Positions 1-64,000 of a stretch of DNA of 64,000 nt are shown here, one piece after another. Made by a program: the position numbers and the translations under genes. The stretch covers positions 288,001-352,000 of the forward strand of contig JBMNLZ010000003.1 of assembly GCA_050953065.1 (NCBI GenBank), written 5' to 3'. The notes beneath the pieces are model-generated. The model was given only the letters and a program-made list of their open reading frames with translations. It did no database searches and had not been told where the DNA came from. This DNA is from Bacilli bacterium. Lineage in GTDB: Bacteria; Bacillota_I; Bacilli_A; ML615J-28; CAG-698. Every line of letters begins with the position of its first letter. Position 1 is the first letter of the stretch.

Positions 1-8
1 TGTAAGAA

Positions 9-1481
9 CTATAAATTTGATTTTAATATCTCTACTACCTTATCTTCTAATTCTTTATTTTTTTTAAATAAATCTATGAGTTCAGAAGATAGTTTTTTTA
101 TCTCAGCATCTATCTCTTCTTCACTCATTTTATTAGAATCATCAATCCCTACATATCTTCCAGGAACTAATGTATAATCAGCTTCTCTAATTTCTTCTAA
201 AGATGCTACTTTACAAAATCCTTTAACATCTTCATAATTTTTATTTTTTAACCAATTATGATATGTATCAGTGATTTTAACTAAATCTTCTTCTTTTAAT
301 TCTCTTACTCTTCTATCTATCATTTCACCTAAATTTCGAGCATCTATAAATAAAACATTCTTATTAGTTTTATTTTTTTTAATAAACCATAATGATACTG
401 GTATCCCAGTTGTATAAAACAACTTATCAGGTAATGTAATGATGCAATCTATTACACCATCTTCAAGCATCCCTTTTCTAATATTATATTCTTGTTTTGT
501 TGTAGTAGATAACGAACCATTAGCCAAAACAAAACCAGCTATACCTTTCGGAGCCAATTTTGAATACATATGTTGAATCCAAGCATAGTTAGCATTACCT
601 TCTGGCGGAATATCATATATCCATCTTGGATCTTCTAATAATGAGGGCTGACCGTAATCACTAACATTAAAAGGAGGATTAGCTAGTATAAAATCAAATC
701 TTTGAGATTTATGCTTATCATCATGAAATGTATCTCCAGGTGAATCTCCTAGATTAGCTTCAATTCCACGAATAGCTAAATTCATTTTAGCGATTTTCCA
801 AGTATTGACAATTTTTTCTTGACCATAGACTGAAATCTTATCTACATTTCCTCTATGTGCTTTTACAAATTCAGCTGCTTGTACAAACATCCCACCACTT
901 CCACAACATGGATCATATACTCTACCACTCATAGGTTGAATCATTCTAACTAACAATTGGACAATGCATCTTGGAGTATAAAACTCTCCGCCTGTTTGAC
1001 CTAAATTTCTAGAAAATTTCCCCATAAAATATTCATATACCTGACCCATGAAATCGCCTTCTAAAGATGTTTCAAGCTTGTTTGTAAATAAATCTATAAG
1101 TTCACCCAAATTTCTCTTATCTATAGATGGAGACGAATATATTTTCGGCAAAACTCCTTTTAGCTCCTCATTCTCATTTTCTATTTCAATAAATGCTTCA
1201 TCTAATATTTGGCCTATTTCTTCTTGTTTAGAAAACTGAGCAATATAACTCCATCTAGATTTTTTTGGAACCCAAAAAATATGTTCAGAAGCATATTCAT
1301 CTTTATCATTTTCAAAGCCTTCATTTTCAGCAACTAAACCTTTATATTTATCTTCAAATCTATCTGAAATATACTTTAAGAAGATAAGCCCTAATACTAT
1401 AGCCATATAATCTGAAGCAGCAACGCTACCTCTTAATTTATTCGCTGAAGCCCATAAAACTTTTTCATCAATTTTTGCCAT
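9..1481 (-). CDS. hsdM: Type I restriction-modification methyltransferase subunit M
   Basis: HsdM N-terminal domain (LWASANKLRG...LGLIFLKYISD), GEFYTP, SAM-binding DPCCGSGG, catalytic NPPF motif; 490 aa. Confidence 0.95.
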   Translation of the reverse strand: MAKIDEKVLWASANKLRGSVAASDYMAIVLGLIFLKYISDRFEDKYKGLVAENEGFENDKDEYASEHIFWVPKKSRWSYIAQFSKQEEIGQILDEAFIEIENENEELKGVLPKIYSSPSIDKRNLGELIDLFTNKLETSLEGDFMGQVYEYFMGKFSRNLGQTGGEFYTPRCIVQLLVRMIQPMSGRVYDPCCGSGGMFVQAAEFVKAHRGNVDKISVYGQEKIVNTWKIAKMNLAIRGIEANLGDSPGDTFHDDKHKSQRFDFILANPPFNVSDYGQPSLLEDPRWIYDIPPEGNANYAWIQHMYSKLAPKGIAGFVLANGSLSTTTKQEYNIRKGMLEDGVIDCIITLPDKLFYTTGIPVSLWFIKKNKTNKNVLFIDARNLGEMIDRRVRELKEEDLVKITDTYHNWLKNKNYEDVKGFCKVASLEEIREADYTLVPGRYVGIDDSNKMSEEEIDAEIKKLSSELIDLFKKNKELEDKVVEILKSNL

Positions 1482-1613
1482 CTTTTTCTCCTATTTAAAT
1501 TATTTGAATACATATTTTTATTAACCAATTTTAAAAGATTATATATTATATTACCATTTTTTAACTTTTTCTTCCAAACAACTCAAATTTGTTTTTAATG
1601 ATTAATTAAAATA

Positions 1614-2228
1614 TCATACGTAATATTTTTGATAGATTTGTTTAATTTCTCTTATCCAATCATCTATTTGTGGTAAACGAATAATAATATCATCAATAAA
1701 TTTATAAAAAAAATTAATATCATCAATAAATTCTTTGCCAGTGCCAATATCTACTTTTTTAGAAAAATGTATTGAATTTCTATATCTTTGCACTTTATCT
1801 ACCCATTTATATTCTAAAGCATCACGACTTTCCCATAACCTACTAACACTATATTCTTTTAATTGGTCAAACGAAGCATCCTTTGGCTCTATTTCTTTTT
1901 CATATCTTTTAATTTTTTTTGGATCGTTTTCATAGTCTTCTAAATAAACACAGTAAACAAATATTAACCATGCCTCAACTATTGCTCCCAAATTTGTCCA
2001 CGCTAAAATTAGTTCACCATTTGTCATATTAACACCCTTTTCAATCCATATAGACAAAGTGTTTGTTAACTCCATTAGTTTATCCAAATCTATTATTTCA
2101 AATGTATCGGCCACATTTTTTGGCACAACCAGTCTGCACTCTTTCCAAGTATCTATTACTTTTGAGGTGCGTTTTTTTATTTTATAAAAACATTCCTGCA
2201 GCATTTTTTCCTCCTTGATTATTACCAT
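1614..2228 (-). CDS. Putative HEPN-domain protein (predicted RNase)
   Basis: Helical 204 aa ORF with LGAIVEAWL and QRYRNSIHF (HEPN-like E...R-x-H signature) inside a defence cluster. Confidence 0.5.
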   Translation of the reverse strand: MVIIKEEKMLQECFYKIKKRTSKVIDTWKECRLVVPKNVADTFEIIDLDKLMELTNTLSIWIEKGVNMTNGELILAWTNLGAIVEAWLIFVYCVYLEDYENDPKKIKRYEKEIEPKDASFDQLKEYSVSRLWESRDALEYKWVDKVQRYRNSIHFSKKVDIGTGKEFIDDINFFYKFIDDIIIRLPQIDDWIREIKQIYQKYYV

Positions 2229-2260
2229 ATTTTTTGTTTCTCCATTTCAGTTTATATAAT

Positions 2261-3316
2261 CTAACAATTACATGAAATATATCTGTAATCTGTTATTAAT
2301 TTTTTTGCTCTATCTAGTTGTTCCTCAAAAATATATATAAATTTATTTCCATCTTGGAAAAAAATTGCATTAAAATTATCTATAATTTCTTTAGGTATCG
2401 TATTAATTTTGATTAAAACATTTGAATAATTATCATTCGGCAAATAACCCCCATTAATATGTACATTTGATTTAACAAAAGGCTTGTAGTAACTACAAAA
2501 TAATGCACTATCATAATTTTGTTTTACAGTTCCACCAAATATTATAGATAAATAAGGATCTGGTTTCAAGCCACAATTTTTATAAGCCAAACGACTTCTT
2601 GATTCATCATATTTCTCTTGGTCTCTATAATACTTGGTTTTAACTAACAACAGCGCAGTTTTAGGTGATACTGGTACATACGTAAAAAGATGATCACTAT
2701 CCAAAGTGTTTTCTATAATTGCACACCTTTCAGATATACACATCCATTTTTCATTACTTCTAATAATTGATAAATGTAATCCATATAATGATTGAAAAGG
2801 GTTCTCAATATAATCTACTTTTTTTGAACATATTATATCTGTAAAATTTTCTAGGTGAGTAAAGTTTTGATCATTTTTTACATTTTCAAAAACCTTGATT
2901 ATTTCTTCTGTCATATATAGAACATCTTCTTTTTTAGTATATTTTTTTACACCCCATAAATAGTTATTACTTTGATATATTCCAAAATCATCTTCAAGTA
3001 TCACTTCAGATGTAAATTGATGACGATAAGAACAAAAAGCACAATATAATTTCAAAAGAAAAAGTTCTTTTCCAGTAATTTTTATTTCTTCATCAGCGTT
3101 GTCTACCTTATGAATTATTTCAGAAACATAAGCCTCAAAATTTGCAATTCTATTTTCAAGAGAATCTGTTCCATCAATAGAGTAATATTTTTTCTTTGAA
3201 AAATCTTTAATATTGATTTTTCTTTTTTTGCTAGTGTTTTTATTAAAAAGCAGTCCCCCTTGTTCGCTCCATTTCTTTATATGAAACCTTGGCAAAAAGT
3301 GATTATTAATTTTCAT
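2261..3316 (-). CDS. DUF4238-family protein
   Basis: N-terminal NHFLPRFHIKKW motif and YS..LE.RIANFE segment typical of DUF4238; start chosen at MKINN behind GAAGGAG RBS. Confidence 0.65.
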   Translation of the reverse strand: MKINNHFLPRFHIKKWSEQGGLLFNKNTSKKRKINIKDFSKKKYYSIDGTDSLENRIANFEAYVSEIIHKVDNADEEIKITGKELFLLKLYCAFCSYRHQFTSEVILEDDFGIYQSNNYLWGVKKYTKKEDVLYMTEEIIKVFENVKNDQNFTHLENFTDIICSKKVDYIENPFQSLYGLHLSIIRSNEKWMCISERCAIIENTLDSDHLFTYVPVSPKTALLLVKTKYYRDQEKYDESRSRLAYKNCGLKPDPYLSIIFGGTVKQNYDSALFCSYYKPFVKSNVHINGGYLPNDNYSNVLIKINTIPKEIIDNFNAIFFQDGNKFIYIFEEQLDRAKKLITDYRYISCNC

Positions 3317-3493
3317 TATATCTCCTTCATATATCAAACATTTTTTAATAAATAATATGGTATCTGCAATACTATATAAAAAGTTCTTAAAACTTACAAC
3401 AATTATACCATATTTACTTTAAAAATTCTTCTAGTTTTTTTAACATATAATATTAAAAAGTATATCACAGTTAACATGCTTTTGCAAAATATC

Positions 3494-3593
3494 ATTAATC
3501 AATATTATTTAATTACAATAAACAGTTCTATTGATTAATACCACAACTTTTTACACAACCACACAAAAAATAAACAACAGTTGTGTAAAAGTT
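3494..3593. repeat. Two adjacent inverted repeats in the RloC-DUF4238 spacer
   Basis: attaatcaata(3494-3504)/tattgattaat(3529-3539) and aactttttacacaac(3545-3559)/gttgtgtaaaagtt(3580-3593). Confidence 0.6.
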
Positions 3594-3784
3594 TCATAAA
3601 TTATAATCTATTCCCCTCTATTTAATTTACAAAAAACATTTATTAAAATTATAAATAAAAACATCTTACATACGAAAAATAAGACGCTTTTTAAGCATTA
3701 GTATTACCAAAAGCAAAATTATTATAATAAATTATTTTGTCCATAAAAACAATTTAATTCTAAAATAAATTAAATTTATTCTTT

Positions 3785-5911
3785 CTATTGTGGTTTCAAC
3801 TGTTTATAATGAATCTCATCGTTATTTTTAATTATTTTCATTAAAAACTTTGCCGCTATTAAAATATCATTATTTGTTTTGGTGTTGGTATGTGACAAAA
3901 CATTAATTACACTTAATAAAGTCCCTAAATCTCTCTTGTCTTTTGTGCTTTCTATTTTGAAAATGTCCTCAATATGTTTTTTATTGTTTCTTTGAGGTAA
4001 AAACGAGTTATTATGTGTTTTAAAAAACAAAAATTCTTCAAAAACTTTTCGAATAATATTTGGCATATGATAATATTCACAATCCGTAGATAATTGTTTT
4101 TTTTGCGATATCGCATACACTTCTTCAAACATATGTTTGTACGGACTCCCTTTACTAATATTTTTAATTAAATAACTTTTCTTATCTTTTTTTATCTCAT
4201 AAGAAGCATATTTCGAACCATTTTTAAAGCTGTTTTTTCCATAAATTAGTTGGCTAAAATCATCCCAAACATGAGTTAAAACAAATACTTGATCTACATC
4301 CAATTCCATTAAATTTTGTACAATTTCTAAAACATAAAATCTATTTGAATCATCCATACTAGATATCGGATCATCTAATATTATAAGTTTTATATTGTTT
4401 TTTAATCTTTTTTGCTCTCGATCTTCAAACATCTCATAATAAAAAAATAGTAAAGATAGTAAATTTTTTTCGCCTTCACTAATATCATCTATTGTTAATT
4501 GGTCTTCAGTTAATAATGTTGTCCTCAAAATATAATCATTATCTTCAATTTCTAATTTGATTGAAATCTCCAAGTCTTTCAATGTTTGATTAACCAAATT
4601 CATAAAATCTGATGTAACAGATTTCATTTCCTTTAATTCTTTAATTTTCGTTTCTAAATTAATATTTTCACTTTCTTTTTCTAAAATACTTTTATTGTTG
4701 ACGTTTAAATCATTTAATCGGTCTTTTATAAAAGTTGAGTCCCCTATTGCCATATAAATTGAACCTTTTACAATAGTTCCTAGTTTACTTAATTTGTTTT
4801 TTTCTTCAGCAATATTTTTCAATCTAACAGAATTGATTTTTTTAATATTTTCGTTAATTGATTTAAGCTTATCCTCAAAAATTTTTACATCTATTTTATC
4901 TATTGCAATTATATTTTTAGCATTATAATGGAACTTATTAATTACTTCTTCAAAAAAAGTTAAGTCTTTTTCAATTTCTTTAAAAAATTGAGATACACTA
5001 CTATCTATTACATTTTCGTACATTTTTTTATTACCAATAAATTTTTTTATCTTTTTTAATATATCACACCAAAATTCGTATTGGTTATAAAAAAATGTTT
5101 CTGCATCATATTTCACATTGCTAACATATGACTGTATTTTTTCTTTGATATCGTTATAACTAATAGGTGACCCACAAAATTCACACTTTTCTTTATTAAA
5201 GTGAATTTCAAGTCCCTCAGAAAGCCAATCAATAATTTGCGAACTAGGTATTTCAATATCGCTAATTTTTGCATTTTGAAACTTTTCTAAATTTGAATAA
5301 AAAGATGGTTCTTCACTAATGATTTCTAATTTTTCAAGTGATTCCATATTAATAATTTTATTTTCTATAGTATCATCACCTGAGGTAGCCTGAATCTTTT
5401 CCTTATCAGGCTCAACTTTTAAAGCTTCCATATAATCAAGACGATATCTTTCTATTATTTCATTCACCTTTAAAGTTTTGGATTTGTTTTGTATGTTTAA
5501 TTTATCTTTTTTTAATTTAAAAATTTTTTCTATTTCATCTTTTATTTCTACTTCTTTTTTTTCATTCTCGCTTTTCAATTTATCTATTTGTTCTTTAGAA
5601 ACCAATTTCTTTTCTAACTCTTTTATTTGTTTTTCAATATCTACATCAACTTCACCAAATGACACCTTCACTCCTCTCAATTTTTCGCGATTTGTTTCGT
5701 CTAATACTATAACCTTAGAGTATTCAGTAGAATAAACTCTTAGGTCATTTTCATCGTTAGATTTTAAAAACTCTTCCTTTATTCCATTACTCAAAGCCGT
5801 TTTACCAGTTCCATTATAACCAAATATTACATTAATTTTTCTAAAATCATCCTCTGGGCCTGTAAATTCTTTAAATGATTTGTGAGTAAAATCACAAACT
5901 TTTTTTATCAT
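3785..5911 (-). CDS. RloC-like AAA_13 ABC-ATPase with zinc hook and C-terminal HEPN anticodon-nuclease domain
   Basis: Walker A GYNGTGKT, coiled coil with CEFCG hook, signature SEGEK, Walker B LDDPISSMD, H-loop LTH, C-terminal NIIRKVFEEFL...NVLSH; near hsdM. Confidence 0.8.
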   Translation of the reverse strand: MIKKVCDFTHKSFKEFTGPEDDFRKINVIFGYNGTGKTALSNGIKEEFLKSNDENDLRVYSTEYSKVIVLDETNREKLRGVKVSFGEVDVDIEKQIKELEKKLVSKEQIDKLKSENEKKEVEIKDEIEKIFKLKKDKLNIQNKSKTLKVNEIIERYRLDYMEALKVEPDKEKIQATSGDDTIENKIINMESLEKLEIISEEPSFYSNLEKFQNAKISDIEIPSSQIIDWLSEGLEIHFNKEKCEFCGSPISYNDIKEKIQSYVSNVKYDAETFFYNQYEFWCDILKKIKKFIGNKKMYENVIDSSVSQFFKEIEKDLTFFEEVINKFHYNAKNIIAIDKIDVKIFEDKLKSINENIKKINSVRLKNIAEEKNKLSKLGTIVKGSIYMAIGDSTFIKDRLNDLNVNNKSILEKESENINLETKIKELKEMKSVTSDFMNLVNQTLKDLEISIKLEIEDNDYILRTTLLTEDQLTIDDISEGEKNLLSLLFFYYEMFEDREQKRLKNNIKLIILDDPISSMDDSNRFYVLEIVQNLMELDVDQVFVLTHVWDDFSQLIYGKNSFKNGSKYASYEIKKDKKSYLIKNISKGSPYKHMFEEVYAISQKKQLSTDCEYYHMPNIIRKVFEEFLFFKTHNNSFLPQRNNKKHIEDIFKIESTKDKRDLGTLLSVINVLSHTNTKTNNDILIAAKFLMKIIKNNDEIHYKQLKPQ

Positions 5912-6027
5912 ATTGAAACCACCTTTCTTTTTACTGTACAATTACTTGAACACAAACAAAAATAATCACTATTATTATAATATAATAATTAGTATATTAT
6001 TTCTTATTCAATTTATTAGCTTTTTAT

Positions 6028-7275
6028 TTACACACCTTTCCCCAACGACTGCACATATTCATGCATAGCCTCTGCTACCCTTTTTGAAACCTTTACAGCC
6101 TCAACTACAGTCTTTGCTCCAGTAACAACATCACCAGATGCAAAAACTCCATCTTTACTAGTATGACCAAACTCATCTACTTCAACTAATCCTTTTTTAT
6201 TAACTTTAATTCCCTTAGTTGAACTAACAATTACAGCTCTTGGTCCTTGACTAATCGCAATAATAACTGAATCTACTTCAAATAGTTTTTCTGTACCTTT
6301 AATTGCTTCAACTATTTCTTTTCCATCTTCATCTTTAGTAACATTAGAATCAGCTAATATTATCCCTTTATCAACAAACTCTACAACTGTTTTATAAAAC
6401 TCAAATTGAGCTCCATCAATTTTAGCATATTCAACTTCATGATCTCTTGCTGTAATAGATGATTCATCTTTATTACAAATAATATAAACTTCTTCTGCTC
6501 CATGTCTAAAAGCAGTACGTGCTACATCCATTGCAACATTTCCTGCTCCAATTATTCCTACTATTTTACCTAAATTATAAACACTAGGATTTCTTAAATA
6601 TTCTATTGCATAATGAATATGGCCTAAACTCTCACCCTTAACATCTAATTTAGAAGGCCTCCAAACACCAGTCCCAATAAAGACTGCTTTAAAATCATCA
6701 CGCAATAAATCATCAACTGTTAAATTACTTCCAATAGTAGTATTAGGCCTTATCTTAATACCCATTTCAATCATTTTTTCTCCTAATCTGTCTAAAACAG
6801 ATTTAGGTAATCTAAACTCAGGAATCCCATATCTTAAAATTCCACCAATATGATCATTACCTTCAAAAATAGTAACATCATAATCATATTTAGCAAGAGT
6901 GATTGCAATTGTAATTCCAGCAGGACCTGAACCTATAATAGCAATCCTACCTTTAGTTTTTTTGGATGCTTCAGGTTTAAAGATATTTAAATAATAACTT
7001 GAGATATATTGTTCTATGGCACTGATATGAACAGGAGAACCTTTCTTCCCCAAAACACAATGTCCCTCACATTGGTTTTCCTGAGGACAAACATAACATG
7101 TAACTATAGATAATGGATTATTATCAAAAAGCATTTTACCAGCTTCTGGAATTTTGCTGTCAAGCAATAATTTAATAGCATCTCTAATAGGTGTTTCTAC
7201 AGGACAACCTGTAACACACATCGGATTTTTACACTGCAAACAACGTTTAGCATCATCAATTACATGTTTACTCAT
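6028..7275 (-). CDS. NAD(P)-dependent oxidoreductase, glutamate synthase small subunit (GltD)-like
   Basis: N-terminal Fe-S cysteines RCLQCKNPMCVTGCP, CPQENQCEGHC; two Rossmann motifs GSGPAG and GAGNVAMD; FASGDVVTG. Confidence 0.9.
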   Translation of the reverse strand: MSKHVIDDAKRCLQCKNPMCVTGCPVETPIRDAIKLLLDSKIPEAGKMLFDNNPLSIVTCYVCPQENQCEGHCVLGKKGSPVHISAIEQYISSYYLNIFKPEASKKTKGRIAIIGSGPAGITIAITLAKYDYDVTIFEGNDHIGGILRYGIPEFRLPKSVLDRLGEKMIEMGIKIRPNTTIGSNLTVDDLLRDDFKAVFIGTGVWRPSKLDVKGESLGHIHYAIEYLRNPSVYNLGKIVGIIGAGNVAMDVARTAFRHGAEEVYIICNKDESSITARDHEVEYAKIDGAQFEFYKTVVEFVDKGIILADSNVTKDEDGKEIVEAIKGTEKLFEVDSVIIAISQGPRAVIVSSTKGIKVNKKGLVEVDEFGHTSKDGVFASGDVVTGAKTVVEAVKVSKRVAEAMHEYVQSLGKGV

Positions 7276-7341
7276 TTTTGTTTTCTCCTTTATAAACTAT
7301 TAATGTTTCGTTTCTATTAATAATTATAACTTTATTAATTG

Positions 7342-7365
7342 ATTTAGTCAATAAAATGACTAAAT
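7342..7365. promoter_or_regulatory. Perfect palindromic putative operator upstream of the oxidoreductase
   Basis: atttagtca-ataaaa-tgactaaat, about 70 bp upstream of the start codon. Confidence 0.4.
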
Positions 7366-7581
7366 ACAAAACTATTATTAAATTAATACAATTAAAAATA
7401 TGCAATTATAAAATATTGTTTTATTAAAAAACTATATTGTTATAATGTATCTTAATTTTATAGGGTGATTTTACATTATTTATTTATAAATTTTCACCCC
7501 ATTTGCTTATAATTTAATTAAATAATATCTAATCTTAAACAAATAGTTTTTAAATTAAATCTTTTAATCAAACAAAAATTA

Positions 7582-7620
7582 AATGGCCTGTCACCTGTAC
7601 AATACAGGCAACAAGCCATT
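7582..7620 (-). terminator. Probable terminator hairpin after the AAA_14 gene
   Basis: aatggcctgtcacctgta-caa-tacaggcaacaagccatt imperfect inverted repeat followed on the minus strand by T-rich sequence. Confidence 0.5.
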
Positions 7621-7684
7621 CAAATAACATACATATTAAATTGGTCCGTGTTTAAGGGTTCACATCAATTGCCTAAGATATTTT

Positions 7685-8965
7685 TTAATCCTTTAAACAG
7701 CCTATTGGAATTACAAACACACCATCTTCTCTTTTATAACCATATTTTGTTCCTGTTATAATAATCTTTAAATCGGGAAGTCTTAATGGAGTTTGTTTTT
7801 CCTTTTTGTTATATTCTTTTATTAATTCTTCAATTTCACAAAGATGTTTTGCAGCCACATCTATTTCATTTGAGCCTAATTTAAATTCTAAAAGAGCATA
7901 TCTTCCGTCTTTTAGATGTAGTACTCCATCAGCTTCAAGACCATATCTATCATGATAATATGACATCTCACCATTCATTTTTAAAGAATATACTTTAAGA
8001 TCTCTTATACATAAACTTTCAAACAAAAAACCAAGTGTTTTAAAATCAGTATCAAAATATTTAGGTGATAATCCAAGTGCTGCAACTGCAATAGATGGGT
8101 CTATTAAATTTCTTTTTTTACTAGCTCTAATTACTGTTTTAGATCTAATAGCAGGGCTCCATGCATCGACATCTTCAATAATGTATAATTGTTCTAATTT
8201 TTCTAAATAATCATAAAAAGTTCTATCAGAAATTTCATTAGTAGCACTGACATCACCATAGATAGTATTATACTCACTTAGAGTACATATATTTCTTGAA
8301 TATGATTTTAAAATTGCTAAAGCCCATTTCGGATTTCTCTTCACTCCATCAATATTTGAAATATCTTTATGGCAAGTTTGATAGACTAAATCTTCTACTA
8401 CATGCAATTGATTTTCATTATTAGAAATTTTTAAACAAGAAGGCCATCCTCCTCTACAAATCGCAAAAATTAAATCATCTAGATTTAAATCAGATGTACA
8501 ACCATCAAACGAATCAGGATTATCAAATAATTCAAGTAATGATATAGTACCATTAGATTCATTTGACTCAAACAAACTCATCGGGTACATCTTCATTGTA
8601 CTAATCCGCATTGTACCTGTGTGTGGCGTTTCAACGTTAGCAGAAGTTGAACCAGTAAGTATGTACAACCCTACCTTTTTCTCATCATCTATAGATTTTC
8701 TTATAGCCCCCCAAATTTTAGGAGCATCCTGCCACTCATCAAACAACCTTGGCTTTTCACCATTTAAAAGTCTAGATGGTGCAATACTAGCTGTAGAAAT
8801 TAATTGATCTCTTACATCCTCATCCTGAAATTCAATAAAACTCTTTGAATGCACTTTAGCAGTGGTTGTTTTACCACAGCCCTTTGGACCAACAATTAAA
8901 ACTCCACCAAAAGTATCTAATTTGTTTTTTAAAATAGTATCAGAAATTCTTTTCTTATATTCCAC
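7685..8965 (-). CDS. AAA_14 ATPase with C-terminal DUF4143 (PD-(D/E)XK-like) domain
   Basis: Walker A GPKGCGKTT, Walker B FDEWQ, LTGS, GGWP, GFLFES, EADGVL...LEFKLG. Confidence 0.9.
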   Translation of the reverse strand: MEYKKRISDTILKNKLDTFGGVLIVGPKGCGKTTTAKVHSKSFIEFQDEDVRDQLISTASIAPSRLLNGEKPRLFDEWQDAPKIWGAIRKSIDDEKKVGLYILTGSTSANVETPHTGTMRISTMKMYPMSLFESNESNGTISLLELFDNPDSFDGCTSDLNLDDLIFAICRGGWPSCLKISNNENQLHVVEDLVYQTCHKDISNIDGVKRNPKWALAILKSYSRNICTLSEYNTIYGDVSATNEISDRTFYDYLEKLEQLYIIEDVDAWSPAIRSKTVIRASKKRNLIDPSIAVAALGLSPKYFDTDFKTLGFLFESLCIRDLKVYSLKMNGEMSYYHDRYGLEADGVLHLKDGRYALLEFKLGSNEIDVAAKHLCEIEELIKEYNKKEKQTPLRLPDLKIIITGTKYGYKREDGVFVIPIGCLKD

Positions 8966-9007
8966 ATCTATTCACCCCAACAATATTATAACACAACCAA
9001 TTTTTTA

Positions 9008-9099
9008 TTTCAAGTATTTGAGGTGTTTTGTTTCAAGAATTTGAGGTATTTCATTTCAAGTATTTGAGGTGCTTTGTTTCAAGAATTTGAGGTAAATAC
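9008..9099. repeat. Four tandem 23-bp repeats overlapping the AAA_14/DUF4143 promoter
   Basis: tttcaagtatttgaggtgttttg / tttcaagaatttgaggtatttca / tttcaagtatttgaggtgctttg / tttcaagaatttgaggtaaatac; the gene-proximal unit supplies TTGAAA, 17 bp from TATAAT on the minus strand. Confidence 0.9.
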
Positions 9100-9581
9100 T
9101 TTTTGATAACAATAATATTCACTATCATATTCAAGTGTTTCTCCACAATTTTCAAAACCACTCTTATTATATAATTTTAATGCTGCATAATTTACTTTAC
9201 TAACTAAAAGTATCATGCCATCAAAACCTTTTTTTCTGGCAACATTAATAATATGATTTAAAAAAATCATCCCAATCCCTTTTTTATGATATAAAGGATC
9301 TATCCCAAAACGTGATAATTCACAAGGATTTTTTAAATCCCATTTTAAATCTTTTAATTCATCAAAACTACATAATGATGCAACACCAATTATTTGTCTA
9401 TCTTTTTTAAAACATATAGATAATTATTTTTTATATCTCTTTCTGCTAACTCTTTATTAGGATACTCTAAATCCCAAGGACAACCTGGAGTACCAACTAT
9501 TCTTTTATATAAATTATCTATTTCTAAAATATCTTTAATGCTTGCTAAATTAAATTCAAATTTTTCCATTTTAAAACTCAA
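9079..9581 (-). pseudogene. GNAT acetyltransferase split by a -1 frameshift
   Basis: ORFs 9390-9581 and 9079-9270 join through the -1 frame at TTA AAA AAG, giving ...LKKDRQIIGVASL...ELSRFGIDPLYHKKGIG...NYAALKLYNKSGF (GNAT motifs). Confidence 0.8.
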
Positions 9582-9590
9582 TAACCTATA

Positions 9591-10055
9591 TTATTTCATA
9601 TTTTTTAATGATTCATAAAATTTAACTGCTTTTGCGATGTCTTTATCATTTGGTCTACCTTTAGCAATACCACCCCATCTTTTAAAAACATATGTATCAT
9701 ATCCACGACAATGAAATTTTCCTAATTCATTACAATTCTTCTTTTTAGCAATCCTACGCATTGCTTTTAGATATCCACCTACTGGTACTCCACAAGTGTA
9801 GATATAAAATATATCTTTTTCATCAGGCAAATAATTATTAGCATATTCTATTATTTGTTTAGCAAATTTAGAAAAATATATACCTGAAGCAAAGCCTATA
9901 AGATCATATGAAGAAATATCAGCACTGGGCTCTTCTAATACATCAATTAAATCAACTGAATTATCACTTTCTTTAATAGCTTCAACTATTTTTTTAGTAT
10001 TACCGTGATGTTTTGAATAATATACAATTACTGTTTTCATATTTCTTATTTCCAT
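9591..10055 (-). CDS. Flavodoxin family protein
   Basis: IVYYSKHHGNTKKI FMN-binding loop, YDLIGFASGIY, GGIAKGRP. Confidence 0.9.
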   Translation of the reverse strand: MEIRNMKTVIVYYSKHHGNTKKIVEAIKESDNSVDLIDVLEEPSADISSYDLIGFASGIYFSKFAKQIIEYANNYLPDEKDIFYIYTCGVPVGGYLKAMRRIAKKKNCNELGKFHCRGYDTYVFKRWGGIAKGRPNDKDIAKAVKFYESLKNMK

Positions 10056-10073
10056 TTTTACTATTATTAATTA

Positions 10074-11768
10074 TTATTTAATCGTAATACGTCCAGCTAC
10101 TTCCTGATAAACAGAAAAGTCACCATCTAAATTATCTTCTACATAATCAATTAATGTTTGATAGTCTGGTTGTGCAGAATCAACTAAAAGTTCATGATCC
10201 TTCAATAAAAGTCCCATGCCACAACCTCCATTCTTGATTATGTAATCAGATGAAGCAAGAGTATAAATAAAAGAAGGATTAATTAATTCCCATTCACCAT
10301 TCTTTAAAACATACACTTCACTAACACGGCGTGCACCTTCTTTAAAGCCAGTTAAGTTTCCATTACTATCCATTTCTACAGGAGTCTCTATTGAAGTATC
10401 AACTGTTACTTTAAGTCCAGAAATTTGCATAAAACTGCCAGATTCTCCATATGCTTCACCATTTTTTGCATATTCACTTTGCACATCCTTATAGAAATAC
10501 TCAAGCATATCAAGTACTTCAGCACCTGTTAGCTTAACTACACAGTTTAGATTTCCAAAAGGATGAACATTTATTAAGTCACTTAATTTAATATCACCAG
10601 CTTCTAAACTTGCACGAATACCTCCACCATTACACATACCAATATCAGCATTAAATACAATACGAACCGCATCAGCACAAAAATCACCAATTGCAGTTTC
10701 ACGAGAACGAACAATGCGTATGCCATCTTCATCCTTAATAGAAAGATCAAAATCAAGTGTAGCAATTTTATTGCTTAAAAATGCTTCATAGACTCCTTCT
10801 GCATTTTCTAACCACGCCTTAACCGTTTCATCTTTATTTTCATAATTAGAAATATTACTAGTCGTAATACTTCCTTCAGAAGAAATAATAAGTTCACCAA
10901 TATTAGTCATACCTGTACCAGTAGAAGCAAGTATAACTGTTTTATTATCCTTTGATGTTACTTCCATACCATCAATTACAGAATGTGAATGTCCATCAAG
11001 CACAACATCAATTCCAGTAGTATTTTTGATAACATTAGTAGAACTATACAAAACTTCTTCTTCAAAATAGCCAAGATGTGCTAGAAGAACAACAAATTCA
11101 GCACCTTCTAAACGGCAACTATCAACAGCATTTTGCACTGCTAAATATAAAGCATCACCAATACCATCTCTACAAAAATCATAAACTTGTTGACCGTTTT
11201 CTTCAAAATATGATGGAGTTGAACTAGAAGGCGTATAAGGAGTTGTTACACCTACAAAGCCAACCTTTGTTCCACCAAAATCCTTTATGGCATAAGGAGT
11301 TGTCTTTGAAAGCATATTTTCCCCATTACCAGTATAAGTAATATTACAGTTTAAATATTGTGCAGTTGATTCTTCAAGAATTGCTTTTGTTCCTTCAAGC
11401 TTATAATCAAACTCATGATTACCAAGTATGCAATAATCATATCCTACTTTATTTTTAGCTTCAATAATTAAAAGCCCTTTAGATGCGGCACTTAAATAAT
11501 TGCCTTGAACAGAATCTCCGCAATCTACTAAAGCTACATAAGGCGTATTTGCTTCTTTTTCTTGCTTATATGCTGCAAGACCATCCATGCCTATATTTTT
11601 GTTAATAGATGCATGAATGTCATTCGTATAAAGAATTACTATATCCTCTGTACGTTTTGATTCTTCATTCTCTCTTATTTTCTTACAACCCATAAGTGTA
11701 AAAATAAAGAACACCATCATACCTGTTAAAAAGAATACCATTAATTTTTTCTTTAAAATTCTTGACAT
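10074..11768 (-). CDS. Bifunctional metallophosphatase/5'-nucleotidase lipoprotein
   Basis: Lipobox LMGC; YTNDIH, DCGD, LGNHEFDY, LAHLG, DGHSH metallophosphoesterase motifs; NGGGIRA C-terminal domain. Confidence 0.93.
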   Translation of the reverse strand: MSRILKKKLMVFFLTGMMVFFIFTLMGCKKIRENEESKRTEDIVILYTNDIHASINKNIGMDGLAAYKQEKEANTPYVALVDCGDSVQGNYLSAASKGLLIIEAKNKVGYDYCILGNHEFDYKLEGTKAILEESTAQYLNCNITYTGNGENMLSKTTPYAIKDFGGTKVGFVGVTTPYTPSSSTPSYFEENGQQVYDFCRDGIGDALYLAVQNAVDSCRLEGAEFVVLLAHLGYFEEEVLYSSTNVIKNTTGIDVVLDGHSHSVIDGMEVTSKDNKTVILASTGTGMTNIGELIISSEGSITTSNISNYENKDETVKAWLENAEGVYEAFLSNKIATLDFDLSIKDEDGIRIVRSRETAIGDFCADAVRIVFNADIGMCNGGGIRASLEAGDIKLSDLINVHPFGNLNCVVKLTGAEVLDMLEYFYKDVQSEYAKNGEAYGESGSFMQISGLKVTVDTSIETPVEMDSNGNLTGFKEGARRVSEVYVLKNGEWELINPSFIYTLASSDYIIKNGGCGMGLLLKDHELLVDSAQPDYQTLIDYVEDNLDGDFSVYQEVAGRITIK

Positions 11769-12046
11769 TTATTTTTCTCCTTTTTAATAATTAAAACTTT
11801 TAAATACATTTTTATTATACATCACATTTTTCTAAATATAGTATAACATTGTTTTTTATTTATTTGCAACGTTTTTTCTTAATGTTACAGATAAATCGTT
11901 GCAATTTAAAACATAATCCTTCTTTTGTTAATTCTTTATTACTTTAAGCCTATTATACAAAACGGGGTAAAATAAAGGTATTGATTTTTTTCAAAAAAAG
12001 GAGTACAATGAAGTAGTAAGTAGATAAAATTATGGAGGGTATTTTA

Positions 12047-13402
12047 ATGAAAAAAACAACAAGTATTTTATTAATGTTAGTAATGGGGTTAGTTTTTTTA
12101 AACCTATCAGCTTGTAATTCAAGCAAAAAAAATGAAGCTTTATACTCGCTTGATATTAGCGATGCACAAAGTCTTTTTGTAGGAATAGCAGAACAAGCAT
12201 CTCCTACAAGTAATGTTACTAAACTTAGTGCAAATAGCAGCACTAAACTTGCAGCATCTGCTGAACCTAAAATTAAAAAATTATTTAAAATTACAGAAGA
12301 AGGCTATGTTGAAGAAGTTGAGTATACATATGTTGATAGCAAAGGAAATCAAACACAATCAAAAGAAATAAACATTCCAACATTTGTAAAAAATGTCAAT
12401 GATACTTTTTTACTAATAGCATTTGAAAATGACGCACTTTATTTAGTGAATAAAACAAACGGAAGATGTTATTTGTTTCCAAAAGGTATTGTAATGGCAC
12501 TTACAAGAAATAGTAACCTTGAATTTTCTGACTATGTTCCAAATTGTGAGTTTTTCAATACTGATGCAGAAGGCAATTTTTATTTTATGGATAGAAATGG
12601 TAAACTTCAAAAAGTTATAATTGCTGATCCTGATAATATACAAGTTACTGTTGCATCAATTGAATCAGACGAGTTAGATTGGAATAGTATTTCAGCAGTT
12701 TCTTCTAATGGTGAGATTGCATATCGCGGTAAAGACAAAAACGGTAATGACATAAATAGATTTATTACACAAAGCGGATCATTTGTAAATATGGGCGATG
12801 CTACATCTGGTGGTGATTATTGGACTGGATTTGATGGAAAAATTTATTGTGTAAATAATTATAAACTATGCAGATTAAAATATGAAAATTCTGCGATAAC
12901 TTATGAAATAATTGCTGATGAATTTAATCATTTTAATTACGATGGTACAGCACAATATTATGCAGGTAGCAATAATGGAGGACGAGTATATTTTAAGGAA
13001 CATAATAAAATTTTTGCGATGGCAAATCAACATATTATTGAAGTTTATAACCCAACATTAAATGTAGTTTCAAAAAGCTATAGTGATTTTGGAATATCTA
13101 AACCAAAAATATATTCAAATTCAGATGATTGTTTATATATGTTTGCTGTAACTCCAGAAAATAATTCAGTTTTAATAAAAGTTGATGTTTCTGGTGATGA
13201 GTATACTAAAACAGTTTTATTAGAAAACAAATATGATATCGACAAAATGGCTGTAAACAGCGAAGGAGTAGTTTCATTTACTGGTTTAAGGATGTCAGAT
13301 TCAGCTTATGTTGTTGGTACAATAGATGCTGATGGTGTAGAACATATTTCTAGCATCTCATTCCAAGAAGACAGTGTTCAATCTTTAATCAATTTAAATT
13401 AA
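12047..13402 (+). CDS. Putative lipoprotein (beta-rich, function unknown)
   Basis: MKK, hydrophobic stretch and LSAC lipobox; GGAGG RBS; followed by a terminator. Confidence 0.75.
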   Translation: MKKTTSILLMLVMGLVFLNLSACNSSKKNEALYSLDISDAQSLFVGIAEQASPTSNVTKLSANSSTKLAASAEPKIKKLFKITEEGYVEEVEYTYVDSKGNQTQSKEINIPTFVKNVNDTFLLIAFENDALYLVNKTNGRCYLFPKGIVMALTRNSNLEFSDYVPNCEFFNTDAEGNFYFMDRNGKLQKVIIADPDNIQVTVASIESDELDWNSISAVSSNGEIAYRGKDKNGNDINRFITQSGSFVNMGDATSGGDYWTGFDGKIYCVNNYKLCRLKYENSAITYEIIADEFNHFNYDGTAQYYAGSNNGGRVYFKEHNKIFAMANQHIIEVYNPTLNVVSKSYSDFGISKPKIYSNSDDCLYMFAVTPENNSVLIKVDVSGDEYTKTVLLENKYDIDKMAVNSEGVVSFTGLRMSDSAYVVGTIDADGVEHISSISFQEDSVQSLINLN

Positions 13403-13431
13403 TTATTATGTTTGTTTGATTATAATATAAT

Positions 13432-13463
13432 AAAATTCTCCCCAAAGTTTGGGGAGAATTTTT
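13432..13463 (+). terminator. Rho-independent terminator
   Basis: aaaattctccccaaa-g-tttggggagaattttt. Confidence 0.85.
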
Positions 13464-13501
13464 ATTTACCAAGTAATTTTAGAAATATAAAACCACTCAT
13501 T

Positions 13502-13565
13502 ATCTTTACTTTTTTTGTTTGAAATCTTTACTTTTTGATTGTTTTATGCTATAACAAGTAAAGAT
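13502..13565 (+). promoter_or_regulatory. Promoter of HTH-Fic gene with repeated operator boxes
   Basis: TTTACT(13527)-17 bp-TATAAC(13550) with extended TG; atctttactttt direct repeats at 13502 and 13524 and an inverted copy aagtaaagat at 13556. Confidence 0.6.
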
Positions 13566-13581
13566 TTAAAAGGGGGTATTT

Positions 13582-14493
13582 ATGTATTCTTACAAACCTT
13601 TAGAAACAAAACTCAATAATTTAGGCTTAACCAAATCAGATTTAACTACAAAACTTGGTATTTCATCAAGAACTATTGCAAAACTTTCAAAAGGAGAAAA
13701 ACTAGCAAATCATGTCCTTCTTAAAATTGCTGATTTCTTACATTGCAATCCAGAAGACTTATTTAGATTTGTTTGCGATAACCACATTTTACAAATTCTT
13801 CGTGAAGAAAAAGAAGCAAAGGTATCTGGTGGTCTTTACCATGAATTGCAAGTTAGAATGACTTTTAACTCCAATCGGATTGAAGGCTCTAAACTAACCG
13901 AAGACCAAACACGGTTAATCTTCAAAACACGAACAATCAATGTCGGTGATGATGTGCCAGTTGATGATATTATTGAAACAAGCAATCACTTCCAAGCTAT
14001 TGATTATGTCATTGATTCTGCTCTCAAACCTTTAAGCGAAGAAATCATTATGGACCTTCATTTACTTTTAAAGCAAAGTACTAAAGATTCCTCACTCGAC
14101 TGGTTCATCGTTGGTGATTATAAAAAACGAGCCAATCTAGTCGGTGGCAAAGAAACTTGCAAGCCAAGTGAAGTTCCTAAAATCATGAGCAAACTAATTA
14201 ACGATTTTACTTCAAAAAAAGCCATTACAATCAATGACATAGTTGAGTTTCATGCTGATTTTGAATATATCCATCCATTTCAAGATGGTAATGGTAGAGT
14301 CGGTAGATTGATTGCTTTGAAAGAATGTTTAAAATTTAATATCATTCCTTTCATAATCGAAGATTCAAAAAAAGCTTTTTACTACCGAGGTCTTTCTAAT
14401 TGGAAACAAGAGAAAAGCTGGCTCATTGATACTTGCCTTAATGGGCAAGATACTTTCAAAAAAATTCTAAAAACACTTGATATTCAAGAATAA
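13582..14493 (+). CDS. Fic-family protein with N-terminal Cro/C1-type HTH
   Basis: N-terminal SYKPL...LGISSRTIAKL HTH; SNRIEG; canonical Fic motif HPFQDGNGRVGR. Confidence 0.92.
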   Translation: MYSYKPLETKLNNLGLTKSDLTTKLGISSRTIAKLSKGEKLANHVLLKIADFLHCNPEDLFRFVCDNHILQILREEKEAKVSGGLYHELQVRMTFNSNRIEGSKLTEDQTRLIFKTRTINVGDDVPVDDIIETSNHFQAIDYVIDSALKPLSEEIIMDLHLLLKQSTKDSSLDWFIVGDYKKRANLVGGKETCKPSEVPKIMSKLINDFTSKKAITINDIVEFHADFEYIHPFQDGNGRVGRLIALKECLKFNIIPFIIEDSKKAFYYRGLSNWKQEKSWLIDTCLNGQDTFKKILKTLDIQE

Positions 14494-14499
14494 TTTTTT

Positions 14500-14528
14500 A
14501 AGTCGTCCTAAAAAGGACGACTTTTTTT
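14500..14528 (+). terminator. Rho-independent terminator
   Basis: aagtcgtcct-aaa-aggacgact followed by T-run. Confidence 0.85.
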
Positions 14529-14559
14529 ATTTGGCTAGATATCTATCATTAAACTCAAT

Positions 14560-14824
14560 ATGAAATTTGTTGGTTTTGTAGATAATTCAAAAATTCAGAA
14601 TTTTCTCATAGCTTCTTCTTTTACAAGTTCCCTTTCTCCACAAATATATTTATATGATTATATATGCCGAAAATTAACCTCTGGTTATGAGCAACAAAAA
14701 AAGTTTGATATTTTATATCAAACCCTTGCTTCTTATGAATATTTGGATTATATGAAGAAGTTTGGGGTTTGAGTACACCTATGAATTTCTTTGGAGTCAC
14801 CACTATCTTCTTCATAGAGGCTAA
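14560..14824 (+). pseudogene. Possible gene remnant of unknown family
   Basis: 70 aa ORF without RBS; a shifted frame continues LGFEYTYEFLWSHHYLLHRG to a stop. Confidence 0.25.
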
Positions 14825-14915
14825 ATTCTTCTAGGATAAAGTATAGTTTAATTTATTATATTAATAGATGAATCTATAAAAACAACCAAATAACAATAAA
14901 AATTCAGAAATAAAT

Positions 14916-14950
14916 AAAAGGCATTTCATAATTGTGAAGTGCCTTTTTTT
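14916..14950. terminator. Terminator hairpin (possibly bidirectional)
   Basis: aaaaggcatttcat-aatt-gtgaagtgccttttttt. Confidence 0.7.
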
Positions 14951-15056
14951 GATCACTAACTTCTCCAAAGGGCCCTTCTTATTTGGTAAAGAATAATCAT
15001 TTTAATACAAAGCAAATACACATACCTTTTGGTAAAATGTTCTCTACACTATTATT

Positions 15057-15227
15057 TTATACTTCTTTTTCAAAAACTACAACACAGGCACCTAGTCAAG
15101 CAGAAAAGTCATATTTGACTAATCTCCAGCCTTCAATTACTCTTTTATTTAGTAAGCCTTGTAGTTTTACAGTTAAGTTCTTTTTGCTTATTCCATAAGC
15201 TATTGTTTCAGTTAAATACTAGTACAT
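15057..15227 (-). pseudogene. Small DUF4177-like gene with two nonsense codons
   Basis: MY*YLTETIAYGISKKNLTVKLQGLLNKRVIEGWRLVKYDFSA*LGACVVVFEKEV; the N-term EY / GWRLV / VFEKE pattern resembles DUF4177. Confidence 0.5.
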
Positions 15228-15334
15228 AAATTTCAATTTCCTTTTCAATGGCATTACATCTTTCTCATAGTATTGTAGATAATTTTTGTAATTTCTAATA
15301 TACCCAAAGTTTTGATAGGGAAAATAATAACCGT

Positions 15335-15430
15335 AGTCCATCTATTAACCGTTGCGAACGGAACATTTAATCTATCAGCTAATTCTGTTATGTTATATTC
15401 AATTTAGTTCTAATCACTGTTACCAATTTT
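15335..15430 (-). pseudogene. Decayed XRE-type HTH regulator
   Basis: IRTKLNIT / TELADRLNVPFATVNRW across a 1-bp frameshift; no intact start. Confidence 0.6.
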
Positions 15431-15573
15431 AAATAATTTATATAGCGTATCTTACAATAATATGACTCATATAACATTTTATAGCCTATTTTTCAATCAA
15501 ATGAGTACACTAAATTTATAAATTTGAATACTCCTACTTTTTTGAGTAAATAATTAAAACATCAGTATTGAAA

Positions 15574-16107
15574 CTAATCAGAAATTGCTTTATTAATTTC
15601 ATTATAATTCCAATATTCTTTTCCATCAGTTTCTTTATAATACATAACTATGTGAGTTCCATAGCCTTTTATGCATTCAGGGCATTTTGATTTATCAACA
15701 TTTGCATAATTATAAATAACAACTATTTTTTTGATTAAGTTGTCTTGATAATCTTTTAATGCCATTTCACATTCATATTCTATATAGCTTCTATAATCCA
15801 AAGCATTATTTCTACAACATCTCTTATTATAACTGTTGTAACTTTTACAATGTTGGCATCCCCCTTTTGTTAAATTTTTAGTTTGCTTTCCAACAATTAA
15901 TACGAATGTTTTAGAAACATTTAGCCTTTTTCGTAATGATGTTTTAATACTGCATAATAAATCATCATCCGATGCTTGTGTATATTCATGCGCATCAACA
16001 AAATCAAGTGTTAACTTATTATTTTTTTTCCATTCATATAATGTTTTTATTGCATCTTCATCTCCAGTCCAATCTCCAGCAATATATGTTTTAGTTCTAT
16101 ATTCCAT
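15574..16107 (-). CDS. thsB: TIR-like (MTH538/DUF1863) protein, Thoeris ThsB-like, with Cys-rich insert
   Basis: TYIAGDW...DFVDAHE...SIKTSLRKRLNVSKTFVLIVG...YIEYECEMA (catalytic Glu); CQHC..CC insert. Confidence 0.75.
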   Translation of the reverse strand: MEYRTKTYIAGDWTGDEDAIKTLYEWKKNNKLTLDFVDAHEYTQASDDDLLCSIKTSLRKRLNVSKTFVLIVGKQTKNLTKGGCQHCKSYNSYNKRCCRNNALDYRSYIEYECEMALKDYQDNLIKKIVVIYNYANVDKSKCPECIKGYGTHIVMYYKETDGKEYWNYNEINKAISD

Positions 16108-16133
16108 TTTATTCTCCTTTATATTTTTTTAAT

Positions 16134-16784
16134 TTATTTTTTAATTATAGAAAGCAAATCTTTTATTGAATTAACAGTATAGAAATCACTTGTTTTAAGA
16201 GGAAACTCAATTGAAAATGAAAAACGGGAATCATGAACCAATTGTTCCTTTAAGTGTTTGAGTTCATTTTCGAATTCATTAGCAATTTTGTTTTCTAAAT
16301 AAAGCCACGGCGATAAAGTTTGTTTTAACTTACCAGTATTAATGAATATAAAAATTTTAGACGACTTTATGGTATCAATTAACGAATCAGCCAAAATCAT
16401 ATTAAAAGTTGACGCAGATTGTCGTACTTTATCGTAAGAAAGTTTCCCATTATCCTTGCTATTAATTTCATCAAATTCAACTTGAGAATCATCAATGCTT
16501 TTCCAAAAAAAGGAATCAATAAAAACCTTGTAACTATTATTCATTAATACATTAGCTACATATGTTGCAATCTCTTCGTCATCATGCGAATAAGAGATAA
16601 AAATATCACAGTCCTTTACTATTGGGACAATAGATTTTCTAATTTTTTCCATAGGCATTTTGCTTGAAGATTTGAGTGCTTCATCAATTTTCATATTTAA
16701 ATTATTATTTAAACATTTAAATGCACAGCCATCATAACTATCCTGAATTTCACTTTTGGTTATTTTTAAAACTATTTTTTTCAT
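16134..16784 (-). CDS. TIR-domain protein (TIR_2-like), Thoeris-associated
   Basis: DIFISYSHDD box 1, VFIDS, SPWLYLENKIA catalytic Glu; TAATG coupling to the upstream TIR gene. Confidence 0.8.
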   Translation of the reverse strand: MKKIVLKITKSEIQDSYDGCAFKCLNNNLNMKIDEALKSSSKMPMEKIRKSIVPIVKDCDIFISYSHDDEEIATYVANVLMNNSYKVFIDSFFWKSIDDSQVEFDEINSKDNGKLSYDKVRQSASTFNMILADSLIDTIKSSKIFIFINTGKLKQTLSPWLYLENKIANEFENELKHLKEQLVHDSRFSFSIEFPLKTSDFYTVNSIKDLLSIIKK

Positions 16785-17347
16785 TACATAATTCCCCATG
16801 ATTTATAAGCCTGATCATTATAGTAATTTAATGATGTTGCTGGATAATTATTATCAACAACTGAAAATTGAGAAATAGCAGCAAAAATTGGTTCTTTTTT
16901 AAAAGGAACATGAATACATTTTGCCAACTTATTATTAATATACTTTAAAAGATTTTTACACCACGCCGATGAAAGAAGTGAAGGGTCTTTAATCTTTTTA
17001 TAGCCGACATAAACTACAATAATAGGAAGTTTATATGTTACGACAGCTAGTTCAATTTCATAATTCAACATTCCTCTATTGAAACTTGTATCATTAGAAA
17101 TAATAACTAAAAAGTTTTTAGAATTCTTCATTCTGTCTTTAAGTCGTTGTTTAAGTGTTTCTTCAGAACTTGAATCTCTAACCTGGTATGTTTTGCTATG
17201 ACTATCACTAAAAGTAAATTCAATATCACTATTTTCTTTCCATGCCTTCAATAATTGAAAGTATTTTTGGTCACTTTTTGTGGGGTCAACTTCATTATTT
17301 CCATCGAAAGCTACGTATGTTCCATTTCTATAATCACTCATTTTCAT
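16784..17347 (-). CDS. thsB: TIR-like (DUF1863) protein, Thoeris ThsB-like
   Basis: YVAFDG...LLKAW...FSDSH...LKQRLKDRMKNSKNFLVIIS...LNYEIELA...LPIIVVY. Confidence 0.8.
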   Translation of the reverse strand: MKMSDYRNGTYVAFDGNNEVDPTKSDQKYFQLLKAWKENSDIEFTFSDSHSKTYQVRDSSSEETLKQRLKDRMKNSKNFLVIISNDTSFNRGMLNYEIELAVVTYKLPIIVVYVGYKKIKDPSLLSSAWCKNLLKYINNKLAKCIHVPFKKEPIFAAISQFSVVDNNYPATSLNYYNDQAYKSWGIM

Positions 17348-18192
17348 TCTCCTTTTTCAAAAGTTCTTAATCTTTCAAAATTAATCTTATTTCTTATTTT
17401 TGGTAGCAAAACAATATTAAGAGATGCTGGATCTGAAAAAGATACTTTAGATAATTTAAAGGTTGAAATCATTGCCTCTAGTGCATCTTGATATGAAATA
17501 CTTGTTCCATCAATCCTTGTTATTCCAGTGCCACATAGTGGTAAATATAATTTTTTTAAATTATAAATTCCATTAAGTTCATTCCACATTCTAAGCAAAC
17601 AGCATACATATTCTTCACTTGAAATATTGCTATTATCATTTTCATCAAAACTACTAAAAGCAACTAAAGCGTATCTCCCTTGGTATATAATCGTTGTTCC
17701 TAATTCATATTTTGTCGTACGCCCGCCATTTATTCTGTTACAATTTTCTTTTTTTATTCTTTTCTTTTTACTTAATAAACAATTATCTATTTCTTTTTCA
17801 AAAGCTCTAACATCATTTATATGCTTATCTATAAATATTCCATTTCTAGAATTATGTGCTATTATTTTATCATCAACAATAACATCAAAATATTCATTAA
17901 AATTTACCGTTTCAATACCATCATTAAAGTCTTCCAAATTTCCAAATAATATATTAACATTGGTGTTATTAATCGTTAATGTTATTGAATCGGATTTTTT
18001 CGCTTTTGAATACATAATCAAATAAGAGAACACTATTGCAACAATACATAAACTAAAACAAATTATTGGGATATACCAAGGGAGTAAAAATGAACCTATA
18101 ATAGTAATTACAAACGAAAATATTGTTTCAATAATACCTAATGGTTTAAGAAAACGCTCAAGTAGATTTTTATCAAAAAATTTAATATTCAT
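17344..18192 (-). CDS. thsA: Type II Thoeris effector ThsA-like (two TM helices + macrodomain, DUF6430-like)
   Basis: Two N-terminal hydrophobic helices, then NEYFD, YELGT, LPLCGTGITRI macrodomain motifs; first gene of an operon with three TIR genes. Confidence 0.8.
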   Translation of the reverse strand: MNIKFFDKNLLERFLKPLGIIETIFSFVITIIGSFLLPWYIPIICFSLCIVAIVFSYLIMYSKAKKSDSITLTINNTNVNILFGNLEDFNDGIETVNFNEYFDVIVDDKIIAHNSRNGIFIDKHINDVRAFEKEIDNCLLSKKKRIKKENCNRINGGRTTKYELGTTIIYQGRYALVAFSSFDENDNSNISSEEYVCCLLRMWNELNGIYNLKKLYLPLCGTGITRIDGTSISYQDALEAMISTFKLSKVSFSDPASLNIVLLPKIRNKINFERLRTFEKGE

Positions 18193-18240
18193 AATTCCCT
18201 CGTATAATTAATTAAAAAAAATTTTATATCTTATTAATTT

Positions 18241-18330
18241 CTTTCTTAATTTTGTCATTGTGTTGGGTGCTATATCTGCTACTTTTCTTAGATCAGCTTT
18301 ACTCTTTTTTTGTCTGCTAGTAGTTTCCAT
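18241..18330 (-). pseudogene. Truncated Cro/C1 (HTH_26) regulator remnant
   Basis: WKLLADKK / SKADLRKVADIAPNTMTKLRK across a 1-bp frameshift; the expected N-terminal SYxKL segment is missing. Confidence 0.65.
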
Positions 18331-18360
18331 CTAATATGTGTTGAGTTACCTATTTTAATA

Positions 18361-18440
18361 CAATTACGCACCCTTGCAAAAAATCACGCACCCTAAGGTC
18401 AAATCACGCACCCCTGACTAGTTTTACGCACCCCTAGTCA
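18361..18440. repeat. Four 20-bp-period direct repeats with ACGCACCC core
   Basis: caattacgcacccttgcaaa / aaatcacgcaccctaaggtc / aaatcacgcacccctgacta / gttttacgcacccctagtca. Confidence 0.9.
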
Positions 18441-19880
18441 TTATCTGATAAGAATAGAATCAGCAAATGATGTCGCATAGAAATCAACCTCAAGAAAATA
18501 TAGATTTTCTTGGTAATCTAAAGATTCAAAAACCTCAAAAACCAATGTGAATTCATATAATCCTATTTGGTTAATTTCTAATCCTATCCATGAATAGTCA
18601 TCAATTGGTTTTATACTTTTGAAATCAGTATATCCAAAATAACCACTAACATTTTCTTTTGCGTGATCATTTTCTAAGTAAAAGTCGTTTTTGTTATCTA
18701 GTGTATGATCATTACCAGTTGCTGTCTTCTCTATAGTGATGTTAAGTATCAAGTATTTTTTTCCTGAACTAGCTTGCATCAAGATTTCCTCGTGATTAGG
18801 ATTTTGAATTACAACTTCACTTGAGTAAGTAGCATTAGTTACCTTTAATAAAATAGTATTGTCCTTAAATGAAATATTGTCTCCTATATTAGCAAACGCA
18901 TCAAGAGGAATTATTGGTTGATAAAACGCATAAACATTGAATACTTTATTTTCTTCATAAGCGTAAAAATATAAATCCCTTAATTTAGTAGCTTTTTTAC
19001 CTTTTTCTGAAGTCCAATATAAAAATTTATATCCTTCTTTAATTGGCTCATCGTCGGGCAATTCAATTATTTGACCTGGACCAACACTAATAGGATTCAT
19101 CAATGTTTCTTGAGAACCTCCATCTAAATCAAATTGAACTGTGTATGGAGATGTATTTGATCTTAAAACAAGAAAAATGTTTTTTTGTACTCTTCTTAAG
19201 CCATCATCAATTGATAGAACCATTGTTTTATTACTATTTAGAAATTCCTCATTAAGCACAAATGACAATTCAACAACAGTTAAAATTCCATTTTTCATAT
19301 ATGGATAGAAGGGTTCAAATGTATCTGGATTCGCTTCAATAGTTCTTCCTTCTTCACTAGTAGCATTATCTATGATACCAATAACATAATCCCCAGCAAA
19401 GCTAAGGGTTTCTTCTATAACGTTTATATCTCCACCTACCACACCCGATGCCATTGCGGACACAGTAGCTTTCGCCAAACTCTCAATAAAGACTGACATT
19501 GGTGAACCTGCATATTTATCAACAAGTCTTAGTTCAAACATTTCAGGTCGGATTACTTGTTGATTTACGTTAAAATCTGTATTCCATTGTTCGATTCTTA
19601 GTTGAAGATTTAAAGTGTAGATATCATTTTCTTCTATAGCGTTTATTCCTACGACCTTAATATATATTTCATCAGCAAACTCAACTTCTTCATATAAATA
19701 CACGTTTTCTTTGTTTTCAGATCTTTCAGAAGGTTGATTATCTTGATGATTTACAATAGATAGGATTATTGCAATTCCAATTCCTCCAAAAAGTAATATA
19801 CCCAAAAAAATTCTTATTGAAAGAGAAACCTTTATAGTAAAAGTGTCCCATACTTCTGCTATCTTTTTAATAATTTTCAT
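18441..19880 (-). CDS. Membrane-anchored surface protein with InlB B-repeat (Flg_new-like) domain
   Basis: N-terminal TM helix; YTVQFDLDGGS...PIKEGYKFLYW...VYAFY B-repeat; flanking beta-rich domains. Confidence 0.7.
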   Translation of the reverse strand: MKIIKKIAEVWDTFTIKVSLSIRIFLGILLFGGIGIAIILSIVNHQDNQPSERSENKENVYLYEEVEFADEIYIKVVGINAIEENDIYTLNLQLRIEQWNTDFNVNQQVIRPEMFELRLVDKYAGSPMSVFIESLAKATVSAMASGVVGGDINVIEETLSFAGDYVIGIIDNATSEEGRTIEANPDTFEPFYPYMKNGILTVVELSFVLNEEFLNSNKTMVLSIDDGLRRVQKNIFLVLRSNTSPYTVQFDLDGGSQETLMNPISVGPGQIIELPDDEPIKEGYKFLYWTSEKGKKATKLRDLYFYAYEENKVFNVYAFYQPIIPLDAFANIGDNISFKDNTILLKVTNATYSSEVVIQNPNHEEILMQASSGKKYLILNITIEKTATGNDHTLDNKNDFYLENDHAKENVSGYFGYTDFKSIKPIDDYSWIGLEINQIGLYEFTLVFEVFESLDYQENLYFLEVDFYATSFADSILIR

Positions 19881-19984
19881 AAATCATCACCCTTCCATTA
19901 AATAAATATTATACTTTCCTTTTTAACTCAAAACATATACTTATATATTATCAAAATAATGGTCTATCCATATTCATAGCTTAT

Positions 19985-20827
19985 TTATTCGCTATCCTCC
20001 TCACTAAATTCATCTGGCAATCCAAAGAAATCACAAAGAACTAAGTAAGCAGCATATCTTTTAGCTTCTTTCTTTGACGTTGCATATGCAGTGTGCTTCA
20101 TTGCCCAGCTTCTTACATAACAGGTACATTCCCACATCAATCTTCCATCACGCATTAACACTTGTTCATCTGGTTGGTCGTATTCAGGAATGGAACATCT
20201 ACCTTTTTCTGCTAGTTCTTTTAAGGTAGTTACTGCGTTGTTTAACTGAAACTTTGATGGTCTTGGTTCTTCTGTGTCGACATCTGCTAGGAAGTCTTCT
20301 ATACGAAGTATAACTTCAACCATGTTTTGAAGTTCATCAGGATTCCAATCGCTATCAATAGCAGCTGCTCCAAGTATAGCTTCAAAGAGATCAGCTTTTA
20401 CTTTGGTGAGATTATCTTTAAACTTTGGATTTTCTAGGTCTGTATCACCTAAATACATAAACTTGAATAGTCCTAGTTTATCAATTCTTTTTGCGAGTGT
20501 TTCATTTGATACTATTTGTTTCTTTAATTCTGTAAAATCAGCTTCATTTTTGTGAGCTACGATGCAGTACTCATCAAGGTCATTCTCTTCATCATAGTAA
20601 TCCGATTGAGATTTCACAAATCCAAATCTATCAGCGATCACTTTTGTTACATAAAAATCCAGAATTTTGTCGCCTAGAAATTCCAGAACTTCATTGTTTT
20701 CACCACCATGTTGTGATGAGTAAGAGCTACGAGTGAAAGCTTGTAAAAGCAAGTCTTCATTATTAAACCAGTAGCCAATTTTCTTTTGCACATCATCTAA
20801 ATGTTCCATTAAATCTTGTGTTTTCAT
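19985..20827 (-). CDS. Ribonuclease III family protein with C-terminal dsRNA-binding domain (prophage cargo)
   Basis: LLLQAFTRSSY, signature NEVLEFLGD, ADLFEAILGA (catalytic E/D retained); C-terminal TLKELAEK...SKKEAKRYAA dsRBD. Confidence 0.9.
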   Translation of the reverse strand: MKTQDLMEHLDDVQKKIGYWFNNEDLLLQAFTRSSYSSQHGGENNEVLEFLGDKILDFYVTKVIADRFGFVKSQSDYYDEENDLDEYCIVAHKNEADFTELKKQIVSNETLAKRIDKLGLFKFMYLGDTDLENPKFKDNLTKVKADLFEAILGAAAIDSDWNPDELQNMVEVILRIEDFLADVDTEEPRPSKFQLNNAVTTLKELAEKGRCSIPEYDQPDEQVLMRDGRLMWECTCYVRSWAMKHTAYATSKKEAKRYAAYLVLCDFFGLPDEFSEEDSE

Positions 20828-21060
20828 TTTTATTCCTCCATTTTATTTTATTGTCCGAGAGGAAACAAAAAAGACCTATGGCCGATAAGGATACCCACTC
20901 CTAGCAGTAAGTAGAGTAAACCCATTTGCTTAAGTCTTAATTAAATCAAAATAATATTTGTAAGTTTATATATCTAACCTTTCCCACTCGCATAGAGAAG
21001 CTTAAATAAATACCGTTACGCTGTTACTTTGAGGAAACTAATCCTTCCATCGGACACAAT
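20828..21060 (-). ncRNA. Candidate structured leader/ncRNA upstream of RNase III
   Basis: 5' arm TGTCCGATGGAA (21045-21056) is complementary to TTCCTCTCGGACA (20852-20864); internal hairpin AAGACTTA...TAGGTCTT followed by T6; begins just after a sigma70 promoter. Confidence 0.55.
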
Positions 21061-21061
21061 T

Positions 21062-21090
21062 ATTCTACCATATAAACTTGGTTTTGTCTA
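21062..21090 (-). promoter_or_regulatory. Sigma70-type promoter for the RNase III unit
   Basis: TAGACA-17 bp-TAGAAT with extended -10 TG. Confidence 0.7.
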
Positions 21091-21095
21091 TAGCC

Positions 21096-21123
21096 AAAAA
21101 AAAGAACCTGCTTAGAGGTTCAA
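21096..21123 (-). terminator. Terminator after the recombinase operon
   Basis: gaacct-ctaagc-aggttc followed by T8 on the minus strand. Confidence 0.75.
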
Positions 21124-21125
21124 TC

Positions 21126-22706
21126 TTATATTGTTATTTCTATCCCGCTTGTAAACTTAAAGGTTATGGTTTTATCTCTGTTAACAATTGCCTTTTCAAT
21201 CATTATCATCCACACATCATTTGACCATTCAGGCAGGTAAGTATCTGCCTTTTTTATTTCCTCAAGATAAGCCTTCATCTTAATTTCCTGTGATTGTTTG
21301 TAGGCTCTTTTTTCTAATGCTTTATCTAAGGAGTTTTTATTTGATTCATACTCAGCTGAAAACTCTTCATACTTCCTTGCAAACTCAGCTTGATCCTGTG
21401 CTGTTTTGGTGTTTTCTTTTATCAACTTTTCTACCAAGCCACTTATAACTGCCATCCTGTTTTGAAGGTCTATAATCTTAGCGTCCTGTTCTGAAGTGTC
21501 TGATAGAACTTGGATAATCTCTTTTATATCTTCTATTATTCTTTCCTTGCCCTTCATCACTTGGTTATATGCGATTACAAATTTTTCTTTAATCTTGTCT
21601 TCAGTTAATGCAGGAGTTTGACACTTGTCCTGGTTCTTGTTGTACTTGCAATTGCATTGATAAACCGTCCTAGCGTACTTGCTTGTTGAATGCCATATCT
21701 TTCTGCCATAGAACCCTCCGCAATCAGCACAGACTAATTTTGAGCTAAACACACTGCTTCCTGAATATGATGCACCAATCTTATCTCTTCTTAGTAATTC
21801 TGCCTGAACTATCTCCCATTCTTCTTTATCAATAATTGCAGGGTGACTGTTCTCTACATAATACTGCGGAAGGTGACCTTGATTCTTTTCTACTTTATGC
21901 TCTAAGTAGTCCTTCGTATAGGTCTTTTGAAGTAAGGCATCACCTTTATACTTTTCATTTCTTAAAATTGAATTGACGGTGTTTTTGGTCCATTTATATG
22001 ACCTTCCACTTGGTGTTGGTATATTTCTTTCTTTTAGATATTCTGCAATTCCTGTGCAGGTTTTTCCTTCCCTTAAAAATAAGTGATAGATTTTTCTAAC
22101 TAAAATTGCTTCATCCTCAACAACTATAATCTTGTCATTTTCTTTTGCATAACCTAGCATGTTGCTATAAGCCCAGCTGACTCTTCCTTCTTTCATTCCC
22201 CAGCGTTTACCAATTGTTACGTTTTGAGAAATACTTCTGCTTTCTTCTTGTGCCATACTTGCCATAATTGTAAGCAGGAATTCAGTCTTCTCATCAAGTG
22301 ACCATAGGTTTTCCTTTTCAAAATAAACCTCGATCCCTTTGGCTTTTAGCTTTCTAGTATAGAAAATTGTGTCTAGCGTGTTTCTGGCAAAGCGTGATAT
22401 TGATTTGGTTATGATAAGGTCTATCTTTCCTTCAAGTGCATCCTTAATCATCTCGTTAAAGCTTTCTCTTCTTTTGGTACTTGTTCCAGAAATACCATCA
22501 TCGGCATAGACCTTAACATACTCCCACTCAGGTTTTCTTTGGATAAATTCCGTATAATGTTTTACTTGAGCTTCGTAGCTTGTTGCTTGCTCTTCATCAT
22601 CTGTTGAAACACGAGCGTATGCTGCTACTTTTCTTCTACTTAGCTCATTTAGTGGCGAGAGTGTAGATGGATTAATTGTTGATGGAATAATTCTAACTTT
22701 TGCCAT
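21126..22706 (-). CDS. Large serine recombinase (integrase)
   Basis: AAYARVSTD catalytic Ser, YADDGISGT, KSISRFARN, recombinase domain, zinc ribbon CADCG, coiled coil. Confidence 0.95.
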   Translation of the reverse strand: MAKVRIIPSTINPSTLSPLNELSRRKVAAYARVSTDDEEQATSYEAQVKHYTEFIQRKPEWEYVKVYADDGISGTSTKRRESFNEMIKDALEGKIDLIITKSISRFARNTLDTIFYTRKLKAKGIEVYFEKENLWSLDEKTEFLLTIMASMAQEESRSISQNVTIGKRWGMKEGRVSWAYSNMLGYAKENDKIIVVEDEAILVRKIYHLFLREGKTCTGIAEYLKERNIPTPSGRSYKWTKNTVNSILRNEKYKGDALLQKTYTKDYLEHKVEKNQGHLPQYYVENSHPAIIDKEEWEIVQAELLRRDKIGASYSGSSVFSSKLVCADCGGFYGRKIWHSTSKYARTVYQCNCKYNKNQDKCQTPALTEDKIKEKFVIAYNQVMKGKERIIEDIKEIIQVLSDTSEQDAKIIDLQNRMAVISGLVEKLIKENTKTAQDQAEFARKYEEFSAEYESNKNSLDKALEKRAYKQSQEIKMKAYLEEIKKADTYLPEWSNDVWMIMIEKAIVNRDKTITFKFTSGIEITI

Positions 22707-24016
22707 TAATGATTCCCCTTTCTATATTTTTTGAGTGCATTTTGTCTTGCTTGTTCTTTCATTTCAGGTGTCCATGATTTACTTCTTGATCGGTCTTCCC
22801 AACAAATCTCTCCAGTCTTTCCATTTTTGAAATGATAAACTAACCTGTTCTCATTAAATGCCTCTATGTAATCAATTCTGTCTTGGACCAAATCATCAGT
22901 TAATTCATCAACTCCAAGAACCTGTGAGGTTATTTCATTCAACGTTTCTTCTGGTATAGCTTTAGATTCACATTCGCTTTTTCCTAAAGTATCATAAGTA
23001 GTGCAAACCCATATTTTATGGTTGCTTCTCGTACCTCTTCTAAAATTAGCACCACAAACTCTACACTTAACTAATCTTGTATAACGTTTTTTTACCAAGC
23101 TGATACCTTTATTATTTGATAATTCACATCTTTGTTTTCTTAACTCTTGAGCCATTTGATACTCTTCAAGTGAAATAATAGGTTCATGGTTATTATCAAT
23201 AACATACATATCCTTTTCACCTTTATTCCTTTTGGTTTTCTTTGAAAGATAATCTTCTCTATAAGTCTTTTGAAGTACTAAGTTGCCTGTGTAGTTGTAA
23301 TTCGTTATTATGTTTAGAATTGTTGATTTGTTCCATTTACCTCCTCTTAAGGCTTTTACACCTTCATTGTTTAGGATGTTGGCAATCATCTGTATTCCGT
23401 ATCCATCAAGGTACATCGTAAATATCCTTCTTACAAGTTCTGCTTGCTCTGGCACAACTACAAGGTTTTTATTAACTATTTTATAGCCATGCATGTCTTT
23501 TGCACCCCAGAGAATACCTTTTTCAAAATCTTTTTTAATTTTCCACTTTATGTTTTCTGAGTTTGACCTTGCTTCCTCCTGTGCAAATGAAGCTAAAAAT
23601 GTTAATACCATCTCACCTTCAGCACTCAATGTATGCAGGTTCTGTTCCTCAAAAAATACATCGACTCCTATAGTTTTTAATTCTCTAACTGTCTTTAGCA
23701 TCGTGAATGTGTTTCTTGCAAATCTTGATATGGACTTAACAATCACCATATCTATTTTACCTGCCTTACAATCGCCAATTAGCCTTTGAAACTCTTCTCT
23801 TGTATCTTTTGTTCCAGTCAACGCTTCATCTGCATAAATCCCAGCAAATTCCCAGCCTGCTTGCTCTGATATCATCTTGTTGTAATAACTAACCTGAGCG
23901 GCTAAGGAATGAAGCATGGCGTCTTTACCAGTTGATACTCTTGCATATGCTGCTACCCTAGTTTTCTTTTGTAACTTTGGTAGAACTTCTATCTTGGTTA
24001 TCCGTTTCTGATCCAT
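22706..24016 (-). CDS. Large serine recombinase
   Basis: AAYARVSTG, YADEALTGT, KSISRFARN, zinc ribbon CRVCG; TAATG-coupled to the second recombinase. Confidence 0.95.
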   Translation of the reverse strand: MDQKRITKIEVLPKLQKKTRVAAYARVSTGKDAMLHSLAAQVSYYNKMISEQAGWEFAGIYADEALTGTKDTREEFQRLIGDCKAGKIDMVIVKSISRFARNTFTMLKTVRELKTIGVDVFFEEQNLHTLSAEGEMVLTFLASFAQEEARSNSENIKWKIKKDFEKGILWGAKDMHGYKIVNKNLVVVPEQAELVRRIFTMYLDGYGIQMIANILNNEGVKALRGGKWNKSTILNIITNYNYTGNLVLQKTYREDYLSKKTKRNKGEKDMYVIDNNHEPIISLEEYQMAQELRKQRCELSNNKGISLVKKRYTRLVKCRVCGANFRRGTRSNHKIWVCTTYDTLGKSECESKAIPEETLNEITSQVLGVDELTDDLVQDRIDYIEAFNENRLVYHFKNGKTGEICWEDRSRSKSWTPEMKEQARQNALKKYRKGNH

Positions 24017-24230
24017 TTTTGACCTCCTTATTCGGTAGTATATATATCACTCTAAAACGATTATTTATCAAGTCATTTGTCCGATAAAGACTATCTTTTT
24101 TGATACAGTATTTACTCGCCAAAACAGACTCAGCTTTTAGAAAATCAGCATCGTTTAATATCCCTTTATTCTTCATTGCAATTAGGTGAACAAGCGATGA
24201 ATGGAACTGTTCTATATTTTTTGTAATCAT
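23958..24230 (-). CDS. Small SHOCT-like recombinase-associated protein
   Basis: MKNKGILNDADFLKAESVLASKY SHOCT-like helix pair directly upstream of the recombinases. Confidence 0.6.
   Translation of the reverse strand: MITKNIEQFHSSLVHLIAMKNKGILNDADFLKAESVLASKYCIKKDSLYRTNDLINNRFRVIYILPNKEVKNGSETDNQDRSSTKVTKEN
24038..24079 (-). promoter_or_regulatory. Conserved 42-bp phage promoter, copy 1 (recombinases)
   Basis: caaatgacTTGATA...agagTGaTATATA; near-identical copies at 45018 and 45574. Confidence 0.75.
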
Positions 24231-24616
24231 TGCTCATTACCTCTTTTCGCTCTACTTTTAACATAACAAGAGATACTACAATAAATTCTTTTGCTATTTC
24301 CATATGCCTCAAATTCAGAGTTGCAAATTGGACACGTGTAAGTATAAAAGGATTTTCTTGCTACTTCATCTCTATGCGAATTCCACCATGTCATTCTGCA
24401 TTTATCAGAGCAAAATTGACGCTTCTTTTTTCCAGGCGTTTGTTTGACTCTATTTCCACAGTTCTTGCAAGTTCCATATAAATCTGGATCATTATATTTT
24501 GCTGTACATACACTTCTAACCGCACTAGGCGTAATTGATAATTCTTTGGCTATTGCTTTATAACCATTACCTAAATTCCTTAATTCTAATATTTTATTTT
24601 TGAGTTCGTTTTTCAA
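24227..24616 (-). CDS. HTH plus zinc-finger DNA-binding protein of the recombination module
   Basis: GYKAIAKELSITPSAVRSVC HTH; CKNCG, FCSDKCR, CPIC, YCSISCY; TTG start behind GAGGAGG. Confidence 0.75.
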   Translation of the reverse strand: MKNELKNKILELRNLGNGYKAIAKELSITPSAVRSVCTAKYNDPDLYGTCKNCGNRVKQTPGKKKRQFCSDKCRMTWWNSHRDEVARKSFYTYTCPICNSEFEAYGNSKRIYCSISCYVKSRAKRGNEQ

Positions 24617-24633
24617 ATCATCTACCTCCTCAT

Positions 24634-24668
24634 AAGTCAAATGGGAAGTCGAGACGATTTTGCCAAAA
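24634..24668 (-). promoter_or_regulatory. Putative phage-sigma-dependent promoter, copy 1
   Basis: ttttggcaaaa-N-tcga-N-ttcccatttgactt, 35 bp, repeated with the same spacing at 56347-56381. Confidence 0.65.
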
Positions 24669-24674
24669 GAAAAC

Positions 24675-24706
24675 AAAAAAAGCCTACCAGACAACTCCGA
24701 TAGGCA
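24675..24706 (-). terminator. Terminator ending the late operon
   Basis: gcctatcgga-gttg-tctggtaggc followed by T7. Confidence 0.75.
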
Positions 24707-24726
24707 TTATGTTTTATTAAGTTCTT

Positions 24727-24999
24727 CTATTTTGTAAGTTGCTTAATAACCTGATTAGTACCTGTTGCAGCTAGTCCTGAAGCCGCACCAACAATAATGG
24801 CTACAAACACATTATCAGTATTTAATACACCTGGTATAAAGTAAAAGCTTACTATGCCACATATGATTCCAAGAACTGCAGCAACAAGTGGAATTAATCT
24901 TAGAAACTTCTCGTTGCTGTTTGTTGCTTTCTTGATAATATCAATGATCACATAGACTATCGATGTAATTACTGGAATAGTTATAAATGTATAATCCAT
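24727..24999 (-). CDS. Phage holin
   Basis: 90 aa, three hydrophobic helices, GAASGLAATGTNQVIKQ holin-type C-terminus. Confidence 0.8.
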   Translation of the reverse strand: MDYTFITIPVITSIVYVIIDIIKKATNSNEKFLRLIPLVAAVLGIICGIVSFYFIPGVLNTDNVFVAIIVGAASGLAATGTNQVIKQLTK

Positions 25000-25015
25000 A
25001 CTTTTTTTCCTCCTT

Positions 25016-25282
25016 TTATTTATGAGCTTGTTTGTTGAGATGAACTTCAATTTCTGAAATTGCAGAAGTCACTGGCCCATCACAACCTTGTTCTTTTAAA
25101 CCTTTTAAACACGCTAGAACACCATGAATAAGAATTACTTGTTCCTGTTTGATTTCCTTAATGTCCTCATCTTGTTTGTTTTGTTTCAAATACCATCTAT
25201 AGCCTGAAAAAAAGACACCTGAAATAATTCCAAGTGCCGTAATAATGGAGGCGATAGTGAGTATAAGTTCTTTTATATCCAT
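25016..25282 (-). CDS. Small membrane protein of the lysis module (holin-like)
   Basis: N-terminal TM helix, coiled coil, LACLKGLKEQGCDGPV. Confidence 0.6.
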   Translation of the reverse strand: MDIKELILTIASIITALGIISGVFFSGYRWYLKQNKQDEDIKEIKQEQVILIHGVLACLKGLKEQGCDGPVTSAISEIEVHLNKQAHK

Positions 25283-25301
25283 TGGAATAATCCTCCTTTA
25301 A

Positions 25302-25442
25302 TTAGTCATTTGTGTTCTTTACTTCTTCTTTAACTTCTGTCTTTTCATCGGTTTGTTGATCAGTTGGCTGTTTTGGTTTCTCCCCAAACAAAGCCTCTAA
25401 ATCAACAACCACCTCTGCAGACATTTCTAAATATTTTGGCAT
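25302..25442 (-). CDS. Small acidic hypothetical phage protein (46 aa, not in ORF track)
   Basis: MPKYLEMSAEVVVDLEALFGEKPKQPTDQQ...; AAAGGAGG RBS; fills the gap between neighbours. Confidence 0.65.
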   Translation of the reverse strand: MPKYLEMSAEVVVDLEALFGEKPKQPTDQQTDEKTEVKEEVKNTND

Positions 25443-25457
25443 AATTTTATCCTCCTT

Positions 25458-25877
25458 TTATTGTAGTGATACTGTTAGTGCACCTGCCCTAAAGATTGGA
25501 ATGTACCCAGATGGAACGGTAATCGATGTACTCAATGCACCCCACATAATTGGAGTTGTTGAACTCTTAGATGTAAAAATACCAAAATGAGTAATTGTTC
25601 CCCAACTTGCTAATGCTTCTGGAAAGAAAATAATACTGTTAGTGTTACTAATACTTCCTCCACTTGCAGCTTCCATTAGCATGGTGTTTGACTGATTGTA
25701 GTTTCCAATTAGAACTTTAGCATAGCCATTTGCTTCTGATGGTTCAGTAAAGTTGTCACCTGTTGCTGTAGGTGTAGTTGTTGAAAGTCCAATATAGCAA
25801 GTTGATGCTAAACTGATCTGGTTTGTCCTTCCAAAAAATGCATTTAAAATTGAGTTTGCTGTTGCGTTTGTAATCAT
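25458..25877 (-). CDS. Phage tail fibre/baseplate-associated protein
   Basis: YIGLSTTTP...GYA...WGTITHFGIF pattern seen in tail-associated proteins; position in tail module. Confidence 0.6.
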   Translation of the reverse strand: MITNATANSILNAFFGRTNQISLASTCYIGLSTTTPTATGDNFTEPSEANGYAKVLIGNYNQSNTMLMEAASGGSISNTNSIIFFPEALASWGTITHFGIFTSKSSTTPIMWGALSTSITVPSGYIPIFRAGALTVSLQ

Positions 25878-25889
25878 GATTTTATCCTC

Positions 25890-27257
25890 CTAAATTTCAT
25901 ATTTTATTAATCGTGATGCTGTTGTGTCTGTTGCACTTGTAAATTGCAGATCAAAGACTAGACTAATTAAGTTAGTGTTGGTAGTATAACCCGAATATAA
26001 TTTACCCCTAACTAAGTAGTCATTATTACCATTAGGACCATAGGTGTTTGTCCCAAAGTATGTTGTCGCTGATGAAGTTCCTAACTTTGAAGGCAAACAA
26101 ATAAATGGATTGTTATCATCCCAACCAAGAGCCTGAACACCTCGCCAGTTTGAACTAGTTGTAACGTTCTTATAGTAAGAAAGCTGTGATTTATTAATAG
26201 TTCCATTCTTATATGTTTCGATATCCCTTGATGTATAATATGCACCTGTTACGTCAGGCATCCAAAGTGCATCATTACCAACAAAGTCCTCAATCCCACG
26301 ATATTTCATTCGGTTATTCGCTGTTAAGTAACCAGTTAATGCTTCAATTGTGTTTGTTGCACCAGTTGCTTGGTTGTAACTTGAATAACCATTTAAAATG
26401 TTTGTTGCTCGCTTGTTAGCAAATTCTATAAGCCAAAGAAAAGTTAGAATGGTATGTTCATAGTTTCCATAAGGCTTATATCCCACACCATTTGCTTTCG
26501 CATAAGCTGTCCATTGCAATGGTGTATGGCTTTGACTCATAGACTTACCAGTTTTAGAGACCATCATATTATTTTCTTGATGTGATAAATATTTACCAAC
26601 AAGAAACGCATCTGATTTATACCAATTTCCAGAACCCTTTTTATATCTAGCCACAGCTATATCCGTAATATTGTCTTCCTCATCTGTTCCGATTCGCCAC
26701 CACATTTCAGGAATTGAGATAAACATGCTATCTTCAACATTAACTTCAGTCATTTCGTTATAAGGAAACTCATCGTCAAAGTCACTTGAAACTATACCAG
26801 TTGATGTATTAATGGCATATGTTTTACCAACCGAATCATCTGTTCTTGTTAAAGCTATCGCCGAGTCATACATTCCGCTTACACCGAATATCTTTGTTGT
26901 TATAACTTCATTACTTGTAAAATCACCATAATCTGTATGAACTACAACCATAAAATTGTTTATAGAACCTTCTGTTACTGAAGTATCGGAATAATCAATT
27001 AGAACATCCTCAGTTGATAGAGCATCGTGGTCTATAGTCTTTTCTAACACCTCATCCACATACAAATCAATTGATGATATTCCTGGTTGAACGTTGGTTA
27101 CTACAATTCCCCCTTCAGACTGCATAATAAAAGGATTATTGTAATACTCTTTTTCTACAGCTTCACTGTTTCTAAACCCCTCACCCGTTGCAATAACCTT
27201 TATTCTATGAAGTCCATAGGTTCTTATGTATTGTTTTAAATCTAAATTAATAGCCAT
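25890..27257 (-). CDS. Putative receptor-binding tail protein with C-type lectin (Mtd/FGE-like) C-terminus
   Basis: FLVGKY, LWLIEFA, YRGIEDFVGN, terminal SRL; position in tail module. Confidence 0.55.
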   Translation of the reverse strand: MAINLDLKQYIRTYGLHRIKVIATGEGFRNSEAVEKEYYNNPFIMQSEGGIVVTNVQPGISSIDLYVDEVLEKTIDHDALSTEDVLIDYSDTSVTEGSINNFMVVVHTDYGDFTSNEVITTKIFGVSGMYDSAIALTRTDDSVGKTYAINTSTGIVSSDFDDEFPYNEMTEVNVEDSMFISIPEMWWRIGTDEEDNITDIAVARYKKGSGNWYKSDAFLVGKYLSHQENNMMVSKTGKSMSQSHTPLQWTAYAKANGVGYKPYGNYEHTILTFLWLIEFANKRATNILNGYSSYNQATGATNTIEALTGYLTANNRMKYRGIEDFVGNDALWMPDVTGAYYTSRDIETYKNGTINKSQLSYYKNVTTSSNWRGVQALGWDDNNPFICLPSKLGTSSATTYFGTNTYGPNGNNDYLVRGKLYSGYTTNTNLISLVFDLQFTSATDTTASRLIKYEI

Positions 27258-28762
27258 TAAATGCCCTCCTTTTCTTCGTAAGTTAAAACATCATTAAGAT
27301 AGATATGATGCGTAACGTTTGCTGATCTTCTTTGCATGTAATCTATATTTGATAATTTCAAAACATAATCATCATTCAGTACAACTTTGTCACTTGAGAT
27401 AGGTAATACTTTATCAATAAAATCTACTTGAAACTGAAACATATCCCATCCACTATGAGCACTACCATCTTTTCGATATTTAACGTCATAAAAGTTTGTG
27501 CCTGTAGGAGCATCAAGTATTAGTTCTTTTGGTGTAGTTGCAGTTTGACCTTTTGCATCCAACAACACTCCAGTATCAACGTTTGCACTTAAAGATAATG
27601 CAACATTCATTTGTCCGACAAGGCCAAAGTCGTAGTTAGATTCCGAACTTTGCATCCATAAAAACCTTATAATCTTTGGGCTTTCAGTATTTACAATCTT
27701 AATTCTTGCAATGGCAAAGCTGCTATTTATTCCTATGTTTGTCGGTTTATAATAACCATCTGAATCTCTAATAAAGGTATAAGTTGTTCCAAGTGGCTCA
27801 ACACTAACAAAAATAGGATCTTCTTCTTTTACCTCTTCATGAAATAATTCATCGTTGTCATAAAATAAAAGCTTTTGAGAATATATCGGAAATGATGTAA
27901 TAAGCTTAAATTCATGGTCGATAAATCTTACTTGTTGCTTTTTCAGTTGTGGTTCTTCATCAGCGACTACTTCGATTTTCACATTGGCATCCATTGATTC
28001 AAAAGATATCTCACCTGTATACATCGAGTAATAGTAATCGTCAGTTAGCTCATATTCATCAGATCCATTTTTCTTTTTATACACATTGATGATTACTGGT
28101 AGCCAATATCCAAAGGCACTTTTTATATTAATCTTATATTTTAATCCATCACTTATCTTTGTGGTTGTATCTGTTGTCGAGATGTGTTCGTCAAGTACTT
28201 TATTAATAGAGTAAATAGAGAATCTTATTGAACCACTTTTACCTGATTCATTCATTAATGGATTTACACAAGTCGCCTGTATTAAGTAATCATTCTCTGC
28301 TTCAAACTTACCAATTAAACTAAACGTTGTAGCAGTTTGATAGAACGCCACATCCTCACCAGAGTAAATGTTAAATCCTTTGTTGAAGTTACCATTTGTG
28401 GTTGGATTTGTTATTGTAATTGTGTCACTACTTCTTGCTATGGAAGGAGTATTAAGAGTTGGCATATCTCTTGCACCTTCAAACGTTCCTTCAATTCCAG
28501 CAACAATTACACCCTGTGCTATATTCTCTGGTATAAATGTTTCTGGTTTAAGAATTAAAACTCTGTCATATAGTTCATCATCGGGTACAACGACCAGTTG
28601 ATCGCCTTCTGCAAAGTTTAATTCAATAGTTCCTTCTGTAAGGTTACCTAATGAAAATTGTTTTTTAGTGCCATCTTCACCATCAAATGATACCGTTGAA
28701 ATGTCACTATAAACTACATCTTCACCATGCTTATTTTTAAGTATTATATTTGTCTTTCTCAT
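27257..28762 (-). CDS. Phage tail/adhesin protein
   Basis: PENIAQGVIVAGIEGT repeat-type motif; SSESNYDF...YRKDGS beta-sandwich; coupled within the tail operon. Confidence 0.55.
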   Translation of the reverse strand: MRKTNIILKNKHGEDVVYSDISTVSFDGEDGTKKQFSLGNLTEGTIELNFAEGDQLVVVPDDELYDRVLILKPETFIPENIAQGVIVAGIEGTFEGARDMPTLNTPSIARSSDTITITNPTTNGNFNKGFNIYSGEDVAFYQTATTFSLIGKFEAENDYLIQATCVNPLMNESGKSGSIRFSIYSINKVLDEHISTTDTTTKISDGLKYKINIKSAFGYWLPVIINVYKKKNGSDEYELTDDYYYSMYTGEISFESMDANVKIEVVADEEPQLKKQQVRFIDHEFKLITSFPIYSQKLLFYDNDELFHEEVKEEDPIFVSVEPLGTTYTFIRDSDGYYKPTNIGINSSFAIARIKIVNTESPKIIRFLWMQSSESNYDFGLVGQMNVALSLSANVDTGVLLDAKGQTATTPKELILDAPTGTNFYDVKYRKDGSAHSGWDMFQFQVDFIDKVLPISSDKVVLNDDYVLKLSNIDYMQRRSANVTHHIYLNDVLTYEEKEGI

Positions 28763-28772
28763 TGGTTACCTC

Positions 28773-30764
28773 CTATCCTAAATTTAAGTTCATATCTTCT
28801 TGCTCACCTTCATAGACTTGATAAATTTCCAATACTTCATTAATCAGTACTGGATTAAGCCATGAAGACGAATCAAATTCAATAAAGGACTCAATGCTTG
28901 CCTGAATTAAGGTGTTCACACTAAATGAGTTAAAATCAACTTTAACTAAGCTCGCATTGATTGAGTCCTGAAATGCAAATTCATCAATGTTCATTGTATC
29001 TTCTGCTAATCTCAAACTCGGCTCAGCTTGAAACAACTCATTTTCAATATGTTTAATTTCTACACTAAAAGGTGATATAGCATTTATTAATGCATCAGCA
29101 AATAACTGTGATAAATAATCAGTGATAAGCACGTCACCTTCGTAATGCAGGACATCAAGATTAAATTGACCTCCGCTAAAATATGATCCTATTGCACTTA
29201 GCATTTTGTCATCTAAGTAACCCATTAGAGTTGCACCTTTAACTACTAACTCGTTGTGTCCTGTAGCACTTAGAATGGTAGGTTCGTTTGCTGTTACTTC
29301 CGAATGTATATTTAACTTATGCAAAAAGTAATGGGCTGCTTGTCTAATCAGTTTAATTTCAGCCTCAGAACTTTCTATTGTTAATGTACTTGATGTTTTT
29401 TCATTTGGTAGTATTCTTGCCTCTTTTACAACAACACTTCCTTCATCACTTAATGCGTGTGCAATAAATGAGTCCATTATCAGTCTTTCAAATGCCACAC
29501 TTTCAGCTGTTATCACATAAATATGATTTATTTCAGCTTCTGGAAGGATACCTGCTGGCTTTGAATGAGCACTTGAGTTTATGCTAGCTTTTGCTGGAAC
29601 ATTGGATACTGTTCTTCTAGCCAATGCTCTACTCATTGTTGTTCTTTGAATTCTCAAAACCGCTGAAACTATCGAATATAGGTCTCTTCCTGTGATGGTT
29701 TCCATCTCACCAAATGTTGCACTTTCTGCTGATGAATAGCTCTGTATTAAGCGTGGCCTTGCGATTTCTACTTTTGCTGATTCATAAATACTATTTAATA
29801 CATCAACATATAAAGCGAGCGGTTCTAATTTTCTTAGTTCAGCCGTTTGGCTAGTTGTCGAAATAATCTCAGTTAGCATATTAATTATGTCTGGTAAGAT
29901 CAGTGTTGCTTCGTTTATGTTCTCAACACTCAAGTCTATTTTTAGTATGCTTTTATTATTGTTAACTACTAACTTTGCGTTTTGGCTAATGTTTGAATAT
30001 ACGTAGGCATATAGATTTCTATATAACTCTTCAAGTAACAATGATGCTGATGCCGACATTCTAAATCTCTCATTAATAGCTAAAGTTTGTGCAGCATTTT
30101 TAAGGCTTATCAATGCATCGTTTGTGTGTTTATTTTTACTATTAACATTAAACTCTATTGGTTCAATGTATGAAAGTGCACTATTCGATACAGTGTTATT
30201 TATTAAATCGACATTCAAAATCGCTGAGTCTAGACTTACAAATTCAACCTGCGATGTATCTAAAACAAAAGTAAAAGCAACATTTGGTTCTGCAAATGAA
30301 GCTTCATTTTTAAAGATACTTATAAGTAGATTAAGCTTTCTGGCAATTTCAAGAATGTATGATCCAAAGAAAGTGTCAGGATTACTTGTTGTGCTTGCAC
30401 CCCTAAAATCCAATCGTCCAACATAACCCTCATAAGCCTTGTTGAAGGTCCACTTCCATGTTGTTGGAACATGCACTTCGATATTGTGCCTTACTGAGTT
30501 AAAGATTTGAGCAGTTAAGGTGGGATAATAACCACTTAATAACACTCCGCTATATGTTGTATATTTATCATCCCAACTAAGACTCATAGCATTTAAGGTC
30601 TGATATAACTTATTGCATAGTGAGTTCCAAACAGCAGCTTTAAACTCAGCTGTATACCCTTTATTGTTAATGGCATAGTAGGCTTTAATGGTATCATCGT
30701 CTTTACTCCAGTTCCATGCCTCAAATGAAGTAGGTAAATTTAGATTTTTCATATAAACCACCAA
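28773..30764 (-). CDS. Hypothetical phage tail protein
   Basis: 663 aa ORF between the Tal-like gene and the fibre genes. Confidence 0.55.
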   Translation of the reverse strand: MVVYMKNLNLPTSFEAWNWSKDDDTIKAYYAINNKGYTAEFKAAVWNSLCNKLYQTLNAMSLSWDDKYTTYSGVLLSGYYPTLTAQIFNSVRHNIEVHVPTTWKWTFNKAYEGYVGRLDFRGASTTSNPDTFFGSYILEIARKLNLLISIFKNEASFAEPNVAFTFVLDTSQVEFVSLDSAILNVDLINNTVSNSALSYIEPIEFNVNSKNKHTNDALISLKNAAQTLAINERFRMSASASLLLEELYRNLYAYVYSNISQNAKLVVNNNKSILKIDLSVENINEATLILPDIINMLTEIISTTSQTAELRKLEPLALYVDVLNSIYESAKVEIARPRLIQSYSSAESATFGEMETITGRDLYSIVSAVLRIQRTTMSRALARRTVSNVPAKASINSSAHSKPAGILPEAEINHIYVITAESVAFERLIMDSFIAHALSDEGSVVVKEARILPNEKTSSTLTIESSEAEIKLIRQAAHYFLHKLNIHSEVTANEPTILSATGHNELVVKGATLMGYLDDKMLSAIGSYFSGGQFNLDVLHYEGDVLITDYLSQLFADALINAISPFSVEIKHIENELFQAEPSLRLAEDTMNIDEFAFQDSINASLVKVDFNSFSVNTLIQASIESFIEFDSSSWLNPVLINEVLEIYQVYEGEQEDMNLNLG

Positions 30765-32204
30765 TTATCCAAACTTTGCAATAGCTGCACCAGTGTAAAT
30801 ATTCTTCATTTCTGTATCCTTGACTACATAAGCTGTGTTGTCACTGAAGCGAAAGAAAATACCGTTATAGCCTAGCATCGGAGTGAAGTTTCCACTTTCA
30901 TCAGCAGGTTCAGAGTTTCCAATCCAAAGCCCGTCAGTAAACTTTTTAACAAGTCCAAAATCAGTAAATGCACCACTTCCAGAGCCAAGTTGAATATACG
31001 GATAGTCCTCACCTTCTGTTGTGTAGCCAAGTCTTAATTTGATATCGTTTGTACTATTGAAAACCTCAAAGCCGCTTGATGTCATTTGCGAGTATCCATC
31101 ACTATTTTCAATATCCCCTGCATAATATCTACCGCCATAAATAGTAGACTGCCCTGACATATGTACATCCCCGTTTTCATCTACTATAAACTTATTGTTG
31201 ATATTAATTTTCCCTGCATCAACCTCAATTGAGCCACTAAATTTATAACTTCCAGCAATTGGATCAAAGTAAAGCCTGTCTCTAAAGATATAGTCTTCAT
31301 CCATTGCCTGCATTCTAAACTCATCGGAATTCATAATCACTTTAGCTTTCTGGTCTTCTCTTACTACCGTTAAACCATCATCAGGAGATATTTTTACACC
31401 GTAGTAACTTTTATTACTTTCTATGGAGTCTTGCTTTAATGAAACAAGATCTGCTTCGATCGTGGCTTCTGCTACACCTACCTCAAGGTCATAATCTTTG
31501 CTTATAAATGGCTTGCTTGTGATTCCAATAAGTCTTACATTTTCATTAATACCCAACCTATCAAACTTAAGATGTAACTCATCACCAACCACAAGATTGG
31601 TAGTCGGTCTTACTGTAATTGAATAAGAAGGAACTAATAAACCTGCTTTTTCTGTTTTGCTTATTGAAACTACATTTTTATCAATTAGGTCTATAGGATT
31701 TGAACTACCTCTATGACTAAACATATTTACATAGAAACCTGTAAACTCCACATCGCAGCCTATGATGTTAGCGATTTTAAGAATCATGCTTCGTACAGTA
31801 CTTTCTTCTTTGATTGGAATTTCAAAATCAGCAGTAATATCACTTATCCCAGCATAAAAGCCAGTGTCTTTAAGTAGTAAAGTTAGTATCTCTTTTACTG
31901 TTCCAATTCCCCAAAAATAACTCCTTGAAAAACCGCTCAATCGATAAGAAACATGTTCACAGCTAAACTTAATTTTATATAGTCCCTTGCTTAGTGATTT
32001 TTGAATTGACACCACATCATAGTACTCATTGTTATATAGAATTGTATAATCACTACCATTTACTAAGGTTTCCAATTCATCAGTTATCAGCGTTTCAAAG
32101 TTTAAGGTTAGCACCCCTGATAGTGTTTCTTTTTTCGTGCAGGTTAGTATTTTCTCAATGTTAGTAAGAAAGACTCCACTTCTAGTGAATAGTTCAAATG
32201 CCAT
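30765..32204 (-). CDS. Phage tail spike/hub (Tal-like) protein
   Basis: ETLSGVLTLNF, CEHVSYRL, VGDELHL pattern of prophage tail/endopeptidase-fold proteins; directly after the tape measure gene. Confidence 0.7.
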   Translation of the reverse strand: MAFELFTRSGVFLTNIEKILTCTKKETLSGVLTLNFETLITDELETLVNGSDYTILYNNEYYDVVSIQKSLSKGLYKIKFSCEHVSYRLSGFSRSYFWGIGTVKEILTLLLKDTGFYAGISDITADFEIPIKEESTVRSMILKIANIIGCDVEFTGFYVNMFSHRGSSNPIDLIDKNVVSISKTEKAGLLVPSYSITVRPTTNLVVGDELHLKFDRLGINENVRLIGITSKPFISKDYDLEVGVAEATIEADLVSLKQDSIESNKSYYGVKISPDDGLTVVREDQKAKVIMNSDEFRMQAMDEDYIFRDRLYFDPIAGSYKFSGSIEVDAGKININNKFIVDENGDVHMSGQSTIYGGRYYAGDIENSDGYSQMTSSGFEVFNSTNDIKLRLGYTTEGEDYPYIQLGSGSGAFTDFGLVKKFTDGLWIGNSEPADESGNFTPMLGYNGIFFRFSDNTAYVVKDTEMKNIYTGAAIAKFG

Positions 32205-32206
32205 AT

Positions 32207-35179
32207 TTATACCCCCATTGCACGTTTTAAGGATGCTGTTTTTAAACTTTGAATTCTACTTGTTGCTTCACTGATTAATTCACCATCCAGATATAACGGA
32301 ACAGTGACTTCTATTGGTGATATCATTTCTTCATTTCTTTGAGGTGTGCCAGCACTAAAATCACCATTCATAGACTTTGCATCAATGGTTAGAGTCTTAA
32401 TTGCATCTTGAAGGCTGTTTCTTGTTCCTTTAGTATCAACATTTGCTTCAACATTGATAGATGATTTAGTAGTTAGATTATTCATGATATCGTTGATGTT
32501 TTCTGTTAAATCTTCTGCTGCTTTAATTGGTGCTTCGTCAGTTTCAATACCACTACCTAAACCTTGCATCAACATGCTACCAACCCATGCCATTTTTCTT
32601 GAAGGTGATTTAATTCCAAAGAAATCAGTGATCCCCTTCCATAGGCTGCTAGCCCATCCAGAAACTTTATCTTTAATCCAACCAGCTAATGATTGAATAC
32701 CATCCCATAAACCTTTTACTAGATTTTTACCCACTTCAGACATACCGCTTGTTAATGAAGAAAAAGCAGTAATGATACTTGTAATTATTTGCGGGATATT
32801 TTGTGTAATACTCTTAATAATCTCAGGTAGGTTTTGAATGATGGCTGAAAATAGCATTATTCCAATTCCCATGAATTTATCAATATTACCTGTTAAAGCA
32901 TTCAATATACCTGTTATAATTTGCGGAATTGCTCCTACAATCATCATAATTATTTGAGGCAATTCTTGAATTAAGCTGATAAAAAGATTTATACCAGCTT
33001 CAATGATCAGAGGTATTGCTTCAAAGATCGCATTAATAATTCCATCTATGATTTGTGGTATTGCTACAACTATTGCTGTAATAATTTCAGGTAGTGCATC
33101 AACCAATGAAGTCAATAATTCAATGCCTACATTAATGATTTCTGGAATTGATGATAATAAGAAATTCACAAGTGCAAGTATTAATCCTGGCAAGGCCTGT
33201 ATCAGTATAGGTACAGCTGCTAAAATTCCCTCCGCTAAGCCTTTTACTAATTGAAGTGCAGCATCTAAAATCAAATGTAAATTGTTAATTAGTGTATCTA
33301 CAACGGTGATTAAAGTTTTAACAATTGCAGGTATGAGTTCTGGTAATGCAGCGATAATTCCATTTGCAAGAGTAACCACCATTTCAATGGCTGCCGATAA
33401 GATATCTGGAAGGCTATCAAGTATTCCATTTACCAAAGTCATTATCACTTCAATTCCTGCTTTTGTAATCTTTGGTAGTGCTTTAAGTAATCCTTGTAAT
33501 AAAGTGAACACTAATTTACTAACCGCATTTAGAATAAGCGAGAGGTTATTAACTATGGCTTTTGCAAATCCAGAAACGAGTGAACCAGCCATTCCCATTA
33601 TTGTTGGCAGAAAATCAAAGATTGTCTTTGTCATTTGTTCTATCGCCAAACTTACAGCTTCACCTACTTTACTAAAGTCGCCATTAGACTCATTGATTGT
33701 AGTTCCAAGAATTGCGAAAGCCTCCGTAATACCAGCAGACAGATCGCTAATAGTTGGTAAAAATACACCTTGAATGGACCTCTTTGTACTTTGAATTGCT
33801 TTTTCTAAATCGTTATATTTTACTTCATTAATTTTTTCAAGAGTATCACCCACATCAAGTGTTGCATCTTTCATGCCAGATAAAACAGGTAGTACGCTTG
33901 CTTCTAAGTCCTTATATTTTGAGCCAAACAAAGATACCGCTATTTCGTTTTTCATCAATGGATCGTTGACACTTTCAAGTGCCTTCATTACTGCATAAAA
34001 AGCATCCTTAGCTGTTTGTCCACCAGCTGCAAATGCCTCTCGCATAATATCTGCATCCATTTTCAAATAAAAGAACGCATCTTTTGTTGTTGTGCTATCT
34101 TCTTTTACTCGGTTATTAAACTCTTTAACTGCATCACCGACTTTTTTAAGACTGAATACTCCAGCATCGGAACCGTTGATTAAGCTTGTTAGAAACTCAT
34201 CAGATGATAATCCTAATGCAGAATATTGAGCAGAGAATTCATTTAGAATACTTATTAAATCACCATTTTTGTCTGCACCCTTTTGTGCTCCATATGCGAT
34301 TAAGTTGTAAGCTTCTTCAGATGTAATACCGAAGTTTTTCATTAGTGAAGACACTGCTTGTGCTGATTCTTTTAAGTCATAGCCAAATGTATCACGCAGT
34401 GCAAACCCCGATTCCGTAGCTTTTTGAAGTTCCTCACCCATCAATCCAGTTGCACGACTTACAGCAGATAATCCATTAGCTACATCTTCTAGGCTATCTC
34501 CAAAATTACGTTTATAAACACTTTGTGCGATTACACCAAGTTGCTCTAACTCTTCTTCACTAGCACCTGTAGATGCTGCGATTTGATTAATTGCCTTGTT
34601 GTATTCATCACCTAATTTTACAAGTTGAACACCCGCTGCAATAGATGCTGCAGTAATTGCCGCCATCGCTGCTGCAAGAGCCACTCCCATAGATTTAGCA
34701 ACTCCACCAAGTTTTCCAAATTTAGAACCAGAGTCGTCTGCTTTATCTCCGCTATCTTTTAAAGAATCTCCTAAATCATCAGTTGCTTCTCTTGCGTCAT
34801 CAGTTGCTTCACTATGATCTTCAAGATCACCTGTGTTTTTCTTGAGTTCCTTAGACATGTTATTAAGTTCTGCTTTAGCATTATTTAATTGAACTTTCCA
34901 TGCCTTAGTTCTTTTATCATTTTCGCCAAAAGAGGTTGAAGCATTCTTTAAAGCTGATTGCAAAGCTTCTATCTTTTGCTTTTGTGCATCTATTGATTTT
35001 TGTAGCACTTCATTTCTAGCTGTTAAGGCCTGTTCTGATTTGTCTTGCTTATCAAATTGACTCTCTATCAGCTTCATCTCTGAGCCTAATACTTTAAAGG
35101 ATTGATTGATTTCAACTAGCTGAGCTTTGAACTCCTTTTCGCCTTCAATACCAATTTTTAAACCAAAATTATCAGCCAT
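32207..35179 (-). CDS. Tail tape measure protein
   Basis: MADNFGLKIGIEGEKEFK N-terminus, coiled coil, amphipathic repeats, FFGIKSPSR; about 990 aa. Confidence 0.95.
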   Translation of the reverse strand: MADNFGLKIGIEGEKEFKAQLVEINQSFKVLGSEMKLIESQFDKQDKSEQALTARNEVLQKSIDAQKQKIEALQSALKNASTSFGENDKRTKAWKVQLNNAKAELNNMSKELKKNTGDLEDHSEATDDAREATDDLGDSLKDSGDKADDSGSKFGKLGGVAKSMGVALAAAMAAITAASIAAGVQLVKLGDEYNKAINQIAASTGASEEELEQLGVIAQSVYKRNFGDSLEDVANGLSAVSRATGLMGEELQKATESGFALRDTFGYDLKESAQAVSSLMKNFGITSEEAYNLIAYGAQKGADKNGDLISILNEFSAQYSALGLSSDEFLTSLINGSDAGVFSLKKVGDAVKEFNNRVKEDSTTTKDAFFYLKMDADIMREAFAAGGQTAKDAFYAVMKALESVNDPLMKNEIAVSLFGSKYKDLEASVLPVLSGMKDATLDVGDTLEKINEVKYNDLEKAIQSTKRSIQGVFLPTISDLSAGITEAFAILGTTINESNGDFSKVGEAVSLAIEQMTKTIFDFLPTIMGMAGSLVSGFAKAIVNNLSLILNAVSKLVFTLLQGLLKALPKITKAGIEVIMTLVNGILDSLPDILSAAIEMVVTLANGIIAALPELIPAIVKTLITVVDTLINNLHLILDAALQLVKGLAEGILAAVPILIQALPGLILALVNFLLSSIPEIINVGIELLTSLVDALPEIITAIVVAIPQIIDGIINAIFEAIPLIIEAGINLFISLIQELPQIIMMIVGAIPQIITGILNALTGNIDKFMGIGIMLFSAIIQNLPEIIKSITQNIPQIITSIITAFSSLTSGMSEVGKNLVKGLWDGIQSLAGWIKDKVSGWASSLWKGITDFFGIKSPSRKMAWVGSMLMQGLGSGIETDEAPIKAAEDLTENINDIMNNLTTKSSINVEANVDTKGTRNSLQDAIKTLTIDAKSMNGDFSAGTPQRNEEMISPIEVTVPLYLDGELISEATSRIQSLKTASLKRAMGV

Positions 35180-35193
35180 ATGCTTCACCTCCT

Positions 35194-35403
35194 TTAGATG
35201 CCCTCAGGCAGAATATCATCAATGGAATGCTCCACTTTTGGCTTTGATAAACCTATAAATTGTTTGTGACATTCCCATAAATCAAGTAAAAGACCAAAAG
35301 GCATCATCCATACTTCTTCTTGTGTAAGTTGAAGATGGACAATGCCGTAATATAAAAGACGAGTAAACAACTCTTCGTCACTTACTCGTCCAGTGCGTTT
35401 TTT
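35194..35403 (-). CDS. Tail assembly chaperone frameshift extension (gpT-like)
   Basis: -1 frame open from slippery A AAA AAC (35403-35397): RTGRVSDEELFTRLLYYGIVHLQLTQEEVWMMPFGLLLDLWECHKQF...GI*. Confidence 0.85.
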   Translation of the reverse strand, partial: KKRTGRVSDEELFTRLLYYGIVHLQLTQEEVWMMPFGLLLDLWECHKQFIGLSKPKVEHSIDDILPEGI

Positions 35404-35765
35404 GATTGATCTTCACTCTCAACGTTTCTTTTAGTTCCTTTTAATAACGCTTCTGTAATTGCGTCTTTAAAGTCTCCTAAATCATTAGGTGTTGTTAATA
35501 GTTCTACTTCATCTTCAGTCAATAATTCTTTTTCATTTCCTTTGTTTCTTAGGTTATGAATCAAGATCGGTTGATTTGCAAGTAGTGTAATTAAATACAC
35601 AACTTCAGATAACGCAGTATCAAAGTTTTCACTATTTAAAAGTTTATCGCCAAGTTTATCTAATCCACCATATCTTTTAGCTATTTCCTTTGTTGCTTTA
35701 GTAGTTAGTAACAACTCAAATTCTCTACCGCCAATATTAATAGCAGTGCTTCTTTCGTCAGCCAT
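35382..35765 (-). CDS. Tail assembly chaperone (gpG-like)
   Basis: MADERSTAINIGG...LLLTTKATKEIAKRYGG; lies between major tail and tape measure genes; ends at slippery site. Confidence 0.85.
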   Translation of the reverse strand: MADERSTAINIGGREFELLLTTKATKEIAKRYGGLDKLGDKLLNSENFDTALSEVVYLITLLANQPILIHNLRNKGNEKELLTEDEVELLTTPNDLGDFKDAITEALLKGTKRNVESEDQSKNALDE

Positions 35766-35769
35766 ATAA

Positions 35770-36366
35770 TTATTCCCCCTCTTCTGGAATTCCAACATAC
35801 GCTGGTTCATACACTGCATCATACCAATCATCAATGATTGACTTATTATTTGCTGATTCTGTTACTTCAGCCTTCCAGGGATGCTTGAATGATGCGTCTA
35901 GTTTGTTTCTTCTTAAAATTGTACCTTCAATAGTAGGTGTTGAGAATGTAATGCTATCACCCTTTGTAGCTAGGTTTGTTGCAGGGATATTAAACAATAC
36001 TCTGTATAACCAAAAGTACTTATATTTCCCATTAGATTTCTTGGCTCTAAAACCAATAGCTACTGGATTTGCAATGTCGCTTTCACCTGAAATTAGCACC
36101 CCGTTACTATCAACTACTGCACCTACTAAGTCCGCTACAATGTCGTGACCTATATCATCTACTGAAAGTGAAATAGTACCACTCTTAAACTCTCTTACAA
36201 TTTCCGCTTGTCCATCATCGGCATAAAGAGTAGCTTCATTTAATTCCACACTCAAGTCTGCTGATATTGCTTTTGCTAGTTGGCTAGGCGTACCATAAGT
36301 TTCATTGCCACTTGCATCCTCAGTAATCTTTGCATAATACAACTTATCTAATCCGATTGTTGCCAT
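35770..36366 (-). CDS. Major tail protein (phi13 family)
   Basis: MATIGLDKLYYAKI, LYADDG, VAIGFRAKKSNG.Y.YFWLY. Confidence 0.92.
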   Translation of the reverse strand: MATIGLDKLYYAKITEDASGNETYGTPSQLAKAISADLSVELNEATLYADDGQAEIVREFKSGTISLSVDDIGHDIVADLVGAVVDSNGVLISGESDIANPVAIGFRAKKSNGKYKYFWLYRVLFNIPATNLATKGDSITFSTPTIEGTILRRNKLDASFKHPWKAEVTESANNKSIIDDWYDAVYEPAYVGIPEEGE

Positions 36367-36369
36367 TTT

Positions 36370-36714
36370 TTATTCCTCCTCTATTTTATAATGGTCGGCT
36401 ACATCAATTGTGAAATGGTGATACTTGGTTTCTTTTTCATAGCCGTTGTATCTTCTTTCTGTGATTGTTAAGCCATTTTTTAATAATAATTTTTCTAAAC
36501 TCCTCTTTAATTTAAGGTAGTTTGATTTTGAATATAGTGATATTCTCACTTCTTCGATATCTTGCTCTGGTAAGTTATCAGCATATAACTCATATGTTGA
36601 TGTTACAGGTATTAAGACGAGGTATTGATCAGGTGCTTGACCAGAAAAGATACCTGTTTCAATTGGAACATCAAGCTCAGAAAATAAAGATATGAGTCTT
36701 TCAAGTAGTATCAT
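36370..36714 (-). CDS. Tail terminator/completion protein
   Basis: PIETGIFS...YEKETKYHH; position just before the major tail gene. Confidence 0.7.
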   Translation of the reverse strand: MILLERLISLFSELDVPIETGIFSGQAPDQYLVLIPVTSTYELYADNLPEQDIEEVRISLYSKSNYLKLKRSLEKLLLKNGLTITERRYNGYEKETKYHHFTIDVADHYKIEEE

Positions 36715-37142
36715 ATTTTGTTAATTTCCTCCTCAAGTTTACCTATCATAGTATCCATACAGGCTTGTTTGGTAGTTCTAATAGCTGGCTTTAAGAAAGG
36801 TCTAGCAGGTTGATTGTGTTTTCCATACTCGATAATATTTGCTATCATCGCATTTGACTTTCCATCTTTTCTAGGTTCGCTAAACCCGATTTTAATGTTG
36901 CTATTCCCGTTCCTGTCTTGCCTTACTGAACTAACACCTAAAGAATTAACAAGCTCACCTGTTGATCTGGATTCAACCTTTGTATCACTTCCAACAACAG
37001 ACTCAAGGTTGATTTTTACTTTATCAAAAACAACCTCGCCTCCACTTTGAAGAACCTTTGCTGTTATTTCATCAGTTTTGTTTCCAAGCCTTGATAGTTT
37101 CTTTAAGAACTCTTCTGGCATTTTAACAGTCGCTTTAGCCAT
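36711..37142 (-). CDS. HK97 gp10-family neck protein
   Basis: STGELVNSL, IEYGKHNQPARPFLKPA. Confidence 0.88.
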   Translation of the reverse strand: MAKATVKMPEEFLKKLSRLGNKTDEITAKVLQSGGEVVFDKVKINLESVVGSDTKVESRSTGELVNSLGVSSVRQDRNGNSNIKIGFSEPRKDGKSNAMIANIIEYGKHNQPARPFLKPAIRTTKQACMDTMIGKLEEEINKI

Positions 37143-37470
37143 CAGTAGGTTCCACCTTTTTTGCTAAGACTTCAATATACATCTTTTTACCTTTTACATC
37201 TTCAATTGAGAAGATTTCAAAATCACTACCATCACATACGATTATCATGCTTGTTGTTAAGTTCACATTAGGTATTTTTCTAAACCTAAATAAATCAGTA
37301 GCCGTTGTGAAAGTAGCTCTATTAGCCCACATTGAATTGCCATGTCGACCTTCTCGATAAGCTCTAATTGACGCTACTACTTCTTTGGCTTCATTCATAA
37401 ACCCATCTTTATCTTTTTCCTTATTTTTAAGGATTATCTGAATAAAATCATTCATTTTCCCATAGCTCAT
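37135..37470 (-). CDS. Head-tail adaptor (head closure)
   Basis: KDKDGF, FRFRKIP, IEDVKGKKMYIEVLA; synteny. Confidence 0.82.
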   Translation of the reverse strand: MSYGKMNDFIQIILKNKEKDKDGFMNEAKEVVASIRAYREGRHGNSMWANRATFTTATDLFRFRKIPNVNLTTSMIIVCDGSDFEIFSIEDVKGKKMYIEVLAKKVEPTDG

Positions 37471-37790
37471 ACTTTCCACTCCCTATCAAGTCTTAAAAGT
37501 AGATTTACTGTGTTCCAGACCTGCTGCCCTGCCTGAACATTATCAGCAAAAAAACCGCCAGTTGAACCATCCCTTGATTCATAAAAATGGCTAGCTAACA
37601 TAATGATTGCTTGCTTTGTTGTTGCTGGCATTTCATGAGTTGAGTAGTATGCTTCAGTAAGATGCTGGAAACTTTCTGCATAAGAAACCGCAGCAGTGAT
37701 GTAACCTTCAATTAAACTATCATCTTCTGAATGCTCAATTATTAAATTTTGCTTCACTTTTTGTAATAAATCTGAAGTTGCCATCACCAC
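37467..37790 (-). CDS. Head-tail connector (gp6-like)
   Basis: VKQNLIIEHSEDDSLI...AIIMLASHFYESRDG. Confidence 0.88.
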   Translation of the reverse strand: MVMATSDLLQKVKQNLIIEHSEDDSLIEGYITAAVSYAESFQHLTEAYYSTHEMPATTKQAIIMLASHFYESRDGSTGGFFADNVQAGQQVWNTVNLLLRLDREWKV

Positions 37791-37801
37791 TGCCTCCTTA
37801 A

Positions 37802-38482
37802 TTATTCTTCAATAACGATTGTTATTGTTTCTGTTTTAAATCCTGATTTTCCTAAAGTAATAACTTTTGGTGTTTCTACTACTTCATCACACTTAATCCA
37901 AAGTACAAAAGATCCAGCAGGACATCCTACATTAGTTGCTTCATTAACGTCTGCTGTTGCTAAGGCATAAGTGCCATTGTAAATAACATCGATAATTGAC
38001 GCTAGACCAGTTCCAATAGAAAGACCTATCCATTTATGTATTCCTTGTGCTGGATTATTTGAATCAAATGGAATCAACTCATCCACAGGAACCTTAATAG
38101 TAACTGTACTTTCATTTAAAGTAATGCTTTCAATTTTGCTGTGGTTAGCTGCAAGATCACCTGTTACAGTACTTATAGCCGCCACAGATACATTAAATAA
38201 ATCTTTTGCAACAACGCCAGCATCTTTTAATTTAGTAATTAATTCATTTAAGTCATTCTTTAAAGTACCTACGTTTGCTGCACTTGATTCTTTTACATTT
38301 ACCGCTTCTTTTACTCCACCGATTAATGTTTGAGTAGCAGGATTTATGGTGCAGGAACTTCCTCCTACACCACTTACCTCTGCGTTCTCACTAACAGTAA
38401 GTTTTCCGTTAATAATAATCTCACCATTAATAACGGTTTTCTCTCCGCCCTGTTCTGTATAATTTTTCACATTGTAACTCAT
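37802..38482 (-). CDS. Head fibre/decoration protein
   Basis: MSYNVKNYTEQGGEKTVING...LKNDLNELITKLKDAG; follows the capsid gene. Confidence 0.7.
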   Translation of the reverse strand: MSYNVKNYTEQGGEKTVINGEIIINGKLTVSENAEVSGVGGSSCTINPATQTLIGGVKEAVNVKESSAANVGTLKNDLNELITKLKDAGVVAKDLFNVSVAAISTVTGDLAANHSKIESITLNESTVTIKVPVDELIPFDSNNPAQGIHKWIGLSIGTGLASIIDVIYNGTYALATADVNEATNVGCPAGSFVLWIKCDEVVETPKVITLGKSGFKTETITIVIEE

Positions 38483-38495
38483 ATTAGTTACCTCC

Positions 38496-39680
38496 TTACG
38501 CCTTAATCTTTAAGATTTTAACAGCTTCAGGTAATACTAGTTTTCCATCTACACGTTCTTTAGCAACAAAACCAATCATTCCGTTTCCTGCAAATAATTC
38601 TTTTAATTCAGCAAATGAACGTACACCACGATCACCGATGTTGTAGTATGAGAAGTCACCAAATGCAATGACTGCTGCACCAGCTTCGATGTTTGGAACA
38701 TATGCAGATGTCAATACTTCATAACCAAGTAATCGGTCAGGTTCCCCAGCTTGAAGTGCAGGTTGCCAGATGTATTGACCGTTTCCATCTTTTAGTTTTC
38801 TTAAAGTAGCGATTGTTTGATCGTTTAAGATAAACTTAGCATTCTTTCTATATGGACGTTTTAAGGCATACACAAGATTGACGATTTCATCATATGTGAT
38901 AGCTGTTGAGCTTGCAGTAGTAACTGCTACTTCGCCACCGCCACTTGCTGCAAATATACCTAGTGGTTTACCTTCGCCATTACCATTTAAGAATGCATCT
39001 TCTTCAGCATTAGCTAAAGCCTTAGCAAACTGATCAATAAGATAGTTTTCTAAACCGAATGCATTATCATATAAAAGTTCTTCTGTAACCTTTACAGCCA
39101 CATGTAATTTGTGAGCGTCTAAAATTACTTGATTAAAAGTTGCGTCTCCAAACGATAGAGCTTCGCCTTCTTCAATCCAAGCAGCTGCTGGTTTTGTTCC
39201 AGCAATGTTGATTTTGTGCTCACCACTAGTTTTGATGATAGTTCCTAATTTTCTTAGAATGTTCTCATCTGTTAAACCTTGAATCAAACGAGTGTCATAT
39301 TCTTCTGGTACTAAGTAACCACCGCTTGAGTCGATACCTTCTTGCAAAATATTACTTACTTGTCTGAAATTTGTACGAAGTGCATTAAACATAGCCTTTT
39401 TGTAAGCATCACTTGCTCTGCCAGTCTTTAATTCATCATTCATTCCAGGTTTTTGTGTAAGAGGTGTACTTGTTGCTTTTTTAAGTTCGTTTTCTAAAAG
39501 CTCACGATCCTTCATACGATTAATCTCATCTCCCAACGCTTTAATTTTTGCTTCCATCTCGTTATAAGTTTTGATGTCTTCATCTGAAAGTAATCCATCT
39601 TTATCACGTTTACTTTCTACAAATGCTTTCGCACCTTCCCATAGTTTCTTTCTGTTTTCAATTAGTTCTTGAATAGTCAT
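38496..39680 (-). CDS. Major capsid protein (HK97 fold)
   Basis: N-terminal coiled delta domain, GGYLVPEE, AAWIEEG, LKDGNGQYIWQP, FGDFS, RVDGK. Confidence 0.96.
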   Translation of the reverse strand: MTIQELIENRKKLWEGAKAFVESKRDKDGLLSDEDIKTYNEMEAKIKALGDEINRMKDRELLENELKKATSTPLTQKPGMNDELKTGRASDAYKKAMFNALRTNFRQVSNILQEGIDSSGGYLVPEEYDTRLIQGLTDENILRKLGTIIKTSGEHKINIAGTKPAAAWIEEGEALSFGDATFNQVILDAHKLHVAVKVTEELLYDNAFGLENYLIDQFAKALANAEEDAFLNGNGEGKPLGIFAASGGGEVAVTTASSTAITYDEIVNLVYALKRPYRKNAKFILNDQTIATLRKLKDGNGQYIWQPALQAGEPDRLLGYEVLTSAYVPNIEAGAAVIAFGDFSYYNIGDRGVRSFAELKELFAGNGMIGFVAKERVDGKLVLPEAVKILKIKA

Positions 39681-39698
39681 TTTTGTTTCCTCCATTTT

Positions 39699-40406
39699 TT
39701 ACTTTATTAAAAAAAGACGTTCTAGCAGTTCGTTTGCTGATCGCCCATTTTTTATAGTTTCTTTTTTATTTACCACAATTTTATTAAGTAGTGCAGTAGC
39801 TACTTGTTTAGTTGAAAATGCATATGCTTTAACATCTGCTTGCTTCTTTCCATCTTTTAAGATGTCATCAGCGAACCCAAGCTCGATAGCTTTGTTTGCA
39901 TTCATCCATGTTTCCTCGTCCATTAAACGAGAGATTTTACTTCTGCTCATGCCTGTTTTAATTTCATAAGCATTGATAATACTTTCTTTTACTTCATTTA
40001 ACATTTCGATACCCTTAGTCATTTCTTTGTGATCACCAAATACCTGTGTTGCAGGATTGTGAATCATCATTAATGCTGTAGGTGCCATCAAAACCTTAGT
40101 TCCTGCCATCGCAATTACTGATGCAGCACTTGCTGCTATTCCATCAACCTTGATAGTTACGTTTCCTTTGTAATCCATCAGCATTGAATAGATTTGACTT
40201 GCGGCTATACAGTCTCCGCCTGGCGAGTTAATCCAGATAGTAACATCACCTGAACCACTGAATAACTCATCATGAAACATTTTAGGTGTGATATCGTCAT
40301 CAAACCAACTATCCTCCGCTATAGTTCCATAAATCTCTAGTAACCTTTCAGCGTTTGACTCGTCGTTCCTCTGATTTTTCCACACCCAGAACTTCTTGTT
40401 CTTCAT
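39699..40406 (-). CDS. ClpP-type head maturation protease
   Basis: WINSPGGD, GIAASAASVIAMAG, MMIHNP, ETWM. Confidence 0.94.
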   Translation of the reverse strand: MKNKKFWVWKNQRNDESNAERLLEIYGTIAEDSWFDDDITPKMFHDELFSGSGDVTIWINSPGGDCIAASQIYSMLMDYKGNVTIKVDGIAASAASVIAMAGTKVLMAPTALMMIHNPATQVFGDHKEMTKGIEMLNEVKESIINAYEIKTGMSRSKISRLMDEETWMNANKAIELGFADDILKDGKKQADVKAYAFSTKQVATALLNKIVVNKKETIKNGRSANELLERLFLIK

Positions 40407-41664
40407 TTAAATCATCCTCCTTTTTTGTGTTTTCTTTATTGGCATAAGCTCCAGCATCTCTTAGTGGCAGCATGTTTCCATTCACTAAATACAAATCCCC
40501 ACCATCTAAAGGTGATATGCGATCAAGGTTTTCAAGTTCTCTGATGTCGTTTGCTGACATCCAGCCGTTTTGTCTACCGATTGAGTAACCCTTCATTCTT
40601 GACTCATAGTCGCCTCTAAGCAGTCCTTCTAAGTTAAACTTAATGAAGCATTCCTTCTTTTCATCATTTGATAGTAATGCTCGCATTAATGATTGTTCCC
40701 ATCTGATCACCCAGGGATCTAAGGTGTATTTAACAAACTCTAAAGATTGCTGTTCTATATTTGAAAAACTCGACTTTTCCAAATCACCAACCATATGAGG
40801 CGGAATTCTAAAAATTCGAGCAATTTCATTAATTTGAAACTTACGTGTTTCCAAAAACTGTGCTTGTTCAGGAGAGATAGAAATGGCTGTATATTTCATG
40901 CCCTCTTCTAGTACCGCAACTTTACCTGAGTTGGAACTTCCACCAAATTGTGACTGCCATGCTTCTCTTACTTTCTTTGGATCTTTGATTGTTCCAGGAT
41001 GTTCAAGTACTCCACTTGGTGCTGCACCGTTTGCAAAGAACTTCGCACCATATTCCTCACAAGCTATAGCCATTCCGATTGCATTCTTTGCCATTGCAAT
41101 TGGCGAGTAACCTACCAAACCATCAAATCCAAGTCCTGGAATATGAAGCACATCTCTTGGCATCAAGACTATTGTTTTACTTGAGTTGCTGTTCATGATG
41201 TCTGATGCACTGGAATACTCATAATATAACTGTCCATTTTCATCACGATTGACTGTCATTCTGTTTGGCATTAAAGGATATAAAGCGATGACCTCACCTT
41301 TACCATTTCTGATAATCTGAGCATATGCATTACCCCAGAGGAGCAAATGTGTCATTAATGTTTCTCTAAATACAAACGAGCTCATTTCAGGATTAGGTTC
41401 ATCGTGAAGTAAACGATAAAGTGAATGATCAATTGCTTTCTCTTTTCCGTTATCCTCTTTATACCGATACAAATGCAGTGGAAGGCCAGCTACCGCTTCT
41501 GCTAAAATTCTGACACAAGAATAAACTGCAGTCATTTGCATGGCAGATCGTTCAGTCACATTTTTACCAGCGGTAGAACTACCCATTAAAAATGAATAGC
41601 CACCACTTATTACCTTATTTTCAGGTTTGTCTCTTGATTTAAAGAGACCTTTAAATATTCCCAT
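40348..41664 (-). CDS. Portal protein (HK97 family)
   Basis: AVYSCVRILAE, LLWGNAY, VLHIPGLGFDGLVGYSPI, EIARIFRIPP. Confidence 0.96.
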   Translation of the reverse strand: MGIFKGLFKSRDKPENKVISGGYSFLMGSSTAGKNVTERSAMQMTAVYSCVRILAEAVAGLPLHLYRYKEDNGKEKAIDHSLYRLLHDEPNPEMSSFVFRETLMTHLLLWGNAYAQIIRNGKGEVIALYPLMPNRMTVNRDENGQLYYEYSSASDIMNSNSSKTIVLMPRDVLHIPGLGFDGLVGYSPIAMAKNAIGMAIACEEYGAKFFANGAAPSGVLEHPGTIKDPKKVREAWQSQFGGSSNSGKVAVLEEGMKYTAISISPEQAQFLETRKFQINEIARIFRIPPHMVGDLEKSSFSNIEQQSLEFVKYTLDPWVIRWEQSLMRALLSNDEKKECFIKFNLEGLLRGDYESRMKGYSIGRQNGWMSANDIRELENLDRISPLDGGDLYLVNGNMLPLRDAGAYANKENTKKEDDLNEEQEVLGVEKSEERRVKR

Positions 41665-41675
41665 TCTCTCACTCC

Positions 41676-43286
41676 TTAAATAAATAAAATACCTCTTGAA
41701 TCGTATACTGATTCATTAGAAGTACCTTCATTTCTTAATACTCTATCAAGTGCCATAACTGTCGCTACAGCACCATCGATTTTTTCTACCGATTTAGATT
41801 TATCCATCTTAATGTTTCCAGCTGGATCTTCTCTGATCGTGATATTATCCATCATCCAATGAAGGACTGGATTACCATTTTGTGCGATACGTTTGCCAAC
41901 AACTAAGTTCATAAGTTCTTTTGTTGGTGAACTCATATCCTTAAAACCCTGTCCAAAGGGAACAACTGTAAAACCCATGTTCTCTAGGTTCTGTGTCATT
42001 TGAACTGCACCCCACCTATCAAAAGCTATCTCTTTAATGTTGTATTTCTTTCCAAGTTCCTCAATGAAAGACTCGATGAAACCATAGTGGATAACATTAC
42101 CTTGTGTTGTGTTTAGATAGCCTTGCGAATTCCATAAATCATATGGAACGTGGTCCCGACTTACTCTTTGTTTCATATTTTCTTCTGGTATCCAAAAGAA
42201 AGGCAAAACATAATATTTATCCTCATTTTCAAGCGGTGGAAAGACTAGTACAAAAGCTGTAATATCCATTGAGGATGATAGATCCAACCCTCCATAACAT
42301 ACACGACCTTCCAGCTCTTCTGCATTAAAATCAACATAGCAATCATCATACTTTCGCATGGGCATCCAGCGTTTTTCTTGCTTCACCCATTGATTTAGTC
42401 TTAGTTGCCTGAATGAATTCTCTTCACTAGGCATTTGCTTTGCTGATTCACAAGCTGCTCTTACTTTTTCAATGTCCACAGTCACCCCTAGACTAGGATT
42501 AGCCTTTTTCCAAACTTCCTCATCAGTCCAATCTGCATCGGGATCTGCACCATAAATTACAGGATAAAATGTAGGATCAATCTTTCGTCCTTCCAGGATA
42601 TCCTTTGCTTTTTGATGCACCTCATAGCAGATAGAATTTGTATCGTCTCCTGCAGTTGTTATAAGAAAAAATAACGGTTGCTTTCTGGCATCACCAGAAC
42701 CCTTTGTCATAACATCGTAGAGCTTTCTATTTGGTTGAGCGTGAAGCTCATCAAATACAACACCATGTATATTAAAACCATGCTTTGAGTAAGCCTCTGC
42801 AGAAAGAACCTGATAAAAGCTGTTTTTGTATTCGATCCTGTTTTTTGATTCAGAAATCTTGACAGACTTTTTCAAGTACTTATTAAGCTCGACCATCTTC
42901 TTTGCAACATTGAATACAATCTTCGCTTGGTTTCTATCAGCAGCACATCCATATACTTGAGCACCTTCTTCAAAGTCACCACAAGTAAGTAAAAGAGCGA
43001 CCGCTGCTGCAAGTTCACTCTTCCCTTGTTTCTTTGGAATTTCGATGTATGCAGTATTAAACTGCCTATATCCGTTTGGTTTCAAAACTCCAAATACGTC
43101 TCTTATTATTTGTTCCTGCCAATCAAGGAGTTCAAACGGCTTTTTATACCAAACTCCATCTGTGTGTTTTAATGACTCAATAAAGTTTACAGCTCTGTCT
43201 GCTGCCTCTTTAGAGTAAACGGAGTTTTTGGCTTTGAACTTGGTAGGAACATACTTCTTTAATCTTCCCAAAACCTCATCCTCCAT
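41676..43286 (-). CDS. Terminase large subunit
   Basis: PKKQGKS Walker A, VVFDELH Walker B, ITTAG, GGLDLS, KIDGAVA nuclease motifs (true start may be TTG at 43271). Confidence 0.96.
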   Translation of the reverse strand: MEDEVLGRLKKYVPTKFKAKNSVYSKEAADRAVNFIESLKHTDGVWYKKPFELLDWQEQIIRDVFGVLKPNGYRQFNTAYIEIPKKQGKSELAAAVALLLTCGDFEEGAQVYGCAADRNQAKIVFNVAKKMVELNKYLKKSVKISESKNRIEYKNSFYQVLSAEAYSKHGFNIHGVVFDELHAQPNRKLYDVMTKGSGDARKQPLFFLITTAGDDTNSICYEVHQKAKDILEGRKIDPTFYPVIYGADPDADWTDEEVWKKANPSLGVTVDIEKVRAACESAKQMPSEENSFRQLRLNQWVKQEKRWMPMRKYDDCYVDFNAEELEGRVCYGGLDLSSSMDITAFVLVFPPLENEDKYYVLPFFWIPEENMKQRVSRDHVPYDLWNSQGYLNTTQGNVIHYGFIESFIEELGKKYNIKEIAFDRWGAVQMTQNLENMGFTVVPFGQGFKDMSSPTKELMNLVVGKRIAQNGNPVLHWMMDNITIREDPAGNIKMDKSKSVEKIDGAVATVMALDRVLRNEGTSNESVYDSRGILFI

Positions 43287-43294
43287 ATTCTTGT

Positions 43295-43325
43295 AAAAGA
43301 AAAGCCGACCATGAAGTCGACTTCC
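43295..43325 (-). terminator. Terminator closing the amidoligase/GGCT unit
   Basis: aagtcgac-ttcatg-gtcggctt followed by ttctttt. Confidence 0.65.
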
Positions 43326-43343
43326 TCGTTCTGATATAAAATT

Positions 43344-43544
43344 TTACAAATCTTCAATTTTTGGAATTTCGAGTATTATCTTTTCAATTTCATCAGATTT
43401 CAAACCAAGTCCCGCAAGTGCCTGCCTTGTTCCGCAAGTAGGGCATATCGGTGTTTGATTATCTACTCTTGAAATCGCTGGATGACCTTTATAATCCTTA
43501 CCACATAAAGGGCAAACTTTAATAAAATCAGTTGTTGTTTTCAT
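43344..43544 (-). CDS. Small zinc-ribbon protein
   Basis: CPLCG...PAISR.DN...ICPTCG; overlaps the GGCT stop. Confidence 0.75.
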   Translation of the reverse strand: MKTTTDFIKVCPLCGKDYKGHPAISRVDNQTPICPTCGTRQALAGLGLKSDEIEKIILEIPKIEDL

Positions 43545-44001
43545 TGCTAACCTCCATACTTTTTATTAGTGCTTCTTCTAGATACTTAGGACTAAATCCA
43601 AATGTTTTATAACCTTCAAGACAAGTTGTCACATAGAACTTTGATGGCATCCCTATCTCTCTATCTTCATGCATGATATAAACGAATGCTTGTTTTTGAT
43701 AGTTTTTGCCTGTCTTGATGCCTTTGATGTTAATTTCCATATCTGCTTTATAATAAAAGGTTGGATAACCTTCGTATCTATCAAGTGCCTGTTCATCAGT
43801 TTCAGTTACTTTCCAAATTGCAACTGGTAGTGATTTTCCTTCTGCTTTTTCAATGGTTAGGTAGCCACCAGTTTTACTTCCTTTAAAAAGAAGTTCATAG
43901 TCTTTAATAAACCCTGTTCCAACCACCCTAGCAGCTGGACATCTTCTTTTCATCTGGCTAACGTTTAGGTTGCTTCCATAAGCAATGTAATATTTACTCA
44001 T
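43528..44001 (-). CDS. Gamma-glutamylcyclotransferase (AIG2-like) family protein
   Basis: YIAYGSNLN, QMKRRCP, LDRYEGYP. Confidence 0.9.
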   Translation of the reverse strand: MSKYYIAYGSNLNVSQMKRRCPAARVVGTGFIKDYELLFKGSKTGGYLTIEKAEGKSLPVAIWKVTETDEQALDRYEGYPTFYYKADMEINIKGIKTGKNYQKQAFVYIMHEDREIGMPSKFYVTTCLEGYKTFGFSPKYLEEALIKSMEVSNENNN

Positions 44002-44012
44002 GCTGCACCCCC

Positions 44013-44975
44013 TTAAGCCGAAACCATAGAAGCAGGTCTTACCCCACTTCTAAAGCTTGCATCGCCAGATAGTCTCTTTGTTAAGAACTCTCTTGCTGTT
44101 GAGAACTCTTCACCGATAAATCCAAGTCTTAATAACCATGTTCTCATAGCATACTTTGGATTCTCGTTTTGTTGCGGCTTTGGAGAGGCTCCTTTGGCTT
44201 CCTTAGCCATTTGACTTAAGGCTAGGCATAATTGAATGTAACTCTTTAATTGGCCAGCGTGAAGGCCGTTTAGCTTGCCATCTTTAGGTGCATCAAATTG
44301 AAATAATCTAAATTCAATCGTTCCCTTTGTAAAGGTTGCATGGAAGTTTAGCATGTGGTATCTTGAACCGTTGTAATGGTTGCTTCTTGCATAATCTTCA
44401 TTATGGCTTTTGTACCAAACATCTGCAAAACCACTCATTGTTGAAGGTTTCTTTTTGTTTAAGTTTGCTAGAAATCTAGGATCAACCATTTTGCAGTATC
44501 TGCCGATTCTGTTTCTATCAAGTTCTAAGGCCTCTACTAATAATCCTTCGTGACTTGCCATGATGTTTGTTAGGTTTCTCATGGTTCTTGGTGTGTGTCC
44601 GTTAGCTCCAATGTGAATGTGAACTCCACACATTCTTGTTGCATCACTTTTTGCTCCAGCTTTTCTTAAAATTCTGACTATCTCTTGCAAGTCATCGATA
44701 TCTTCGTATTTAAGAATTGGTGTTACCATTTCGCATTTTTCATCGTCTAGTCCTGCAATGCTTACGTCCTTTTGAAACTTCCAAACTCTACCTTGTGTAT
44801 CCTTGCAAGCCCATGTTTGATATCCGTATTCAACGTGTGCGTTCCATGCTCTTGTTCCAAAGAATGCCGCTACTAGGTCTGCAGCTTTCTTTCTTTTAAT
44901 GTTGTTCATTTCAATCTCAACACCGATTGTTTGATTTTTCATGTTGTCGATTTGATTTTTGACTTTTTCTTTCAT
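44013..44975 (-). CDS. Putative amidoligase (Amidoligase_2, COOH-NH2 ligase type)
   Basis: TIGVEIEM, DVSI, CEMVTPIL, CGVHIHIG, RYHMLN, GTIEFRLF. Confidence 0.88.
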   Translation of the reverse strand: MKEKVKNQIDNMKNQTIGVEIEMNNIKRKKAADLVAAFFGTRAWNAHVEYGYQTWACKDTQGRVWKFQKDVSIAGLDDEKCEMVTPILKYEDIDDLQEIVRILRKAGAKSDATRMCGVHIHIGANGHTPRTMRNLTNIMASHEGLLVEALELDRNRIGRYCKMVDPRFLANLNKKKPSTMSGFADVWYKSHNEDYARSNHYNGSRYHMLNFHATFTKGTIEFRLFQFDAPKDGKLNGLHAGQLKSYIQLCLALSQMAKEAKGASPKPQQNENPKYAMRTWLLRLGFIGEEFSTAREFLTKRLSGDASFRSGVRPASMVSA

Positions 44976-45017
44976 TTTAAATCCTCCTCAATAAACTTGC
45001 GTGTATTCTTTTGTCGT

Positions 45018-45059
45018 GTATATATATCACTCTAAACGCAATATATAGCAAGTCATTTG
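45018..45059 (-). promoter_or_regulatory. Conserved 42-bp phage promoter, copy 2 (amidoligase unit)
   Basis: caaatgacTTGCTA...cgtttagagTGaTATATA. Confidence 0.75.
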
Positions 45060-45096
45060 AGAAGTATTTTTCAACTTTTTTTGATATATTTTTGTA

Positions 45097-45324
45097 TCAA
45101 ACCTTATCATTGGCGATTACCTTAAATTTGTCTTCGCCATAGATCAAATTTAGTGAACTTCCATTGTCCCAATGAACTAAAATAGAGCCAATATCATCAA
45201 CTCCAACGACTGTTCCATAAGTACCAATTGGCGGTGCTTGAGTATCGTCCATTTTTAACAATTCAATTCTTGTCCCTTTTGGATATTCTTTTCTAAGCAT
45301 GTCTACTATTTTATCCAGCATCAT
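45097..45324 (-). CDS. DUF4314-family protein
   Basis: YPKGTRIELLKMDD.QAPPIGT.GTV.GVDDIG...WDNGSSL. Confidence 0.85.
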   Translation of the reverse strand: MMLDKIVDMLRKEYPKGTRIELLKMDDTQAPPIGTYGTVVGVDDIGSILVHWDNGSSLNLIYGEDKFKVIANDKV

Positions 45325-45335
45325 AACCCTCCAAT

Positions 45336-45551
45336 TTATAATTCATTCCCATCTTTATCAATCAACTTAATCTGAGTAATTGTACCGTTGTGAAACAAAT
45401 TCAAAGCGTACTCCAATGCTTCTTTTTCCGTCCATTTAAGTGAGTCGATGTAGTAATTCACTAAATACTCCATTCCAGAATATTTTGTTTCGTACTTCTC
45501 GCACACTTCCTTTAGTTCAGCTCTCAGTTCCTTTACTGTTTTATCTGACAT
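45336..45551 (-). CDS. Hypothetical phage protein
   Basis: 71 aa ORF with AAGGAGG RBS behind promoter copy 3. Confidence 0.7.
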   Translation of the reverse strand: MSDKTVKELRAELKEVCEKYETKYSGMEYLVNYYIDSLKWTEKEALEYALNLFHNGTITQIKLIDKDGNEL

Positions 45552-45573
45552 TTTTATACCTCCTTTTAGGTAT

Positions 45574-45615
45574 GTATATATATCACTCTAAACGCCTTTT
45601 ATATCAAGTCATTTG
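45574..45615 (-). promoter_or_regulatory. Conserved 42-bp phage promoter, copy 3
   Basis: caaatgacTTGATA...cgtttagagTGaTATATA. Confidence 0.75.
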
Positions 45616-46888
45616 TGCTAGAATTATTATCCGCATTAACTTCAACTTGCTTGACAACTTCTGTGAATGTTACTTTTTGTCCGTTTCTAATACAATAAAC
45701 ATTATCGGCATCGCCTGTGTTTTCAACGTATCTTCTTAAAATTACAGACGCATACTTTTCATCAATTTCCATTGTATAACAGATTCTATTGGTTAGTTCG
45801 CAAGCCATCAAAGTTGAACCTGAACCACCAAACGTATCAACAACAATGGCGTTTTCTTGTGAGCTGTTTCTTAAAGGATATGAAAGAAGGTCTAGCGGCT
45901 TACTTGTCGGATGATTTTCATTTCGCTTTGGCTTTTTGAAGTTCCAGATAGTTGTTTGTTTTCTATCTGAATACCAGTTATGTTTTCCATTTTTCAAGAA
46001 ACCATAAAGTATAGGCTCATGTTGCCATTGATAATCTGATCTTCCTAAAACCAGCGAGTCTTTCACCCAAATGCAACAACCTGCTAAATGTAGCCCTGCA
46101 TCATGAAATGCGGTTCTAAAATTCAATCCTTCTGTATCTGCATGAAAACAATAAGCCGATGCACCGAGTTCACAGTGATCGACCATGTTCTTAAATGCCT
46201 TTAATAAGAATTGATAGAACTCTTCGTTTTTGAGTGAATCATTCTTTATTTTTAGTCCACTTGAACTAGTGAATGAAACCCCGTAAGGAGGATCTGTTAG
46301 GATCAGGTTTGCCCTCTTGCCTTCCATGAGTTTATTCACGTCATCTGCATTAGTAGCATCACCACATACCAAAACGTGACGTCCAACAATCCAGCGATCA
46401 CCATATTCTACGAATGCAGCTTTTTCTAAGACTTTCGTTAAATCATAGTCGTCATCTTCTATTTCAGCTTCATCACTTTTAAATAGGCTAGATAACTCTT
46501 TATCATCAAAACCAGTAAGCGATAGGTCAAAACCTAAGTCAGATAAACCTTCAAGTTCTACTGCTAACAGGTCTTCATCCCATCCTGCATCAAGAGCCAT
46601 ACGGTTATCTGCTATGATATATGCTTTCTTCTGAGCTTCAGATAAGTCTTCAACAAATACACATGGAACCTCTTTATATCCTTCTGCTTTGGCTGCAGCA
46701 AGTCTGCCATGTCCTGCGAGGACGTTATGATCTCTATCAATAATCAAAGGATTAATAAAACCAAACTCTCTAAGTGAAGATTGAAGCTTCTTGATTTGCT
46801 CCTTTGAGTGAGTTCTTGCATTATTAGCATAAGGCACTAACAAATCTACATTAACTAGTTTGAATTCTTTTACTGATGTCTTTGCCAT
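45599..46888 (-). CDS. ParB-like domain + N6/N4 DNA methyltransferase
   Basis: N-terminal PYANNARTH...AGHGRL ParB-like; TDPPY catalytic motif; HPTSKP; DTFGGSGST SAM motif. Confidence 0.92.
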   Translation of the reverse strand: MAKTSVKEFKLVNVDLLVPYANNARTHSKEQIKKLQSSLREFGFINPLIIDRDHNVLAGHGRLAAAKAEGYKEVPCVFVEDLSEAQKKAYIIADNRMALDAGWDEDLLAVELEGLSDLGFDLSLTGFDDKELSSLFKSDEAEIEDDDYDLTKVLEKAAFVEYGDRWIVGRHVLVCGDATNADDVNKLMEGKRANLILTDPPYGVSFTSSSGLKIKNDSLKNEEFYQFLLKAFKNMVDHCELGASAYCFHADTEGLNFRTAFHDAGLHLAGCCIWVKDSLVLGRSDYQWQHEPILYGFLKNGKHNWYSDRKQTTIWNFKKPKRNENHPTSKPLDLLSYPLRNSSQENAIVVDTFGGSGSTLMACELTNRICYTMEIDEKYASVILRRYVENTGDADNVYCIRNGQKVTFTEVVKQVEVNADNNSSTNDLI

Positions 46889-47670
46889 TACACTAACCCC
46901 CATTCTGCAAATTTCTCGAAACCACCAAGATCACTAATAAACTCACGTGCGATCTCAACAATCTCTATATACGGTCTACCATCAATAATCTCATCGCCAA
47001 TAGCACATGAGAGTTCAATTGGTGTTCCTGTTTCTTGTGCTTTTAAGAAGCAATACACATTCAAGCTGACATCCGCTTTAGATAAGTCTTTACCATGAAG
47101 ACCTCCGCCAGTAACTGAATCAGCCATATCGGAACCTAGTTTTCTGTTGGTAGCACCTGAATCAACATCGATTCCACCAGTCCAGTCACCGATAGGATTA
47201 ATATCTGCATCGGGATAGACTCTTCTAAGTTCATCAGCTTTTGCATTACTTTGGCAGATGATAAGCCTTGTGCCATCTAAGATATACTTGCCATCACTGT
47301 TGTATTTAGCAAATAACTCTCTTGCAATGTTTGACAGCTTCTTTTGTTCAGCTGTTAGTGGCACTCCTTTAAATATTCCGTTATCACCACAACGAATCGT
47401 CCCTTTCTGGTTTTCAGCTAGGTGTATATCCTGCGGCACTTCTACATAGTCTATTTCAACGTTACCAGCAATTCTTTTAATGATTTCATTAACTTTATCT
47501 ACATCTAGCTGCGTGGATGTTTCAGTAATAACATGACATTTGCCATGACCTATCAACACTTCAACCGCTACTTTTGGATTTGTATCATACTCGTATGCAA
47601 GGTCAACAATAGCACCTGCAATACGGTCTGCAATTTTATCTGGATGTTTTGGATTTACTTTTTCGTACAT
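46888..47670 (-). CDS. metK: Compact phage S-adenosylmethionine synthetase (MetK-like)
   Basis: EKVNPKHPDKIADRI, GDNG, DGK, DSGATNRKL, GGGLHGKDLSKAD; only 260 aa. Confidence 0.8.
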   Translation of the reverse strand: MYEKVNPKHPDKIADRIAGAIVDLAYEYDTNPKVAVEVLIGHGKCHVITETSTQLDVDKVNEIIKRIAGNVEIDYVEVPQDIHLAENQKGTIRCGDNGIFKGVPLTAEQKKLSNIARELFAKYNSDGKYILDGTRLIICQSNAKADELRRVYPDADINPIGDWTGGIDVDSGATNRKLGSDMADSVTGGGLHGKDLSKADVSLNVYCFLKAQETGTPIELSCAIGDEIIDGRPYIEIVEIAREFISDLGGFEKFAEWGLV

Positions 47671-47685
47671 TAATTTTTACTCCTC

Positions 47686-48225
47686 TCATTTCTTTCTGGC
47701 TTTCAATAATTTTTCCATCATTAAATCCTGTGGATCAAGTTCATCTATCTCAGCTGATCCATTGTCTTGAATGATTGAATAAATTTGATACCAGATTTGG
47801 TTTACTTGTTTCATATATGCTTGCGACATAGAAACATACGGACTGGCGATTGCATTTCCTGTTGTCGGATGTTTTGCAAGCATTCCGTATTCAGATATAG
47901 CTTCTTCACATTGTATCCAACGAGAAACACTCATCGCATACTGTTCGATTAATTGATTACCGACCAGCGTCTCGCAGCCACGTTTCTTTAGCCATAAATA
48001 AGTGTTTTTGAAAATGTCCTGTGCATATAAGTCTTTTCCATTTTTTTGTTTCGCTTTTAAATAATCTTTTATCGGTGGAACTTCTACTCCTTTAATTTCA
48101 TCTGGAGTAATAAAGTCCGCCATGCTATCGAAGGTTGTAGTTAACACTTCTATCTTTTTTTTATTGGTTGGTTTCTTTCCACTACCAATTCTTGCACCGC
48201 CTCTTGCAGTACCGTCCTTCGCCAT
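47686..48225 (-). CDS. Terminase small subunit (P27 family)
   Basis: RGGARIGSGKK, QYAMSVSRWIQCE, HPTTGNAIASPYV. Confidence 0.88.
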   Translation of the reverse strand: MAKDGTARGGARIGSGKKPTNKKKIEVLTTTFDSMADFITPDEIKGVEVPPIKDYLKAKQKNGKDLYAQDIFKNTYLWLKKRGCETLVGNQLIEQYAMSVSRWIQCEEAISEYGMLAKHPTTGNAIASPYVSMSQAYMKQVNQIWYQIYSIIQDNGSAEIDELDPQDLMMEKLLKARKK

Positions 48226-48320
48226 CGCTTAATACCCCCTTTGAAATGAAAAAAATTCGCACGAAACCCCACGCTCGGTGTCGCATTATGCATCGGTAGA
48301 GATTTAGATCCCCCTACCCC
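48226..48320 (-). other. Probable cos/packaging initiation region
   Basis: GC-rich non-coding spacer (ggggtagggggatctaaatctct...gagcgtgggg) between HNH and terS, the usual cos location in HNH-assisted cos phages. Confidence 0.5.
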
Positions 48321-48671
48321 TCACTTACGATCACCTAGTTCATAATGTATCTTTGTATGACAGCTCTGGCATAGCGACATAAGATTATTAAACTGGTTAG
48401 TTCCGCCACTAGAAAGAGGTACGATGTGATGAACCTCTTCAACAGGTGTGATTCTTCCTTCCTTTAAACATCTCTCACAAAGTGGATGCTTCTTTACATA
48501 CAGCCCACGTATACGTTTCCAATTGTTACCATACTTCTTATCATGATTCGGTGCTCTATTGTGACGATCATATTGTTTCTGTCTTAATGAAGAGTGCTCC
48601 TCACAATAAGAATCTAACGTAAGTTTAGGACAACCAGGAAATGCACATGGCTTCTTTGGTTTACTTGGCAC
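48321..48671 (-). CDS. HNH endonuclease (packaging-associated)
   Basis: CERC...EVHHIVPLSSGGTNQFNNLMSLCQSCH. Confidence 0.92.
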   Translation of the reverse strand: MPSKPKKPCAFPGCPKLTLDSYCEEHSSLRQKQYDRHNRAPNHDKKYGNNWKRIRGLYVKKHPLCERCLKEGRITPVEEVHHIVPLSSGGTNQFNNLMSLCQSCHTKIHYELGDRK

Positions 48672-48697
48672 AGCAATTCCTACCTCCTTTTGTGCAT

Positions 48698-48730
48698 AAA
48701 AAAAGGCCAGCAGATTGCTCTGTCGACCTC
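48698..48730 (-). terminator. Terminator-like hairpin in the late-operon leader
   Basis: aggtcgacag-agcaat-ctgctggcct followed by T-run, upstream of HNH. Confidence 0.55.
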
Positions 48731-48757
48731 ATTCATCTATTGGAATTTCCTATTATA

Positions 48758-48827
48758 ATAATACCACACTCTTGACATGTTTACAACAGTCCAACGAGGT
48801 CCATCGTGGTTCATTATGGTTCATTTT
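48758..48827 (-). promoter_or_regulatory. Late promoter with four 10-bp activator-binding repeats
   Basis: agtccaacga/ggtccatcgt/ggttcattat/ggttcatttt at the 3' end of the activator gene, then extended -10 TGgTATTAT. Confidence 0.6.
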
Positions 48828-49240
48828 TTAAAGTCTATCTTGATATTCTCGATTCCTTCCTTGTGCCATCTTTTTATGGTGGATAAACTGAAATACATCT
48901 TGTTGGTTATCTGGTTAAAACTTAAAAGACTTATGTACCTTAGCATCAATACTGACTTTTGGTTTTCATCACTCAATGCTTCAATGACTGTTATAATCTC
49001 AGCTCTTTTCTCATCGAGTTTTTGTTCTACCTCTTTCATGTCTATTTCAAGGTCCCATAGTTTATTTAGCCATTTAACAAACGGTGCTTCAAGGTTTCTT
49101 GTTCCACTCACACGTTCTCTTGAGTAGTTTTGAGTCGGGATGGAATTAGCTAACTCTTCGTATTCTTCAGCACGTAATTTCATCATCTTTAATTTGTGTT
49201 GTAGTCTGCCTACTTGATTTAAGTATTCTTCTTTAGTCAT
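48821..49240 (-). CDS. Late transcriptional activator (DUF1492/RinA-ArpU-like)
   Basis: MTKEEYLNQ...VLMLRYI...QITNKMYFSLSTIKRWHKEG sigma-4-like HTH; upstream of HNH-terS. Confidence 0.8.
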   Translation of the reverse strand: MTKEEYLNQVGRLQHKLKMMKLRAEEYEELANSIPTQNYSRERVSGTRNLEAPFVKWLNKLWDLEIDMKEVEQKLDEKRAEIITVIEALSDENQKSVLMLRYISLLSFNQITNKMYFSLSTIKRWHKEGIENIKIDFKK

Positions 49241-49290
49241 TCTAATTCCTCCTTTGCTTGCTTATGTTTTCTTTAGTAAGGTTTATGTTG

Positions 49291-49713
49291 TCATGTTCCA
49301 TCATCAACCTCCGCTATCTTGTCTAGGCACTTGATTTCAATCGATATACCAGTAGGCTCATCTGACCAAACCTTCTCTGCTATCTCCCTAACCACTAAAG
49401 CATCGTCTTTCCAAAACCCTACTTCAGTCATACAGTCTTTGAGCATCTTTTGAAGATTGTCTGTATCAGGCTTTGTAATTCGCCACTCATAGTTCTTATG
49501 CCTCTTGCCTCTTGGAAACTTCCATCTAACATGTAGTTCAAGTGGTCCTTCAAATGGCATGGCAGGCTTGAAAGGTCTTAGATGTCTAATGAGCATATGC
49601 CTTGCCGCTTTCACTTTTTCTGGTTTATAAAACACAGGTCTATTTCCAACCACTGCTACCTTCGCTTCTTGAGCCGTCACTGTAGGTGGTTCCATCAATA
49701 AAAATATCTTCAT
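49291..49713 (-). CDS. rusA: RusA-family Holliday junction resolvase
   Basis: KPDTDNLQKMLKDCM...WKDDALV. Confidence 0.9.
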   Translation of the reverse strand: MKIFLLMEPPTVTAQEAKVAVVGNRPVFYKPEKVKAARHMLIRHLRPFKPAMPFEGPLELHVRWKFPRGKRHKNYEWRITKPDTDNLQKMLKDCMTEVGFWKDDALVVREIAEKVWSDEPTGISIEIKCLDKIAEVDDGT

Positions 49714-49754
49714 TACTTTCTCCTTTTTAGGTTTTTGGTTTTGAATAAAGGTAG

Positions 49755-49954
49755 TGCTGACTGATGAGGCATTTGTTTGGAATAGGGCGGGCTTTAGAGC
49801 CCTATTCTACAAACGATGCGTCAGCAGTGAAGGAACTTCATATATATAAGCCCTTTCTTCACTCTTCACTGAATTTGAAGATAGGGATTTTTTTACCTTT
49901 CTTCACTTCACCATTTTTATGAGTGAAGCACCCTTTTTCCCTATATTCACTCAT
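49755..49954. other. Putative phage replication origin
   Basis: Long hairpin tgctgac...gaatagggc/gccctattc...gtcagca (49755-49826), AT tract, cctttcttcact repeats (49852, 49896), directly downstream of the primase-helicase. Confidence 0.5.
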
Positions 49955-51950
49955 GCTTTTTTCGTGAGATTTTGCTGTCCTTTATTTCATAATCATCACT
50001 AAATTCAGCTATTCTTTTGCGTATAGTCCTATCGCTTAAATCCATATATTCTGATAAAGTTGCTAGACTACATGTTCCATCTTTTTCAACATTAATAGAA
50101 AACGCAGTGTCAAATTCTAGTTTTCTTGACTCAGGAGTTTGACTTCTTTTTCCGCTTTTATTTAGGTTTGTTCTAGGATCTCCTGATGCATAGTTTTTTT
50201 CTAATAAGTTCTTGTCATCTAACCTGTGAATTGGATGTTCAAACCAAAAGTTAACAGGCTTTATATTAGCGAATTCTCTCAAACTACTTTCAAGTCTCCA
50301 CGCTGATGCATATGGATTATCTAAGTATTGTTGTTTGAATTCATCCTCAAGTTCTAGCTCAATCATATCTAGCTGTGCATCGGGATCACGTGCGAATACG
50401 CCCGAACCAGAAGCCCTATCCATTGCACGTTTAGAACCTTGAGCACCCTTTGAGTGGTGATGACAATAAATAGCTGCAGAGCCTGTTTCATTACAAATCT
50501 TGTCAAACTGATTACAGAATGCACCCATCTCTGAAGCGTTGTTTTCATCACCTGTAATAACCTTGTAAATTGGATCGATAATTACTGCATCATATTGTTT
50601 GTTTGATATTCTTCTGATTAGCTTAGGTACAAGTTTATCAAGCGGCACTGCATGACCACGAAGGTTCCAAATTGAGATGTCATCGCTATGCTTTGGTGTT
50701 AATTTTAATGCCTTATAAATATCTGCAAAACGATTAACAAATGATGCAGAGTCTATTTCTAAGTTCACATAAAGTACTCTTGATTTCTTACATTTGAAAC
50801 CTAGCCACTCCATCCCTTCTGACAGTGCAACCGCAAGTTCCATAAGCAAAAATGATTTACCTGCTTTTGATGAACCTGAAATAAGCATTTTATGACCACA
50901 ACGCAGTATCCCTTTAATAAGCTCTTCAGGTAATGCTGGCGGATCTAATAACTGATCTTTTAGGTTTTGTAGCCCTGGAAGTTCGTCATTTGCACCTTCA
51001 ACATAATCAAGCCAATCTATCCATGAAGTGCGTCCTATATTTGTTGCTATTAATGTTTGTTCTTTACCGTTTCTTGTAACTCCTGGCATACGGGATAACC
51101 TTGAAGGATTGCGATTTTGTTTATCTACCTTTAGTCCGTTCTTTTCTAGGTAATCGTATAAGAAATCTACCCTTTTTCTGTATTCTTCATAGTCCTTCGC
51201 ATCAACCTTAACAATTGCGTGAATAGACTTTCCAGCAGAGCTTGTAAGAGTTGCTATTGGTAGTTCAAGCTTTCTATAAAAAGCATCTTGTTCTGATATT
51301 GGCATATCGTCTGACTCAACGAGTGCATAAGTAAAACGAGTGATATTTTCATTTTTTACACCTAAGCCATCTAAAGGATTAAATCTAATCCAAGCACCAC
51401 ATTCTTCTTTCCAATCACCTATCGTTGCACCTAAGTCAACTGGGTGCTTTTTTAGTGTATCTATTAATTCCTGTGCACTGCGATCATAGACGCCTTTTGA
51501 TGGCATCCATTTTCCCTCTGCATCCTGCCATACATCGTTTGTTACATATCCGACTAAATCTTCTGGTTTGAATAAGGTTTCAAGATAAAGAATAAGCTGC
51601 TCAACTGGTGTCATTGTCATTGGTATTTCATAAGTTATACCATCGCCATCATATTCAATGACATCATCCCAATCTAAATAGCCATCTCCTACAAAAGGGT
51701 GCGGAGTATAGCCATTGGCCTTTGCCATTTGTACTATTGTTCCGCCAGTTATAGGATTTGAGCTACCAACAAAGGTAGCCCATTTCCTTTCACATTCATT
51801 TGCTTTGTATCTTGAATCATTTTTGGACCATTCATCCCATACTGAGCAGTCGTAGCCTTCAGCCTTTAATGCCATGCCGACATTGATCCATTCTTGATAA
51901 CTTAAATCGGCAACATTGATGTGATTTAGTGCTTCTAGTATGTTGTCCAT
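49947..51950 (-). CDS. Primase-helicase (PriCT-2 + primase-like + AAA_25)
   Basis: YQEWINVGMALK PriCT-2; LVESD, SAGKSIHAIV, NPSRLSRMPG; Walker A GSSKAGKS, IIDPIYK, HHHSKG, RASGSG. Confidence 0.88.
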   Translation of the reverse strand: MDNILEALNHINVADLSYQEWINVGMALKAEGYDCSVWDEWSKNDSRYKANECERKWATFVGSSNPITGGTIVQMAKANGYTPHPFVGDGYLDWDDVIEYDGDGITYEIPMTMTPVEQLILYLETLFKPEDLVGYVTNDVWQDAEGKWMPSKGVYDRSAQELIDTLKKHPVDLGATIGDWKEECGAWIRFNPLDGLGVKNENITRFTYALVESDDMPISEQDAFYRKLELPIATLTSSAGKSIHAIVKVDAKDYEEYRKRVDFLYDYLEKNGLKVDKQNRNPSRLSRMPGVTRNGKEQTLIATNIGRTSWIDWLDYVEGANDELPGLQNLKDQLLDPPALPEELIKGILRCGHKMLISGSSKAGKSFLLMELAVALSEGMEWLGFKCKKSRVLYVNLEIDSASFVNRFADIYKALKLTPKHSDDISIWNLRGHAVPLDKLVPKLIRRISNKQYDAVIIDPIYKVITGDENNASEMGAFCNQFDKICNETGSAAIYCHHHSKGAQGSKRAMDRASGSGVFARDPDAQLDMIELELEDEFKQQYLDNPYASAWRLESSLREFANIKPVNFWFEHPIHRLDDKNLLEKNYASGDPRTNLNKSGKRSQTPESRKLEFDTAFSINVEKDGTCSLATLSEYMDLSDRTIRKRIAEFSDDYEIKDSKISRKKHE

Positions 51951-51964
51951 AATATCCTCTCTCC

Positions 51965-53542
51965 TTATGGTTGATAACTTGCAGCATCAATGCCACGAGG
52001 TACGTACCAATTATTATTTGAAATTCTAGTAATCATCTTACTTGCACTGTCAAAGCCCCATGTTCCTACGTGATAGAAACCATACTTTTCAAGTAATCTG
52101 ATTTGTTTTGGTGTTGCTAAATGTTCGTCTTGTCTAGCTCTTAACTTTTCAATAATTGAGCTTGCGTGACCTGAGCATGTAATCGTGTCTGTTAAGATAC
52201 CCATTTTCTCAAGATATGATTTTTGTCTTTCAGTAACAGGTCCCATTTCCCAAGCAAATGTTGGTTCATAGTTAACTAAGTCTTCTGCTGAAATAGAAAG
52301 TGCATATTCAAGCGGATCGACATATTTTCTTTGACGCTTCTTCATTGCAGCAAGTTCACGAGCAAGTGCAGCTTCACGTTCTTGAATAACATCTTTTTCA
52401 GCTCTATTTTCTGCTTCTAGTAGGTCAATGCCACCGCCTGTATCCATGACTAATTTATCGATGCGTTTTGCGATGCTTTCATCTTTTGAGATAAGAGCTG
52501 AAGGTCTGCATAAATCATGACGCTCTGTCATCCATAAGAAATCTAGTAATAAGAGTTCATTCTTGTTAGGACTAAGTCTCATGCCACGCCCGACCATTTG
52601 TTGATATAAACTTCTAATCTTTGTAGGTCTTAAAACTACTATGGTATCTACCGATGGACAGTCCCAGCCTTCTGTTAAAAGCATAGAATTACAAAGAACA
52701 TCGTATTCACCATTTTCAAAGTCTTTTAATATTTCATCTCTATCTGGTGAGTTACCATTTACTTCGACTGCTTTTAATCCATGAACATTAAGGAGTTCAC
52801 AGAACTTTTGTGAGGTCTTTACCAAAGGTAAAAATACGACAGCCTTACGTCCTTTGCAGTAGTTCACCATTTCAATTGCTATTTGGTTTAAGTAAGGCTC
52901 TAACGCACCGCCAATTTCACCAACTGCATAATCACCGTTAGACATTCCTACATTGTTGATATCAAGTTCAAGTGGTATCATCTGTGCTCTTACAGGACAT
53001 AAAAACCCATCTTTTACTGCTTGATGCATTGAATATTCATAGGCTTTACTATTGAAGAATTGACCTAGATTTTTTTGATCTGCTCTATCTGGAGTAGCTG
53101 TTACCCCTAGTACTTTTGCAGAATCAAAGTGTGTTAATACTCGCTGATATGTTGGCGACATCGCATGATGTGCCTCATCTACAACGATCGTTTTAAAGTA
53201 ATCTCTTGGAAACTTAGTAAGTCGTTTTTCTTGAGATAAGGTTTGAACCGATGCAACTGTGACATTTAATGGAGAGCCTATTGAGGTAGACTCTGCCTTT
53301 TCCAAAGCAGAATCTAACCCACTAGCTACCTTTAACTTATCTGATGCTTGGTCTAGAAGTTCACCACGATGAGCAAGGATTAATGCCCTACTATCATCTT
53401 TGACTTCTTCTTCAACAACCTTTGAGAAAACGACCGTCTTACCTGTGCCAGTTGGCAAAACAAGTAATGTATTCTTAAATCCGCTATTCCATTGATTAAA
53501 AATTGCCTTTACAGCTTCATTTTGATACGGTCTTAAAATCAT
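51965..53542 (-). CDS. SF2 DEAD/DEAH-box helicase
   Basis: LRPYQ, PTGTGKT, DEAHH, TATP, LTEGWD, QMVGRGMR. Confidence 0.93.
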   Translation of the reverse strand: MILRPYQNEAVKAIFNQWNSGFKNTLLVLPTGTGKTVVFSKVVEEEVKDDSRALILAHRGELLDQASDKLKVASGLDSALEKAESTSIGSPLNVTVASVQTLSQEKRLTKFPRDYFKTIVVDEAHHAMSPTYQRVLTHFDSAKVLGVTATPDRADQKNLGQFFNSKAYEYSMHQAVKDGFLCPVRAQMIPLELDINNVGMSNGDYAVGEIGGALEPYLNQIAIEMVNYCKGRKAVVFLPLVKTSQKFCELLNVHGLKAVEVNGNSPDRDEILKDFENGEYDVLCNSMLLTEGWDCPSVDTIVVLRPTKIRSLYQQMVGRGMRLSPNKNELLLLDFLWMTERHDLCRPSALISKDESIAKRIDKLVMDTGGGIDLLEAENRAEKDVIQEREAALARELAAMKKRQRKYVDPLEYALSISAEDLVNYEPTFAWEMGPVTERQKSYLEKMGILTDTITCSGHASSIIEKLRARQDEHLATPKQIRLLEKYGFYHVGTWGFDSASKMITRISNNNWYVPRGIDAASYQP

Positions 53543-53552
53543 AAATTACCTC

Positions 53553-54029
53553 CTAAAATGGAAGGTCATCATTGCTGATTTCTACCATAAAAAATGTAGG
53601 ATCATAATCGATGAAACGATCAAGATCATTGACTGTCTTTTCATCACCTGATTGATTAACATATGTTCTTTGTTTGAAATGAGCACGACCTTGTGAGCCG
53701 ATTACTTTATTCCAATCCATAGTTAATTTTTCACCATGTTTCTTTTGTCCGATGCTACGAAAGAATGCAGAAATACGCCATTCAAGAGTACGGTAAAGAA
53801 GTAAATCAAACTTAATAATTGATACACCTTCTGGTGCATTTACTTGAACAGTAATTGAAGCTTTGTTACATGCAGGAACCTTTGGTCCGCCAGGAAATCT
53901 TCCTCTTTCAAAATTTGTAACTACAAAGTTGTAGTCGCCTTCTGGCAATAGGACAAACTCTCGTCCATCGTTTTCTATGGAATCGTTCCAATCCATCATC
54001 ATGTTTTGGTTATTAATATTTTCAGCCAT
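53553..54029 (-). CDS. Phage single-stranded DNA-binding protein (DUF669-like)
   Basis: LLPEGDYNFVV N-terminus, acidic DDLPF C-terminus; follows the AAA_24 gene. Confidence 0.7.
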   Translation of the reverse strand: MAENINNQNMMMDWNDSIENDGREFVLLPEGDYNFVVTNFERGRFPGGPKVPACNKASITVQVNAPEGVSIIKFDLLLYRTLEWRISAFFRSIGQKKHGEKLTMDWNKVIGSQGRAHFKQRTYVNQSGDEKTVNDLDRFIDYDPTFFMVEISNDDLPF

Positions 54030-54031
54030 TT

Positions 54032-54988
54032 TTATTTACCTCCGTTTGTTTTAGTTATTGTTTGAGTAATCTTTGCCCAGTTTGGAATAATCCATCTGGT
54101 AATGAAATCGTCTGAGTAAGTTGATATATCAGCATCAAGTGCATAATGGCCTTTAGCTGCCACAATTTTTTTGATATCTTCTTCGGTAATACCTGCATCT
54201 TTGATCATGTTTTTTAACTTTTCGATGTTAGGTTGTACCACCTCTTTTGTTGGCTCTATTTGGCCCGTTTTAGGCGACACGTCGTCAAACAAATGAGATA
54301 TCGAACTGAAAGCCAAGTCTAACTCATCGGCCAAACTGAAGCGATTTTTGGCGTCCCAACAAGGGTTGTGTGTCGTATACATTACTCGCTTACCACCGCT
54401 TGCTTTCTTTGTGTTGTTTTCAGTAGTGATAACGAAAGTTTTATAGTTACAGAAAAGTAAGGCATCACACCATTCTTTGACTAATGGAGCACATTGTTTC
54501 GTTAGCTTCATTTCCCATCTATCAAATTGTCCTTGTTCTTCTGGAAGCTCGAATTTTCGTGGCTTTCCATGAGCTATAACTACTGGATTAATTCCCACAT
54601 CGACAAGTTTGGATAATAGTTGAAGTAAGGTAGAGAACTCTTCAGCAAGGTAGGTGTAGCCCTTACCAAAACCGAAGTCCTCTATATTTGCTTTGCGATA
54701 CTTATTACAAATGAAGTCAGTACATAAACCCTCAGCCCAGTCTGCAGTATCTACCACTAGGGTTTTACAAACTTCTGGATGAGCAATTATCTCTTTAACT
54801 GTTGCGATCAACTCTTCCCAGCTTGTGATCTTAATACGTCTGACATTTAATCTTGAGGTTCCACCTTCAGTATCTAAAAAAAGTGGATCAGGCATTTTGG
54901 CTGCTAACGATGTTTTACCAACACCCTCAGCACCATAAATACAGAATTTAATCGGTGTCTTTTCAACACCACTAATTATGTTTAGCAT
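54032..54988 (-). CDS. AAA_24 ATPase (Sak4-like recombination protein)
   Basis: IYGAEGVGKT, LDTEGGT, VVDTADW, GFGKGY, AKNRF. Confidence 0.85.
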   Translation of the reverse strand: MLNIISGVEKTPIKFCIYGAEGVGKTSLAAKMPDPLFLDTEGGTSRLNVRRIKITSWEELIATVKEIIAHPEVCKTLVVDTADWAEGLCTDFICNKYRKANIEDFGFGKGYTYLAEEFSTLLQLLSKLVDVGINPVVIAHGKPRKFELPEEQGQFDRWEMKLTKQCAPLVKEWCDALLFCNYKTFVITTENNTKKASGGKRVMYTTHNPCWDAKNRFSLADELDLAFSSISHLFDDVSPKTGQIEPTKEVVQPNIEKLKNMIKDAGITEEDIKKIVAAKGHYALDADISTYSDDFITRWIIPNWAKITQTITKTNGGK

Positions 54989-54990
54989 AG

Positions 54991-56148
54991 TTATTTCGTC
55001 TCCTTGTTTATTTTTATTTCTTCTCTAGCATCAGATTCCTGAGCTAGCACTGCTTGTCCTTTTGGCTTTATAATGTAGCCTCCGACTAAGTCATTAAATT
55101 GTGTCTTTCCGAGCATCTTTTGTAGCTCACTAATAGGCATTAGTTTCTTAGCTGCAAATGGATCGTATCCGTTATCAGTTAGAATTCTTACTACTGCATC
55201 TTCATCACTGATTTTGCGTTTAGTAACCGATTCAACAACCTTGTAGCCTTTCCACTTTTTACCTTCAATAGCCTTTTTCAAGCAATACTCCTTGATGTCA
55301 TCAACGTAAGTAATGATGCCGTCTAGTTTTGGTAATAGGGCTTCAATTTCCTCATCAGTCATAAATTCTGGTTTATTAACTTCTTTGATTGCTTGAAGTG
55401 TATCTTCTGCCCTTTGTCTGCAGATGTTGCGACCAGGACAGTACTTGCACCAAACACCACTATTTGCTTTTGCATCTTCACTTAATGCTTCCTTTGCTGC
55501 AGGGATAAGTCTTTTTTGTTCCCACTTTTCAAGGTCCTCAGAAGTAATGGAATACTCTGAAATGTTGTTAATCCGTTCTTGATAAATTACTAAACGAATA
55601 TTCTTGATTGGATAAAAGTCCTTGTAGCATTTGTAGGCATACAGACCATAAATACCAAGTTGCGAATTCAGCTCATTTAGTGTTTCATCGAATGGCGTAA
55701 CTTTAATAAAGCCAGTCTTGTTATCGATGATTGTTAAAGTATCACCTGCAATAATTCCGCAATCCAAAGTTCCATGAGTATCTGGTGCATAGTCCATTTC
55801 TAGGAGCTGTTCAATTAGTATCACTGGCTGCTCGCCCGTACGCTTTGCTTCATAATCAACAGTGCTGATTACATAGTTAGCGTAGCCAGTGGCTAATCGT
55901 TCCATCTCTTCTGAATAGTGCTTAAATCCTGCTTTTAATTCTTCTGTTGTTAATTTCACTTCAGATTCATAATCTTCAAGTTTTAAGCTTTGTCTAATGT
56001 AGTGTTCTGCAAGTAGATGACACTCACTTCCAAACTCGCTAGCGTCAGAAGTTTCTTCAACTTTATTTGCTAGGAACTTAGCGGCGTGTCCACAATAGAA
56101 CCATTCCTTACTACTCGGAGCTAAGATCGAGTGTGTCTTTTGACTCAT
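54991..56148 (-). CDS. DUF2800-family PD-(D/E)XK (Cas4-like) exonuclease
   Basis: HSILAPSS, GSECH, IEQ, GTLDC, IIDNKTG, QLGIYG, WCKYCPGRNIC. Confidence 0.85.
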   Translation of the reverse strand: MSQKTHSILAPSSKEWFYCGHAAKFLANKVEETSDASEFGSECHLLAEHYIRQSLKLEDYESEVKLTTEELKAGFKHYSEEMERLATGYANYVISTVDYEAKRTGEQPVILIEQLLEMDYAPDTHGTLDCGIIAGDTLTIIDNKTGFIKVTPFDETLNELNSQLGIYGLYAYKCYKDFYPIKNIRLVIYQERINNISEYSITSEDLEKWEQKRLIPAAKEALSEDAKANSGVWCKYCPGRNICRQRAEDTLQAIKEVNKPEFMTDEEIEALLPKLDGIITYVDDIKEYCLKKAIEGKKWKGYKVVESVTKRKISDEDAVVRILTDNGYDPFAAKKLMPISELQKMLGKTQFNDLVGGYIIKPKGQAVLAQESDAREEIKINKETK

Positions 56149-56299
56149 CTTTCTCACCTCCTTCTTTTGCATCTCCATTTAGGAGCATTACTTCTTCCGC
56201 CAAAGCCTTAGTAAGCGAGCTGATTGTTAATAAAGAATCAAATATATCAACTTTACTTACTACGGGTTCTTCTCTGGGCTTTTGATCATCGTCAACCAT
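56111..56299 (-). CDS. Small hypothetical phage protein
   Basis: MVDDDQKPREE... with AAGGAGG RBS; first gene of the replication operon. Confidence 0.6.
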   Translation of the reverse strand: MVDDDQKPREEPVVSKVDIFDSLLTISSLTKALAEEVMLLNGDAKEGGEKDESKDTLDLSSE

Positions 56300-56346
56300 A
56301 GCGTTGTCCTCCTTTGATTTTTTTGAAAGCTGATCTTGCCTTCTAA

Positions 56347-56381
56347 AAGTCAAATGGGAACTCGACAGGCTTTTGCCAAAA
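56347..56381 (-). promoter_or_regulatory. Putative phage-sigma-dependent promoter, copy 2 (replication operon)
   Basis: Same 35-bp motif as 24634-24668, immediately downstream of the sigma-like gene. Confidence 0.65.
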
Positions 56382-56386
56382 AAATA

Positions 56387-56983
56387 TCAAAATTTGTCTA
56401 CAATTTTTTCTCTAAGCATTTTTATAAGACTTGATTTCTTGTATTGAACCGTTGATCGTTTCAAACCCATAGCTTTAGCGATTTGATCATCTGTGTAACC
56501 ATCGTTGAATAGTTTCAGTATTTTCTGACTCTCTTCATCTAAAAGCGATAGTTCACGTTTGAGTGCTTTTCTCATTTCAGCATTAGCGAACGCTTCTTGA
56601 GGTGTTTCTGTGGAAGTGTCTGCAATTTCATAGTTGTTGTCTTCCATAAAGCGATCTAAGGATAAAGGCCTACCATCTCTTTGTGTTTTACCGAATGGAC
56701 AATTATTACAGTCTTCTTGACACCTTTTCATGTATGAGTACCTTTCTGAAGGAACTAAGCATCTGCTTTCGTTATCCCTTTGTCTTTTTTCTTCTGCCAG
56801 CATGTTTCGCCAATCATAGAAAAACTGGATATCACAAGGCACATACATTCTTTTTCTTTTGATGCTATTAAAGTAAGAACAGTAACGCATCTCATCTTCT
56901 GGTTTCTTGTCTTTGTTGTACTCAGCGATAGCTTCTTTGATTTCTTCTTCACTTGAGTACTCGTCTTTTAGTTTTTTAATCAT
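56387..56983 (-). CDS. Sigma-70 region 4-like phage transcription factor
   Basis: PLSLDRF, LDEESQKILKL, GYTDDQIAKAMGLKRSTVQYKK HTH; Cys motif RCQEDCNNCP; GGAGG RBS. Confidence 0.8.
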   Translation of the reverse strand: MIKKLKDEYSSEEEIKEAIAEYNKDKKPEDEMRYCSYFNSIKRKRMYVPCDIQFFYDWRNMLAEEKRQRDNESRCLVPSERYSYMKRCQEDCNNCPFGKTQRDGRPLSLDRFMEDNNYEIADTSTETPQEAFANAEMRKALKRELSLLDEESQKILKLFNDGYTDDQIAKAMGLKRSTVQYKKSSLIKMLREKIVDKF

Positions 56984-57130
56984 TAAAAAATCCTCCGTTT
57001 CAAAATTTCTTTTAGAAATGGAAGATCTTTTAATGCAGTCCAAGCGTTATTCGGGCATAGCAAAAAGAACGGTGAACCTTTTTCAAGATTTCCATTTCTA
57101 TTTGCAGTCCACTCCCACAGCTTTCTGCGT
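56984..57130 (-). promoter_or_regulatory. Structured 5' leader of the sigma-like gene (alternative SD-sequestering stems)
   Basis: Anti-SD 57013-57029 can pair with the SD arm 56989-57001 or with 57085-57100; tgcagtcca direct repeats at 57034 and 57103; U-tract at 57062-57066. Confidence 0.6.
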
Positions 57131-57256
57131 TTTTTTTGTGTGTTTTGGATAGTCCTACGTGGGATGCAGCGATATCTTCTGCAGTAGTGACTTCCTTAAC
57201 ACAATGCCAAAACTACTTATCTCAAATTTTTTGTTTAATATAAATTACTTGAGATA

Positions 57257-57285
57257 TTGTGTATTTCGGCTATTCGTGATATAAT
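57257..57285 (+). promoter_or_regulatory. Putative promoter of the ABC-3C operon
   Basis: TTGTGT-17 bp-TATAAT with extended TG. Confidence 0.5.
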
Positions 57286-57422
57286 TATTTAAAAGAATAC
57301 GCTCAATAGTTATCACTGATTTTGCCTTACACGTTTTGACAAGATAATTTTACTAAAAAGAGTATTAGCAGCGGTAAGCACGAAATTAGCCTAAAATTAG
57401 CAAATTCAAAGGAGGTTTCATT

Positions 57423-58601
57423 TTGTTAAGATTGTCTTCGTTTTTAAATCTCTCGTTTAACCACAGATTGAATTTAAGTGATGATCAATATACTTTCGGC
57501 TATGATTTTTTTTATGAACTAGCCGAATTAGAATTGGAAAAACCATATAACAACAACCTTTTTAATGGCGTCAGAGACCTTACAAATAATGCAAAAACAT
57601 CTATTCTTACTACCGATAATGGTAAGAAGAAAGCTGCGAAATTTATTACAAATTGGCTAATACCATCTATTCAACCTTTAACCTTTCATGATTATATTTC
57701 GTCTATAGTTTCTATAATTGAAAACGATGATACAATTTCTGACAAAAGCAAAAATGGTTTATTAAAACCTTTAAAAGATGGAAAGCATGATGTATTTCTT
57801 TATAAATCATTTATGTATGCTATTGCCAAAGAAAATATAGATATAAAAAGCACCATCGAAGTTGATGATGCTGAGTTTGTGTTTGAATCAAATAAAAAAT
57901 GCTCATTATGTAACACTCCTATTGAAGTTAAAAAAGCAAAAGGCACTGCATACAAGTATGGTATAACTAATATCTTTCCTGAAGGATTATCTTCTTCACT
58001 TAAAACGAACTTTACTAAAATACATAAAGAGCCTGCCGATTTTGACCATCGTTCAAATAAAATCTGCTGTTGTATACCATGTGCTGATGATTATGAAGCA
58101 ACACCAACAACTGATAAATTCATAAAACTTTTATCTAAAAAAGAACATTACAATAAAACTAACGAAGCAAACTCAAGTCTAGGAAGAGCAAAACTTGATG
58201 AAGAATTAAATAGCCTATTAAAAGAACTCAAAAATCTTAAATCTTTTGATGATATTGCAGATTTTAGAAAAATACCATTAGAACTTAAGGACAAGATTTC
58301 CGATAATGAGACTTTGAGATTATCCATAAAAAATGATGTTGAAAGCTACTATAATTATTTAAGAAAACAACTATCTGATTTAGATGATGTTGGAAGTGAG
58401 TTTAGAATAATTGCAAGTCAATTCCAAATTTGTTATGAAAAACTATTAAAATCTATGAGCGATCAAGAAGATATATATAATAGAATAATCAAATGGGTAC
58501 TTGAAGAACTAGGATTTACAGAAAAATATTACACAGCAGCAAGAATTATTGTTTCATTCTTCGTGCAGAATTGTGAGGTATTCGATGAAATTTCCAAATA
58601 A
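57423..58601 (+). CDS. ABC three-component (Lamassu LmuA-like) effector with degenerate HNH-like domain and C-terminal CTD
   Basis: CSLC...NKICCCIPC zinc ligands; C-terminal KNDVESYY...QEDIYNRI...IIVSFFVQNCEVF typical of ABC-3C CTDs; TTG start with AAAGGAGG RBS. Confidence 0.7.
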   Translation: MLRLSSFLNLSFNHRLNLSDDQYTFGYDFFYELAELELEKPYNNNLFNGVRDLTNNAKTSILTTDNGKKKAAKFITNWLIPSIQPLTFHDYISSIVSIIENDDTISDKSKNGLLKPLKDGKHDVFLYKSFMYAIAKENIDIKSTIEVDDAEFVFESNKKCSLCNTPIEVKKAKGTAYKYGITNIFPEGLSSSLKTNFTKIHKEPADFDHRSNKICCCIPCADDYEATPTTDKFIKLLSKKEHYNKTNEANSSLGRAKLDEELNSLLKELKNLKSFDDIADFRKIPLELKDKISDNETLRLSIKNDVESYYNYLRKQLSDLDDVGSEFRIIASQFQICYEKLLKSMSDQEDIYNRIIKWVLEELGFTEKYYTAARIIVSFFVQNCEVFDEISK

Positions 58602-58815
58602 AGTGACACCTTTTAAAGATAGCACCCTTGCCAAAATTCCTATGATTCTCAAATGTTTAAAAACTAAGGATTATACAATACTTTCTCTATTCAATGTCGT
58701 AAGAAAAAAAATGACGATTAAAGAATATATTGATGTCCTAGATTGTTTATATGCATTAGACAAAATCGTTTTAAAGGAGGAAATCATTCATTATGTTGAC
58801 CGAAATATATTGTGA
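58585..58815 (+). CDS. ABC three-component middle component (LmuC-like)
   Basis: MKFPNKVTPFKDS...LDCLYALDKI; overlaps both neighbours. Confidence 0.75.
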   Translation: MKFPNKVTPFKDSTLAKIPMILKCLKTKDYTILSLFNVVRKKMTIKEYIDVLDCLYALDKIVLKEEIIHYVDRNIL

Positions 58816-60445
58816 TAAATTTAAGACTGGTGGTAAAGATGGTCAGATTCGCCCAGCTATTAATTTCGATGCTGGACTAAATGTTGTTGAAGGATCTGAT
58901 AATGGTTCAAACTCAATAGGCAAATCAACGTTTTTAATGATCATTGACTTCTGTTTTGGCGGAAATGATTATGTTAATGTATTAAAAGATGTTGATAAAA
59001 ATGTAGGACCTCATACAATTTTCTTTACTTTTTCTTTTGATAAACATTACTTTTTTGCTCGCAAAACTGATGAGAAAGATTTCGTATATATTTGTAATCA
59101 AGGTTATGTCTTTACAGATCAGAAACTTTATATTAATGATTTTTGTGAATTTTTAAGAGAAAAATATAATATACCTGTTCTCGACTTAACTTTTAGAAGC
59201 ATCGTTAGTAGATTCATGAGAATTTACAACAGACAAAATCTAAATGAACTCCTTCCGCTTCGTGCTCATGATAATGAAACAGAAAAGCAATCGTTACTAG
59301 AAATGACAAAGATGTTTAACTTATATGAACCTTTAAAAGAGTTAACAAGAATTAGTGATGAAGCAAGTGAAATGGACTCTACTTTTAGTAAAGCTCAGGA
59401 ATATAAATTTATTCCTAGAATCAATGCTACTGAATTTAAGGATAATGAAAAACGTATTGAATCTTTAAGACTTGAAGCTGAAACACTAGCAGATAGAAGT
59501 GAACGTGGATTACTTGATTTACCAGTAGAAAAAGCAGAACAAATTGCTCGTTTGAAAGAACAAATCTCTGCACTAAAACGTAATCGATCAAGATTTTATA
59601 ATCAACTAAATGCTTATAAACAAGATAACGGGTATGAGATCGTTGGATTAAAAAGCGATTTTTCTGAGTTAAGTGAATATTTCAATAATGTCAATGTTGA
59701 GAATTTAATTCAAATTGAGGAGTTTCATAAAAAAATTACTTCTATTCTTAGAAAAGAAATCAAGAGTTCTATTCAAGAAATGTGGGATAATATTAATTTG
59801 CTTAATGAGGCAATAAAAGGACTTGAAAATGAATTAGCAGACATACAACAAACTACAAACGTTTCAAGAGTAATATTAAAATCCTATTACACAATTGAAC
59901 GTGAAATAGAAAATTTAGAAAAAGCTAATGAATTATATATTAAAAAAGGCGATTGGCATAAGGATGCACAAGAAAAAGAAAAATCTTTAACTGAAAAAAC
60001 GGCAGTTCAAATAGCAACTTTGATAGCTAAAATAAATGCCAAAATGTTAGAAATTAATAAAGAGTATTACAAAAATGAGACAAATTCACCTATATTAGCT
60101 ATCCCCTCTCCTAAAAAATACTTATTTGAAACTCCAGATGATCTAGGCACTGGATGTAGATATAAAGGTATGATTACATTAGATATGGCTGTATTACAGC
60201 TTTCATCACTTCCAGTTTTAGCTCACGATTCATTAATGTTCGTTCAGATGTCATATCCTCGTGTTGAAAGAACATTTAAACTTTATAATCAAATATCAAA
60301 TAAACAGATATTTGTTGCTGTTGACAGAACAACAAATCTAAATGATGAATCAAGAGAGATTATTAAGTCACATACAAAACTTTATTTATCACCAGATGGC
60401 AATGAACTGTTCGGTTGGTACTGGGGTAAACCGAAGGAGGTATAA
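58793..60445 (+). CDS. DUF2326 SMC-like ABC ATPase (LmuB-like)
   Basis: FDAGLNVV, Walker A NSIGKST, IIDFCFGG, long coiled coil, DLGTG, LAHDS, QIFVAVD. Confidence 0.85.
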   Translation: MLTEIYCDKFKTGGKDGQIRPAINFDAGLNVVEGSDNGSNSIGKSTFLMIIDFCFGGNDYVNVLKDVDKNVGPHTIFFTFSFDKHYFFARKTDEKDFVYICNQGYVFTDQKLYINDFCEFLREKYNIPVLDLTFRSIVSRFMRIYNRQNLNELLPLRAHDNETEKQSLLEMTKMFNLYEPLKELTRISDEASEMDSTFSKAQEYKFIPRINATEFKDNEKRIESLRLEAETLADRSERGLLDLPVEKAEQIARLKEQISALKRNRSRFYNQLNAYKQDNGYEIVGLKSDFSELSEYFNNVNVENLIQIEEFHKKITSILRKEIKSSIQEMWDNINLLNEAIKGLENELADIQQTTNVSRVILKSYYTIEREIENLEKANELYIKKGDWHKDAQEKEKSLTEKTAVQIATLIAKINAKMLEINKEYYKNETNSPILAIPSPKKYLFETPDDLGTGCRYKGMITLDMAVLQLSSLPVLAHDSLMFVQMSYPRVERTFKLYNQISNKQIFVAVDRTTNLNDESREIIKSHTKLYLSPDGNELFGWYWGKPKEV

Positions 60446-60447
60446 AA

Positions 60448-60648
60448 ATGGTTAGTTATAATAAATTATGGAAACTGCTTATTGATAAAGGACTAAATAA
60501 AAAAGAGCTAATTAAGCTCTCAGGTGTAAGTTCTTCTTCAATTGCTAAAATGACAAAAGGACAAAACGTTACAACTGATGTCTTATGTAAAATTTGTGCG
60601 GCTTTGAGTTGTGACTTTAAGGATATAATGGAGTACATTTCAAAATAA
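60448..60648 (+). CDS. Cro/C1-type HTH (HTH_26) transcriptional regulator
   Basis: MVSYNKLWKLLIDK...SGVSSSSIAKM...VLCKICAALSCDFKDIME. Confidence 0.9.
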   Translation: MVSYNKLWKLLIDKGLNKKELIKLSGVSSSSIAKMTKGQNVTTDVLCKICAALSCDFKDIMEYISK

Positions 60649-60650
60649 AT

Positions 60651-60696
60651 AAAAAAATAGCGACCTAACTCGTAATTGAGCTAAGTCGCTTTTTTA
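60651..60696. terminator. Bidirectional terminator between convergent operons
   Basis: A-run, agcgacctaactc-gtaatt-gagctaagtcgct, T-run. Confidence 0.75.
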
Positions 60697-60707
60697 TATT
60701 TCAGAGA

Positions 60708-63401
60708 TTAATTATTGTCAAATAATTTAGGATTAGAATCAACAATATCTGTAGTTTTTAGTTTTGTGCCAGTTATCTTAACTCTGCCCGCCATAATGTC
60801 ACTTGACTTGTAAATATTATAATCCATCTTGCTGGCCGCTGCTAAGTTCATAGCCGCCCAGGCTTTTGCCCCAACAACTTTATCATCGATTTTGTTGTCA
60901 CCTTTAACTTCAACAATCTCAACAGTACCATTTTTATAAAATACTAAAATGTCTGGATAGTAATTACGTATTACATTTGATTCAGGATCAATGTATTGAA
61001 CTGATAGTCCATTTTCAGATCCAGTAAACATTCCAGTAAAATACACCTCTTCGACTTGATCGGACTCTATTAAATCCATGAATAGTCTCTTTTCTGGTTC
61101 TGAATCGAAGCAATACCTGTCAACATGAAAGCTCTTTCTTGAATACTTCGTTACAAATGGATCATTTATCCCAATAGTAAGTTCTCTCTTAGTTCTGAAT
61201 ACAAAATGATCTGCTTTGTTTCCATATTTTATTAACGGTACCTTCTTCTGAACAGTTTCTACACTCTCTTCAATATTATAAAGATAATTAAAAACTGCAG
61301 GTATTAACTCATCATATAAAATATCATTATACTGAGTGATGAGTTCTTTAATCTTATCAAAACATCCAGTTTTTTCTAATATCTCTCTAATTTTAAGAGG
61401 CTCTTCATTTAAATATCTTGATACTTCAAAAACAATTGTATACTTACTAAATGGCTTATTTTCATCTGATATAAACTCTGACTTAGACTCGCCAAAACGA
61501 GTATCAATGCCTTTTTTCACAATCAATTTAGATTTATACTTCTCAACATCAATTTTATCAATATCAAATTTCATTGGATAATGAGTTTTTTTAGATTTAA
61601 GAGTATATGATTTTCTAATTTCTTCCAGACTCAGTTCTTTAACTGGGGGTACAATTTTAATCAAATAATCTACTTTATTATCTATCTTATCAGTCATATC
61701 TTTAATATCTATATTGAAGTTCTTTCTTAGTTCATCATCTAGAATTTTGTAATTTTCACTTGATAAATAAACATGAGCTATTTGTTGAGTTTCTGTAATG
61801 CTTCTCAAACAACGCATTGTTGATTGAAGTACAAATATTTTTGATTTTGGTGATCTATATAATGCCACAGAAAATAATGATCTACAATTCCAACCTTCTC
61901 TCCCCTTATTAACTAATAATAGAACTTGTTTTTGACTTCCATGCGTTCCAATAACATCAAGGTCATTAAAATCCTTAATGTCAGCATCCTTTGTTATAGT
62001 AGAATCTCCTACATTGACTAGAATTGTTGATATGTCAATACCTAAATCATTTAAGATGCCTTCAACAATTGGTTTTATTTCATTGGTAACTTCTTTAATT
62101 TCTGCACCAAATATCGCTATTTTAGGTTTTAAGCCTTCATACAAATTATCGCCATAATATTTGAAAAAATGCGTTAAAATCCTACGTAAAAATTCTTCAT
62201 TTTTTACATTATCATATCCTTGAATTTCAACTTCTTTTAGATAGCCATTTCGGATAGCATCATTTAGCTCATATGCATAAACTACCTCAGGCAGAATTTT
62301 GTTTTCTACATATGGAGTACCAGTATAGTTATAACAAGCTACTAATTTTGTTGAACGCTTTTCAAGTACTTCTGCAATTTTATTAATCGTATAACGTAGT
62401 GACGTTTCTGAATTATCATCTGATAAAGATTTTTTTAAGTCTGTTCCAAACAAGTGATGAGCTTCATCAACATATACACCTAATTGATTTAACCTGATTA
62501 TTTTCTCAAATCTTTGGTTAGCTGTTACTTCCTTTTCATCTTTTAATGAATCTAAATCACCATATAGTTTTTTTGTGAAATCATCAAGTCCTTCTAGTTC
62601 TAATTGAACTTGTTCATAAGAATCATTCATGAACTTGTCAACAGCATTCTTTTCTTTATGCACTTCTTTAAGAATAATCTTCTGCGTATTAGAAATAATT
62701 ATATTATAATCACTACCATCGATAGTGTTTAATGTTGTAGAATTGTCATCTAAAAAATGGAATTTAACATTAGCAGCCAAAAAACTGACATATTCTGTAG
62801 GAATTACTTTCTTAAAATCGAAGGTTTTGATTTCTTTTAATGATTGAAGTACAGTTTTATCAGGAGCAAAAACTAAAACGTTATGGCAAAATCTCTTATC
62901 TTTAGGATATTTACTTACAAGAATAAATTCATAAAAAATACAAGTTGCCATGAGAATTGTTTTGCCAGTACCCATTGTAAGTGCATAAATATAATTTGGA
63001 TATTTTTGATTTTGGTTAGAAAGCATGTCAAAAACATCATTGTAAACATCTGCTGTTATGTCATCAAAAAGGTTACCCATTCCAATTGAAGTGTAACTTT
63101 TAGTTTTACGTGAATATGGATCACGCATTTCAAATCTACCTTTATGATTATACCAATCAGCAAACATATCTTTTACCGATTGATTATTGAGAAACTCTTT
63201 AATTAGTACATAAATTTCTAAAGCTTCAAATTGTGGTTTTCTAAGAAACGCATTAGGATTCTTTTCTTTATCATTAAAATCAAGAATTTTTTTACTGACA
63301 TCTTTATAGCTCTTTCTAATCGAGTTCTTTTTGAAATTATAAAAATCTAATAAGGCATCGTAGAAAGGATAATCATTTGTAACTATTTTTTTCTTAGCCA
63401 T
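60708..63401 (-). CDS. res: Type III restriction enzyme Res subunit-like SF2 helicase/nuclease
   Basis: LRKPQFEA, TMGTGKT, DEAHH, TGTP, REGWN; C-terminal YYPDIL...VEVKG PD-(D/E)XK. Confidence 0.85.
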   Translation of the reverse strand: MAKKKIVTNDYPFYDALLDFYNFKKNSIRKSYKDVSKKILDFNDKEKNPNAFLRKPQFEALEIYVLIKEFLNNQSVKDMFADWYNHKGRFEMRDPYSRKTKSYTSIGMGNLFDDITADVYNDVFDMLSNQNQKYPNYIYALTMGTGKTILMATCIFYEFILVSKYPKDKRFCHNVLVFAPDKTVLQSLKEIKTFDFKKVIPTEYVSFLAANVKFHFLDDNSTTLNTIDGSDYNIIISNTQKIILKEVHKEKNAVDKFMNDSYEQVQLELEGLDDFTKKLYGDLDSLKDEKEVTANQRFEKIIRLNQLGVYVDEAHHLFGTDLKKSLSDDNSETSLRYTINKIAEVLEKRSTKLVACYNYTGTPYVENKILPEVVYAYELNDAIRNGYLKEVEIQGYDNVKNEEFLRRILTHFFKYYGDNLYEGLKPKIAIFGAEIKEVTNEIKPIVEGILNDLGIDISTILVNVGDSTITKDADIKDFNDLDVIGTHGSQKQVLLLVNKGREGWNCRSLFSVALYRSPKSKIFVLQSTMRCLRSITETQQIAHVYLSSENYKILDDELRKNFNIDIKDMTDKIDNKVDYLIKIVPPVKELSLEEIRKSYTLKSKKTHYPMKFDIDKIDVEKYKSKLIVKKGIDTRFGESKSEFISDENKPFSKYTIVFEVSRYLNEEPLKIREILEKTGCFDKIKELITQYNDILYDELIPAVFNYLYNIEESVETVQKKVPLIKYGNKADHFVFRTKRELTIGINDPFVTKYSRKSFHVDRYCFDSEPEKRLFMDLIESDQVEEVYFTGMFTGSENGLSVQYIDPESNVIRNYYPDILVFYKNGTVEIVEVKGDNKIDDKVVGAKAWAAMNLAAASKMDYNIYKSSDIMAGRVKITGTKLKTTDIVDSNPKLFDNN

Positions 63402-64000
63402 TATTCCACCTCAATTTCGAGCGATTCAGAAAGTAGGTCTGTAATTTTAATTTTAATTCTTCCATGTTTGGATGGTATTTTATATGAACCATCAACCAAT
63501 TTGTTTTTTTCAGGAATATCAATTATCTGCGGATTAAGTATAAAACCATCGTATTCATAATCTATCATAATACTATCCACTAACTGTTTCCAATCATCAA
63601 CCAATTCCTTTTGAAGAGATAATTTTTGCAGTAAATTCATTGGATAAAATTCTTTAATAGTAAGTTTATCACCTTTTACTTCTATCTCGGCTTGGGCATC
63701 ACGCTTAAATTCTAAATCAGATTTATCTCTTAAAATGTCCACAATTTCCACATCGATCTTGAATTTTGAATTGCCAACAGCTTGCAAGAATGCACCTTTT
63801 AAATCTGATTCGTGCCCCATACAAACTAGTGTTATTCTATCAACAGGTTCATTTGGATTTTCGTCAGCTAATTTTTCATACATTTTATACGGCAAATTGT
63901 TTATTAATGGTTCAAGATCAGCTTTTGTAGCAATTCTATTCACAGGAAGAATCTTAACATGTCGTCCATCAAGTTCACCATCAAAAACATGGCTTTCTGA
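63401..64000 (-). CDS. mod: Type III modification methyltransferase (Mod), C-terminal part; runs off the window
   Basis: Frame open to the window edge; VDSIMIDYEYDG...IKIKITDLL C-terminus typical of Mod-like proteins; TAATG-coupled to res; catalytic motifs lie outside the window. Confidence 0.65.
   Translation of the reverse strand, partial: SESHVFDGELDGRHVKILPVNRIATKADLEPLINNLPYKMYEKLADENPNEPVDRITLVCMGHESDLKGAFLQAVGNSKFKIDVEIVDILRDKSDLEFKRDAQAEIEVKGDKLTIKEFYPMNLLQKLSLQKELVDDWKQLVDSIMIDYEYDGFILNPQIIDIPEKNKLVDGSYKIPSKHGRIKIKITDLLSESLEIEVE

Follow-up and report, generated by a model that had tools for sequence, protein, structure and literature searches.

The usual view of bacterial RNase III is that of one enzyme with housekeeping duties. 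In Escherichia coli (rnc) and Streptomyces (absB) it reportedly cleaves the leader of its own mRNA, an arrangement that is said to provide autoregulation. A different pairing of RNA and nuclease is found in type III toxin-antitoxin loci (ToxIN, AbiQ/antiQ and CptIN), where a promoter, a non-coding RNA, a terminator and an endoribonuclease gene follow one another in mobile, defence-rich settings. The antitoxin RNA of these loci consists of tandem direct repeats, and the toxin is an endoribonuclease of the ToxN/AbiQ/CptN family. Extra bacterial RNase III homologues, namely three in Synechococcus PCC 7002 and Mini-III, are mentioned in one paper (PMC5829567). The portion of another paper drawn upon (PMC5303251) presents Dicer and Drosha as RNase III enzymes of eukaryotic antiviral RNA silencing; the one part in guided defence that it gives to bacterial RNase III is that of a host factor, not itself a Cas protein, for CRISPR systems of class 2.

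Here we describe a mobile cassette in which a predicted RNase III gene lies behind its own promoter and a long structured leader RNA. The earlier note on this DNA knew of no described system of such a form, and our literature search likewise found none with the order promoter, leader, terminator and RNase III.

Organisation of the cassette

The window (the whole stretch of 64,000 nucleotides that was analysed) carries on its minus strand, in this order, a terminator, a promoter of the extended -10 type, a leader of 229 nt and the RNase III gene. The features are as follows.

21096..21121, minus strand: intrinsic terminator belonging to the serine recombinase gene upstream (stem of 6 bp, loop of 6 nt, T8)
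21062..21090, minus strand: sigma-70/SigA-type promoter (-35, 17-nt spacer, extended -10)
20828..21056, minus strand: structured leader RNA, 229 nt with 70 modelled base pairs (folding, alignment, covariance; no Rfam match)
21045..21056, minus strand: 5' switch strand UGUCCGA..GGAA, predicted to pair with the post-terminator strand (P1a/P1b) or the terminator 3' arm
20939..21039, minus strand: P2 rod, with near-invariant basal 13 bp and 4-bp P2a and a covarying distal 18 bp
20867..20938, minus strand: irregular hairpin of about 24 bp plus U6, candidate intrinsic terminator or attenuator (folding)
20852..20864, minus strand: anti-Shine-Dalgarno box UUCCUC (20859-20864), then the P1a 3' strand UCGGACA (20852-20858) (folding)
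20833..20839, minus strand: Shine-Dalgarno GGAGGAA, with five bases between it and the ATG at 20825-20827
19985..20827, minus strand: gene of the accessory RNase III, 280 aa (a catalytic domain that contains an acidic insert, about 20 aa long, and a dsRBD)

The terminator scan placed the stem-loop of the recombinase terminator at 21121-21104, followed by T8, and this terminator insulates the cassette. The -35 hexamer TAGACA (21085-21090) is separated by a 17-nt spacer from TAGAAT (21062-21067), the latter forming part of the extended -10 TGgTAGAAT (21062-21070), and the promoter scored 10/12 in a scan of 18000-24500. Over that region 20 promoter-like sites were observed versus 27.3 expected, i.e. 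there was no regional excess, and the TG extension was found in the cassette promoter and in one other site only.

The comparison set comprised the window and ten related loci, 11 sequences from approximately seven lineages. Promoter, leader and gene recur together in all ten related loci, and the cassette is therefore more than a chance arrangement. All 11 loci have an extended -10 preceded at 17 nt by a -35-like hexamer, and in the same position, 4-5 nt lying between the end of the -10 and the first paired base of the leader. The description in the earlier note, of a stand-alone unit behind the recombinase terminator with a TAGACA-17-TAGAAT promoter and a non-coding stretch of about 230 nt, was borne out: promoter, leader and gene belong to the unit itself and are moved together, the promoter lies on the minus strand and carries the TG extension besides, and the leader measures 229 nt (21056-20828).

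The RNase III protein

Two Pfam families, PF14622 (6.1e-16) and PF00636 (2.2e-14), matched the protein, and Pfam dsrm was not reported for it at E up to 0.001. The profile of the family aligns end to end with the RNase III structures 1o0w (3.8e-27) and 3n3w, and its positions 184-260 also match the dsRBDs of TARBP2, R2D2, Loquacious and Staufen; Drosha and Dicer domains were among the best solved relatives in the profile search. The motif NEVLEFLGD occupies residues 45-53, and the five catalytic acids (E46, E49, D53, D146 and E149) are kept in all nine full-length copies. Judged by its sequence, the protein is an RNase III with intact catalytic residues. It had been described before as keeping the catalytic acids and a dsRBD, with NEVLEFLGD, and this holds, the dsRBD by way of the profile. 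The acidic insert reported with them is present too, and only its length has to be corrected from about 25 aa: 18 profile positions have no counterpart in the Thermotoga RNase III 1o0w, which corresponds to approximately 18-22 aa. By word-indexed search the family counts 1976 proteins; at E up to 1e-30 it has 139 cluster representatives.

One explanation to be considered is that the gene is a housekeeping rnc with a plain untranslated region, or that the likeness between loci reflects recent common descent or a site acting at the DNA level. The relatives at the top of the database search share 83-92% identity; recent spread thus accounts for some of the likeness. Against this explanation, the protein scored 96.5 bits with TIGR02191, the housekeeping Rnc equivalog, which is below the cut-off of 166.25. 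Identity to the RNase III genes in plasmid records, mostly annotated as rnc, was 24-32% (tblastn); where examined, these genes lie in a fabG-acpP-rnc-smc or lepB-rnc-era neighbourhood, and such neighbours were found in none of the 11 loci. The comparison with housekeeping Rnc in a tree, which had been proposed as a check, put the family in a separate clade: its 45 rows were separated from three canonical ones with a support of 100/100, the canonical side having these three sequences only and the tree carrying a long-branch warning. Two copies (L009 and L010) occur in one MAG. On these sequence grounds we regard the cassette protein as an accessory RNase III and not the housekeeping Rnc.

Mobility and genomic surroundings

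From locus to locus, homology begins at the promoter or a little way upstream of it and extends as far as the stop codon or at most about 180 bp beyond, closer relatives additionally sharing up to approximately 100-200 bp of the recombinase end. The mobile unit thus delimited is 1.1-1.25 kb in size, and since homology is bounded by the cassette, its regulatory input has to travel with it. Tandem serine recombinases or their remnants precede the cassette in six of the 11 loci. In the window, two serine recombinases stand directly upstream of it and a siphovirus-type prophage occupies 24-57 kb.

Recognised or candidate defence genes are present in the fetched flanks of 6/11 loci, a raw count without a background rate; they include Thoeris, Uzume, restriction-modification of types I and III, BREX, AbiT, AbiE, GmrSD/HEC-06 and PDC candidates. 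It should be noted that, among the five loci without a known defence gene, three lie on contigs that stop at the gene or inside it, and the ORFs of L009 and L010 lay outside the PADLOC search. None of the families of PADLOC-DB 2.0.0, including those of the ToxN/AbiQ type, matched the RNase III protein itself at E up to 0.01. A blastn search of phage and plasmid collections with the cassette DNA gave no match, and tblastn against phage records returned distant RNase III genes only, with at most 31% identity. The cassette is horizontally mobile and self-contained and is found in defence neighbourhoods. The earlier suggestion of a prophage-borne, anti-phage cargo setting is in line with the prophage at 24-57 kb and with the defence genes near six loci.

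Conservation and fold of the leader RNA

The minimum-free-energy fold of the leader has -60.2 kcal/mol (z = -3.04), and none of 200 shuffles was as good. Leader identity is 75% (73% in unpaired columns) versus 44% at the four-fold degenerate sites of the gene, in 29 sequence pairs below 80% protein identity. An alignment of the upstream regions with a covariation analysis, the other check proposed before, showed the promoter and leader to be conserved in all ten related loci, with 12-13 compensatory pairs. Paired cells make up 90.0% of the MAFFT alignment, which was not fitted to the model, versus 43-52% with slid partners, and 92.2% of the CM-fitted alignment, percentages that are inflated relative to the slid controls because the structure was partly derived from the same 11 sequences. 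The MAFFT alignment has 12 pairs changed on both sides (5-10 when slid) and a covariation score of 0.207 (slid, 0.063-0.093); the corresponding values for the CM-fitted alignment are 13 and 0.220. In all 11 leaders the fold of the sense strand is more stable than that of the antisense strand, and 9-15 of the 70 modelled pairs are G-U, both of which place the signal at the RNA level and on the coding strand.

Changes on both sides were seen at five pairs of helix 5 of P2. The P2 rod is capped by a GNRA loop (GCGA, 20988-20991), which reads GCGA or GCAA in all 11 sequences. The distal P2 and the upper terminator hairpin differ between lineages. All these observations identify the leader as a conserved structured RNA under selection, with covarying helices. 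They also weigh against housekeeping rnc or mere descent, since conservation of the leader far exceeds that of synonymous sites, its changes are compensatory and its pairing is strand-specific through G-U pairs; that explanation, to which we give almost no credence, is already contradicted.

Rfam gave no match in the window at the gathering score, and over the ten related loci only two tRNAs and a 6S RNA. Relaxing the threshold to E up to 10 over 19850-21200 yielded nine chance-level matches, none of them to rncO or a riboswitch, and an identification of the leader as a T-box or known riboswitch was rejected for lack of any such match. The leader is a new RNA motif, with no Rfam match and no description found in the literature searched. 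Tandem Repeats Finder (minimum score 30) detected no tandem repeats within 20828-21056, and no leader ORF of at least 8 codons had a conserved start, length or sequence. A 25-codon hydrophobic ORF in the terminator hairpin of the window was considered as a type I toxin and rejected: its ATG is present in one of the 11 sequences (the window only), the replacements in relatives are radical and track RNA pairing, and no Shine-Dalgarno precedes it.

Switch pairings around the terminator and the ribosome-binding site

UGUCCGA..GGAA at the 5' end of the leader pairs, in the minimum-free-energy fold, with UUCC..UCGGACA, so that the pairing of the leader 5' end just before the ribosome-binding site, as first described, was recovered. 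The multi-segment hairpin with U6, also described then, was located at 20938-20871, with the arms AAGACUUA...UAGGUCUU and an A/U-rich base, U6 following. Its absence from the consensus terminator scan is explained by the loop limit of that scan (8 nt). The 3' arm of the hairpin includes AUCGG (20882-20886), whose complement lies in the 5' switch strand. The complementarity of UUCCUC to GAGGAA, which lies inside the Shine-Dalgarno (20839-20833), was likewise confirmed, but the box is situated at 20864-20859, past the U6.

The two partners available to the 5' strand form duplexes of similar strength, from -7.8 to -16.0 kcal/mol with the terminator 3' arm and from -7.6 to -18.3 kcal/mol with the post-terminator strand. 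Minimum-free-energy folding of the terminated transcript predicted the terminator in eight of the 11 sequences and the antiterminator in three. With per-sequence folding of full-length leaders, the Shine-Dalgarno had an unpaired probability of at least 0.71 in 5/11; after removal of the first 22 nt this value was at most 0.36 in all 11. The Shine-Dalgarno was predicted to be closed in a further count of 5/11 full-length leaders even with the 5' strand present.

The 5-bp core of the antiterminator is complementary in all 11 sequences at four positions and in ten at the fifth, and never covaries. As the base of P2, P1b and this core never or hardly vary, covariation cannot confirm these helices. 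Only 75-86% of cells are paired in P1a, and L006 lacks this helix. Run on the MAFFT alignment, RNAalifold missed P1a, owing to misalignment of its 3' strand in L004, L007 and L008, and matched the 5' strand to the arm of the terminator, which exposes the alternative pairing. From these models we infer that the hairpin may act as a terminator and that the terminator and antiterminator pairings would alternate in vivo.

Alternative pairings of similar strength around a terminator, together with sequestration of the Shine-Dalgarno, are the classic architecture of a riboswitch or sensor, in which a small molecule, an alarmone or a phage factor would tip the terminator balance and RNase III would be the output. 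The conservation of unpaired columns, which is like that of paired ones, agrees with such a sensor, and the GNRA loop suggests a tertiary contact. We nevertheless consider it improbable, given the lack of an Rfam match at E up to 10, the nature of the most conserved part (a regular A/U-rich helix and not a junction pocket) and a gene that has no metabolic or transport link hinting at a ligand and whose neighbours vary by locus.

Another possible explanation, to which we assign the same low probability, is that the RNA acts mainly in trans, as an sRNA against transcripts of the host or of rival phages, and that RNase III processes it or cuts the target duplexes. A terminated product of approximately 190 nt is predicted, and the variability of the upper terminator hairpin and distal P2 between lineages would suit this role; cutting of sense-antisense duplexes by RNase III in another system is put forward in PMC5829567 as a hypothesis, supported by cleavage in vitro, for plasmid copy-number control in the Synechococcus strain with three homologues. 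However, the complement of the conserved hairpin loop occurs at chance level in the window (two matches including its own site; 18 of 100 shuffles had as many), the RNA model found no free-standing copy in the 165,578 bases examined, and the variable parts change by compensation, unlike a free guide-like sequence.

Proposed mechanism

We tentatively favour the following model, for which the chances appear to us to be somewhat below even: the cassette would encode a self-contained, riboregulated accessory RNase III that is under feedback from its own protein and has a role in conflict with phages or mobile elements. The leader would be a double switch in cis. Pairing of its first 12 nt or so, the 5' switch strand, with the terminator 3' arm would let RNA polymerase read through, and pairing of the same strand instead with the anti-Shine-Dalgarno box just past the U-tract would free the ribosome-binding site. 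When the 5' strand is unavailable, the terminator would form and UUCCUC would close the Shine-Dalgarno; the default state would be off, the terminated RNA of about 190 nt being made. The A/U-rich base of the terminator hairpin, the incomplete P1a and the five full-length leaders with a closed Shine-Dalgarno weigh against this model.

The most likely operator of this switch would be the RNase III of the cassette itself. By binding or cutting the near-invariant P2, which separates the switch strand from the remainder of the RNA, it would leave that strand disconnected or trapped and so stop its own production, a feedback like that of E. coli rnc with a different RNA. That the enzyme acts on its own leader is suggested by this anatomy, and a function in defence by the surroundings: the cassette rides prophage ends and defence islands, and it would probably serve in conflicts with phages or mobile elements, its product being a nuclease directed at dsRNA and held at a tightly set low level.

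The same components could be read as an RNA antitoxin of a type III-like kind. An excess of the approximately 190-nt RNA would bind RNase III as a pseudo-substrate and hold it inactive; once a phage stops transcription in the host, the RNA would decay and the nuclease would be released. The order of promoter, structured RNA, terminator-like hairpin with U6 and nuclease in all 11 loci speaks for this, the long near-invariant P2 suits a specific protein-binding site, known defence genes lie near six of the loci, and the cassette is self-contained, as such modules are. It is unlikely all the same: the leader has no tandem repeats, the nuclease is an RNase III and not of the ToxN/AbiQ/CptN type, with no matching PADLOC model, and the P1 3' strand and the anti-Shine-Dalgarno box are reached in the transcript after the U-tract. 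The latter two elements make sense only on the read-through mRNA, which points to translation control in cis.

A bolder form of the idea, which we hold to be doubtful to a like degree, would be a bacterial antiviral RNase III in a one-gene, RNA-gated defence. The dedicated structured RNA of about 190 nt, in excess through attenuation, would keep the dsRNA-cutting enzyme silent, being both a cis switch and a trans decoy, and infection would upset the balance of RNA to protein, so that phage or cellular dsRNA is cut.

Whatever the case, a distinct and widespread RNase III subfamily behaves as mobile cargo, and one tight clade of it carries a private, strongly selected and putatively regulatory RNA. 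This yields a new structured RNA motif with a testable switch logic, and a candidate single-gene factor of defence or conflict that would work by dsRNA cleavage, one without a match in PADLOC-DB 2.0.0 or in the literature searched. It also offers a bacterial system for asking whether antiviral roles of the RNase III family predate eukaryotic RNA interference. If the RNA-gated antiviral RNase III were true, it would be a prokaryotic counterpart of antiviral RNase III enzymes of the Dicer type and would represent a novel class of RNA-antitoxin system; if the RNA were an autoregulatory leader only, the cassette would still be a new case of a nuclease that controls itself and is packaged for horizontal transfer.

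Comparison with known systems

With eukaryotic Dicer and Drosha the cassette enzyme shares an RNase III domain and a dsRBD, and possibly an antiviral setting. It differs in being a single-domain bacterial enzyme of class 1, without helicase, PAZ or an Argonaute partner. The extra bacterial homologues are comparable as second enzymes of the RNase III family with a specialised role beside the housekeeping one. Unlike Mini-III, the cassette RNase III keeps a dsRBD; it is further set apart from the extra homologues by the acidic insert of approximately 20 aa, and by being mobile with its own, putatively regulatory, RNA at prophage ends and in defence islands.

Type III toxin-antitoxin loci resemble the cassette in the order of promoter, RNA, predicted terminator and nuclease. 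The cassette RNA, however, is a single complex fold without tandem repeats, part of its structure spans the terminator and is predicted to control the ribosome-binding site in cis, and the nuclease is a dsRNA-specific RNase III and not of the ToxN fold. Membership of the cassette in this class was rejected, as two of its defining features, the repeats and a ToxN/AbiQ-type nuclease, are missing. The earlier note had offered a toxin held by RNA or a self-cleaving switch; the former did not survive as type III membership, and the anatomy of a switch was found. A translational switch operated by self-cleavage would be preferable to a type III toxin-antitoxin, as it appears to fit that anatomy better.

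The closest parallel is with rncO (RF00552), in which, as here, an RNase III gene stands behind a structured leader that may be a substrate of the enzyme. The cassette leader has no match to rncO in sequence or structure, is longer (229 nt) and has a terminator-like hairpin and a predicted anti-Shine-Dalgarno switch, and the gene is a mobile accessory paralogue outside the lepB-rnc-era operon. By analogy with rncO and absB, negative feedback would be the most economical reading of the cassette.

Layout of the cassette

The accessory RNase III gene lies on the minus strand with a promoter and leader of its own (the cassette); coordinates are those of the window unless a locus is named.

21126-24016, minus: tandem large serine recombinase genes (526 and 436 aa) at the prophage end
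21126-22706, minus: second of the two recombinase genes, directly upstream of the cassette
21121-21096, minus: stem-loop and T8 run closing the recombinase gene, a terminator-like site
21090-21062, minus: promoter TAGACA, 17 nt, TGgTAGAAT (score 10/12)
21056-20828, minus: gene-free leader of 229 nt between promoter and RNase III gene
21056-21045, minus: switch strand UGUCCGA..GGAA, 5' end of the leader
21039-20939, minus: long rod helix P2, all but invariant in the 13 basal pairs and the 4 that follow
20938-20871, minus: irregular hairpin of ~24 bp, its base running into an invariant U6
20864-20859, minus: UUCCUC, followed by UCGGACA (20858-20852) and the Shine-Dalgarno sequence
to 19985, minus: GGAGGAA, then ATG and the 280-codon RNase III frame, directly 3' of the leader

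A first reading of the sequence (the earlier note) had described the terminator, the promoter, a non-coding stretch of about 230 nt, the long-range pairing, the U6 hairpin and the complementarity of UUCCUC to GAGGAA, and all are present as described; the insert it reported in the protein is also there, with a size nearer to 18–22 residues than to the claimed 25 or so. Promoter-like sites are not in excess in the surrounding region (20 seen, 27.3 expected), and the cassette promoter is one of two among these 20 that are TG-extended.

Conservation and structure of the leader

A scan of 185,579 species genomes for relatives of the RNase III yielded ten loci (L001–L010) with 69–93% protein identity, two of them cut off at residue 115, where the contig ends, and the same leader and promoter were found in all ten. 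In these and the window (11 loci), an extended -10 element lies 17 nt after a -35-like hexamer and ends 4–5 nt before the first paired base. The window leader has a folding energy of -60.2 kcal/mol (shuffled sequences: -47.2 ± 4.3; z = -3.04; 0/200 as good), and the fold is closed by pairing of its first bases with those just 5' of the ribosome-binding site. Over the 29 sequence pairs with proteins less than 80% identical, the leader is 75% identical and its unpaired columns 73%, whereas identity in the gene is 44% at four-fold degenerate sites and 53% at third codon positions; set against the degenerate sites, the conservation of the leader is thus not mere recent descent.

The earlier note had proposed to look for conserved structure upstream of homologues, and such structure, with compensatory changes, was found in the leaders of the 11 loci, a sample representing about seven lineages. 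The 70-pair model was derived from the fold of the window and the alignment, and hence partly from the sequences on which it was scored. Scored on a MAFFT alignment made blind to structure, the model has 90.0% of cells paired (43–52% with slid partners), 12 pairs show both-sided changes (5–10 slid) and the covariation score is 0.207 (0.063–0.093 slid), values reached by 0–2 of 500 shuffles depending on the measure; once the alignment is fitted to the model, the figures are 92.2%, 13 pairs and 0.220, respectively. Most compensatory changes fall in the distal 18 pairs of P2, whose GNRA cap reads GCGA or GCAA in 11/11. The signal is strand-specific, as judged from the 9–15 G-U pairs among the 70, the 17–35 kcal/mol by which the sense strand folds better than the antisense in every leader, and RNA model scores of 163–266 bits on the sense strand against 34 or less on the opposite one. 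A 25-codon ATG frame for a hydrophobic peptide over the terminator hairpin (20923-20847, minus) was judged non-coding, since only the window (1/11) has its ATG start and the peptide itself shows no conservation. No Rfam 15 family resembling the leader was found in searches of the window and ten loci. The leader is almost certainly a functional element; it is a new, strongly selected RNA motif tied to a mobile accessory RNase III.

Switch pairings

The switch strand has two predicted partners. The first, with which it forms helices P1a and P1b at -7.6 to -18.3 kcal/mol, is the strand after the U-tract; the second, at -7.8 to -16.0 kcal/mol, is the 3' arm of the hairpin. The first partner differs in sequence in L008 and still pairs over 9 bp. 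The core pairings of the switch model do not vary, so covariation cannot confirm them. Cut at the U-tract and folded alone, the transcript forms the hairpin in 8/11 loci and the alternative pairing in 3/11. In the full-length leader the probability of an unpaired Shine-Dalgarno sequence is 0.71–0.96 in five loci, 0.58 in one and 0.12–0.35 in five; without the first 22 nt it drops to 0.00–0.36 in all 11, because UUCCUC then pairs with GAGGAA. These folding models make the leader look like a switch that is off by default, with a single short 5' strand able to prevent termination and to free the Shine-Dalgarno sequence. It probably controls the downstream RNase III gene in cis. Another reading, in which the predicted terminated RNA would act in trans as a small RNA and the nuclease would process it, we consider improbable; the RNA model found no free-standing copies in 165,578 bases (window and loci).

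An accessory RNase III family

The 280-aa protein carries a Pfam RNase III domain, and a profile of 40 family members (the full-length single-stretch matches among 150 listed representatives, the other 110, including fragments and 320–700-aa forms, being left out) matches bacterial RNase III structures over its full length (1o0w, 3.8e-27), and its final ~75 positions match eukaryotic dsRBDs as well. The word-indexed search gave 1976 matches, the best 120 of them 83–100% identical, and the exhaustive search 4671 cluster representatives at E ≤ 1e-3, 730 at 1e-10 and 139 at 1e-30. All five catalytic acids are kept in the 9/9 full-length leader-bearing copies. They are partly lost in a few distant members (P0122, P0131, P0173, P0216, P0242), which may be inactive RNA-binding derivatives; P0122 sits in the tree within the leader-bearing clade on a long branch.

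The evidence contradicts the reading as a plain housekeeping rnc, to which we give next to no credence. The protein scores 96.5 bits against TIGR02191 (cut-off 166.25) and is 24–32% identical to the products of RNase III genes in plasmid records, mostly annotated rnc. Bacillus and Listeria rnc stand in fabG-acpP-rnc-smc and E. coli rnc in lepB-rnc-era; no such neighbourhood occurs at any of the 11 loci, and one MAG holds two cassette copies. In the tree against housekeeping Rnc that the earlier note had suggested, which carries a long-branch warning and includes only three canonical sequences, these three stand apart from the 45 family rows (support 100/100), and the leader-bearing genes form one tight subclade. 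By score, neighbours and tree, the window enzyme is not the housekeeping one.

Mobility and neighbourhood

The window contains a siphovirus-type prophage at ~24–57 kb (terminase, portal, protease, capsid, connectors, tape measure, holin), followed by the two recombinases and the cassette. Between the large and small terminase genes, immediately downstream of the former (43528-46903, minus), accessory genes encode by PHROGs a gamma-glutamyl cyclotransferase-like protein, an amidoligase and a ParB-like/DNA methyltransferase fusion. The recombinases, whose best NCBIfam matches (CcrB and XisF) are far below cut-offs, also precede the cassette in L003, L004 and L009, and C-terminal remnants do so in L001 and L002; at other loci it comes after a tRNA gene (L007, L010) or stands between defence genes. 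Homology between loci starts at or shortly upstream of the promoter and ends at the stop codon or at most ~180 bp beyond, with the recombinase end additionally common to closer relatives, which sets the unit of transfer at ~1.1–1.25 kb. The ~170 bp directly following the stop codon are common to L003 (4722-4894), L005 and L006 (6834-7013) only, and in L001 an ORF of the aminoglycoside-2''-adenylyltransferase family (1308-1853; PF10706, 1.3e-26) overlaps the RNase III 3' end by ~40 bases. The tRNA genes of L007 (5385-5469) and L010 (5069-5157), 300–600 bp upstream of the cassette in loci without recombinases, and a 6S RNA gene in L001 (3282-3497), just past a repeat array, are probable insertion-site landmarks.

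Known or candidate defence genes occur in the fetched flanks of 6/11 loci, a raw count without a background rate. PADLOC was given 56 of the 90 non-RNase III ORFs, leaving out those with recombinase or housekeeping Pfam matches and all from L009 and L010.

Defence genes and other neighbours of the cassette
Window: Thoeris ThsA and three ThsB, HTH-Fic PDC-S04, PDC-S01
L001: UzuA
L002: type III restriction-modification, PDC-S11, UzuA, type I restriction enzyme
L005: PDC-S04
L006: BREX PglZ and BrxL, AbiTii, PDC-M42A, AbiEi/Eii
L008: GmrSD/HEC-06, Abi_2
L003, L009: contigs end at or within the RNase III gene, beside prophage genes
L010: contig ends within the RNase III gene
L004: weak SymE-like match below the Pfam cut-off, HNH gene
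L007: ordinary cellular genes

In the window, an HTH-Fic protein (13582-14493, plus; PDC-S04, 2.6e-100) and an AAA_14/DUF4143 ATPase (7685-8965, minus; PDC-S01, 3.2e-47) make the region left of the prophage look like a defence island. The motif GGGTGCGTRA recurs four times at an exact 20-bp period (18364-18434, minus; 0.52 expected, four reached in 0/100 shuffles), and the window has no other such array; this one may consist of operators or iterons, or mark a mobile-element end. Directly past it lies Thoeris (15574-18192, minus), made up of a ThsA with a Macro domain (PADLOC 5.9e-72) and a run of three distinct TIR-type ThsB genes. The same array follows cargo genes downstream of RNase III in L001 (2711-2851) and L002 (8972-8982). 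The slot between cassette and array is variable: UzuA (Uzume) in L001 (2084-2695; 3.5e-51) and L002 (7478-8200; 1.2e-36), and in the window (18441-19880, minus) a 479-aa protein that has a Listeria-Bacteroides repeat domain and matches nothing in PADLOC, NCBIfam or PHROGs. The window cargo gene may be co-transcribed with RNase III, since the stretch that separates it from the RNase III stop has no called terminator-like site. We hold it evenly balanced whether the cassette serves phage or mobile-element conflict.

Proposed mechanism and comparison with known systems

Since the cassette transfers on its own to genomes that are unrelated, the input that regulates it must be either universal or part of the cassette. 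We favour feedback, since the sole trans-acting product carried is a dsRNA-binding nuclease and the best-conserved RNA part, P2, a long regular helix, separates the switch strand from the remaining leader. A riboswitch sensing a ligand or factor we think improbable. Under feedback, the RNase III would bind or cut P2 of its own leader, the switch strand would thereby be lost or trapped, and the terminator and anti-Shine-Dalgarno hairpin would then prevail and stop RNase III synthesis. That the operator of the switch is the cassette's own protein we propose tentatively, with slightly less than even confidence.

A 2017 review, in the part available, has the bacterial enzyme solely in the role of a non-Cas factor that helps class 2 CRISPR (PMC5303251), and another review uses the term RNase III for Dicer only. 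The accessible portions of recent defence-discovery papers do not mention RNase III, and literature searches turned up neither an RNase III-family defence or toxin-antitoxin system nor an RNA motif tied to RNase III genes, although candidate lists in supplements may name the family. The finding of a mobile accessory RNase III with its RNA motif, at prophage ends and within defence islands, holds and stands on firmer ground than the earlier note could know; its mechanism and purpose are what we infer. The likeness to ToxIN raised there holds for the layout; the RNA lacks the repeats that define type III toxin-antitoxin systems and the nuclease falls outside their toxin family, which makes an RNA-antitoxin mechanism of that kind unlikely. 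Although the leader does not belong to the RNA family of the E. coli rnc leader and its gene is not rnc, the proposed feedback would be alike in principle.
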